Positions 1 to 64,000 of a stretch of 64,000 bases of DNA are shown here, in pieces (position 1 is the first letter of the stretch; each line of letters begins with the position of its first letter). The translations under genes were made by a program, and so were the position numbers. The notes beneath the pieces were generated by a model. That model was not told the DNA's origin and did not search any database. It saw nothing but the letters and a program-made list of their open reading frames with translations. The stretch comes from Saccostrea cucullata (lineage: Eukaryota): the NCBI RefSeq assembly GCF_032062105.1, contig NW_026923278.1, positions 62,001 through 126,000 on the forward strand, in the 5' to 3' direction.

Positions 1-172
1 GTTTTAATTTCACGCTCCTAGAAATTTATTGTAATTGCGTATACGCATTTAAACGTTTACCAATTACCAATGATAGCATTCACGATGGGTTTAATTTCGC
101 GGAAAAATTACAAATCGCGAACATAGTGAAATTAAAACCATCGTGATTATTTGCCAATCTACAGTATATATA

Positions 173-589
173 CAGGACTCTCACACCACTTTTTGGGACT
201 GGGTCGGGGCCTCTCAAATTGGGAAAATTATCTCATCATTTTGGGAAAATTTGGATGACCTATATTCATTCAAAAAAATCCTCAAATTTTACTTTTCTAG
301 CATTTTGTCATAAATTTAACTCTTGTTTTTAATTAAAACAGTTAAACAAAACAAACATGGGTACATAGGTTATTTATGAAAGTACATTATTTAGCTTTGT
401 CATAACTATCTTTGAGTGTTGATATTGCTATTATTTGTCTTTCTGAGTGATAGTCATGAACTTTTATTTTTAATTATATTTTGTTATAAAATTGGGAAAT
501 TTATACCTTTCTTTTGGGAAAAAAGATACCTTTTTTCATTGGGAACGGGGCCGAATATCGGCCCCAGTTTGAGAGAATCGAGAGCCCTG
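173..589. mobile_element. MITE with short TIRs (CAGG(A/G)CTCTC...GAGAGCCCTG), hAT-like
   Basis: caggactctc at 173 and gagagccctg ending at 589. Non-coding interior with repeated ttgggaaa motifs. No clean TSD. Confidence 0.5.
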
Positions 590-684
590 ATATATTTGTA
601 ATCTATAAATACAGGTAGAATGGTCAATACATTAAACATGTATGTATACATTTACAATCAAAAGTCTTATTTTCGATCTGACAG

Positions 685-3600
685 AAAAAAGTTGTCAACA
701 AGCCAGTGATTAAGAAACCTGTCAAGTCTAAGTTTGCTGCCTTTAAAGCTAGCCTGAAAGCCTCTACCGCTCCTGCTCAAACCATTGAACATGACTGGGG
801 TCTCTTCAAAGTGACCAGTCCTATTAGGAAACCCACCTATCACTGTGAAGGTATGGACACATGTATATACAGCATCCTAGCATCTGCGTCAAGCCTATTT
901 CCTTCATTTATCTATATTTCATAAAAAAACTGATGAAAAGTACTTGTATTACTAGATTGTGTCATCTGCATTATTCCAATAAATCAGGGAAGTGGGGGGG
1001 GATTTTCAGCAAGACACAAATTTTATGAATTGTCCATAAAAACTGATTTTACTCAGAAGGATAGCTGTTAGGCAGTGAGCTCTCAGTTGATCAAATATTC
1101 AAAAAGGGACCACAAGAATTTCAAGAAAAGAGCCAAAATTGAATCCTGAAGAAAAATTTTATTCATACATAACTTATTTTTACAGCTGGTTCACCCAAGC
1201 CAAAGTCAGTTGAGTCACCCAAACCAAAGGAGGAGTTGCCCATGCCCCTTCAGCCAAAATCAGGAGAGGAAATTGAACCAATGGAGGACAGTACATCTCA
1301 GCCAGCAGTGGTTCAGGATAAGCCCCCTGCTATCCTGGTGGAGGATGTAGCTATGATTAGAACCCCCAAAAGACAGAGCTATGTCCCTGTTATACCCAGT
1401 CCTCTTCTGCAGGATTCTACCCCTCAGCCTCGCTTCACACGGAGCCTTCTGAAGGCCACTCCCTCCGGAAACCAAACAGAGGAAAAAACCGAGACACCAA
1501 GACCAAGAAGACAATCACTCAGGTTCTTGTCTTTAATAGTGTTTTATGCTGTTTTTAGAAAGGACTTGATAATTCAGTAAAGTAATTTTTTGAGTCAATT
1601 GACAATTATCCGTAAATTTTTAGGAGATCCATCAATATGAAGAGGAAATCAGTGTCCTTTGTTGAAGAGCCAGTGAAGCCTGAGTCTCCCGCTGATGAGA
1701 GCTTCTCTAAGTACCTACAGCCCTCTCAGCCCATCCCAGAGGAGACCGAGAGCCCGGTCAGTGTGATGGACAGTTACTTCAGTGTGGAGGAAGATGATCA
1801 TTCTCGTCTCAGCTCGGGTATAGAATGACACCAAGCAACATTCTCAAAACACAGTATTAAGATAAAAAAGTCTTGATATCAAGATTCTTTTAAAAGATTT
1901 TGAAAGAATATGGTACTTTTTATGCCCAAAATTATTGGGTCTGCCTTTGAATTACCTTCAGATATGATGTGTAGAATTTTATTTGAAATACTGTATACAG
2001 GGTTAAAATTTTTCAGGGGGCTTTTTAATGTTAAAATATTTTCGCCCTTTTGAACTTGTGAACAATTTTGCTTATTTTCCTTTCCTTTAAATTCGCCCAG
2101 TCATAGTTCTGTATTAAGAAATTATGAGGTGTTCTTTTAAAAGATTTTTAATATCTTTTAAAAGATTTTCAAGGAGAGGTACTTTTTATGCCCAAAATTA
2201 TTGGGTCTGCCTTTGAATTACCTTCAGATTTGATGTGTAGAATTTTATTTGTAAACTAATATCATTAAAATAATGTGAATGTAGCTCCATGCAAGTTTGT
2301 GCTCTATGAGTACTGTAGTCAAAACCGAAAATTTTGTGCATTATTGACCTCTTTTACAAAATACATGTATATTGGAAAATCCCAATAGCTTGTGGTGTCA
2401 CTGAGAGAAAAAATTGCCCTTTATTTGTTTTCAATCCATAAAATATGTCTATTATTAGCTCTACTGGTCAAAGACTAGAAGAGCTTATGTGATAGCAAGG
2501 TGTCTGTTGTCCATCCGCCTGTCTAGCTGTCTGTCCGTCCGTCTGTCTGTAAACAATTTTTCAAAATGCTACTCCTACAGTTTTGCTCTGATGTCAATAT
2601 AACTTGTTAACAAGTAGACTACACTAAGATACATAATTTAGTGCATTGGTTTTTGATTTCGATGAACAGTGTTGCCATGGTTACTAAAAATAGAAATTTC
2701 TGTGAAATTCCTTTAATACACTACTCCTCCTACAGTTTTGGTCTGATTTCAATATAACTTGGCACACAAGTAGACTACATTAAGAAACATATTTCTATTT
2801 ATTGCTGCCTTTTGCAAAGTTTCAAATCCAAGCGCTACTTTTCCTTTGTTATTTGTACAGACCAGTAGACCTACAGTCTCATCAGAGACTTCTGGTTACC
2901 TATTACATTTGACTATCATGAGGGCGGGAATATATCTTTACATTATATATTATTTTATGAATAATATAATCATTGATTGACTAGGGTGACAATAGATAAA
3001 TATGGCATGTAATTGAGACTACCACTGAAATTGTGACAACAAAATTGTGATCCAACATTTCTTGACATGTCAGAATCAAGGTTTTATTTGAAAATATCCT
3101 GACTTATTTTATCGTGTAGGTGGGAAAGCTCTGAAGACTACACTGAAACAGTCCAGGAGAAGATCTGCCAGGAGGAGTGTGTCATTTTGTAGTCCACTGC
3201 CAGAGAAAGACAAATCCTGTCTAAGACACCCTCCCACCCCTCACAGATCATTAGGTGTGTACCACCTCTCTACAGAGTGTACAAAGGACCGGATTCTTAC
3301 AACAGTGCTAGTAAACAGTGTTATTTATTTCTGACTTATGTTTTAATGTTTGTTGTAGTTGATGACCCAGATTCAGACTCAGACAGTCAGAGTGACACAG
3401 GCTCCAAGTTCTCCAGTCTTAATGTGGCCTTCACTCCAGTAACAAGGTCTACACGATCAGTGAGTGTCTCTTCATTTAACTACGACTTTGTAATTACTAC
3501 AACCTTTTGGGGTGTCTTACATGTTTGTATAAGAAAGTTCTTGTTTTAAAATGAAGGCAAAAGTAAATGCTATGTATGATGCAAGTAATGAATTATAGGA

Positions 3601-4150
3601 ACAAAAACCAGAAGGGATCAGTTTTGTTGTCTAAGATGAGGCTTAATGAGCTCCCAAATATGATTTAAAAAAAAAATGAATATTTCTATCCTAAATGGAT
3701 CTCATACAGAATGAATGCTTCTTTTCCTCCTTTAGATTTTTATAGCATTTGTTATGGAAAGATAAAATTTTTAGTCTTTAAATTATGATATAGATATTAT
3801 ACTGTAAAATATTATACTGTAAAAGATAAACTTTGGACCATGTACATTTTTATGTGTATTTTTTTTTTGTCTCTGCATGAATGCTGTATTATATGCTATG
3901 ATGTAGATAAATCAATGTAAATAAATATTTCTCACTTAATCTCACATGATAGGAAATTCTACATTGGTAATTCATGCAGCATTCGTCTTGTCCAACTGCT
4001 AGTAATGGGAGAATATCCTCTAAATGATTATTACTTTTTGTATTTCAGAGACCAAGCTTACTCTACACCCCACCAGATCTGCAGGAGACTCCATCTAAAG
4101 GAATGTCATCTGAAGTGGCTACAGGTACCCTGATCTCCTTCACACCCTAA
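685..4150 (+). CDS. DLGAP5: 3' part of probable disks large-associated protein 5 (HURP/DLGAP5); the gene starts upstream of the window
   Basis: Six GT-AG exons: 685-850, 1186-1522, 1624-1817, 3120-3254, 3359-3459 and 4049-4150. They give KSKFAAFKASLK..HDWGLFKVTSPIRKP (resembles the post-GKAP FDxGFFxVESP motif), an S/T-P-rich low-complexity tail, and C-terminal ..GTLISFTP* (resembles the HURP-type LIxFSP terminus). The GKAP domain itself lies outside the window. Confidence 0.65.
1885..2252 (+). repeat. ~100-bp direct duplication flanking a truncated MITE fragment
   Basis: ggtactttttatgcccaaaattattgggtctgcctttgaattaccttcagat..gtgtagaattttatttg occurs at ~1912-1985 and ~2178-2251. The intervening tactgtatacagg..ttcgccc fragment matches the reverse complement of 6270-6367. 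Confidence 0.75.
2452..2905 (+). mobile_element. Non-autonomous Helentron/HINE-like element fragment
   Basis: ttattagctc..gagctt start, (gtcc/gtct)n microsatellite, and an internal tandem repeat (ctactcctacagttttg at ~2570 and ~2725). Confidence 0.55.
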
Positions 4151-6264
4151 TGACATTGATGGACACAACGAATTGAATGGATGATGACATGTAGATGGCA
4201 GTAGTGCTGGCAGACATTTTCTGATTTTTTTTCTCCTCTACTTTCATTATCTTCATAACCTTTTTTATAGGACTGTGTGAATGATCAAGTATGATTTTTT
4301 TTTGTAATATGTGTGCATGATGAAAGGTGGATTCTGATGTAAGATGTGAGGGTACTATTGTATTTTTGATTTTTAGTTATTTAACCCCTTTTTATGTTAA
4401 AATATGTACAAGAAAACATTTTTATTTCATTGTTTGTATCTTTAAATCATTTGTTTATGTAATATAGGATATGAAGAATATTAAAAACCAATCACATGTA
4501 TGTAATTCAATGCAGATTTTTTTTTTAATTGTAAAATCCTTGGACATTTAATATTGGTTGTCTCCCCATTTTTTTTAGTCCACTGAGTTTGAGATAGAGA
4601 TGTTTGACTTTAATTTTTATCTAATTTAAATTTGGACTAAATCAAAATTACAAAAAAAAAATCAACTAAGTGTTATTTTTGGTTAATGGTGTTACCATAG
4701 TTACCAATTTTTGAACTATCCATTTGAGCTAAAATTCTACTCCCCCTTTTTGTCTGATTGAAAAGAAAATTTGTACAAAAATATGCTTCTTGGAAAGTTG
4801 TAATTCTGTTTTTTGATTTTTAATCAAGTAATTTTTTTTTATAAAAAAACATGTAATTGTAGAGTTGAACATACTTGAGAAAAAAAATCACATTCTTGAT
4901 ACAGAAGGAAATTATTAGTATATAGTTACCTTCTTGTCCCATTGTATTAAAGACTTCAAAATATTATACATGTATTAGATAATTGATTAAAAACAGCATT
5001 TTTGTGTAATTTCACTAAAATTGAAATGCAGGAAGCATACATTTGATTTTTTGAAGTTTTTTTTTAACATACCTGTATATAAAAGGTTATTTGGGGAGAG
5101 CAAATAACATGAATCGAATCTACAATTAAAAAACAAAGTAGATTTTTCCCATGAAAGTGCATAGTATGTTTGGTCTATAATTGTTTCTTTAATATTATCA
5201 GTATATTTTGTAATTGAAATCTGATTCCTTTGTTATATGTATACCTGATTATGTCATCTATAAAGTATGCTGTTGTATGTAAGAACCACTTATGACAGGC
5301 AATAAAAATAATTTTGACATCTGAATGTAACTTTTGTTGCTTTCAAGGTACGTGTAATAGTTTTCTGTTTATTAGCCACTTGATGTCTTAAGAAATAAAG
5401 CTGAACACGACTCGTAAATATGCCATTTTCAATAATACTATCTAAGATATCAGCACCGGTATATGTTCGCATTTGTTGCACCTGACCAGTTCAATGTCAT
5501 GGGTATCTGTGTGGAATGGCAACATGTGTTCATGCTAGTTATCTGACATTTCCCTTGTTTATAATTACATTTGAATGATTACCATTATTTGTATACTGCA
5601 CTGACCTATGCAAATGTTGCAAGTTTCTTTATTCTTACTATCCTGCATTAGAAGTACACAGTTATTTTTTTCTCACTACCAAATGCTGTGTAGCATACGT
5701 CAGTCCACACCGGTAACTACTGAAAATACTGTTCAAACAGTGACAAAGTGAGCAACTTTACATAGGGGAAATCAGATGTAGTGAGTGAACAATTAAATAT
5801 GGCAGACAAATTCCTTTCACGAATGGTTCAGCTGTAAAAACACACTGCTACAGCACTGAACCCTGTTTAATCCAACATGCACTGGGAGACGAATTTTGTG
5901 TGGAAGCAGACAGTGTGCCGTTTTAAATACTGAAAAAAAACCCATGGTAAATAGTAACATGGGAAAGAAATTTAATGTTGGAATAATTAACATTGTGTCA
6001 GGTTGCACAGGTGTTAGAATTGACAGTTTTCACTGTACCACTACTTTTATGAATAATGGCATCACACAAGCACTTGACATCTAATATATATTTTTTTTTA
6101 ATGAAAGAAAATGAACCCTCTACCTTTGTTGATTATACAGGTTGGAGATATTTAAAAATAATATTAATAAAATAATGTTGGTTGCTTGTGTGTCATCTTT
6201 TTCAAACGCTTTTGATTTAGCATACATGTATATGGTTATCTTGATATTGCATATTTCTTGGAGA

Positions 6265-6367
6265 CAGGGAAATTTTCGCCCCGTTTTACTTTCAAAACGG
6301 GGCAAAATTGTTTGCAAGTGTGAAAGGGCGAAAATAATACGGGGCGAAAATAACACTGTAAACAGTA
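6265..6367. mobile_element. Terminal fragment of a TA-flanked DNA-transposon MITE (..ggggcgaaaataacactgtaaacagTA)
   Basis: Repeated gggcgaaaat motifs. Inverted similarity to ~1989-2100. Confidence 0.5.
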
Positions 6368-7119
6368 TTCTGTCAAACGTTTTCAGTTTAAAAACACTGT
6401 AGGCCTAGACTTGATTACTTCAGTTGTTATATATAATTCATAATGTTAAAAGCTTCTGTTATAACTGAAAGACATCACAGATCACTTCTAACTTTAAATC
6501 ATGCTAATAAGCTCCTTTATTTATCTAAAACAAGAAAAGGAATTTTGTTTTTTTATTTTTTGTACTTGTACGGGTAACAAACATTACCTTAAAAAAAGTA
6601 TTTAATTCTCAGTTATCCTGTAGAGGGCTTCTTCAATATTATCCTCTTTCTATTGTCCTTACTGGTATTTACTAAACACCAATAGGTAATTTTGTCTCCT
6701 ACCTGTCTCGTTTGCTATATTTACATTAGGATTTCAGAGACTTCAAAGAATCCTAGATCATAATAAGATGCACATCATGAAGATTTTGCACGAAAAAGCC
6801 TCAAACTCTATTTTGAGACCTAGTTAGTAGAGCAATAATATAAGGAATTATCCTATTTGATCTTGATTTTTATGTGATTGCGTTAAGGTTAATTGACCCT
6901 TTCATAGGAAAGACAACTCTCAATGTGATTAATGGCTGTAATTCTATTTGAAATTGTCAATACTTTAATAGCTAAGGGGGGTTCATATATCGACCTCTCT
7001 GTAGATCTATCGGAAGAATGATTTAAATCTTGATCCCAAATTATACGCGTTCAAATCAGTGTCTTTGAACTTTTCGATTTAACTTTTACATAAAAAATTT
7101 AAGTAGGTAAAATGCGCAC

Positions 7120-7822
7120 GCAGAGATAAATAAAAGAGATCTACCTTAACACCAGAACCCCTGACCTTGGGACCATGAAATTCATAATTTTTGAAGAGGT
7201 ACTTTAATATGCTCATCATAACTATGTACTTAGTTTGTTTATTACCCAGTAGTAGAGAAGATTTTCAAAGAAATAATGCACTTTCACCTTTGATCGATAG
7301 AGCCCCGCCCTAACAACAGAACCCCTGACCCTGGGGCCATGAATTTCAAAATTTTTGATCAAAGAGGCACTCTTGTTTATCATAACTATGTACTTAGTTG
7401 GTTTGTTTATTACTCAGGAGTATATAGAAGAAGATTTCCAAAGAAATAATGCACTTTCACTATATGATCTATATATCCCCGCCCTAACACCAGAACCCTT
7501 GATCCTGGGGCCATGGATTTCACAATTTTGGTAGAGGGCTCAATGCACCAACAGTTCGACTACTTGATGTCCAGGAGTAAAGATTTTTAAAGATTGTTTT
7601 AGTTTTAGTGGTTTTAGCCCCATCCCTCAGGCCCCAGGGGGGCAGGGACCATGAAATTCAACATTTTTGTTCCCCTTTACCCATAGATGCTATATACCAA
7701 AATTGGTTGAAATTGGTTAAGCGGTTTCAGAGAAGGATTTTGAAAATGTTTAAATGTTAACGAACGACGACGGGCAAAAACGGATAGCAATAGGTCACCT
7801 GAGTGACACGGGTGACCTAAAA
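7120..7822 (-). mobile_element. Helentron/HINE-type element with an internal ~165-175-bp satellite array
   Basis: The monomer aacaccagaacccctgacc..ggccatgaa recurs at ~7148, ~7312 and ~7485, with a partial copy near 7625. Terminal taggtcacctgagtgacacgggtgaccta inverted repeat and (acg)n tract. Confidence 0.75.
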
Positions 7823-7917
7823 ATGAAAAAAAGTTAACAAACGCACGCCTGACAAAATGTGATCAATAAAGCTCACATGAGCTTTTAGCTCAGGTAAATA
7901 AAAAAAAAATTAAAGAA

Positions 7918-8288
7918 GAACAAGATGTGTCTTTGAAACACTGATGTCCCTGTATGGCAGCTTATGGCTATGGTCGAAGTTTCTCAAATGCTAGTCAAAT
8001 GCCAAAGGTCAAATTCTTGGTATCAAACGGAAGGTCTTGTCGCAAGGAATACACCTTTGAAATATGAAAGCCATAGTGCTGTTCAAAAGTTATGGCCAAA
8101 GTTAAAGTTTTTAAAAAGTGGATCAAACTCTTAGGTCAAGGCCAAAAGGAAAAACAATATTTATACCCATTAAGGTTGAAAAGTTTTGGGCAAGGTTAAA
8201 GTTTTTGCGGAAAAACAGAAATACAGACAGACGGATGGAGAGGTCAAAATATATACCCCGAATTTTCAATTACGGGGGTATAAAAAAG
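7918..8288 (+). mobile_element. Non-autonomous Helitron/Helentron-like element
   Basis: aacaagatgtgt.. start, aaaagttatggccaaagttaaagtttt repeats, (acag/acgg)n, and terminal hairpin ataccccg..cgggggtat followed by an A-run. Confidence 0.6.
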
Positions 8289-8949
8289 ATCTGTAAATCT
8301 GAGATAAATGAGTAAAAATTAGATGCCTCTAATATTAACCATTAAAAAGGACCTCAAACATATTTAACATGCTCCCTTTGTTCGTTACTGGTTCAACGGA
8401 CGATGACCCTCTACAGCACTAGACTAATTCATTCCATAACGTTTCAGTGACATCCGTCAGAAGAATTTAATTTCAAATCAAAACTCAGCCATTTGTTACG
8501 AGGTAAAATCAACTTTATTAATCAGACAACAGGCTGATTCAGAAATATAAGCTCATTTATTACATTTAAAAATAACAAATCCGTAATACCCTGTACTCGC
8601 TTGAACAAAGTAAATCGACTTTTAAAAGAATCATTGTAATCCAATTTAAAACATTTCTAAAGATCGTTTAAGGCGGTATTTCATTGTCTATGGACTCTTT
8701 TGTGGTTTAAGATAACTTTCTCACGCTGTTACACAAACACAGTCGATCCATTTTACCAATTAAACACTACGTATGTATACTTTGTTAATTTATCGAAATG
8801 CCATGGTCTTCCTCTTTTTCCAAGTATGCAACTACACCTATTTGTCTATTTTCTGAGTTTGTAGCATGGAAAACGGGTCGATTTCTCCGAATTTCGTTGT
8901 AGACTCAACTTTCTTTAATTCCAATTTTTTACGAAGAACAAAATATTTT

Positions 8950-9342
8950 TTAGATTCCTTGCTCCCTGAGGTAGTCGCCTACTTTACATATCATGTTATA
9001 GCACCCTCCAGGATGTACACCATCTTCATACACACCAATCACTAAAGCGTTTCTACATCGATACACGATACACCCCGACCCTGTGGCGCCCTCACGCCCC
9101 ACCATCACCACACTGTCCATCCGCGTACACGTGTACGGCTTACCACACAGAAATATCCCATCTAGTCGGAGACTGGATGGTTCCACAAATCCACGCGCGA
9201 TAGCTTGGATCTCCGCAGAAGATAGTTCTAAAGTGGGCGATGTTGCCCATCGACGCCCATCAGCGCCCACAACAGCAGCCCGAGATACGTATCCACTCTC
9301 AATCAAGACATTGGTGATATACTCCGACCAAGCGGGGGGCAT
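8950..9342 (-). CDS. Profilin (single-exon CDS, 130 aa)
   Basis: ATG at 9342. MPPAWSEYITNVL..AAVVGADG..WA..GIFLCGKPY..GCIVYRC..LVIGVY..VGDYLREQGI carries the WxxY N-helix, AAIxGxDG and DYL C-helix profilin motifs. aataaa signals lie downstream at ~8515 and ~8557 (minus strand). Confidence 0.92.
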   Translation of the reverse strand: MPPAWSEYITNVLIESGYVSRAAVVGADGRRWATSPTLELSSAEIQAIARGFVEPSSLRLDGIFLCGKPYTCTRMDSVVMVGREGATGSGCIVYRCRNALVIGVYEDGVHPGGCYNMICKVGDYLREQGI

Positions 9343-10632
9343 CACGATGTTCACTTTATCCCGAGTTTGAGAACATACTTTGAATTCTGAAATGATCGAG
9401 TTAAATGGCTGTTAGTTAATGAATGCATTCACTCCGAAAGTAAAAGCTGTTTAAAACGCCTCAACGGGAAAATGCATTCTATTGGACGCAGCGCTGAATG
9501 ATTTTACTTACCTGTTCAATAAAGGATCGATGGGACTATTTTCCACACGTAATTCAGTGTACCAAAAACTATACTTTATCAATTGTTCAATTCATTTAAG
9601 TGACAAATCGAATGTATATTCAGATACGTCTCGATTAACTGAATTAAATCAAAGCTTTATAATATGGTAACAAGATATCATCGCTGAATTTTAAAACAAC
9701 TTAAATCCCAAATTGTGGATCTAAAGCAAACACGACCCGAACCATGTACATTTATCTTGTTATTGGGTTCGATTTAAATCAGAACTTGAACAATGTGACC
9801 CAATAAAATCAATACTTGAATTGATAGAAGTTGTACCTGACCAAGTCTTGACAAAATCATCATTTTTATATACTCAGTATTTACCATAATTCTCGTACGA
9901 TTTATCAGCAATACACACTAGATTGGTTGGTGTTTATAAAGAGAACTTTGATTCTTTGTGGCTTATCTCGCAAAACCTCTGCATGCCATCATGGGATTGG
10001 GGGTTAAGAATAAACTCACTAAAGCTACTTACCGGCATCAAAGGTACTTGTGGACAGGACACCCCTCCCCGATATTCAACCCCGGGGCTTTTTGGACATT
10101 TTTTTTCACAAATTATATTTATTACACATATTCATCATGTGTACAATATGAAAAAAATCGTCAAAATCCCCAAATAATCGCTCCACTCCAAGGGCAAGGT
10201 CAGAAAGAAAGTCAAAACAAGCAAACTCAAAAAATTATGGTTCCCTGCTTTCGGTATCTTTAGAAGTAGTTGATGGGATGCTAATAATCGCAAATATGAC
10301 ATATTGTGTCAAATATGGATGCCCTATCATATGTCATCCTAAAATAATCTCCAAAGTTAAATCATTTGAAAATTAGGTCAAACATGAAGGTCAACGGTAA
10401 AAAAAATCAAGCATGCTCGAAAACATCTTATTACATAACATAACAAGTAATGTACATGTTGAATATGAAAGCCCCATCTCTTCTCAATCAAAAGTTGTAA
10501 GGGAAAAATAATATTTTTGAAAAGTACGTAAAACTTCAAGGTCAAGGGACCAAAAATCAGTAAGTATTTGGAAAACTCTCTTCACAGGTAATATACATAT
10601 ACAAGTATAATATGAGAGTCCTATCTTTATGG

Positions 10633-13600
10633 GAAATCCAGTCAAACCGTTCCCAATGAAAACCGCCCCGGTCAAAGCGTTCCCAGATTTTGGTCAAAGC
10701 GTACCATGATTTTGGTCAAAATGTCCCCAGATTTTGGTCAAAGCGCCCCCTGACATATTTTATAGAAATATGATACTACAAAAACCGCCCCCTGATTTTG
10801 GTCAAAGCGTCCCCTGATTTTGGTCAAACCGCCCCCTGATTTTGGTCAAAGCGCCCCCTAACATATTTTAATAGGAAAACGTAGTTTCTAAACCGCCCCC
10901 TGATTTTGGTCAATGCGCCCCTTGATTTTGGTCAAAGCGCCCCCTGACATATTTTGATAGGAAAACGTATGTATAGTTTCTAAACCACCCCCTGTTTTTG
11001 GTCAAAGCGCCCCCTGACATATTTTGATAGAAAAACATAGCTTCTAAACCGCCCCCTGATTTTGGTCAAAGAGCCCCCTGACATATTTTGACATATTTTT
11101 ATAGGAAAACGTAGTTTCTAAACCGCCCCCTGTTTTTGGTCAAAGCGCCCCCAGTCAAAATTTGTGTGAAAAAAAAATGATGTTATTAAATTGGAAAGGG
11201 GGGGGGGGTTCATGCAGTACTTCCGAAGTATTTCAAGGTCAATTAAATATACGTACATTTGCTACTTTAAACTTAAATGTTGTCCTCTAGGTGTCAATAA
11301 TATCTGAGAACTTTTATGCAGTCTAAAATACGCCTGCCAGGGGAAAATACGCCTGCCGAGAAAATCTATATGCCTGCCTTGTTATTTATTGACTAAAGTT
11401 AATTTTATTACATATATTAATTTAATGGACTATTTACTTAATGTATTACCAAACAAAAATAATTTAAAAAGCACATGTCCGATGCTTTATTCGTTTTATA
11501 ATTTGCTTCCGTCTTAGAGCACGCCTGCCGAGAAAATCTACACGCCCGCGGTGTTGTTTCTTTTATTATGTACTATTTTAAAAAAACAATATATGACTTT
11601 AATAAATTATTTGGTTGTCATTTAATTAATTATAAACAAATCAAAAAAAGAAAAAAATTTTGATAATTATTTATAAAAATCTACACACGAGATTTGCAGT
11701 AATATTAAAGGAGATATCTCCTACTTTACAATATTTTATATTCCTTATATTTTCTGTTCGTCTAAGAAGACGTAAATACTTACTTTTATAAACATTGAAG
11801 CTGATGTATGTAAAACAAATTAATTAAAAAAGAAATGTTTTATGAATTTTAAAACTAGATATGTCCAAGACCCAAATCTTAGACAAGAAAGAAATAACCA
11901 CGGAAACCATGATTCAGATTGTGCAACCATTATAACAATTTCTACAATACTAACCATTTTAACAATTTCTACAATATTTATCTGAGGAGGAAGAACTGAA
12001 AAAAAATTATTTGCAGCTCTGGAGCGTAAATAGTTTGTGTGGTATGTTGTATACATGTAAATTGACGATCTTTTCAATAGTTTGATAAACATGCATTTGT
12101 ATTAAATTCGGAATTTCCTTCATCCATATTTTCTTAAAATTCATTTATTTAATCAGATATGTAAATATTTACTAATTCTGATTTTGTGGTTCTGGTTCAT
12201 GATATCCCACCTTGGAGTGTGTATAGCGCACGTGCCAATCTTCTCCCTTGTCATGTACCTAATTATGTAATACCACATAATATTACGCACAGGTAGGGTA
12301 TACAGGAAGTCCGTGTATACACAGTAAACATGAATTCAGACATTCATATCATTGTAAACAAATTTTAACAATAATGAATTTTGATAGAACAATAATATAC
12401 CGTATATAGCGAGAATATTTGGAACTTTCGATGGATTATTTTCTCTCTAATTGAAATAAATGAATAAAATAGATTACTTTCATCACTTTTCTTAAATCAC
12501 CGAGTTCTTGCCTAGACTAAGATATTGTGAAACTTTGAAATGTTAATTAAGATAAAAAAAAAAACTAATGTGTTTTATATGTTGAAAATTAGTAACTTTT
12601 TAAAAGTTTTGTTTATTTCCATGACAGCCCAGATCGCTTATACATGTTGCATACATGGTATAAACACATCATGCTTTCAGTAAGTTTTACTCTACAGACT
12701 ATTCTTTGACGTTATATCTGAAAAAATGATAAAATAAAACCCCATACCGAATTATTAGGTATGGGTTCCAAGTTTGTTTGTTTTTGTTTTGTTTTTTTTT
12801 TCGAGATGTGTGGAACATCAAGTGCCTGCATGTGCTATTTGTTTTTTCTTTAGAATTTGATTTACCTTATGAACCTTTTCTTTAAATGAATGAAAAGGAA
12901 TGATTTTGAACATACAGGTTTAAACGATATTTTGTACACATGTCATTTACATGCTGATTTTCTTACTCATTTCGTTTATTTCCTTCTCTGCTTGATGTAT
13001 ACATGGATGTGTAGGAATAATTTTAATTATACAATTTCTCTTACCTGTAAAATTTTGTATTTATTTTTATAACTTTGTTGCATATAATAAGTTAATATAA
13101 CATGAAAATCAGAAATAATAATTATTTCATTGATGTTTAAAAAGTTTAACATTAAATATTTCAGATTCTGATTCAAAACAACCGTAAATCGCAAAGTTTT
13201 TACTGCATATGTGCTCCTGAGTCATTGTAAATTCTATAAATAAATATGAAACCAATAATATTTTTCTTAGAAAAAGAAAGAAAGAAAAAACATGATGTCC
13301 ATGGTCTTCACACAGCAGTTCCTGAGTAAGATTTATCTCCTTTAATACTATATACTCTTGTATCAAACACTAAATGAATAAAATATATATTTATTTTTTT
13401 TTTGATTAATTTTTTGTCAAATATTAACCAAATACTTTTGCAAAGTAACATTTCAAATATTGTAATGAGAAATTAGAGAAACAACGCCGCAGGCGTTAGA
13501 TTTTTCGTCAGGCATGCTCCACGCCGTATGCAAACTTTAAAACGATTAAAAACCCAATTCTGTGCTTTTAATATTATTGTTGTTTCCTAAAAAATTAACT

Positions 13601-14615
13601 ACAGGGTCTAAAAAGGTAATATATCTAACAAAAACTCAATTAACTCCATTAATAACACGGCAGGCGTAATCTATACATTTTCTCGGCGGGCGTATTTTCC
13701 CCTGGCAGGCGTCGGCAGGCGTATTTTAGTGTTACCCACTTTTATGAGCTTGATTAGAAATTTTTCCTTGATCGTATCCATCGTGTTTATAGATTTATCC
13801 TTATATTTATACACTTGTAGTGTAGCTTTGACCAAAATTTGGGGACGCATCGACCAATATTTGGGGGCGCGCTTTGACCAAAATCAGGGGGTGCTTTGAC
13901 CAATATTTGGGGGCGCTTTGGAAACTTTGTTTTTCTATAAAAATATGTCAGGGGGCGCTTTGACCAGTACTTGGGGGCGCTTTGACCAAACCTCAAACGT
14001 TGTTTTTCTTTTAAAAAATATGTCAGGGGGCGCTTTGACCAAAATTTGGGGACGCATTGACCAATATTTGGGGGCAATTTGGAAACTTCGTTTTCTATAA
14101 AAATATGTCAGGGGGCGCTTTGACCAAAATTAGGGGGCGCTTTGACCAATATTTGGGGGCGCTTTGGAAACTTCGTTTTTTCTGTCAAAATATGTCAGGG
14201 GGCGCTTTGACCAACATCAGGGGGCGCTTTGACCAATATTTGGGGGCGCTTTGGAAACTTCGTTTTTCTATAAAAATATGTCAGGGGGCGCTTTGACCAA
14301 AATCAGGGGGCGCATTGACCAAAATTAGGGGGCGGTTTTGTAGTATCATATTTCTATAAAATATGTCAGGGGGCGCTTTGACCAAAATTTGGGGACATTT
14401 TGACCAAAATCATGGTACGTTTTGACCAAAATCAGGGCGCGCATTGACCAAAATTAGCGGGCGGTTTTGTACTATCATATTTCTATAAAATATGTCAGGG
14501 GGCGCTTTGACCAAAATTTGGGGACATTTTGACCAAAATCATGGTACGCTTTGACCAAAATCAGGGAACGCTTTGACCGGGACGGTTTTAATTGGGAACG
14601 CTTTGACTGGCTCCC
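10633..14615. mobile_element. Foldback-type DNA transposon with long TIRs built from ~21-22-bp tandem repeats; 8-bp TSD CTTTATGG
   Basis: Left arm ~10633-11160 (gcgccccctgattttggtcaaa)n; right arm ~13825-14615 is the reverse complement. ctttatgg occurs at 10625-10632 and 14616-14623. Confidence 0.85.
11319..13737. mobile_element. MULE-like non-autonomous element with 9-bp TSD ACTTTTATG, nested inside the foldback element
   Basis: TIRs ctaaaatacgcctgcc..ggggaaaatacgcctgccgagaaaa (~11323-11365) and the inverse (~13678-13737). acttttatg occurs at 11310-11318 and 13738-13746. Confidence 0.75.
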
Positions 14616-14619
14616 CTTT

Positions 14620-17600
14620 ATGGCACGCCGATTGGTTCAAAATTATTTTCTGCACAACGATCAAGATTTTATACACGAGCTAGATGAAAAATACACACGA
14701 GTAAAATAAAAATGCACGTATAGGTAAAAATTGCACATAGTTTGAAAGATTTTAACACAAACACAACGAAAAATACACGAATCCGAAATTTTTTACACGA
14801 TTTAGGGGTATAATATGCACAAACAAAAAATCTGAAATGGAAACTAAAAATTACACAAACAATTTTACTGCGCATACAGCTGCGCATATCATTATTATGC
14901 ACATAGAATATTCATCGTGTTCTTGGTTTTCTGTACTCTTTATCTCTTCAATCATGTATACTTAGCTGGATGTAATCGAGAATGGAAATTAAATGGCGTT
15001 GACGATGGCATGTGCTTTACTTTGCTTTTTTATTTCTTTGCTAAACCTCGATCCGATTTCTAGCTAATGTCAACCGAACAAATGAAGTGTTTTCATGTGA
15101 TCTATATATGTGAGAATACTTCAAAGTTTTTCAAAATATTACGTTTTTCTTGTATTGACCGAGATCCGAACTAATACATATGGAAGTATTATTTGATGAC
15201 AAAAATTGTGACAAGAAGGAATCGTATAATGCGAGGTAAAAAACAACAACATTGCATATGATGCTCTCGACTCCGAACTAAAAGTACCAAACGATAAACA
15301 GTGCGGCTGAATAGGATCTTGATTTTCTAAAAAAAAAAAAAAAATTGTTAGAATTATTATTTTTTTGTTTTTTATTTAAATAAACTCTCTATAGCTTTTG
15401 AAAATTTCTAATTTATAGATACAATTTTAACGGAAATTACTTGTATAAATATAAAATTAACACTTGCATAATCAAACGATTAATAAAGTTGATTATTCAT
15501 GAAATTGGCAGAATTATTGCTGATTATAATCATTAAGCTGTAGAATTAATTTTGGTACTCTTCATTTGTACCTATTTTATTTCCTTTACCACTCGGAATA
15601 GGAAATTATATATACCTTTATTCATTTTATTGGATATATATTTTTTAACTTAAAAAAACTTGGTATTACCTTAGATGTACACAGCATGTATTTAGATCTA
15701 ACGTCAAACATAAAAAAATATTTTATTCTAATAACACATGTATCCATACTTATAAAATATCAGGTCTGAGGATATCAGTTTTGGTTGGAAATCTTCAGCA
15801 TACTTTGTTATGAATTCCTTCCATGAAATCTCATATTTTCAGTTATAAGCTACTCAATAAAAACAAGACATTTCTTGTAAGCGTTATCCTCATTCGTAAT
15901 GGCGATTGCATGATAAATGTTTTCATTTTAATAAAAAGGACCAGATGAAAGGAGAATATATATACTCTATGTGCTTTATGTACATGCGCTTTTGTGTTTT
16001 GTTACTTTTAAAACATTGTGATTTACTAAGTACATCTATGCTTACAATGTTACAAATAGAAAGCAATAAAAAAATTTAGAATGGATACAGCAGTGTAATA
16101 GAACGTGTTTTATCACTCTTGAAAAATGCAAATAATTTATGTTCTTTATGGAGCTCGATGTGTGGCAACTATTTTCCAAGACAACAAATTCTGTTTACAT
16201 TTCAAATTCGACTTCATGATTTTTAAAATTATTTTCCAAACACTAAGTTTCTTGTAAGATTACTTTTTTTTACCCAAATACATGTAAATGGCCATTATGA
16301 AAAAAAGAACATGATTATACACATGTACTTGTATTATTATGAAACGAAATTAATCGTCAATCAGGCCTGTAGACCCCCCCCCCCATCCCCCCTCATTTTC
16401 GAGTATAGATTTTGCTATAGTAAATTTTCCTTTACATGCTGGTTGACCCCAACCCCCAATTTTTAACTGTTGTTAGGTCGAGCGCAGGCAAATCCCAGGA
16501 TATCGTACATGTACCCTTAAATTCTTAAAAATATATTTCAGGTACGTAGCATCAGAAGGGACCTACCCCCCCCCCCACCCCCTTCGTTTTTTTTTTTTTG
16601 TTGTTGTTATTTTTGTGCAAACAGAATCTACTTCCATTGTAAAATTTCAACTGAAAAGCCCCCTTTTTGTTGCTGGATTGGAATTGAAGGTGCCTCGATC
16701 ACTACCTCAACGAAATAGGATTTTCGAGATTGGACGCTTTACCTTTTTTCTGCTTGTTAATTAGAATGTTTAGGAATAATTTGCCCCCCCCCCCCTCCAC
16801 ACTTTAAAAGGCGATACTAAATGTGTATCAGCATAATATAATTTTAAATTGTTTAACTCCTTTATATGCATCTTACCTATTCAAAATAATCTACAGTAGA
16901 AAAACAGAAATTCACATAAGTAAAACACTATAATTTTATACTACGAGTTATTTTTTAAAAAAATGATGTATTCGTTTAATATTAAAATTAAAGTTGCGCA
17001 ATTATTTGCTCGTTTTTTTTTTTTGTTTTTTTTTTACTGTTTACTTCTAAAAATGTATCGGGCAAATTCCACAACCCAGATGGCAGCAACATTGCTAAAA
17101 AATCTCTGAATGAATTGCTAGTAACCTTCAATCAAAAGTATTATTGATGCGTCAAATAACTATAAATCGATTAGCGTACAGGTGTCTTTCATTCCAGCAC
17201 CAGCAGGAATCTCTCGATATGAAAAGGTCACACATCCACAACCTTAATTATTACCAGAGTACACACAGTGGGTGATGGAGGAAAAGAGTTTCATTTGTTG
17301 TTAACTCTCCTGTATTACCTCACGCTGTTTTTATTTATTTACCTTTACTATGATATTATCATCGTTTTGAACTTTCAAAAGATATTGCTGTTTAGAGGAA
17401 TGACATAAAAAATCTAACAATTAAACACGCAACTGATAATATATATGCACCCCCCCTTTTAAGTTTTCTATACCTGACTGTGTAGAATGTTTTTAATAGA
17501 GGGGTGTTAATTTATATGCATATTGTGTACCTGTCAATTTTTAAATGTATAAAACACAATGTGCGTATTCTTGAGAGTCTAGCGTAATTCTGAAAGACAA

Positions 17601-17933
17601 TCTTTTTTTACTCATCATCTTTTTATAACGTTTCAAGCATCCAAGCCACACTGAGCTGTTCTCTAATGAATATTAATGAAATGTGCGCAATGAGGATGCG
17701 CCGTATATTATGTCGATGTTGTATTCTCACTTGTGCAGTTTTCGTTTTTACGTTTGTGTAATTTTCTCATTATATCGTGTAAATATTTTCTTGATTGTGT
17801 AGTTTTTGTATAGTTTGTGTAAATTTCAATAACTTTGTAGGTATTTTCCGCACTTTGTGTAAGTTTTGACTTGCTCGTGTAATTTTTGTTTAAGGTCGTG
17901 CAGAAAATGTTTTTGAACCAATCGGCGTGCCAT
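14620..17933. mobile_element. 3.3-kb non-autonomous TIR element (ATGGCACGCCGATTGGTTCAAAA termini)
   Basis: ~36-bp TIRs at 14620-14657 and 17898-17933, with subterminal acacga/tcgtgt repeats. Near-perfect 8-bp TSD ctatcttt (10621-10628) / atatcttt (17934-17941). No transposase ORF. Confidence 0.8.
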
Positions 17934-19079
17934 ATATCTTTTCTCTTTGAAAAGTTATGACGAATTTAAATTAATGTTAAATTTTTTTGAAAAGTATGTC
18001 AAAATTCAAGGTCAAGGTCACAGGATCAAAAACAACAATAGTATATTTGGACAGACCATTTAACAGAAAATGAAATTTGAAAGTTTTATCTCTCATCATT
18101 CAAAAGTTATAGCCAAGGGTAAAATTCTTGTGACAGGTGGACAGACATATATTGGAGCTTATACTGATTTGTGATGATCAGGGATGATTCTAGATGGTGA
18201 TTGAAAACTATGTAGTGCAGAGAAGAATACATTTTGCCTATAGCTAAAGAGAATCAGATATTTTAAAATCGCTGTCTCTTCATTGAAGTTGAGTGGGAAA
18301 AGGAGGCAAAAGAAAAAAAAATTAGTGCAGGCCTTTACTTCCCTTTCGTACTTTAAAGTTAACTTTTTAATTTAAAGCAAAGCTTGGAAATAAATAGATG
18401 ATCTAGCAATTAAGATTAATTGAGACAACTGAATGGAACTTTAATTTAGTCATTCTGAGAAATTTGAGACGAAAGTGATTGAAAGTCATAAAGGATTGAG
18501 ACAAATATGAAACAGAAACGAATATAACCATAATGCGTGAAGAGATCGTCGAGATAACAAATACGGATCTGGAGTCAGAAGTACTGAGTACCATGGGCTG
18601 AACTTGAAAGCGAAATACCGAGGTGGTAGCAACTGGTCATTCTACGCCAAAACTAAGTGACCAGAAAACCACAGATTCAGGGGTTGAGGTGAAGACTCTC
18701 GGAATCAAGATCAAGAACTGGAAAGCATTTAATTTCTTTAAATATTTACGAAGAAAATTACAAATGGACAAAAGAAGAATAGAAAGAATACTTGACACCC
18801 GCGATGCTATAGGCTCAAGTCAAACGAGCAAAACCAAAGGATGAGATGATTGATTTGAGAACACATTTAGTGAAATACTGAAAACACCTGATCGGCAAGT
18901 ACAAGACGAGTATTGATATCAATGGAAATGGGTTTTGGTGAATACAAGTCAAATATAACTTAATGGAAGCGACGGATCAATCACAGGTACCTGACGATAC
19001 TTATTTTTCTTAAATAAAAAAATATACCCCCTACTTACTTAATTAATAAATTTATTATTAGGTATGTGTATATTTTTTG

Positions 19080-19560
19080 TATAAAAAGAAAAATAACTAA
19101 CGTCGAGTGCCTGTGAGATCAGTATCAAGGCGCAAATATATGATACAATAGCTCCGACATTTGGGAACGCAGCAGCCCATTTAGTGGAAGAAGACCAGAT
19201 ACATGTATAGAGCTTGCTGCATGCAATGGAAACTGCTCATACCTGAAATATAAATCTCACTTTAATATGTACACTACACAATGCTTTGGAAAATCGGAAC
19301 AAACTCTAGAAAGAGACATTCTTAGCTTTTTCATTGAGAGGACACGCAAATATATGCTTGGTAATATGTCCTGTGATGCTCTTATTGATTATGATGAACT
19401 ATCGGAGGAGTAAGGTGAAAGATTTGCACCTCAGAATAACTTTACCGAGCCCAGTTACAAGAACGTGATAGAAAGCATCAGAATCATACCCATCTTTAAA
19501 GTTCCAGTATCAAATGAATATGCAGTGGATGACATGTGTCACAGATACAAAAAGAATACG
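19080..19560 (+). pseudogene. Decayed Gypsy/Ty3 LTR-retrotransposon gag remnant (the element probably spans ~18400-23100)
   Basis: A frameshifted reading at ~19320-19490 gives FLAFSLRGHA..LGNM..DYDELSEE*GERFAPQNN/YRAQLQERDRK, resembling the invertebrate Gypsy gag pattern LAxSLRGxA..DYxxL..ERFAP..YRAQLxxR. Contains stops and frameshifts. Confidence 0.6.
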
Positions 19561-19571
19561 GAGTGATAGCT

Positions 19572-22050
19572 AAAGTATCAGTCTCATTATCCAGCGATGG
19601 GGTATAATGAGACACCGATGCGTTTTTTGATAAAAATGGCGTGATTGCCGGCTGGACACCTATAGTAATCGGACGGCGACTGAGGCCATTCGGCGAATCG
19701 TTGGGGGGTCATCGGTAGAAAATAAGTAGTAAAAATCAGTGATGTCTCCACCGATGCCCCACATCGCTCCTCATCGGCAACCCATCATTAACACATCTTT
19801 CAAGGATTGGCCGATGTATGGCTGAGCATCGTCGTGTCCGTTGAATCTGAGGTCATCGGGGTGTTGAGTGGTGGGCAACAGATTTCGGCCGATCAATGGT
19901 CGATGTTCGACCAAACATTGGCCCATAGTCGACCGACGTACGAACGATGTTCACCAATGTATGAGCGATGTAATACATATCGGTCGATTACCCTGGAACA
20001 TCGTTTTATGATTATCAATGCATCGCTGGGCCTTTGTAAGTCCGGTCGGCAACCATGCCATTTTTATCAAAAAACGCATTGGTTGCCCATCGTATACCCC
20101 ATCGCTGGATAATGTGACTGATACTATAAGGACTACTAAGCCGATGTGAACCGATGTTAGGGCATCGCTCACACCACAGAATCCTTGAAAGATGTGTTAA
20201 TGATGGGTTGCCGATGAGGAGCGATGTGGGACATCGGTGGAGACATCGCTGATTTTTAACTACAACTCATTTTCTACCGATGACCCCCACCGATTCGCCA
20301 AATGGCCTCAGTCACCGTCCGACGAATATATTCTTCCTATGATGTTTACTAGCAACAATTCCTGAACTGATGCGTTTGCCTCATCTTCTTCTTTCTTTCA
20401 TTTAGGATTAAACTAGTTGCAACGTTCACATGGGCGTCGACTTAGAGAATAGATGGCATCTGTTTGGTTTTTTTTAATGGTAAAAGATGTCCATGAAAGT
20501 AGTATCTATAGTTCTAAATGAATATTACGATGAGCTCTTTCGTTGTGACAAAGTAATCACCTTCTGACTTTGTCAGTAATGCCTAGGTCACATTTCCCGG
20601 CCGGAAGCCGTAGACCGGTGGTAATCGATGTTAATCCGTGGTGTTAATGATGCCCCAACGTCGGTCCACATCGGCCTAGTAGTCCTTAAACTATCAGTCA
20701 CATTATCCAGCGATGGGTATACGATGGGCAACCAATGCGTTTTTGGATAGAAATGGTGTGGCTGCCGGCCGGACATACAAAGGCCCTGCAATGCATTGCT
20801 AATCATAAAACGATGTTCCAGGATAAAGTATAAGTCACATTATCCAGCGATGGGGTATACGATGAGAAACCGATGAGTTTTTTGATGAAAATGGCATGAT
20901 TGCCGGCCGGGCACCACTAGAGATCGGACGGTGACTGAGGCCATTTTGCGAATCGGTGGGGTCATCGGTAGGAAATAATTCGTAGTTAAAATTCAGCGAT
21001 GTCTCCAACGATGCCTCACATCGCTCCTCATCGGTAACCCATCATTAACACATCTTTCAAGGATCGGCCGATGTATGGCCGAGCATCGTCCAATATCCGT
21101 TGAATTAGAGGTCATCGGGGGGTTGAGTGGTGTTCAACAGATAACTGCCGATCACCGGTCGATTTTCGACCAAACATTGGCCCGCAGTCGACCGATGTAC
21201 GAACGATGTTCACCAATGTATGAGCGATGTAATATACATCGGCCGATTATCCTGGAACATCGTTTTATGATTAGCAATGCATCGCTGGGCCTTTGTAAGT
21301 CCGACCGGCAACCACGCCATTTTTATCATAAAACACATTGGTTGCCCATCGTATACCCATCGCTGGATAATGTGACTGATACTTTAAGGACTACTAGACC
21401 GATGTGTACCGATGTTGGGGCATCGCTAACACCACGGATTACCAACGATTACCACCGGTCTACGGCTACCGGCCGGGAAATGTGACCTAGGCATAATCGG
21501 CTGATGCATATTATGTCGCTCATATATTAGTGAACATCTTTCATACATCGGTCGACTACGGGCCAATGTTTGGTCGAACATCGACCGGTGATCGGCAGTT
21601 GTCTGTTGAACACCACTCAACCCCCTGATGACCTCAGATTCAACGGATATTGGACGATGCTCGGCCATCCATCGGCCAATCCTTGAAAAATGTTTTAATG
21701 ATGGGTTGCCGATGAGGAGCGATGTGAGGCATCGTTGGAGACATCGCTGAATTTTAACTACGAATTATTTCCTACCGATGACCCCAACGATTCGCAAAAT
21801 GGCCTCAGTCACCGTCCGATCACTAGTGGTGCCCGGCCGGCAACCACGCCATTTTCATAAAAAAACGCATCGGTTTTTCATCGTATACCCCATCGCTGGA
21901 TAATGTGACTGATACTTAAGTAACTTACTTTATGCTTTAAGTATCAGTCACATTATCCAGCGATGGGGTATACGATGAGAAACCGATGCGGTTTTTTTTT
22001 TATAAAAATGGCGTGGTTGCCGGCCGGACGCCTATAGTAATCACTCAGTG
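19572..22050. mobile_element. Cluster of nested and inverted PIF/Harbinger-type MITE copies forming multiple long palindromes
   Basis: TIR AGTATCAGTCACATTATCCAGCGATGGGG, or its inverse, at ~19574, 20097-20127, 20690-20720, 20833, 21357-21386, 21890-21917 and 21940. A second TIR pair TGCCTAGGTCACATTTCCCGGCCGG at 20580 and 21493 is flanked by TAA on both sides. Confidence 0.7.
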
Positions 22051-23906
22051 ATTTTCAGAAGAATAATAAAGATATTTCAACATATGAACAGACTAGAGGG
22101 TAAGAAGAAATAGAGACCAGGAGACCTAAATTCTGGAAGAAGCATGATAATGAATCAGTTAATTATTCTGGAAAAGTTTTAATTCTAAGACTCTCTTTGC
22201 CGAAGTAAAAATCATCCTCCGTAGTGGATGGACAGCCTGATTAAATAAAAACTTTGAATCACTCTGAAAATCTGTATAGCGAATGTCATCAGATCGGTGG
22301 TGGGAAATGATTACTTAGTACATGCATTTATATCAAAGCAGTCTGAAAAATACATGTAATATCAAAAGAAATACAATGTCTCTTATCAAATCGAAAAGAA
22401 AGACAACTTGGAGAAAAGAAAAGAGGTCTCCCCAATGGACACTCTTAATACCCTGGATTTGAAAGAGCTGAAGAGAAACTGCGTGGAATATGTTGACTAA
22501 AAAAGGCTTGAAAAGAGATATCGGTGTGATTTATTTAATTTTTCATCGAACACGAATGTTAATCTGATAAGGCATATAAAGAGACATACTAGTATATGAG
22601 AAAATAACATCAAGAAATGCTCAGATGATAGAAATTTTGACACTTGTAGTATTCAGACCTTGTCAGAAGACTTTTGCAGTAGTGAATCTCCTTCAGAAGA
22701 TTTTTATTGCGAAGAAAAAGAGCATGACACTCCCAAAGAACAAAAATGTACGCACTGTGTTAAGGAATCCCAAGGATACCAAGTTGAGATGTCAGAAGAG
22801 AAGAACATTGAAAGGCTTGAGAAAACCAAGGGAACCTACTCTTGTTCATGTACCAAAAACGGAGGATGCAGTCAGCATTTAAGAAACCTTTAAGTCGGTA
22901 CGGCAGATTGTGCTACCACCAAAGGTTCCCAGAACAAACCAGATGGCAAAAAAATTTAACTTTGAAGTCCGTACATTGAGTCATTGAAACAAGAGAGCCT
23001 CCATATATGAAAAAAAACGTTAGTGTAAAGACGTTCTTCTCTAGGAAGAAAACTTGCTTGGATCAAAGCAAAATCTAAAGAGGCAGACTAAGATAGATAG
23101 AGACTTAGAATAATACAGTATAGGTTTTCAAAGAATATGTAATTAATACTCCCAGGAACATATTTGAGGTAAAGTACATTGGTCAATAAATATTTTTGAA
23201 TATATTCGATACATGCGTTAGCTTCATATTACAAACGTATATGTACGAGGAACAGTGAAATTTTGCATTGAATTTGAGAAGAATTCCGGAATTTTCTGTT
23301 TATAAATGTTTTTTTTTTAATTCAAGTACCATACAAAATCTCCCAAGTTCTGAAAAAAAAGTGTTTTTACACAATTCCTACTCATTTATGTATCATCGTA
23401 TTCTATCCAAAAAAAAATAAATTCTGAAATCAGAAAAAATGCACATCTTTTTATCTGTTTTCAATGGGATCCGTGTTTTTGTCCTGTTAAGGAAGGGTAT
23501 TGTTTTAGTATCTGTGATATTACTTGTTTGTCCTTTAAGTTAACTCCTCTTATTATAAGAATACTTTATTTATAACTAATTAAAAATTTGTATATTTATT
23601 GTTGAATCTTTGATAAAGCCATAAAGTATTAAGCTCGGAATTGTTTTGCGTTGAAGGGATTATAGTGAGAAATTTATTGATTCCAATGAACATTGTCAAC
23701 GTATCATTGTTATGACATGCAATGTTTTCTTTCTGCAGGTACAAATTTAATATTGAGATGGGAGAGCAGTGATCATCATTAATCTCAGGGAGCACAATGC
23801 CTAGGTGATCTATTGATTTCTGGGAAAATTCCTCAGCAGCATTTCCCCACTTGCATTATGTAAGAAATCTGCAGTAGCAAATGTGAGTAGTTTTTCTCCC
23901 CCCAAG

Positions 23907-26900
23907 ATGAGTGACGTTCCCGAAGCCTCGTCATCTTCACTTGACAAAGATGACAAATTTTCACAAGATGGCTGCCCAATACCAGCAGACGACAATCACT
24001 TGTTGACGTCTGCGGACAAAGAGTCCATCAAAATCACCCGAAAGTATGTGCCTGTCCTGACCATGCCGAAGAAGACATGCTTTACAGACAGACTGAGAAA
24101 TGTGTACCTCGTTTTTGGTTGTCTTCTGTTTTTTGTGTCTCTGATCTTAATGGTGGCGGGAACCATCAGAGTCCACCAGTGTAACAAGGAAGGCGAGGTA
24201 AGATTGTCAAATGCTTTAATTAATTAATTAATTAACGATCATCAATGATAAAACAATAAAATTGAAGAAATTCAATTCCATTATAACCAACACATATCTT
24301 AAACAAATGGAAACTTTTGAAGTGGTGCATTTTGTGAAGAAGTTTCATAAAAAAAAAGTTCATAACAACAAAAATAGACACCGTAGAATTGCTAGCATTC
24401 ATTGCACAGACATATTATGATATACATTTACTTTGGCAAAAGAAAAATAATATTTTCACAACATTGAAATTCTTGGCATACGATGACTGTAGCTTTTTTT
24501 TTTATATACTTATTGATTTCAGATGGCTTGGAGTGAGCGCTTCATAGAGGAAAATGTTGGTAAGTTATCAGTGAACACCTTCCGCTTCTAATGGCGACTA
24601 ATTGTCACGTCCCGAAGGTAGATTTTTTTGTCTATCGTTTATGGAACGTTGTTTTAGTTATAATTGCCATTTAGTAATATAACCAAAGCAGAAAGGTGAT
24701 ATCACTTATTCGGTGTTCAATTAATGTCACCATATCACCAGCCGTAAACACACCTTTCTCATCAACCGATTCGCGAAATCGTATAACAGTACTGAGTTAA
24801 GTACATGTGGAGCAAAACCTGTATAATTGCAAGTTAAGAGCGATGCACTTCGTCAAACTGGCCGCAAAAAAGAAGCATTAAGTGTATTTTCAGGAAGAAA
24901 GCAAGTTGTTTCAAAATACCGGTGTAAAAGTCTTGATATTTTTATTTCAAAACTCTATACAAAGCAAAAACAAAAAAAACCCAGAAATAATACATACAAC
25001 TTTTTTTAAAATAAGAAATTCATTCATAAATTGAAAATCATTGATATATGATATGTATTATCATTATCATTCGAAAAAGGAGACCGTCACTATAGAACAG
25101 TTAGTAGAGCAGTCGTTCTGTGATTGGAAGGTCTTGGGTTCGAATCCCGTCTGCGATTGGTCTAAGTCGATAAAAATAGGTCAGTACCTTTCTCTTCCAC
25201 TATGAAGTGAAAGTTGTAGGATCCTCGGATGGCCTCATGTCACGGTAGGATTGACACGATAAAGATTCTTAACTGGTCAATGGTCCTGAGTACCCATCAC
25301 AGGCGTATGGTTAATTCTCTATAGGAGTGAAAAATTCTCTATAGGAGTGAAAAAAAGTGAAAAATGGGACATAAAACAATATACAATTAATCAACAATCA
25401 GAAAAAGAAATACTCGTAATCTTCAAGTGACCAAAAAAAAAAAAAAAGGTTAAAATTTCTACTTGCCAAAACCCTGATCTTTGTGCTTATGGTGACACCC
25501 ATAATATCTGATGTCCATGCTGCACATAATTTAACCATTTTTAATTTTTTTTTTCCTTTCACAGTCTTGTTCTGAGAGTATCTCTTGTTACCCCATTTTA
25601 TAAACTAATGAATATCGAGTAAGAAATGAAAATAAAATTGAAACATGATAACAATACTGAAAATATTAAAGCAAGTATTAATAAATTCACCCATAAAACT
25701 ATTATTAGGAAATTATTCTATTGGACCAATAAAAAAAATATGACATATCATTTTCCACTGATAAAAAGGCAGCGCGAAATCTACTCAAATATCATTTCTG
25801 CTGAAGCAAGTATTTTTTACAACCACTCTGATTGAATTAATATTTTCTCCCTCGATTAAATTTTTTTAAAAAATCGATTATTATGTGTGTATTTTTTTTT
25901 TTTACATTTGGTTATTAAGTAATTGTACAAAGCGTATCGGTAAATTGCACACAGAACTTTATTTCATTTAGGTAATTTAAGGTAATAACTGGTTTCTTTT
26001 GTTATAAAAGAATTGCCAAGAAGATCTTTATGCCATGCTCTGCAATATTAAGTGATTTACTTAATAAATATATAAATATACAGGCTTATTAGACTGAATT
26101 GTTTCCCACTTCTTGAGCAATAAAGAACTTTAAAAGTATATCAATAAGTTTTTATGATTCCTTTGATTGGGATTTTTTCCTTCATGCCGAGCTTTGACTA
26201 TCTGTAAAGTTTCATCTACAAGATGCAAGCATTTATAAACAGATTCTTGACATTAAAATGATTAAACATCTTATTAATTTATTGGGGGGAAAGGTCCTTA
26301 AATATGATTAATGAGGAAAAGAATAACATTAAACTTACCTGCAAATTAAAGGAAATTTTAGTAAGAGTTTATTGAGTTTATATCTGGACTATACTTAACT
26401 TAACTATGCAGCCTATTTTTTCTCTTTGGAATCGTTCACGTACTATCATGTAAAGCAAGATGATTTTCTGAATGCAGATCACTTCGTCGCCACGAATAAC
26501 TTTGCCCTTGAGAAACCAACAAAACAAAGTTCTGACCACGCGTTCGGAACCAGAGGTTACTCGGAGTTTGCCGTGGATGGCGACATCACAACGTGCTCCC
26601 AAACAGGTAACGCTGAGAAAATGGCCATCAAAACTCCAGTAAAACAGGTAAAATAGGTAACTTGTCAAAGGATAACAAAGTTAATTTAAAGTACAATGGC
26701 CACTGTTAAACTGGTCTTGCAGAATGAAAAAGTAAATATGTAAGGAGTTTTCTAAACATCTCAACACTTTCAGCCCATCATTTCGGGCGGTATCTCTATT
26801 GTCTATATCTATTAATTGGAGTTTGGATGTAAAATAAGATTATTTTTATCCCTAATTTTAATATTCTTTAATTAATTGTAGATGAGGAGATATGGCCATG

Positions 26901-27815
26901 TTGGTGGGTGGATCTAAAGTCCATTAGGCCGATAGAGGCCGTCATTATTAAAGGAAGCGTAGATCAAGGTATCATTATACAATTTTCTTCCAAAATTAAT
27001 TGTTTTAGCTTTTCGCAAATAAAATCAAACTTGTAATCAACAAATCACAGAAATGCTAATCGGAATCGCTAGCAACATCCAAAGGGTTAATTTGCATGAC
27101 TCTGAACATGGTTGGAATCCTTGGTTTATTCTCTCCTGGAAAGAGGAACAAATCGTTTTCGACAAGGAGAGATAAACGAAAGTTAATCCACCGTTTTGAC
27201 AATGGGCTTGAGATGTCTTATATATTTGCAGGACTTGGTACCTTTTGCTCTTGATGTTTTTCATGTTATATCAACCTAACTATGGACTTTAGAAATTTAA
27301 TTTTCAGGACTTCGAAATATAAGTATAACAATTCAGAACACTGAACCCAATTTTTCTGATTCTAAAACGATCAAACAAGATCCCTGCTTTACCCAGACTG
27401 AAAAGGTTTCCCCTTCCATCGTAACATCGTGTGGACGGAATACGGACGGCAGGTTTATATTTCGCTTATCTTTATTAGAACCTGATTGATATTTATTTAC
27501 ATTTACTTATCATATATATATTTATCAAGTTTCAGTTTCGGAAAATATAATTGCAGGATTTTTTAGATTATGAGTTGGTATCAAGATTTTTCATTTTTGA
27601 TACAGTGTATTTGATTCAATCACATCCATTAGACATACATTGATAATTTTAAATTCACATAAATATTTCTTGTTGCTGCAAACTATTACAAACTCTTAAG
27701 ACCCAGTGCAATTTATCTCCATTTCTGTAGATATGTGATAATTCGGAGAGGATCAGATGGCCGAAGTCCCCGGTCCTTAGTCTTGTGTGAAGTACTGGTC
27801 ATTCAAAGGATATAG
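23907..27815 (+). CDS. Type II transmembrane protein with a C-terminal F-type lectin (fucolectin/FTP, F5/8-like) domain
   Basis: In-frame exons 23907-24197, 24523-24559, 26478-26606, 26882-26968, 27308-27452 and 27731-27815. They give a cytoplasmic N-terminus, TM (VYLVFGCLLFFVSLILMVAG), then NFALEKPTKQSS..AVDGD..CSQT..PCWWVDL..C..GRYVII..LVLCEVLV*. The exon 2 boundary is the least certain. Confidence 0.78.
25083..25397 (+). mobile_element. tRNA-derived SINE
   Basis: A-box-like tagaacagttagtagagc, B-box gggttcgaatccc, shared body (gaagtgaaagttgt..cctcggat..tgtcacggtagg..gcacgataaagat), and an (aac/aatc) tail. Confidence 0.75.
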
Positions 27816-28572
27816 CGGCCATAAACTCTCGATGTCCTGTCTTTCACCCCTGATAGGTCAACCACCAGATATATACCAATGATTGAGAGACTGTGATATT
27901 TAATATAACAGAGTTGTATTTCGTACATATCTATTTATTATCTTGTTTCTTGGAGTATATATTGGGAAACAGGGAAATGGATCAGATAACGTGTGTGGAA
28001 TAAAGGCTTGCCAAAGGTTAAGCCGGTTTAGAAGCACCTGTCTACTCAATGATAACTATTATTTTTTGAAAATGTCTGAAGGAGTCTTTCTTGAATATGT
28101 CAATGACTGTCATTTGTAAATTGTTTTTAAAGATATTAGTGTGCATGTCATAATCGAAATATGTACATAAATGTTAAATATACATTTTTGTCTCAGTTGT
28201 GCTGCTGTATTTTCAAACAATTTTTGTTTTACTAGAATAAAAATAAAATTCAGTTTTTAAAAAATCTATATGGTATTACAATGACTAAAGAAATAAGTGT
28301 TTCAGAAAGTTCTTTTCATTATCGATGTACACCACTCTGATCAAAATGGTACAAATAATACTAATGAGAATAATGACATTTTTAGAACAATCTTTTTGGA
28401 TTTACAATCGGTATTTTTATCCAGTTCAGAATAATAACGTTAAGAAATTAATAAATTCATCCCACGACACTGCAGAGAATTATATGCATATCAAGAAATC
28501 ATACACAGATAAGGTCAACTGGTTTGAAGGTTTGATAAGAAATCCGTTGCCCAAAGCAGGACGCCTGTTGCA

Positions 28573-31500
28573 ATGTTGTGGGTAGTTGCTTTAGGTCTTT
28601 TTGGGACACTTTGGCGGGTTGATGCTAGGGTGCTTAGTAAGGACCAAGCTGAAACCCTTCATACTATCCATAAACGTGAGTACATTTATATCTCAAAAGT
28701 TATTGTTTACAGGCCTTAGAAACTGAGCTGTATGATGTGGCAAGAGAAATTCATTTTTATCGTTTGTTGATAATAAAATATAATTAATATTTTAAAAAAA
28801 GGGAGACTGAATATATACTGTATAAAGTCACTATATTTTTTTCGAAAATAATTGATATGCGTAAAAATTGATTTTTTAGGTTTTAGTGTTTGCTATGACG
28901 ATCTTGGATGCTACAGTACCGGAAGTCCTTTCTGGAGTATCCATAGGCCTATAAATTTCCTTCCTCAATCTCCTCAGAAGATCAATACGAGATTCTTTCT
29001 TTACACAAGATCTAACAAGATCCATTACAATCAACTCATCGCCAACGACTACAACAGCATCACCAATTCTCACTTTGATAGTAGCAAGGACACTAAAATT
29101 ATATCTCACGGTTTTCTGGAAAATGGTTTCACAAGCTGGATGAGGGTATGGTAACAATGACAGCAAAAACTAGCACATTTTAAATGCATTTAATGCAATG
29201 AACTAAAAATAAAACTTCTAAACTATTCACAGGATATGAAAGATGAGTTTCTGAAGTCGGAAGATTTGAACGTGGTGTTGGTTGACTGGGGCGGTGGATC
29301 CGCCTTCCCTTACACACAGGCCACGGCGAACACGCAAGTTGTTGGCGCAGAAATTGCCAAGCTTATCTCTGTCTTAAAGGTACAAAGTTCGAATTTTTAA
29401 AAAAAAAAAAAACAACACCAAATTTGTTGATTTTTTTTAAACTGCAGTAACGTTTCGATTTGTGAACATATTTTACTTTATACAAAAAATACTACATTGA
29501 TAATAAAAATGATGACAACATTATTCAGAAAATTTCCAATGCGGATCCAATGAAGGTTCATATTATTGGACACAGTTTGGGAGCTCACATTGCCGGGTAC
29601 GCCGGAGAGAGGACACCAAACCTCGGGAGAATCACAGGTCCATTGTCTTTGTGATAAACATCGAAATCTTATTGGAAAAAAAAATATGGAGAATAATGAC
29701 CTTTTCGATTGCAACGTATTTTCCAGGTCTTGATCCCGCGGGTCCTTACTTCGAGAACACAGACAAGGTGGTTCGCTTGGATCCCACTGACGCCATCTTT
29801 GTTGACGCTCTCCATACGGACGCAGAGACTTTGGTTCCAAACGTTGGTAAGTGGACAAAATACTGAATTATAAGTTCGGTGAATTGCGTAATGGACTTTT
29901 GAGCTCAAATACTGTTCGTTATCCCCACATATTTTACCTACAATCTTATCTTTTTTAACAGGGTTCGGAATGATGGAACCTGTGGGTCACGTAGACTTTT
30001 ACCCAAATGGAGGCAAAGATCAACCCGGTTGTAATACTGATCCTTTGACACACATTCAAATACAAGGAGGAATCTATGATGGTAAACCCCATTTCTTCAA
30101 TTCTTTGAAGATAGCAGTATTCATTTTGAAAGATTCCTACAAATCAAGGAAATCAAGTCTAAGGTGCTCTTCAAATGCATTTGAAGACAAAGGGTTTGTT
30201 ACATCTCAAAAAATTAATTCAGCAGATATTTACAATACATATAAAAGCTTCACATTTTCACTGATGATCTATAAGGTATGAATCATTAAACAAAAAAACC
30301 GTTGATTCAGGTACCAAGCAGTTTATTGCTTGCAATCATCTTAGAGCTTATGAGTATTTTACGGAATCCATCAACAGCGCCTGTCCCTTTGAAGCCTACA
30401 GTTGTGATTCTTATGATCATTTTAAGGTATGACTTTGTATACTTACCATCCTGATGGAAATACAATGAAGCGCATTGAAGTGGTAAAATTTTCCGTTTGG
30501 ATGGAACGTTTTCAGCTATCTTAGAAGTTGATTGTCATATGATGACACAGCTATTTCTTTAGAGAGGGAAAACTCGGACAAATGGTTCATAAAAATACCA
30601 GTAGAATAGGTGAATAGGTATTCCATAAATATAATACTAGTAGCCAATCAAATTGACAGTCTACATAAACATCGAGTACGCACGTGTTCGACCAATACAT
30701 GTGTTATGGTAACTCCAATAAACATGATAAATTTATAATAATGTACACATTCGTTTCAATACATGTACAGAAGCGGGAACTCTCTAACTCTCTCTCTTAT
30801 AACAACTAAAAATCTCCATTTCTTTGTAACTCGTGCTGCTTGTCAAACATTACAATATTTCTTTTTTCGTTTCTAAAGAAATGGGCGTGTCATTTTGTTA
30901 TAATTGACGTTCAAAACATGACTCAGAACGTTTCATCCAAACGGAAAATTTAACTATTTCAATGCGCTTCATTGTATCTTGTAGATCTTTTTTTGTGATT
31001 CCTTGACGAAAATTATAAAGAGCTGAAGAATTAGTTCATAAAATATATGGACCTGTTGGGGTGTCAATATTTGTTGGCAACCAGGCAACCAACACTTTAT
31101 TGTTTAGGGGATATTTGATAATAAATGGGCAATTTGTATGTTAAAAGTACTCAATGAATAAATGTCTCTACGAATTCATTTGTTTGGAATGTAAATTCAC
31201 GGGTAAGGATGCTTAAACTATGAAAATTGGTCTCCAAGTGATAGTTCTATACATGACACTTGACATCCGCACAGGATGGAACATGTCACTTGGATTGTTC
31301 CGTTGCTGGTAATTGTGGAAAGATGGGATACCATGCTGGCGAGTTAAAATCGGTGAAAAACGCAATTGGTAAAAAGTACTTCTTGAAGACAACAACCCGT
31401 GATCCATATTGTGGTAAGTAATTCAAAACTTAGGACACTAGGAAGTGGTGACCATATACGACTATATTTTTGAAAGTACAAGTTGATATATTTTCAAAAA

Positions 31501-33508
31501 CACATTAGAAACTCAGTCAATACAGCGCTCGCTCCGTGTTCGGAAGGTCTTGGGGTCGCTCCTTGTCTGTGATATACATAGATGGATAAAAAACAATGAG
31601 GAGCATCTGTTCTTCGGCATTTTGAAGTAAAAGTTGCTGGTGTTTCGGATGAGACCTTAAAATGTAAGGCCTTTAGTCGCAAGGGGTTTAGTAATGCTAA
31701 AAGTTCATCATTGCTCAAGGGATCTGAGTGTCAAATAAAAGCCCAGATATTAAGCACCTTTATTTGCCTATTCATTATCTCATTGGAGTCAAATAATCTT
31801 GCAAGAGACGTTAAACTACAATGAATTATTCAAAGTCGGGCCTGCATGTGCAACCTTTTAAAAACGATAGTTTATAATGAATAAAAATGTATTGTGTTCA
31901 GTAATCATAAGCGCCTATCTCTTGACAACTTTCTTTTTAAAAGATGTAGTATAGAAATCTTTTGGATGTCAGTGGTTGGCTGATTATATGCTGTTTATCG
32001 TCCAATTTGAAATTTTTTCACTCATTCGTATAGACTTTCAATGAAGTGTCACAAATCTTGATCTAGATGCATAGCATTGATCTGTCTTTATTTCACTGAC
32101 GTCTACTGTGACGCGGTCGCTCGGTTTTAAGGTTTCATCCATAAGACCCGTGATTTTTTACTTCTCATTCCTCAGCAGTTAGCAGAGAAACAGAAGCTGT
32201 GTGAAACATCTGGAACCGGGTCCTTTCGACTACTAGATTTGGCAAGGATTAACTAGATTATAGTTGTACATGTACAAAAGTCTCTACGCGTCTTGAACGT
32301 TGATTTGAAATTTTCCTGTTCAATTATGGTTGAAATACTGTATGTCACCGTGAAATTCTGATAATCTTCGAATACTTGCATAAATGTTCCAGATAATGTT
32401 ACCTGAGGAGCGATTTTGGTGCAAGCGTCAATGCAAAATCGTTATCGTGCAAAACAAGTAGACCCAATAAGATAAATTTTCTTGCTAGGGATTATTACAT
32501 TATTCGTGGTTTATTGAATATTGATATAAATTTTAATATTAGTCTGATCAACTAAACCAATATATAAGTTTTCTCTATAATCTATGCATAGAGTACCATT
32601 ACGTTATCCGGGTTACCTTGGGCCATCCATCTGGATCCCATGAATGGCGTGGGGAACTTAAGGCAAATATACATGGCACACATGGACAACTTGGTCAAAG
32701 AACTGTTACCGAAGAGTATGTATAAACTACATGTCTATTGTCAGTAACAACGTCTATTCGACACAAACTCATTATGTGTTATGTCCCTGTTGGAACATAA
32801 CAAACTGTCTTTACTTATAGCTCATAATTATATAACCAGCAGTGACCGTCAATAAAATTATGCTTTTTTGCTTGCAGTTATGTTTATTTCCAACCTGGCA
32901 AGAGTTACTCTTACGTCATCGCAATACCTCATAGCATCGGTGACATCAGAGACGTCTCGCTTCAGTGGGTTCACCACGGGGCGAGCATTAACCCGTTTCA
33001 GTGGAATCTATTCAACCTTCGCCATCCAATGCTTTACTTCCAAAGAGTAGAAGTGGTTTCAGGCGGCACCCATCAAAAGTGAGTCTGGTTTTCCATGATT
33101 AATTGCAAATCCAGATTTCCGAATAATTTTTTGCTTTGATTTCTTATGCAGTGCGAATTAATGCGTTTATTATCTCGGTTTTTATTTTATACATCTATAT
33201 ATATTTTTTCTTCATTATCTTTTAATTTTTTTTAAAACATTGAATATGTTAAATAATTCAATTTGACTATTCATTTGTGTTCCTTATAATTTTAAATCGT
33301 TAATTTTTACAAAAGTTTATAACTTTTCCCCCGAATTTTTTTTTTTTAGATTTTTTTAATACGACTAAAAAGAAACCACCTATCACTTAAGTTGTTTATT
33401 AAGTTTTTTTATGCATAAAGATTTGATTATACTTTTTTCAGAGTGGCATTTTGTAGCACTGTAGGTACAGAAAGCGGAACTCAGAGGACCCTTAACACAA
33501 TATGCTAA
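28573..33508 (+). CDS. Pancreatic lipase-related protein (lipase + PLAT domain), copy 1
   Basis: 11 exons: 28573-28675, 28880-29145, 29233-29379, 29529-29637, 29727-29846, 29962-30081, 30311-30426, 31275-31412, 32592-32715, 32878-33078 and 33442-33508. Signal peptide, [36 protein letters not shown], and a C-terminal PLAT domain. Confidence 0.93.
30463..30974. mobile_element. MITE with ~50-bp TIRs and TA TSD (Tc1/mariner-like) in a lipase intron
   Basis: ta|caatgaagcgcattgaa..ttttccgtttggatg..aacgtt and its inverse ..ttcaatgcgcttcattg|ta. Confidence 0.8.
31510..31830 (+). mobile_element. tRNA-derived SINE (degenerate)
   Basis: agcgctcgctccgtg..ggaaggtcttggggtcg head; gaagtaaaagttgc..cggatgagaccttaaaa body; gagacgttaaac end. 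Confidence 0.6.
32020..32225 (-). mobile_element. SINE fragment, reverse orientation
   Basis: The reverse complement contains ggatgaaaccttaaaaccgag..gtcacagtag, matching the body of the other SINE copies. Confidence 0.45.
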
Positions 33509-33717
33509 CTAAATATATATATACATGTATATTTTTTTACTAATATAAAACCGTAACAAGATTGTTTGTATTTTTTTTTTTGTATCAACCTTTGATTTGT
33601 TATAGAATTTATCCAAATTCTTATGAGATGAGAACAATTTCCAAAGAAAATATGCTGTTAAAACACAGCACTGGTTTTAAAAAAAAGAATTTTCAATTTT
33701 AGATCTATAAGAATATA

Positions 33718-34065
33718 GCTGTCACGGTTTTTCAGTCGATAGAGCGCTCGCCCCGTGATTGAAAGGTCGTATGTTTGAATCAGGCCACCAATGACATGAG
33801 TCGATTAAAAATAACAGGTAGCAACTGTTCCTTCGCCAAGCGCTTGGTACTTTGAAGTGAAAATTGTGGTCCTACGATTGAGACCTTAAAACCAAGGCCC
33901 TGTGTCACGGTATTGGCGTTAGCACGATCAAGAACTCTCACTGCTCAATGACCCTAAGTACGAGTACAGATAAAAATTTTGAAGCCCTTCACTGCTATAT
34001 AATGATGTTTCCAAAGGGAATCAAAGATTCTCAAAAGAGACGTTAAACAACATACAAACAATCAA
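33718..34065 (+). mobile_element. tRNA-derived SINE
   Basis: cagtcgatagagcgctcgccccgtg..aaggtcgtatgtttgaatc head; gagaccttaaaaccaagg..tgtcacgg body; gacgttaaacaacatacaaacaatcaa tail. Confidence 0.7.
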
Positions 34066-34906
34066 TGTATAAAAAAGCAACAATGTATCACTAGGTGTAT
34101 ATAAAATAAAAATAGAGCCTATTTCTCGCTCTTTCTCTATAGAGTGCGCATGTATTTTGCTATTGGAACGTGTATAATCTATGTTCTCACAGACACCATT
34201 ATTTTGGTTGTGTTCTATGTTTATACCGGGTATTTAAATAAAATCTAGAGATTCTGCTTTGCAACATTTATTGGCAACAAAATATAACGACGGTTAACAA
34301 AAACATGATGACAAAGTTGTAACTTAACAAACTTTCTCAGTCCGTTTTTGTAATGACTCTTGACGTTATCACTATTTTAGTTTTTATTTGTTTAAAAAAA
34401 AATTGTAACTGTTTTTATAAAATTATTCAACGTCAAGTGTAATTACGCTCTAATCTGATTACAAATGTTAAGCTAGTTTGAACTGTCCACTTGGATAAAT
34501 TTACAGAAAGTGGAGACAGATTATCTACACTGAGTTAATTTTTTTTGGTGCAAATAATTCAACGGACTCAGTGATTGGTCAACTTGATATACAATATAAA
34601 AGACGTAACTGACGAACACAAAACAAGAGACATAAGCAGAAGCATTGCTACTTTGTCTATCTGAAAGCTAAAGGCGTACAAGACAAAACACCTTACATTC
34701 ACACCCCAAAACACTGAAGTGCGCCGATTGTATGATAGCCCCGCTCTGTCTCTTGATCACCTGTATTATAGCAAACAGATACTCGTCGTCAAAAGTGAAA
34801 TTCAATTGATACAACCTATTTCATAATAGTGTATACTAGTATTGATGATAACTGAAAAGATTAAAGACAGGAAATGCGCGCATGAAGCTGTTATTGCCGC
34901 TATTTC

Positions 34907-37900
34907 CTACGCCACGCCCTGACAACGAACACGCCCTATTGTATGCGCTCCCTGCTCCACAGGTTCATTTCCTACAAAGACAATAAACACAAATAAAAAC
35001 AACAAGCACAAAACAAAAGAACATTGTCCTCTTCCTTTGGATATCATGCGGCATGCCCCCATTATTACACATTTTCTGCCCTGAAGATACACAACTTTTG
35101 AAAATTGTGAGTAATAAAAGAGGCATGTGCGGTGATATCCCAATATGAATTTGTTGTTCCTGTTTCCGGTTGTCGATTTGGCCATTTCTTTAACAAGCAA
35201 ACGTTATCCCAAGGTTCCATACGCCAGCACTGGTCCAATAGTGACGTAGCCGTCTTCAGAAGCGCTACCTTTAGAAACAAGGTCATGTGATTAAACCCCT
35301 ATTGTTAGTGTGGTTGTGTTCGATTTTTCCTATTGCAATTTCATACAAATTGACGATTAGTCATTTAGATACATAAAGAGAATTTTACCTCTCTGCTGGA
35401 AACAAAATATTGAAAATTTGTTATATGAAAAATAAATTTTATATCTTTTCTTCTTCATATTGGTTGTGTTTGCATAAAGCAATTACATTATTCCTTTATT
35501 GATTATGCATATAATTTTATAAGAATACTTTTAATTTACATTTCGTTTATTAGAATTTAAAACATAAGAAATTATAAATTTCTAGTTCGCATGCAAACGT
35601 TTTAAAGCCCAGTTGCAGTAAGTCATACATGGCAAACAAATACAAGTTTATCTACGCTAAATAGCAATATGCACATTTTTCATCGATGGCTTAAAATTTA
35701 AAAGTAGTCTTACGTATTGTTTCATAAACACACTAGATTTCTTTAGTGAGGCTACTACGCGTTAACATTTTATTAGTGTGTTCTTTAAATGATATAGAAA
35801 TTAAAATATTAAAGATGACTTCTTAAGATCGTTATGCAATGATTTCATTTGATTAAAGGACATATGTATGACAATATAAATAATTATATAAAAATTTACA
35901 TAATTTATTTATCATGATGTACTTCAGACATTTTAATAGGATTCATGAAACAATGTACTCTTGTATGCCCCATTTAAAAAGGTGCATGCTATCTCAACAG
36001 TGACAACGAGTGGAAAACATTGTTAAGATTTTACATTAAAATGAATAACTTAAACATAGTTAAAGGTATGGAATATTTAGAAGATACAAACTCACCGGTG
36101 TCTCCTGCGCGAAAAGCGAGAATGGGTAAGTCATCCTTGTATGTTATGTAACCCTCATCTGACCGCCATTGGAGATCGTTACTGTCACAATTACATGGTA
36201 AAGATGCATTTGCGCATGATTTAGTGTCACCGCATGCGCAATTTCCACTTCCTGGCTTGGCTCCAGCAAAGTAAGAAGACGGGATTTCGTAGTTACTGAA
36301 CTCACTACTTCGATTTGTCCAAAACGTTGTCCAAGAATCCATTTGATGAGGATTGTGTATAACAGAGCCTTTGCATTCCCATCTTAGATATTGTTTGCAG
36401 TATTCTGAAGCATCAATGATTGCAATCACGTGGTCAATGGATATACTATAGTTCAATTTCGCTATGTACTCTCCTGCACCTTCGAATCCAAATACTCTGG
36501 TACGTGATTCTCGGTCATGTCCTACAAGAAAGAAATTTTGTTCACACATACCAGCAAAATCATCGCTTTGAGGAAAGGTGTTTGCTTTGTCATTCAAAAG
36601 AATCGAATCGTTTTAAGCAATTCATCATTTCTGTATCTTACCTATCACGGTCAAACCGACTCCACCCTCTGATTCCATATCACAATTCAGCCATACTGGT
36701 TGTAGTTCAGGTTTCCCAGACCATTTGTCTTTTCGTTCGGGTTTTAATTGAACCATGCCACTTTCTACCATTCCCCACTCACGTAGTTGACTACATGTGG
36801 AAGCTGTAATTAACGAAGATAAGTCACTGGTTTTTACTACTTACTAGGGAAAAAAGTTGGAACAAGCTATATATCGAAATAATAGACAGCTTGTACAAGA
36901 TGCAATTTATAAATATTTGACATATTTACCAAAAGGCCTGCACGGGAAAATGTTGCAGTCCTCCGTGCCATTGCTTGTTCCTTCGCATGGTGCAGTGAGA
37001 TCACCATATGAAGTCGTATTGCATTCTCGTGTTCGCCATCTTATTCCTGTGCCACAGGTGGCGCTGCATCTGGACCAACCCGACCAGGACATCCAATCCC
37101 CAGGGACTGTTAAATGCAAATTTTTAATTATTCCCTACGTTTAATTTTTCTTTGCAATAGAAAATAATGTATTGCAAAAATTCAGCAATAATATAATAAT
37201 AAATACAAGATCGAGTAAGTAGGAAAAAAGGAGAAATCGGGGTGGTAGGTTTGCGGTGAAAGCGCACAACGTTAAACAGATAACACAGAAGCTTATTGCA
37301 GAGTTCAAAAGACCTATATAAAATGAAAATATAAAATGATGTTATGGATGTCCTTTTTAAAAAAAAAAATAATTTATGCGCAAAGATTTATTATAATTAG
37401 ATAATCGTTTTTGTCATTTTTTTTTTTAAATTGTTACTTTGAATAATTCAATCTTAGTCATACTTGGACAAGTATTTTTTCCACACTCCTGTTGTTCCTG
37501 ATCCGCCCCTTCACACTCCGCGCCACCGTATCGTGGTCCGTCACACGTCCTATTTCTATATTGTAAACCACCACCACACGTAACGGAACATTCTCCCCAG
37601 ACAGACCACGTCAACCAAACGCCGTCCTCTGTAAAAATTAAGAACCAACATTTACCAGGATTTTGTCATACATCCTATAAGCTCTACCATATTGCAAACT
37701 CAGTACATGTGGTTACATCGATAACAAACGTAATGGCACACAATGCCTGTAATATTATACATTTATCAACAATTGATAAAGTCTTGCTTTCAATCCACTT
37801 ATTTATTTTGTTTATTTGTTAAACTTTTCACTTATTATATCTCTTACCACCTACCACCTTTCTAAAACAAATAATAAAGCCACCAACTACCGGCATTCAT

Positions 37901-40900
37901 ATTGAAACTGGAAAGTGCATAGAAATTTGATATGATTTTTTTCGACCTCTCATTCCCATCTCGTTTGCATGAATATGTGGGTCTGTCGTATATATATAAT
38001 ATGTGAGCAAGATAAGACAAAATATACAGGAGACCATCACCGAGAATATTATCACAACAAATTTCCTTCACCAGAATCACGTGATACCTGGACGACCAAT
38101 CAGACGCTTTATATAAGAGCTTGCAGACTGACAGGGATGGGTATTGCAATATTGAATTGAATATTGACTACCAACGCAAGTACCACCAAGACAAGCCCTA
38201 CTACGCAGTCGCATTCCTCCGCCACAAGGAACACTACATGCGTACCAAGGAAACCATGAACTCCAACCCGTAGCTACATCTGAAGAAAGAATCTGGCATC
38301 ATATACCATTTATTCGCAAAGTTTTGCAAATGAGGAAGTCCATCTCCAATATCCAAATCCTATTTGTCTATGAGATTCAGTAAGTCATTCTTCATTTTTG
38401 TAAACATGGCTTTAATTTTAATATTATTTCCATTATCGAGAAACTTGCGGAGAAAGGATGCATTTAGTGTCTAAGTAAAATAATTGAAAATGATTTGGCT
38501 TACCTGGACAACTTTGTGTATTACAATCCTGGGTCTCTGACCATGCCCCAGAGCAATTCTTACCCCCATGAAGGGGACCGTCACATGTACGACTCCGCTG
38601 CTGAGACCCACCTCCACAAGTAACATCACAATTCCCCCAAACCGACCACTCCTTAAACACGCCGTCCACTGTAACATTGTCAGCGTTAATATAATGAAGT
38701 GAAAAAATATCATTTAAGGTTATTTGTGTTATGTAATGTAATTGCTACAAACAAGATTGAAGAAATATTATCTCAAACTATTTAACAATGTAACATATAA
38801 TTATTATTCACTTTGAAACATTAAATTTTATCAGCGAATGAATATTTTCTTGTTTAGCAATTTATATGATTTTTCTACTGTAGAATTTTAACAAAATTAT
38901 CAGATTGTAAGCCACAATCTCAATATATTCTATGTTATTTTCCTTGGAGTGCTGAAAGCAGGAAACACACAGTGAATTGCGGTCAATTCCTGTAAACTCG
39001 CGTCGTTTGACACGAATTCAAAGGAATTGGACAAGATGTGAGAAACTATATCTATAACACCAAAACACTGAAACGGTTATAGACACATCATAGATCTCGT
39101 CATCTGTAAATGAAAATTATTCTCCTTGGCTTCTGACCAGGACACGGTTGTTGATTGCATTCTTGAGACTCTTCGCCCGGTCCTGTGCAGTTTGAGCCTC
39201 CATAAAACGGACCAAGACACTCCCTGGAGCGGAACTGTATCCCAGTACCACAAGACAAACTGCACATTTCCCAGTCATTCCAGTTTTTCCAAACGCCATC
39301 CACTGTGAATGATAAAAATATTACCTTTACAACGATATAAATTTGCAAAAATGTATATCTACAAACCCCTTGGAAGCCTGAAGGTTCCCTAAAAACCTTA
39401 TTCATGTACATACCTGGGCACGGATGTGTATTACATTCCTGGTAGTCATCTATGGAACCTGTACAGTTTGCTCCGCCATGATACGGTCCATCACAGGTCC
39501 TGTTCCTCTTCTGAGTTCCTCCTCCACATGTGACATTGCATGAATCCCAGTCGCCCCAGGACATCCACTCTCCATCAACTGAATAATGAGAAAATAATAA
39601 GAACTAGTTGACGGAATTCAAATTATGACACCACAATTGCTAGATTTGGATGTAAAAGCAACATACTCGGACATGGGTGTTCATTACAACTGTTTGATTC
39701 TTCAAAAGCTCCTGAGCAGTTGTCTCCCCCGTAGAAAGGCCCGATGCAGCTTCTGTTTCTCCACTGAACTCCACCACCACACGTCAGACTACATTCATAC
39801 CACTCCGACCAGTTGCCAAACAATCCATTTACTAGAAGACAAAGTATTTGCTTAAAATTCTCCAACATTTGTTGGGCATGTAAAAGAAAAAGTATACAGT
39901 TCAATATTTAAAAATAAAATGCTTCTTAGAGCTTAACCTTAGACACATACATAAAAAGCACGTAATATTTTCCCTAAAATACGGATAAAAATCGTTTCAC
40001 CTGGGCAGTGGTGTGTATTGCAGTCCCTGGTGTCCGTACCATTTCCGGAACAATTCCAGCCGCCGTGGTAGGGGCCATCACATGTGCGATATCGAGACTG
40101 ATTCCCTCCACCACAAATTTCGCTACAGTTATCCCATACGGACCACGGATTCCAAACGCCATCAACTTGAATAATTATTTTCAATTAGCAAATCGATATT
40201 ATAACAGAATTGTTCAATGATAATTCTACCCGGTATATTATACAAAAAAGATTATCATACTTGGACAGGGAAATGTGTTGCAGCTGCTTGAGTCCTCCTC
40301 CTCACCCTCGCATGGTTTACCGCTAAAGAAAGGTCCATCACATGTTCTATTACGTACACGTGTTCCACCTCCACAAGTGACATTACATGAACCCCAATCA
40401 CCCCAAGAAAGCCAACGGCCATCCACTGCAACAATCACGTAGCAATTTATCATTCCAAACAAAATTATACAGTTTTACAAAACTATTGCGCTCTCTATAT
40501 ACACCAATACTAGTTAAGGTGCCTGCAAAACGATCTTTTATTTTACACATAAAGCAACTACTGCAGACAACGACACGGACAGAACAACAGTCATATGTAG
40601 TGTAGTATTTTTCTACAGCATGGCAGCATATTGACTAAGCGACGCTTACGAACGATACTGACTTGTCGGAATCGCAGAATTTCAACCATGTCACAAGCGA
40701 TCTGAAACAAACCGTGCGATGATGTTACGAAATGAATATGACATGAGAAGAGTGCGATTCATAGCAATTTGTAATTGTTTATTTACCTGGACATGGGAAC
40801 GTATTACACTCCTGATAATCGATCAAAGAACCGTTACAAGAAGCACCACCATAGAAAGGTCCTAAACACGTGCGCTCACGTGATTGATTCCCTCCTCCAC

Positions 40901-43900
40901 AGGTGACGTCACAATCTTCCCAAGTTCCCCAAGGATTCCAAACTCCATCAACTAGATTGAAGCATAGAAAAATTCAGTTTTTGATAGATGTTCCATTTTA
41001 CATAGGGTTGAAGTTTGACAAGTGTCACTCTACCTGGACAATTATGATCATTGCAAGTTCTGTTTTCTTGAAAATTCCCCATGCAAGCATTTCCTCCATA
41101 GAAAGGTCCAATACAAGAACGTGACCGACTCTGTTCCCCTGATCCACAGGACAGAGAACAATCCGTCCACGCTGACCACTCCATAAATACTCCGTCAACT
41201 AAAAAAACAAAAGAAAGAATAGATTCATTATTGTGGACATCCAAAGATTTGGTTTAAAAATATGAAAATTCAAATTGATAATCAAACAAATCTAGAACCT
41301 GGGCAGTTATGTGTGTTACATTCTTGAGTCTCACTGAAATTCCCCATACAGTCCTGGCCATTGTGATATGGACCATCACACGTTCGGTTTCTAGATTGTG
41401 TCCCCGTGCCACATGTCAAGCTACATTCTGTCCAGTTGGACCATGGATTGAAAACACCGTCAACTAAAAATAACGACATAAAATATTCAGATACTTCATT
41501 AAAAACTGTAGCATGATCAAGAAATACATAAAAATCTTCTACTTTCTTACCAGGGCATGGGAAATCGTTACAATCTTTGAGTTGTATGGACTCTCCTGTA
41601 CAATTTTGTCCACCAAATTTATTCTCTGTACAGTAACGGTATCTTTGAGTTTGCCCTTTTCCACAAGATAATGAACAGATGCCCCAGGATGACCATAGAC
41701 TCCACTCTCCATCAACTACAGAAATGGTTTGTTTTAGTGAGAGTTTAAAATACATTTTACAATGCCTTATGGTAATATTTAATATTGTTGGAGTTCACCT
41801 GGACAAGGAAAGTCTCCACAAGTTTCGCTACTATTCCTCGGTCCAATACAATCCTTGCCACCAAAGAATGGACCTATGCAGATTCGACTCCTGTTTCGCA
41901 CTGACCCACCACATGAAACGGGACAGTTCGTCCAGGTTGTCCATTCGGTGAAGAGCCCATCCACTAAAAAATTATATTTTAAAATTGTGTTAAAATGGTG
42001 TTAAAATGGTGTTAAAACTTATAGTTTAAGTTATGTTGAACGTAATTCTTCAGGTATTCAAAACGGCAAGGTACCTGGGCATTCCTTTGGAAAGCATTCT
42101 TGACTTTCTTCATCTGCTCCTGTGCAGTTCTGGCCACCATAGTAAGGTCCGTCACAAGTACGGTTCCTAGACTGTGTACCCAAACCGCAAGATACGTCAC
42201 ATTGTGACCATTCTTGCCAAGTATTCCATATTCCATCCACTATAGAAAACACTTAACTACAACTACTTAGCGAAAAATTGTTCACTCCACAGTAGCACTG
42301 ACGGAGATCCTTCTTTCTTCTATAAGAAGGAAGGGTAAAGCGTCTGTGCCACAGAAGGAGGAAATACAGCAACAAAAGCAAGTGGCTACATCAGTACAAC
42401 AGTGACATAATACATATGAAGTTTATACAATATTAAAGGATATGTGTGTATTAATCAGGAATGTACAGAAGGAAGTATACAAAATTTATGATAAAAATTT
42501 AGTTTATTTGAGAAAATATTCACCAAGCAGATAACCACTGAAAGCTTAGATCATAGCGTACAAAAGCAGACGATAAGCACGCTGAGTAGTAATATCATAC
42601 CAGGACAGCTTGATGGATAACACACGGCTGTTTCATTGGATGGACCAATGCACTCTGCACCACCGTGTTGAGGCTCTTCACAAATTCGCGTACGAACCAT
42701 GAAACCTCGACCACAAGATTGAGAACAATCCGACCAATTTGACCAGTTTTGCCAAAACCCATCAACTAAAATGGGGTAAATGCGAAATACATATATAATA
42801 AGGCAGCATTTTTTATTGCGATATTTATATTTGTATTAATAAGTTAGAATGAGTCTTTACCTGGACAAGGAAATGTATTACAATCTTTCACTTGGGCCCA
42901 TTCACCGGTACAGTTTTGCCCTCCAAAATAAGGACCCTCACACGACCTATTTCTAAACTGTGTGCCATTCCCACATGTCAAGGTACATTCGGACCAATTT
43001 GACCAAGTCTTAAAAACACCATCAACTGAAAGACGAAGCCATGGACATTTCACAAACTGTCAAAAAAAAATGATAAAAGATCATGCAAAGAAATACTGGA
43101 CAACTTATTACCTGGACATGGGAAGGTGTTGCAATTCTGCATTTCTAAAGAAGGCCCAGAACAGTTTTTGCCTCCAAACACAGGTTGCTCGCAACGGCGT
43201 CTGCGCCAAATAGATCCACCTCCGCAAGAGACATTACAGGAGGTCCAGTTGGACCACTCGTGCCAGAAACCATCGACTGTTAAACAGCACACAGCAAATA
43301 CACGACACAGCACAGCACACAAAGCACACAGGAAAACAAATACAGTTATTGAACACTTCAGAGATCAACTTGGTTTAGCTTTTCTTTAGACTGCGTATTT
43401 TCAAAAAATACATTTTTTCTTGTTTTGGTCGAATCAATATTTTAGACGGACTAATATATTATTTCTTTGATATATATATATTTTCGTGATTATCTGAAAT
43501 TGTTCATAACTTTTAAGTTGAAAACGTTGGATATACGAAAAAAGCCACTTCACTGCACTGCAATTCGAAAAAATGTGCGTAACTTACCGAATGAGTATTT
43601 ACAAGAGAAATAAAAATTCTGTGCCATTACCTGCACAAGAATGAGTGTTGCATAATTTTGTTTGGTTCCAATCTCCTTGACAGTCGGTGCCATTATAAAA
43701 AGGACCCGTACAACTCCGGGATCTTGTCTGTTCTCCGGTACCACAACGACGACTGCAATTCGTCCATGTACTCCAAGCTTCCCAAATTCCATCAACTGGT
43801 ATACAGGACAACAAAGACGGTGAAATACAATACTTATCACTGAACATTCTTTTGAACCTGAGAACTATGAATTGTAATTCTTACTTGGACACTCAAAGTT

Positions 43901-46900
43901 GTTGCACGTTTGGCGTTCCTCATCGGGTCCTTCGCATGGATCTCCGCCAAAGAGTGGTTCAATACACGTTCTTCTTCTGGCCTTTTCTCCTCCGCCACAT
44001 GTTACATTGCAATGATCCCATTCTGTCCATGGTTTCCAAACACCATTAACTGAAAAAAAGATTTTCTTTCTTTTTGAGAGTCGAATATGAAGAACACTTG
44101 ATGATGCGATTTTTTTTTCTTTTAAAACTCGTGTCGGATATGAAGACCAAAATTAATGCATAATACTTTTTATCAATTTATACCTGGACAGGATGCAGTC
44201 ACGCAGACTCTTTCTTCAGTACTGTTTCCTGTGCAGTTACTACCTCCGTGCAAAGGACCTATACATGTCCTGTTTCGCCACTGTGTACCGTTGGCACAAG
44301 TCACGGAACAATCCGACCAAACTGCCCAATCCGTCCACACACCATCAACTATAAATTAAAACAAATCGGTAATATTTTTTTCAATGCATACACACTAAGA
44401 TGTTCAAAGTTTGCCTTTGATATTTACCTGGACAAGGATCTTCGTTGCACGTTCTTGATTCCTCAGAATGCCCTATACATCCATCTCCACCGTGTTTTGG
44501 CATGTTGCATTCTCGCGTTCGATTCTGTATTCCACCTCCGCAAGATACTGAACAAGTATCCCATTCACTCCACATTTTCCACGAACCATCCACTAGGTAA
44601 ATACATTAAAATTAGCATATACCATCTAATTATTTGTTATAGTTGAAAGTATTTGTATTGCATGGCCATGTTTACCTGGACAAGAGAATGCATTGCACAC
44701 TTCAATTTCATCCTCTGGTCCAACGCAATCTTTTCCTTTATAGAATGGTCCTATGCATGAGCGAGAACGATTCCTTGTGCCGTAACCACAAGTAACTGTA
44801 CAATCAGTCCACTTAGCCCATTCCTCCCAAACTCCATCAACTAAAGAAACATAATAAATTGTTAACATTACGCCATCAAATTTTTCGAAGTTTAACATTA
44901 AATCTGCAATTACAGGTTAACTTGCCTGGACACTCTTTTGGAAAGCAAGATGTTGTTTCTTTGTAATCGCCTGTGCATTTTTGACCGTCATGGAATGGTC
45001 CAATGCAAGAACGAGTTCGATATTTGGTCCCATTGGCACAGGATACGGAACAGTCAGACCAAGTCGACCAGTTCTCCCAAACGCCATCCACTGTCACATT
45101 GAATTTTACATGCAGCTTATGAGTTAATGTTATTGACAGTTAGTAAATATATAGAGGGTTCTGAGCACAGAGGAAACATGCTTATAACATGCAGGGTACC
45201 GTGTGTTTGGACACAGCAGTAGCAGGCATTTTGTAAAGAAGTCTGATAGTTGTGGTTGAGAAGTTGCGGGAAATACTGAAGCTGGAAAAGGGCTATACAC
45301 ATTTATTTTACCATAGCACGAGACGTTATTGCAAGTCTCGTTTTGATAAGCTCTGCCTAAGCATGACCCTCGAGAAGTGTCGCATTGTCTTTGGCGGGAA
45401 GTTGTCCCGCCATCACATGAAGCAGAACAAGCTGACCAAGCTTCCCATGTTAACCAAACGCCATTTCCTACAGAAATCACGTGTTGTCAATCTCTTACTC
45501 TAGAGCAAAGAATGACTGAAGACGTTTTCTTCGAAAATGCAAAAATTATAAAACATATACATATGTAGCAATAAAAATATTTTGTTTCCCTTCGTAAACG
45601 CTGCCAAACCTTCTCATAAGCAAAATTTGAAATTATTGTGGTCAAACAAGTATTGCGAATTATAAAGCAAAATTTTGCGATACAGTATTATGCGAAAAAA
45701 TTTTAACAAAGTGCTGTAGTAATTGAATTTTCTTATTAATGCACAATGCAAGTGTGTAGCATTACTGTCAACAAATATTGTTGTGAGATAAAACGTTTTG
45801 CCACACATGGAGACGTAATTGTGAAAATGTGAACCCTAGAGAGCTCAGAACAGTGACGCAATATGTAAATGACAGTGAAAAACACATACAACAAGTTTAA
45901 TATCTCATTTAATAAACAAAGTACTATAAAACGGTGTACGATTTCGTGAGAGATATAACAGTGAATATAATACAAATTAATATTTGTCTTGTGCTTTCAA
46001 TTTTTTGTTAAAAAAATTACTGCGGAGAAGTTTGCTTATTAGAGAAAAAAGATTTATTAATAAATAATCAACATACCTGGACACATTTTCATCGTGCATG
46101 GTTTGAACTCAATGTCATCTCCAGGACACTTTCGACCGCCGAAATTAGGTGGAGGATGGTTACAAACACGAGTGCGCGTGCGCGTTCCATTTTCACAGGT
46201 GACGGAACATCCTCCCCAGGAAGTCCATAAACTCCAGGCTCCACGCACTGCAAAAGAACTTTTCATCTTAATTTTACACTTATTGAAAACGAACCAAGAA
46301 CCTCACTGAATTTACAAACTATTTTCAATTTTCACTATGTAATATATACTGTTTGGATTAAATGTAATATGTTTAGCTCCATTTTGAGACAAGTCTAGTT
46401 TAATTTCCTGACTGAAGAGTGGATTGTTTAATAACACCAACATTTTAGATATCTTTTTCGAAACCCTTTGTGTATCTTTTCAGAAAGTCATCAATTTTAA
46501 CTGAAAGTGTATGGTCAGCTCCCACTCGGCGACCAGTTTCCTGTATTATTACAACATCCAAACACATTAGAGTGCTTCAAAATGATAAGAAAATCAAGAA
46601 GACACCCTGTATTGTATGGACATTATGCATTTAATAAAGAAAGGGCAAATGGGATATGCAACAAGAGGCCCAGGGGCCACAGCGCTCACCTGAGCACATC
46701 AGCTAGGAAAAAAACACATATCAGATCAGAACTGAAAGTTAATTTAATTTTAATTTCCAAGGGGATCATAACTTGAGTGAACTAGAATTACATTACCTGA
46801 GGATGATTCCATAAAACATTAATCCTGGCTTTAGTACTTGAAAAGCTAATAACTATATATTCCTATGTAAAACCCCATTTTGGCCACACTTTACATGATA

Positions 46901-49900
46901 GAACAAACTTCATCAACTACCTGAGGATGATACCACATGAATCTTTCCTGGCCCAGTGGTTCTTGAGAAGAAGATTTTTAAAGATTTTTCCTATATATTC
47001 CTATGTAAAACTTTGATGGGCCATTTTGGCCCCGCCCTACCCCTGGGGGTCATGCTGAACAAACTTTGAATTTATTCTACCTGAGGATAATTTCACATGA
47101 GTTTCATCTTTCCTGTTTCAATGAGAAGAAGATTTTTAAAGATTTTCCTATATATTCCTATGTAAAACTTGATACGGCCACTCCAATGTGAACAAACAAC
47201 ATCCAAATCATCGGCTTTGTCATATCTTTCCTGGCCCAGTGGTTTTTGAGGAGAAGATTTTTTAAAAATGCCAATAATTTTTCTCTAAATCATGAAGATC
47301 TCCCCTTGGAAAAGGGGACACTCACCCAAGGATACTTTGTAGTTTGTATGGACAAGTGGTTCTTGAGAAGAAGATGAAAATGTGAAAAGAGACAACGACA
47401 ACGCCAACGCCAACGCCAACAACGACAAGAATACGCAAATTTTTTATACACACTTGAGCCTTCTATTACTTATAAAAAGTAAAGAGAACACTGCTTACCA
47501 ATTTGAGCTCCAAGAAAGCCCCGTTGTTTGCATGCTATGTCTGCTGCTTTTTGATTCCACTTCTCTCCACATACTTGTAACCATTTCTTGGTATGGCTGT
47601 TGAATATATCTACACTTCCTTCTCCAAACTTCACACCGTTCTTCAGACGCACCATTCCTTGTAGACAGAAACAAAAAGTGTGTTCAAATTAATGCAGTTG
47701 TTAACATGAAAGGGAACTTGACGTTGAAAAACTTTCCATCTTTTTACTTGAAACTATTATTTAATAATTTCATTGTTAAATAATTTTGTTAAACTGTTTA
47801 TATTCAGAAAAGACATTTTAAGTGCTAACTATCAGTACCATTGCAGTGAACTCCATCGCATGCCATTGTTTCGTTGACAGGTCCGAGACAATAACGATCA
47901 ATGCCGGGTTTTCCACCATTTCCACACGACCGTGAGCGTGAACGGGAGCCTGTCCCACAAGTTTTCAGAGTGGAGCAATCTCCCCAGGTGCCCCATTCGT
48001 CCCACACTAAAAGATCGGATCACGTCATTTATAAGACTGTGAATGCTTTGACGTGGATTATAAAGATACATATATATGGAAAAAGACATTTTATGATTTT
48101 ATACAGCTATTTTTTCAACACCTTACTTGGGCATTTCCTGAATTGACATGCTTTGTATTCGATATCACGGCCATAGCACTGAGATGAAGAAAGATCCACG
48201 CCACTACCCAGGTTTTTACATTTCCTCTCACGGACATGGTACCCGTTGCCACAAGAAGTAGAGCATTGAGACCACTCAGCCCATGTTGCCCAGCCCAAAC
48301 TGTCCTCTGAAATAGAGGTAATGAAACTCGCTATCACTTTACTTAATGAGTTCTCAAATTTAGCAAATTTCAAAAAGATATTTTTAGTATTCGAGATCGA
48401 AATATTCATTGCTTATAATTTAAGAAAAATAAGTGTTCTTAAAAAATAGTGTTTGAGAAAATACTTGAAAAAATCTGTTTTTAGGTAACAAACTTTGGGG
48501 GAACAAATCAAGAGCAGATTTCTAAAGGTTTTTGTCACCTTTCTTAGTATCATGCCAGTAAAATCGGAACTGTGGGGTTAATTAATTACCTTCAATATCA
48601 CAGACATCTCCTTTCCACCCATTCTGACACAGGCAGAAGTAGGTTCTGTTTCCCGTAACAGCGGATACCGTATCTAAGCAACGTCCGTCGTTCTTACAGG
48701 GGTGGTTTCCACAAGGTCCAACAGCATCCTACAATTTTAAACAGAGGTTCATGTTTGTACATTTTATATTAATAAAGAACTGTGTTCTAAATTACTATAA
48801 ATAACGAATGTTGCGTTCCAGATGATAGAATTTCACTTATTATTAATTTTCTGAACATCTATATTTTTTTCTTCTTCAAAACCAAAAACTTTTACAAGAA
48901 AGGCCATTGTTTTATATAAATAAAAGAAAATGGTAGTAGAAATGTATTTGAAACTATTTTAACAGAAATTTCTATATTTCCCTAAGTTTGTATATAGTTT
49001 CAAACGCTTAGAGGATTCAAACCTGACTCAGCAGATTTAGGGAAGTATTTAAAGCGGTTCTATTCAAGACACTAGTTTCCGACAGGATTCTTTGATGAAA
49101 AGATGACGAGGTAAGATGAGTTTTTTGAATGTCACTCTGATCAAAAGTATAAAAATTTAGCTGCAAAAGATAAATTGGATTTTAAAATTGAAATTGAAAT
49201 TCTTTGGACAATAGGGGTTTCTTCTAAGCTATAAGGAGTAATATAGCAAAACCACAAATGTTTTGAGATATTGTCGGGCATAAATACAAAAGACAGACAG
49301 ATGAATGGGCAGGTCCAAATTTTAGAGAAAGTAGGGGATTAAAAAACCCAATCATTCAAGGGGACTGAACAACAAAACCAAAAATTGATCCACGCAGCTT
49401 CGTACTAATCGTAATTAACAAAAATTTACAACTATATACATGTCGCTATTTTTGAAAGTTTTACCCGGACACGTCACTATCAATTTTACACGAGAATTTG
49501 TCAAATTGATTCAAATAAATACAAACCTAAAATTGAAATATATTAAAATTTGATCGTATCCTTCTTATCAGTAATAGAATATTCCATTTCTTCATATTTG
49601 AATAAAAATTATTAATTTCTAAACAAAAGCATCTTAAAAATTGAAATTTGAAAGTTAAAATAATTTTTAGAAATCAAAAGACCTGAATTTATACTATTTT
49701 TTTTATTAGGTGCAACCTTACCAATCATTAAAAAGTTCATAAAAGATAAATCTCTTGAAAATGTTTTTGAAAAACAATATTTAATTGAAATTTTAAATTT
49801 AAATTTAAAAACACAATATAAGGTGCTTTTTCTCATAAGTGACTTTTTATCCGTCTATGTCATCATTTTTTTTTTCTGTGCGTAATTTTTATAGTCTTCG

Positions 49901-50424
49901 AACATACATTATTGTAAATAATCAGTAACGTTATATTTTTTATTGTTTCCAGTTTTTCTGTAATTTATGAGAACATTTTGTAAAATGTTGTCTTTAATTT
50001 TCATTTTTGTTCAGAAAAAATTACTTTTTGATAAAAAAAAAATTAAAGCCGTACGGTCACTTACCTGACTTATAGTAATTGCGTCTTTCGGGTAATATAC
50101 AAATCCAGTCGTACTTGAATCATTGGTCAGATCCTGAGGAAACTCGAGATGCGTCGCGTCATTTAGATGACACTGACGAGTCTTTGACGCAAAGTTAAAT
50201 GATTGACATCGAGGCGTTCTGTGGCATTCCATAGCACACTGGGTGACTTGGAACTTTGTCGAGAAATTAGAAATTCGATGGTTTCGAAATTCATGTCCAA
50301 TATATGAAAGATTTGAATTCACATTAAATGCAAAAATTTTAGAATGTCTTTGAATTTCTGTGATTTGACCACAAGCGCGTGTAAAAAATAACAAAAATAA
50401 TAATATCCCAGGCGCAGTGCCCAT
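34907..50424 (-). CDS. Large secreted TSP1-repeat mosaic protein (SCO-spondin/coadhesin/hemicentin-like): SP-PAN-EGF-TSP1x2-partial SRCR-TSP1x26-CASPR-type fibrinogen-like domain, ~2,000 aa
   Basis: Exon 50424-50065 encodes the signal peptide and PAN ([20 protein letters not shown]). 48728-48590 encodes EGF ([24 protein letters not shown]). TSP1 exons at 48306-48127 and 48006-47839. SRCR N-half at 47657-47499. 26 more TSP1 exons lie between ~46247 and 36930, mostly 165 nt and phase 1-1 (VDGxWxxWxxWxxCSxTCG). Then 36803-36642, 36521-36096 ([31 protein letters not shown]) and 34971-34907 (..[14 protein letters not shown]). Confidence 0.88.
46658..47465 (+). mobile_element. Helentron/HINE element with satellite monomers, in the intron after the SRCR exon
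   Basis: aacaagaggcccaggggccacagcgctcacctgag start. acctgaggat..ctggcccagtggttcttgagaagaagatttt monomers at ~46795, 46920, 47080 and 47230. (aacgcc)n tract and cacttgagcctt end. Confidence 0.8.
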
Positions 50425-51407
50425 CTTCCGATGTTCCTTTAGTTCACTAAAAGACGCCGTTCTAAGTTATATCGGAAGATTTCTCCATCACTGATGACGT
50501 ATCATCTTTAATTATTTATTTAATTAGCGGTCAAGAAAGAAATAAAGAGTATGTATAGATAATTGTAAAAATCGAATGTTAATTAAATTTGGTTCCATGG
50601 ATCCCCGTAATGACTTCGACTACCTGCACAGTGTTCTCATACCTGGGCCAAAGTCATGCATATTTGATGGAATACCTGGTTGTTAATAGCAGAGAAAGAA
50701 AGAAGTCAGGCCATATACCTTGGGTTCTTTTACCTCCTGATGTTTAATGGAAATTCGATAATATTGTTAGCGGAAGTAAATTGTTTATTTCTTGATTTTC
50801 ATGGTCACCATAAAAGGGAAATAAAAAATCTTTAAAAAGAAAAAATGGCGGTTTTTAAAATAAACCTTAACATTGATCAACATTGAAAACATTACTAAGT
50901 TTTGCAATTGTTGCTTCCAAAATCCCCCTAGCTATGAAATTTGTTATTATCAAAAACTCGTGATCTTAGCTCATGAGAAATCGGAGAAAATCGACATTCT
51001 TTGACAAGGGTGAATATGGAAATCATCTTAAATCCTTATTGCGCATCAATATGAATGGATCACTGCAAAAAATGAAGAGAAGGTAAGGAAACCAGAATTT
51101 GTAGAAAAACGTCTTTTCCCAACTTCCTATCACTCCACAAGTTGAAAATCAAACTTCAAAAAACATCGCTTGAACTTTTTCTACAATGTCATTAGCATAG
51201 TTTGGGAAAGGGGCGATTGCAAGAGTTTTTACACCAAGCCATCTCAAATACTAGTATACCAAAATGGCAGGAACTCAGACAACATGATCGTCGAGAAAAT
51301 AGGCTCAAGAAGAAGTCTACAGTGTTGGTAATCAGTATCTTAGGTTTTTACAATCCACGTGGGTTTGGTTAAGGTGACTGTTCTGTTGATAAGACACAAA
51401 TGACAAA

Positions 51408-54354
51408 ATGATGTCACTGGTACTAATTTCGTTGGCGTTTATAGGTAAGAGGTACAATAAACTCCATATTGATAATGTTCATGACGTTAAATAAAATGTG
51501 TGGGAATAAATTCGTTTTAAAAGATTTTTATTCAAAGTAAAACACATATTCTTTGTTATTTCAAAATAACAATAGATAATTTTTGCAAAGTGTAGCTGAA
51601 TATGATATAAGCCTTCAAAAACACGCGTGAATTTCAATGTAATATTGAAACGTTGCTGGTGCTTCTCTTTATAGTCGGTGTCCAGTCAACAACGACTACT
51701 ACAACAACAACCGTAAACCCACTGGCGAATAAAACAGTCTGTTACGATCATGTTGGCTGTTTCAATAACCTCCCTCCGTTTGATAACGCTGCCTTTGATT
51801 TGCCACTATCACCAAACCAGATAGGGACACAGTTTCTACTGTTTACTCGAAGAAATAGAAACAATGCAGATATACTGGACTATGTATCTCATGCCACTGT
51901 GCACAATTCTCATTTCTCGAGCACCCAGAAGACAAAGTTCATAGTCCATGGATTTGCCAATTCAGTTAAAACTGCATGGTTATATGCTATGAAAGATGCT
52001 TTTCTTACAAAGGTAAGAATCCAACCATTTCAAGTTTGAAAAAAAATTGTGAACATTATTTAATTAATGTCTTTATTCTAGTGACTAAATCCAATACCAT
52101 TATACATAGAGAATCGTTGGTTTGCATGTTATAAACATTTTGAACTTTGAAAAAAATTAAATCTAATGAAGATATATTGCATTGGTCTACATGTATTTTA
52201 TTTTCAACTATGGTATCTGCCATTCTGCTCCAGGAAGTTCTTGGGCAAAGAAATTACTATTGTATATCTATATGTTGCAAGTACATACCTATTCAATTGC
52301 AACACCATGGACAATCATAATGTTAAGAATACTCGATGATTATTTTGCTATTGCAAGTAATTTTACTTGCAGGGGGATTTCAATGTCATCATTGTAGCAT
52401 GGGGTAAAGGAGCTGTCCCACCACATTATAACCAGGCTGTTTCCAATACCAGAATGGTGGGAACTCAAACTAGACTCGTCATTGAGAAACTGGTTCAAGC
52501 AGGAAGCAATTTAGATGATATCCACATCATAGGCCACAGCTTAGGGGCTCATACTGCGGGCTCAGCCGGAAGGCAACTGCACGGCAAAGTTGGCAGAATT
52601 ACTGGTAAGGCTTATACGTATTTGAAAAGGGTACTGTTTAATGCAAATATCAACAAGCAAGAGTATTCTGAAATTATACGATTACTTATCATGGCCTTCA
52701 GGGCTTGATCCAGCTGAGCCAGATTTTGAAAACCATCCAGCTGGTGTACGGATAGATCCAACTGATGCAAAGTTTGTCGACATCATTCACACAAATGGTG
52801 CACCCATAAGAAGAGGCGGAGCTGGGTTAATGCAGGTGTCAGGGCATGTGGATTTCTACGTAAACGGGGGAAAATCCCAACCAGGATGTCCAAACTTGGT
52901 AGCAGGGGCCTTTCAACAACTTTTTAATCACAACGTCTCTGGTAGGTTTGCGGAATTCCTTCTCTATTTGTAAATGTCCTTTCAAGAAAGAGACAGATAC
53001 ACTTAGTATTATAAACATCATTGAATACATCTGCATTGGCAAAAAGTAATGCATGATCTATATTCCATTTGATTTTTTGAAAAGTACTATTAATGTGTAT
53101 TTTATAGGCGCTGTAGTGGCTGCATCTTGCAGTCATGGACGTGCCCACGAATATTTCACGGAATCCATATTAGCAAGCTGTCCCTTTACGGCATATCCAT
53201 GTGACAGCTACGTAGGTTAAAATATTTTGCTGAAGATATTAACTAAGACTGCATGCATTTAAGAAAGATATATAGCAAACAATAGAAGTAAAAGAACTTG
53301 TATAATTTAGGAAAGGTTTATTGCCGGTGGATGTAAAACGTGTGGTTCCAGTGGATGCTCGCAGCTTGGTCTAAACGCAGAGAAAAATTCAGGGCGCGGG
53401 AAAATGTATCTCAACACTCAAATCAAAACCACCGCACCATTCTGTGGTATACTTGCATTTACATATGCTCTTTTCAAATTCTAGCATTTCATTTACTAAT
53501 GAATAAATATAATTCAATACAAAGTATACGCAAATTAAATCCATGAGGCAATTAAATTACTTGTATTCTGTTTTAGGCTACCATTATCTTATTAAAACGG
53601 TCTATGGAACAGAGGATTCCATTGGTCAAATAATGGTCACAGTGCATAATGCTGATGGTCATATACAACAAATTGCCATTACAAAGTAAATAGGGGTATA
53701 TATAGGTAAACAGGGGTTGGGTGGTAACTTTTCTGTCAATCAATAGAATCTCAAATTGATACTATTGTCAAACGAATTAATAACTCTGTAAATCAAATAC
53801 CGGTAAATTAAATATACTTCATATATGTCAATAACTATTGATGTTGTTACAATATAGTCCTGGAGCACACTTGAGAGCTGGAATGCCTCACACTCAGGTT
53901 GTTGTTCTGGCAAGTAGATTCACACACATAACATCCATAGATGTACTCTATCAGAAGAAAGACGGCTTCCTGTTCGGAAGGGGAGGAAAGAACCAAATAA
54001 CGTTAACGTCAGTGTCTGTCGAGGAAATTCAGACCAGTAATAGGTGCGCCCTATTTCTTCTGCTAGTTAGTGATGTATAGCAAAAATCGAAAATCATGAG
54101 ACATCTTAAACGTATGGTATCACTCTTGATATTGCGATAACTTGTGAATTTCAAATTATTTATTAATACATGTAGTATTAAGAAACCAATGCATTGAATA
54201 GAATCATATTTTCAGTGGAATATGTATATTTTACTGTGTATGTCCTGAATCATGTTTTCTCTTTTCAAGGTACACTTTCTGTATGAGAGGAATCAACCTA
54301 CCAGACGGAGTAGCTGTCAAAACCATGCACATATCCTCTACCACAACGTGTTAG
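51408..54354 (+). CDS. Pancreatic lipase-related protein, copy 2
   Basis: 9 exons: 51408-51444, 51675-52012, 52373-52604, 52702-52941, 53108-53211, 53311-53446, 53577-53685, 53858-54043 and 54270-54354. Signal peptide, poly-Thr, VHGF, GHSLG, LDPAEP, CSHGRAH, PLAT. aataaa at ~54380 and ~54393. Confidence 0.93.
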
Positions 54355-55238
54355 AGCCAAAGTTGTTGATCAAAATCTCAATAAAATATTGCAATAAAGG
54401 AGTACTTCTTTAAAAGTTTTGATATCTTCTCACATACACTAGAGACTGCCCCATCCTACTGTTATCATCACTTCAATTTAAAATAAGTTCGATCTATGAA
54501 ATGTATATTTATTTCAGTCTCCATGATTTGAGACATGAGCTCGATCGTGAGTTCACGTTGTGTAATAACACAGCATCAAATTCAAGGTATACGGAGCTTG
54601 GTTGCCACTTCCGAAAGGATACTACGTCTTGGTGATTTCTAGAAATGTACCCTCGACTTGAAAAATTGTGTCACACTGGTTTTACAAGTTGTATATGTAT
54701 TTAATCTAAACATGTTTGGAATTCTTAAATCTTGAATTTACTTCAAGACAAGTTTGTCGTTACACAAACTGTACAGCTCGTCATGAAAAACAACTACTTT
54801 CCAGTTTTAATAGATTTATTTAATAACTATGCGTTTGGTACAAAAGACATTTAGTACTACAGTGTAATATTAAGAACTTTGGTAGTAGTTGTCAATTGTT
54901 AAACACATAGGTTTTCCATTGGAAATGAATTTAACAGTGCTTCAACCAACTAAAAATAATCGTTTTGCAAGAAACAATACTTCTTCTGTTGTTGAAAATG
55001 ACACGAAAATATCGAACACGTCATAATTTTCCAGACACTGTCTGCACGAAAACATACGTGTTCAATGTTTAATCTGCACAGCTGGTTTGTTCAGTGATCT
55101 TCGATGACACAATAGCGTTCTATGAATATTGGATCTAAATATGACTCGACCTTCACTTGATTTTGGTCAAAATGTTTTGGTCTGTCTTCCCGGGGGTAAT
55201 CCGGTGCGTTCTTTATCTCCGCAAGACAGCCTTTAAGC

Positions 55239-58200
55239 ATGGACACGTGGTGGATAATCCTCACAGGGTTGTGTTTCAAGATTTGCGGTAGGTATCTTAA
55301 TCACTCTAGATTTAAAACCACATTCATCCGGGGAAAGCCATTAGAAAATTATATAGACAGTTTGGTCTCTGCATTCATATTATTCTTTGCTGTAATTCAA
55401 AGATGAATGACCGACACCACCGGTACGTGATAAGAGATGTCCTGTAAGATGATATACGCAATTTAGAGTAAAACCATTTTGGAATTGTTTTGGATTGATT
55501 TAACAAATAGTTTTGCTGTAAAGGAATACAAGAAAGTAACAAGTACTTTAGCTTGTCATAAGCGAATATGTGCGTCAGTGTAAGATCTATCTTAGTGTTC
55601 ATTCCCTTTCTTTCAATTCCTCTTCCCTTATGCTCTTTTGTGATGGAGTTTACCTTTATGCGACCCCGGGAATAAAATCTTGTTGTAACCTGAAAACATG
55701 ACCCAATCCTCCCTTGCTCCTACTCTTGTTTCTCAGGGACAGGGGCCAGGTGTTATTCTTTTTCATATAATTGAATTCTTCGTTGTAGATGGACTTTGTC
55801 CAGAAGATAAGTATGCAATTTCTCCATTGGAAGACACATATGCTGTGATTACTGTATTTGTCAGCTTTCATGATTTTTCAGTATACAGAAAGAGCTCTAT
55901 AATGGTGTTCTTGAAGCATTTGAGGTTGCAATTGATTCTAAGGTATCCATAAACTCCCAAGTGACGCAACACCTACCCTGGATAATGATATGCGGAACAG
56001 AACTTGTTTTCAGTTACTATCTGTGTTTATTTTTGATTCCAAAAAGTTAACTCTTGATCGTTTTCTATACTTTTGTTGATTAGCAGATCTGCTTTTTGTG
56101 TTTCATATGAAGCAGAATCTATTCAAAAACTTCTATATGAAAAGAAACCTCTTTCTTGCCTTCAACTGGACATTTCGATACATGTATGGACAACGTTGTC
56201 AATCAACGATACCGGGGTATTTAATTTCATTTCTACGTTGAGTTTATATATTTTAATTTAATCAATATTTTATTATGTAAAATTTCATAATTGGATTGGA
56301 CATCAGGCATGGCCTATATAAGTCCTCTCCAAAAGTTTATATATCTCTTATAACTCAAAGTAAAAGTAGAGGTACTGTGAGGACTGAGTTCACGAAATGA
56401 TACCCCCGCCTCCCATATGATTTTAAGAGCAATGTCCATGTTTTTATGGGAGACCCGATGTGTACAATGGCACTGTGCAATAAAGAACCCGTGAAAATAT
56501 TATTAAACTTTATTCAGTTGTAAAGGAGGAGTTGCAGAAAAGAGTTTGATACCCCTCAATATTATAGAAAGAATAGCCATTTCCATGTTTTGCTAATGGA
56601 AAGCTGAAATATGTATCCAATCAGAAAGTAAAATATGAGGTGCACAGTGACACTGAATGGGATTTGATGAGATGTTCACAGAATCTTTGTTACATGGTGC
56701 AATTGTGCACCTCCTATTTTACCTTTTGGTCGGAGACAAATTTCGGGTTTCCCATAGCAAAACATGGAAATTGCAATTCTTTCTGTAATATTGAGGGGTG
56801 TCCATCCTTATCCGCAATTCCTCTTATTTAACTTGTTGATCTGACACTTAATTTGGGTCTCCAATAGCAATTATTGCCATTATAATCATATGGGAGGCGT
56901 GGGTATCATTTCGTGCCTCAGTGCTCATAGTGCCTCTAGTTATGTTTCTGCTTTGACCATCAAGAGAGTTCCATGTTGCTCTTGGGATGATCTTGTGTAT
57001 GAATATGGCACTATCACTGTCAAGGCCGTTTGTCTGGCAAAACATTATGTTAAGTCTTTCATCATTGTTGTAACTTTCTCCCGGCCCTTGTTCAGTGTTT
57101 TTACTTTCTTTCCTTTCTTTCTTTTTTTTTGGGTGACCCGACTTCATGTCAGAAAACATGCATTTGTGTTTTATCAATCATCGTTTGAAGGTTTTGATAA
57201 ACAGTCTTTCTCTTCATCCTGAGTAATCTCTGTTAGACCTTTGCAAACAATGAGTTTAAGGTCAAGATCTAGTAAATGAAAGGTGCCTACACATTTATCA
57301 AACTTGAGAAATAAATTCCTTTATTGATGCATTACAACTTTAGCTTGATCGAATAATGTGTTTCGGGACATAATTTGTAGATAAACAAGATGAAAAACTG
57401 TATTTTAAACTGTCATTTTCAATGAAAAATTAAGAAAACCAGTCATGAATATGGGAGTTTTTCTCATATTCGACAAAGGAAATGTATCCAGATTGCCTAC
57501 AGTCTCTCAGAAAACGGTAATTAGTATGTTCATGGCCTCTTCTTTTAATCAATATCAAATTTAATATAGGCATCCGGTTTACTTTTCATATGATTTCAAC
57601 TTGAATGTCATGAAAATACTCTATTTTCTACATAATTCTGCTAAAGCCCTTAAGTACGGGAAAAAGAAAGTTGAAATTGATTATGACGTCATAATGGATC
57701 TAGCACCAAAAAGTAGTCTCAAGTTATTTACTAGATCTTGACCTTAAGTTTGTTGTGTATTGTCTTGGTGAATTATTAATCTTTAGCTGGGTTAACATTC
57801 TAGTATGTAAAATGCCATCTCTTTACTATGATGGTCATGTGATCTTCCTGAATTGAGGATGTTGCATCCAAATGAAAAGTACACATTAGTACCATTGATT
57901 TTTCAATTGGTCTGACTACAATTTCCATTCAGCTTGATTTAAGGAATTTTAGGGCGGTCCCATTCTCTGGTGGAGGATCGGTAGATTCCTACAGTTCAAT
58001 CCATCTGTTGATTTAGGATGGAATTTGTCTGTTATTGAGCATTTTTTTTTCTGTTGAGTTTGACTGACAACCTTATCATGTACGTAATGCATATATCCTT
58101 CTTTCAGATGTTTGTTCTTTGATTAAGATTTCTTTGGCGTTGCTATATTAACATGACAGGGTTCTAACTGTTCTTGCTCATAACCTTCCAAAGCCGGAAT

Positions 58201-61200
58201 TTTGATAATAATTAATTGACGTGAACCAAATTCTATTACTTTCAGCGGGAGATGCCACCCTCAACAAAAGCACAACCCATGGTCACGTAACAACCACACC
58301 AACATCTTTAAATTTAACAACCCACAAGCCAAACCCGTATGCAAATAAGACTGAATGTTTTCCATATGTTGGTTGTTTCGATAATTTCCCTCCATTCGAT
58401 AACACTGATTTAGATTTGCCTCGGTCTCCTCAACAAATCGGTACTGAATTTTTACTCTTCACAAGAAGAAACTGGAATACCTCCCAACATCTGAATTATA
58501 CATCACTGTCCTCCGTAACAAACTCATTTTACAAAGGCATCCTCAAAACCAAAATTATAATTCATGGATTCACCAATTCCATCAAGACAAAATGGCTGTA
58601 CGATATGAAAGATGCTCTTCTCAAGAAGGTAAGTCATTCTTTTTATTTAATGTCTTTTAATGAATAAAAGTGAAATTGAATTCAATCAGAGATGACAAGG
58701 CTAAAATCACTGCAAAAGGTATATACAGTAAAACTCGGTTATAACGAAGTATATAAATCACTTCGCTATATCCATGGTATGAATTCATCAAATTCATATA
58801 GTGCAAAATAATATATATTTTTTGTACTGATTGTACTACATGGTGTAAGTGCATTATATTTTTTGACTGATTTAACGGGGAAAATGTCACTATTCAAAAT
58901 TCCCTTGTTCAAAATTAAAAGGTTTCCATTTAAAGGATATTTAATATAGATACAATGATAAAAAATATCGTATCGCAATACGATTTTGTAATATCGATAT
59001 ATTGGCAATATGCTTAGATTAAGGAATTATGTCATTAAATATAAAAATGGACTTATGAAAGTTTGTTATTAAGCCAAATAGTAAGACAGAAGTTGTTTTT
59101 TGGGAACATTTCCGAGCATAACTTAAATGAAATCAACAAGATTTTTTTCTGTGTTGGTTACTTATCATAGTTATGTACATTCTGCATGTAAATTAGAGTA
59201 AATATAGTAAGAAAATGCCATTTAAATTACATTGAAAATATTGCAATACATATCGCAATACAGTTTAAAATATCGCAATATATCGCAATACGAAATCTCG
59301 GGCCAATACCCAGCCCTACATTTAAAGGTTAAATAGTGTTCACAATTTCCTCTGACAGGGGGACTTTAATGTTATTATCGTGGCATGGGGTAGAGGAGCC
59401 ACTGCACCTAACTATAACCAGGCTGCGTCTAATACCCGAATGGTGGGGACCCAGCTTCGCCTGATCATTGACATGTTGGTAAGAGCAGGTGCCAAGGTGA
59501 GCGATATGCATCTGATTGGTCACAGTCTTGGCGCCCATACAGCAGGCTACACAGGACGACTTCTGCATGGCAGATTAGGAAGGATAACGGGTAATCTATA
59601 AATTCCGTATACATGTAGATATATATCCTGTAAGTCTCCGTAATCATCGCATGCAATAGGTTAATGTCCATTCTTATTCCGACAACCTACCTTCAACTAA
59701 GCTGCAACTATATTTATGGAATTAGAATCGAAACTGAATCATGGATTGCGATGATGATAATATGGTTCGTTAAACAGCTAAAGACATCTCTTGGTTTCAT
59801 ACTAGGTATGGATCCTGCAGAACCCGACTTCGAACATCTCTCTGTTGGCATTCGATTGGATCCTGACGATGCTAATTTTGTTGATGTCATACATACAAAT
59901 GGTGCACCATTTTCTAAGCTTGGTTACGGTCTTATGCAAGTTTCCGGTCACGTGGATTTCTACGTCAATGGAGGTGAAAAGCAAACTGGGTGTCCAAATC
60001 AAATAGGTGGACTATTCAACACCATCTTTACCTTTAATACTTCAGGTATACATTTTATACAGAAACGTTTTTTTTAAAATCCTCTTCGGTCTTTCCGCCA
60101 CATTTTTATTTTTTAAAAATACATTTTTCTAGCTATGTCAAATACGGCATGTTTTGTCAGTTCAGAAAATTCTCTCCATTGTTTTGTTTAAGATACATCA
60201 GGGATTTGTGGATTAAACGTGTATATATAATTTAAATATTTTTAGACTTCTTTTTCCTTTAGACTTTTTCATGCGAAAAACTAATTAAAATCCGCACTTC
60301 AGCAGGAATCTTTCTTTTTCAGTCATTGGAGAGGCTATTGCTTGTAGTCATGGTCGTTCTCATGTGTATTTCACTGAGTCCATATTGACGGATTGTCCGT
60401 TTACAGCTTACCCTTGTGACAATTACGTAGGTTGCAACCATCTGCTCGCTCATTTCCTCTGAGATTTTTTTCAAATGAGTTACCTGCAAATTAAGATAAG
60501 TCTAATGTTTTAGGAAAATTTTACTCATGGTGAGTGCATGACGTGCGGAACCAGAGGCTGCTCGGAGTTGGGATATTATGCGGATCAGTACTCGGCGAGG
60601 GGCAAAATGTACCTCATGACTGTAGATAGAAATCAGGGGCCATTCTGTGGTAAGTATTGGATGTGATATATATGGTGGTCTCACTGTTTTCCTATCTTTG
60701 ACCTTTAATAGCAAATGAAAACGGAAAAAGGAATACTAGTATTCACTGATATATTTTTTTGAATGAATATACAATGATGTCCCCAGTCTTGCCTCCTAAA
60801 GTTCGTTTGCATTTAAATTAATCTCTCTACTTTTAATAGGTTTTCACTATGTGATTAAATTTGATCTTGGAAGAACCGACACTTATGGCACTCTTTTTAT
60901 CACACTTCACGGGGATTTTGGTAACAGCCATTCCATCGCCTTTACTGAGTAGGTTCTTTAATATTACACTATGGTAGAGAATAACATTTAAGAAAATGAG
61001 GGAAGGATTCATTCGTGGAAAAATGACCTTTTCCCTTTTTTTCAACTTCTTTTTTTTTTTTTAGGAAAGATAGCCATCTTAAAACAAACGGTGTACTTAC
61101 AAAAGTCGTCGCCGTGCCCACAGAGGTTGGAGAGGTAACGTCTGTGGACTTACTTTACAAGAAGAAGGGAGGCTGGTTGTTTAGCTTTGGAGGTGGTGCT

Positions 61201-62044
61201 GCTCAAATCGAAGTTGTGTCCATTTCTGTTATGTCAGGAGAACTGGGCACCAGGTAAAATATTAGTTGTTTAAAATATTTTTTCCAGTGGCCATGGATTC
61301 TTTCTATAACAATCCCTGGTTTGAAAAGCGGGGATATATAGTGATGGGATTTCTGTCTGTGACACTGGAGAATTCATATCTCATATCCCAACTCCTCCAA
61401 TACCACTAAATAAAATGTAATGAGACTTTATTACTTACTGTCAATTTGCGTATTCCGATTGGACAGATATTAGGGGTTTCCCACAGAAAAAAGGACACTT
61501 TGGGCGAATTCACCATGCATCGGACACCCTCGTACTAACAAGTTCTAAGGCTATCGCTACCACATGTGGGGGCGGGATTTCATTTAATTTGTGCTTCTAG
61601 ATTAAAATTCATACTGAATGTAAATCTCTACAATAATTTTTATTTAAAATTCTTGGATGGAACATTTAATTTTCTACATTAAAATTTGAAGAGGAGATGC
61701 ATGCAACGGCTATTTGGAAAAAGTAAACACTGCCATTCAAATTACTGTTTCTATTACCAATTATAGTACTCATGTTGGTATTTTCCAATGAAAAATTTCT
61801 TTAGTAAGTTATGGACATATTGGCAAGATCGGAATATATGTGCATTGGAAAGAATATTTCGTGATCTCAATTGGCTGCTGATTTAGATGAAAATAATGAT
61901 GATTTTTTTTATGTATCTCGACAAAGATTTTTTCCAACTTTATCAGTTCTTTTTTTTTTTTGCAGTTCTTCCTTTTGCGTGCGTAAATCGATACAAGACG
62001 GACACTCTGTCAGAATCCCAAAACAAGTCGTCCCCGTATGCTAA
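55239..62044 (+). CDS. Pancreatic lipase-related protein, copy 3
   Basis: 9 exons: 55239-55287 (MDTWWIILTGLCFKIC, inferred signal exon, phase-compatible), 58246-58628, 59359-59590, 59806-60045, 60323-60426, 60514-60649, 60840-60948, 61065-61253 and 61966-62044. IHGF, GHSLG, MDPAEP, CSHGRSH, PLAT. aataaa at ~62106. Confidence 0.9.
56365..56942. mobile_element. Inverted pair of Helentron/HINE-like termini in lipase-3 intron 1
   Basis: aagtagaggtactgtgaggactgagttcacgaaatgatacccccgcctcccatatgatt (56365-56423) versus its near reverse complement at 56884-56942. Confidence 0.6.
58960..59318. mobile_element. hAT-like MITE fragment (..gccaatacccagcccta end) with atcgcaata repeats
   Basis: The reverse complement begins TAGGGCTGGGTATTGGC. 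Multiple (t)atcgcaata subterminal repeats. A second fragment, tacagtaaaactcggttataacga, lies at ~58724. Confidence 0.5.
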
Positions 62045-64000
62045 GGTTCAAGTGGTCCTCGCATCTCTCCAGTACCCAGTCTAAGGAATGTACAACGTCA
62101 CGGAAAATAAAAATAAAGGTTTACGGTGTTGTGTTTCAGCATTTTTTTTAAAAGATACCCTCTTCTTTCCTGAACGACAATCTTGAGTAAACAGCTGTTA
62201 ATGGGAGCTTGAATTACAACTCTCATGGTCCAAAAGCTTTAATTGTGTCTCCTATTCTCCAAAGCGACACCATATACTAGTACCTCCATGTACTCAAGAT
62301 TGCAAGTCCTCTGCAGAATGACAACTGAAATTATATTTGACGCAAACTTTAAGCTATAAATATTTTCTTATCAAAATGATTTATGAGGGAACCTTTAACC
62401 ACTATATCACGATATAATAGTAGATTCTAATTCCTCGATCAAGTACTTATGTATACAGAGTACTATACAACATCAAGCTGCAATATGATTAGGCGGTTGA
62501 AGGGCTTGGCACTTTAAAGCAGTGTATGAAATTATCTCCTTCAATTTAAGGTTTTATATACGTTAGGAGAGACACGCACCTGTGATTAAATCAGATAAAA
62601 AAGCGAAAGAGGAAGTAAAATCATTGCCGAATTCTGCTAGCTCCTGGGAATCATGTGCCGTATCTTCCAGAACGGGATGATATTATGGTGAATACAAATA
62701 AAACTTAGTCTTTCCTGTTGGATTTTTGAATAAAATGGTGAGTATCACGGAAGATATATATGAACAATATTGAGTCTGATCTCGAAATGTTATCTCACAT
62801 GCATGTCTGTATACAAGATATGTGGTAGCCTTAAAACAGTGCTTCACACGTGTAAATGTCTGACGATTCTTAGATGCAATGTAGAAAAATATTTTGTAGA
62901 CTGTGTATGATCCTTATTTACATGGTTAAAGTGAAAACCAAACATTAATTGTCAGGTCAGATTGTTATAAATCTCTGGCTTTAAATCTGACATACTTCTG
63001 TCTATGACAGAGGAACACCTTTTGAATCTAAAAATTACTTAGTCAAGTGCTTACAAATAGCAAGTTTAAGGCATAAGAAAATATATAATTAGCTAGTTTT
63101 ACAAATCAAAACAAACATGATCTTAGGACCTGAAATTCCCACCCTGAATGATTTGGTCATGGTAGAACGAAGTATGTTGATGTATGTTTTAAAACTGTCT
63201 GCGGTAAGGAGACATATTTTGTTTTAATGAGCTCCATACAGCCTGCAGGAAACCATCACTTAGGAAAACACAGAGGATAATTGCTTGTCGCTGTTGTTAT
63301 ATATATATACAATTTACTGTCAATAAATCACGAACATTAATGGCGATGTAGACGGGGTTTTCAGCTAACGAAATAGAAATACCCGTGTTTTGGGAATGAA
63401 ATGGTAAAAAGGTCACTGAGAACAAAAATCACGGTAATAAAGACAATTCCATTTACTTTGGTAGTTGAACTTATACAGAAAGTCGCAATGTACGCAGGGT
63501 AAATATTTGCAAAAGTATCTTATGTTAAAGGACTGGAGTTAACATACCGTAAATCTATCCAGTTAAAAGTTTGTTGGGAAAAGAAACCTGAATTTTCTGC
63601 TATGTGCGGTAAAAGATTGGGTGTATAGAACACGATTGAACTTATTCAATACCTGAATATGCTGAAGTTGAAAAGGATTTTTAAAAATATATTATCTTTT
63701 AAATCTTCTGTTTGCTTTGTTGTAAGATAGATTTTTAGAAAATGCAAACATTTTCCTTGTGGTGGAAAATATGTCATGTGAATCTCGCTTTCAAGGTGAA
63801 AATGATATGCGAGACATTTGCAAAATAAATGATTGAGGGCTTCATTGAATCTTTCGTTTATCAAACAGTAAGCAGCTTGCAACTTTCAGCTTTCGGTTCG
63901 CGTTCATCTACCGTATGCCAATGCCAGACATGAGTATTTTTACAAAATATGTGTCGGATCAAAAAGTAAAATAGGAGGCACACTTTTCAAGCGGGGGGTA

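What the first reader, a model, noticed from the sequence alone, without database searches (positions are those of the whole stretch)
34907..50424. Secreted ~2,000-aa mosaic protein: PAN-EGF-TSP1x2-(half SRCR)-TSP1x26, capped by a CASPR/neurexin-IV fibrinogen-like domain
Seen: about 34 exons splice in frame into a signal-peptide protein with no TM segment, 28 TSP1 repeats, and different putative binding modules at each end. Known: the C-terminal module (HDxExR..CxQYxxWEC..CACG..CNCD..W..DxG..LP) normally sits inside transmembrane CASPR/neurexin IV between EGF and LamG domains. TSP1 arrays form extended rods and occur in invertebrate adhesive and biomineral matrix proteins such as coadhesin. 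Inference: a lineage-specific, exon-shuffled bifunctional tether or matrix protein (shell matrix, adhesive, mucus or immune) that would probably be auto-labelled 'SCO-spondin/hemicentin-like' without being an orthologue. This is the best candidate for an undescribed system in the window.
Basis: partly seen in the sequence, partly recalled or inferred. Interest (0 to 1): 0.72.

Follow-up and report, generated by a model that had tools for sequence, protein, structure and literature searches.

The report
Ancient unnamed protostome TSP1-rod matrix protein
This spliced oyster gene encodes a predicted secreted protein of 26 thrombospondin repeats with other domains at each end, a layout shared with other molluscs, a ribbon worm, a brachiopod and a priapulid; it likely works as a long tether in the extracellular matrix and so far carries only automatic, misleading names.

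Summary
The gene is real, on the minus strand, and spliced, but three details change. (1) RNA contigs and orthologues support 26 TSP1 repeats, not 28: two exons are skipped. The resulting 1,878-aa model is identical to RefSeq XP_062601982.1. (2) The 'half SRCR' is probably an assembly fault: five other oysters have the whole domain, and a remnant of the missing exon lies in a garbled repeat in the intron. (3) It is not lineage-specific: PAN-EGF-TSP1x2-SRCR-TSP1xn-cap recurs, whole or in part, in bivalves, gastropods, a nemertean, a brachiopod, annelids and Priapulus. The cap is homologous to the CASPR 'fibrinogen-like' domain, but it is a widespread mobile module, and its predicted fold matches the procollagen C-propeptide (COLFI; Z 14.3) far better than fibrinogen (Z 4.9). 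It lacks COLFI's trimer stalk. New here: three tandem alternative last exons, conserved across oysters, swap the cap's final loop and strand; one removes a conserved cysteine. Best reading: an old, unnamed protostome matrix glycoprotein, a glycosylated rod of about 120 nm with binding ends. Function is inferred, not shown. It is not SCO-spondin, hemicentin, ADAMTS or CASPR.

The parts
50065..50424 (-). Exon 1: start codon, predicted signal peptide (about 20 aa, by eye) and PAN domain
   Evidence: PAN_1 E 3.4e-11; end of a 4,606-nt contig; hydropathy
48590..48728 (-). Exon 2: EGF domain
   Evidence: EGF E 9.3e-9
48127..48306 (-). Exon 3: TSP1 repeat 1
   Evidence: TSP_1 E 1.8e-13
47839..48006 (-). 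Exon 4: TSP1 repeat 2
47499..47657 (-). Exon 5: first half of the SRCR domain
   Evidence: 69% identical to the M. gigas SRCR first half; no Pfam hit alone
47177..47224 (-). Remnant of the missing 141-nt second SRCR exon, embedded in repeat DNA
   Evidence: 10 of 10 residues identical to O. edulis, score 53 against a best of 44 in 300 shuffles; 25-mer unique in the genome
46659..47463 (.). High-copy repeat element with tandem subunits; this copy is riddled with short deletions, probably a merge of two haplotypes in the assembly
   Evidence: 24-41 deletions against four other copies, 0-2 among those copies
46077..46247 (-). Exon 6: first TSP1 of the long array
45312..45467 (-). Exon 7: intact TSP1-coding, phase-1 exon without support; skipped in both runs laid
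   Evidence: joint 45090/46077
38504..45090 (-). Exons 8-28: 21 phase-1 exons of 165 nt, one TSP1 each; exon 8 has a GC donor; the six exons from 42239 to 40787 are absent from short RefSeq isoforms of three other oysters
38088..38279 (-). Exon 29: intact TSP1-coding, phase-1 exon without support; skipped in both runs laid
   Evidence: joint 37628/38504; TSP_1 E 3.3e-11
37464..37628 (-). Exon 30: TSP1
36930..37106 (-). Exon 31: last TSP1, abutting the cap with no coiled-coil linker
36642..36803 (-). Exon 32: base subdomain of the cap (the part shared by COLFI and fibrinogen domains)
36096..36521 (-). Exon 33: main body of the cap (CASPR-type, COLFI fold)
35204..35268 (-). Alternative last exon A: final loop and strand with Ala in place of the conserved Cys; leaves 9 Cys in the cap
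   Evidence: joint 35266/36094 in 2 of 2 runs; same exon in M. gigas, M. angulata, C. virginica
34907..34971 (-).
   Evidence: joint 34970/36095 in 2 of 2 runs
34699..34760 (-). Alternative last exon C: 10 Cys in the cap; not among the joints displayed
   Evidence: matches the C. virginica X1/X4 tail, E 1.6e-13
34443..34906 (-). Transcribed 3' region; polyA-like hexamers at 34383 and 34267
   Evidence: contig pieces

Best explanation
One conserved gene encodes a predicted secreted, likely heavily glycosylated protein (signal peptide-PAN-EGF-TSP1x2-SRCR-TSP1x24-cap with a predicted COLFI fold) that likely acts as a long spacer or tether in the extracellular matrix, with the PAN-EGF-TSP1-SRCR head and the cap predicted to bind different partners. 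The 24 linker-free TSP1 repeats would form a rod of about 120 nm (about 5 nm per repeat, recalled). Splicing would tune it in two ways: dropping a block of six repeats shortens the rod, and three mutually exclusive last exons change the cap's final loop and strand. Shown: gene, splicing, domain order, conservation, two of the three last exons. Predicted: secretion, fold, glycosylation. Inferred: rod shape, binding, matrix role. Confidence that it is one gene of an old conserved family is about 0.95; the figure below is for the tether mechanism.
For: One contig of 4,606 nt spans exon 1 to exon 27, others span exons 28-33 and the last exons. Full-length orthologues of 1,925-1,942 aa in five other oysters are 78-93% identical, and identity is even over all domains, 70-87%, as expected of a structural single gene. 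The full order PAN-EGF-TSP1x2-SRCR-TSP1xn-cap is found in Mercenaria, Solemya, Tubulanus and XP_046330803; Priapulus and Mya have it without a detected EGF; Lingula, Owenia, Patella, Gigantopelta, Candidula, Dreissena and Mizuhopecten have long parts of it. Ends are fixed while the repeat number varies from about 11 to 26 in the fuller models, which fits a spacer. All 24 TSP1-linked caps fall on one branch apart from CASPRs (0.992 among 228 domains; 93/92 among 61). The protein has 46 WxxW, 23 C-x2-S/T-C and 59 N-glycan motifs (motif meaning from PMC11990869, passages).
Against: No tissue, localisation or binding data were obtained. The family branch has bootstrap 93, under the 95 mark, and holds 4 rows without TSP1; the rows came from searches seeded with this family. 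The RNA is from a relative about 95% identical, not this animal. The folded cap was an unnamed oyster orthologue (P0036), not the window's own, and the COLFI match has rmsd about 6 A and 14-18% identity. PAN, SRCR and TSP1 also fit immune or neural roles.
Confidence: 0.55

Rival explanations
1. A soluble or mucosal pattern-recognition and agglutination protein, like properdin or DMBT1, with last-exon variants widening ligand range.
For: PAN, SRCR and TSP1 occur in such proteins (recalled). Three conserved cap variants exist. SRCR and TSP1 proteins occur in limpet mucus (PMC7333891, passages).
Against: Only one gene of this family was found in the genome: the other three cap matches have no TSP1 exon in the stretches fetched. 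Conservation is high and even, unlike expanded, fast-changing oyster immune families (recalled).
Confidence: 0.15
2. A nervous-system matrix protein that works like SCO-spondin or a secreted neurexin-type organiser, by convergence.
For: TSP1 number (26) is close to that of SCO-spondin (25, PMC11990869 table passage); the cap is homologous to the CASPR domain; it is kept across protostomes with very different body coverings.
Against: No vWD, C8, TIL, LDLa or cystine-knot domain. The cap does not group with CASPRs. No expression data.
Confidence: 0.13
3. The cap nucleates trimers as in procollagen, giving a three-armed or bundled fibre; the isoform with an odd cysteine cross-links it.
For: Best structural match is the procollagen C-propeptide. 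Four relatives carry the cap directly after collagen repeats. Isoform A has 9 Cys.
Against: The coiled-coil stalk and the inter-chain cysteine pair that define the trimer (PMC5353611, passages) are absent; the acidic loop of the base is degenerate in oysters. The domain also occurs internally and in tandem copies.
Confidence: 0.1
4. An oyster- or bivalve-specific shell, cement or adhesive protein made by recent exon shuffling.
For: Net acidic; TSP1 proteins such as coadhesin occur in coral skeleton (PMC3748352, passages).
Against: Same layout in Priapulus, a nemertean and annelids. Co-option into shell in oysters is not excluded.
Confidence: 0.05
5. Two neighbouring genes or transcription units, split at the intron between exons 27 and 28.
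For: Contigs break at, and run into, this intron in three runs; two unnamed oyster ORFs begin inside it.
Against: In run X3 contigs end exactly at both splice sites, as at a branch between spliced and unspliced forms. Continuous models exist in six oysters and four other phyla. The 3' part has no signal peptide.
Confidence: 0.03

Closest known systems
SCO-spondin (the automatic RefSeq label)
   Same: Large secreted glycoprotein with about 25 TSP1 repeats.
   Different: None of vWD, C8, TIL, LDLa, cystine knot (domain list from PMC7333891 passages); has PAN, SRCR and a COLFI-fold cap instead.
CASPR/CNTNAP and neurexin IV
   Same: The cap aligns over 200 columns with the CNTNAP2 'fibrinogen-like' domain, cysteines included.
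   Different: No F5/8, laminin-G or transmembrane part; the cap is terminal and lies on another branch.
Fibrillar procollagen C-propeptide (COLFI; PDB 4ae2, 5k31)
   Same: Best fold match over the whole cap: E 3e-8, 238 columns; Z 14.3, rmsd 6.1, 194 aligned; C-terminal position.
   Different: No triple helix, no coiled-coil stalk, no inter-chain Cys pair; an extra five-cysteine knot.
Coadhesin, hemicentin, ADAMTS/adt-1, properdin
   Same: TSP1 arrays in secreted or matrix proteins.
   Different: No VWA, F5/8, Ig, G2F or metalloprotease domain in Pfam; their domain lists are recalled.
Fibrinogen-related proteins (ficolin, angiopoietin, FREP)
   Same: The first 110-145 columns (base subdomain) match.
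   Different: The rest does not: E 5e-4 or worse, Z 4.9 or less.

Membership tests
SCO-spondin | vWD, C8, TIL, LDLa and cystine-knot domains | tested here: not met
   Pfam at E 0.05 on P0013 and P0019 gives TSP1 families, PAN, weak SRCR and one spurious family only; all residues are accounted for by other domains
SCO-spondin | Long TSP1 array in a secreted protein | tested here: met
   26 TSP_1 stretches; N-terminal hydrophobic stretch only
CASPR/neurexin IV | CASPR-type 'fibrinogen-like' domain | tested here: met
   HH probability 99.96 with CNTNAP2; 34 of 54 hits carry F5/8 and laminin-G domains
CASPR/neurexin IV | F5/8 and laminin-G domains and a transmembrane helix | tested here: not met
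CASPR/neurexin IV | Cap nested among CASPR domains in a tree | tested here: not met
   Separate branches; support 93/92, three CASPR-type rows only
COLFI (procollagen C-propeptide) | Base-plus-petal fold | tested here: met
   Foldseek E 3e-8; Z 14.3 with next row 6.2; COLFI hit in 27 of 70 relatives, though not in the oyster domain itself
COLFI (procollagen C-propeptide) | Coiled-coil stalk, inter-chain Cys47-Cys64 pair, upstream triple helix | tested here: not met
   Last TSP1 abuts the base; only two Cys in the base; features from PMC5353611 passages
COLFI (procollagen C-propeptide) | Trimer formation and calcium binding | not testable with these tools
   Needs biophysics; the acidic base loop is kept in some orthologues and degenerate in oysters
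Fibrinogen-related proteins (FReD) | Whole fibrinogen C-terminal fold | tested here: not met
   Listed fibrinogen-type chains align over only 111-147 columns, Z up to 4.9
Hemicentin / ADAMTS / coadhesin | VWA, Ig and G2F; metalloprotease; F5/8 and VWA (recalled) | tested here: not met

The most novel reading that the evidence does not exclude
An unnamed matrix protein family as old as protostomes, whose COLFI-fold cap is switched by three mutually exclusive last exons kept across oysters; one isoform frees a cysteine and so toggles covalent polymerisation of 120-nm rods into fibres or gels. A corollary is that the 'fibrinogen-like' domain of human CNTNAP2 is a collagen C-propeptide fold.
Probability: 0.2. 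Interest if true: 0.72.

Novelty: new variant of a known kind. Interest (0 to 1): 0.42.

Why it matters
A gene kept with the same domain order from oysters to Priapulus, yet hidden under four wrong names (SCO-spondin, hemicentin-1, adt-1, contactin-associated protein-like), is a ready target for studies of protostome matrix. Omics papers that read 'SCO-spondin-like' literally may be misled. The cap shows that the CASPR 'fibrinogen-like' domain belongs to a large mobile family with a COLFI fold and no solved structure among the PDB hits, which bears on how CNTNAP2 variants are interpreted. All domains are known types and no function is shown, so interest is moderate.

Tried and rejected
Trimer prediction of the cap (three copies): no answer, score 0.00 in both runs, alignment not used, controls not folded; it counts neither way. 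No RNA holder on record was listed for the stretch; tissue labels were not available, and contig depths cannot rank parts. Search of the genome with the M. gigas second SRCR half: not found with this query; a 24-base pattern from the relative's exon end had no match in the window. Single-sequence PDB search with the cap gave nothing significant. No deuterostome, arthropod or cnidarian member of the TSP1 family appeared: 5 of 54 hits carry TSP1 and all are protostome, but these searches are word-limited or cut at 150, so absence is not shown. Exons 7 and 29 have no near copy elsewhere in the genome. Ten paper searches found nothing on this architecture, on six oyster accessions, or linking COLFI with CASPR among the listed rows; subscription papers and supplements were not seen, and shell or mucus proteome tables could list the protein. 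The 'SCO-spondin-like' genes in PMC9498863 could not be tied to this orthologue. Three look-ups of earlier findings returned nothing. Rows dropped before trees: domains under 150 aa and near-duplicate oyster isoforms; all but 31 of the non-family, non-CASPR rows (24 drawn at random from 175, plus named picks) and 7 fragments.

Full report
Observation. The gene lies on the minus strand. Joining 33 shared exons and a last exon gives 1,994 aa with a single stop, 28 six-cysteine TSP1 exons all in phase 1, and no hydrophobic stretch besides the N-terminus. Pfam finds PAN, EGF and TSP1 in single exons and nothing in the half SRCR or the cap.

RNA. Four runs were laid, then two of them again without the intronic repeat. 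They are about 95% identical to the window, so they come from a relative. Three are RNA only by guess, but their exon-exon joints show splicing. Of 28 joints, 15 were displayed; they match the model, include the GC donor of exon 8, skip exons 7 and 29 in both runs, and use two different last exons. A contig of 4,606 nt holds exon 6 at 3301-3472 and exon 1 at 4258-4606 (taken as the same record from its length, depth and strand). The 3,300 bases before exon 6 equal exons 8-27. The gap between exons 6 and 1 is 787 bases, 141 more than exons 2-5, and the bases next to exon 6 read as the end of an SRCR domain.

Corrected model. Without exons 7 and 29 the protein has 1,878 aa and is identical to RefSeq XP_062601982.1, labelled 'SCO-spondin-like [Saccostrea cucullata]'. 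Orthologues in S. echinata (92.6%), O. edulis (82.5%), M. gigas and M. angulata (79.6%) and C. virginica (78.8%) differ mainly by a 47-aa insert that completes the SRCR. Exons 7 and 29 keep open frames, six cysteines and good splice sites but match no stored protein above 50%; they may be rare cassette exons.

The half SRCR. A profile of the missing 47 aa finds one weak hit in the window, in the right intron. It has 10 of 10 residues identical to O. edulis and scores 53 against a best of 44 in 300 shuffles; with three other oysters the margins are slight, 46/45, 43/43 and 42/40. The stretch is unique in the genome but is interleaved with a high-copy repeat. This repeat copy has 24-41 short deletions against four other copies, which differ from each other by 0-2. 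That pattern suggests a consensus merged from an allele with the element and one without it. I put this at about 75%; a real in-frame loss remains possible.

Range. Searches with the cap found long relatives in Solemya, Tegillarca, Mercenaria, Dreissena, Mizuhopecten, Mya, Gigantopelta, Patella, Candidula, Nucella, Tubulanus, Owenia, Dimorphilus, Lingula and Priapulus. Profiles built here give PAN-EGF-TSP1x2-SRCR-TSP1xn-cap for Mercenaria, Solemya, Tubulanus and XP_046330803, PAN-TSP1x2-SRCR-TSP1x26-cap for Priapulus, and truncated versions for partial models. The 24 TSP1-linked caps share a branch: 35 tips with local support 0.992 of 228 domains, and 28 rows at 93/92 of 61, with CASPR-type rows outside. 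The layout thus seems to predate the split of spiralians and ecdysozoans. In this genome the other three cap matches look like neurexin IV, a tandem array and one more gene, none with TSP1 exons in the stretches fetched.

The cap. But 1,274 clusters match it; among the best 150 the last copy is terminal in 122 and 43 have several copies, after Ig, PAN, SRCR or collagen repeats. COLFI matches 27 of 70 relatives and Fibrinogen_C 15; the language-model search points the same way. A model of an oyster orthologue, with pLDDT mostly above 90 in the cap, matches procollagen C-propeptides over 235-247 columns at E 3e-8 to 1e-6, and fibrinogen-type domains over only 111-147 columns. The independent aligner gives Z 14.3 for 5k31, 6.2 for the next row and 4.9 for fibrinogen. 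The stalk and inter-chain disulfide that drive the procollagen trimer (PMC5353611, passages) are missing, so the fold is shared but trimerisation is not implied. I recall that structure databases may already assign this superfamily to CASPRs; I could not check that.

Alternative ends. Three tandem exons follow exon 33. Each supplies an acidic loop and the last strand (residues 257-268 of the model). A and B are spliced in both runs; A, B and C all occur in C. virginica RefSeq isoforms, A and B in M. gigas and M. angulata. A has Ala where B, C and 17 of 18 non-oyster relatives have Cys (one of the 17 read by eye, the 18th lacks the exon), leaving nine cysteines. By parity, the invariant cysteine just before the conserved Gln (C150 of P0036) would be left unpaired; this is inference. 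Short isoforms of three oysters also drop the same six TSP1 exons.

How it likely works. Secretion through the signal peptide, with C-mannose, O-fucose and N-glycans on the repeats (motif counts; consensus from PMC11990869, passages), would give an acidic rod. Fixed ends, variable repeat number, even conservation and apparent single copy fit a spacer that links two partners in the matrix. Immune, neural and trimer readings remain open, as no expression or binding data were obtained.

Literature. I read passages of PMC7333891, PMC9498863, PMC3748352, PMC11990869 and PMC5353611; other papers only as search listings. Ten searches showed no description of this family. Supplements were not opened.

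Verdict. Real gene, already annotated under a wrong automatic name; an old and apparently undescribed family built from known domains, with a conserved splice switch in its cap. New variant of a known kind; interest 0.42.

Noticed in passing
window 38669-39137: Contigs of three runs extend into the intron between exons 27 and 28, and two unnamed oyster ORFs (P0031, P0034) begin in it with sequence similar to the window's; retained intron or internal start, unexplained.
   Followed up: partly
window 28852-30278, 51611-52970, 58212-60074 (+): At least three lipase-like genes flank the gene on the opposite strand (Pfam Lipase for two exons).
   Followed up: partly
window 8953-9411 (-): Profilin open reading frame without introns over the domain (E 1.7e-32).
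   Followed up: partly
window 19792-21764: Several similar open stretches on both strands, probably a tandem or inverted repeat; G+C is raised at 20001-22000.
   Followed up: no
window 13790-14293: Short-unit tandem repeat giving repetitive open frames.
   Followed up: no
L010 (G000:C15401:363000-372900): Gene with many tandem copies of the same cap domain; relatives of about 2,600 aa have seven copies plus EGF and PF00094 domains.
   Followed up: partly
proteins P0042, P0044, P0047, P0213-P0219, P0223: Uncharacterised vertebrate proteins (sharks, ray, bichir, sturgeon, bowfin, axolotl) with CUB, link and SRCR domains ending in two copies of the cap.
   Followed up: no
proteins P0097, P0164, P0183, P0187: Short proteins, two of them from amphioxus and a tunicate, with collagen repeats followed by the cap, a ficolin-like layout.
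   Followed up: partly
L007 (G000:C20558:85000-94900): Cap exons resembling Lingula neurexin-4; probably this genome's neurexin IV.
   Followed up: partly
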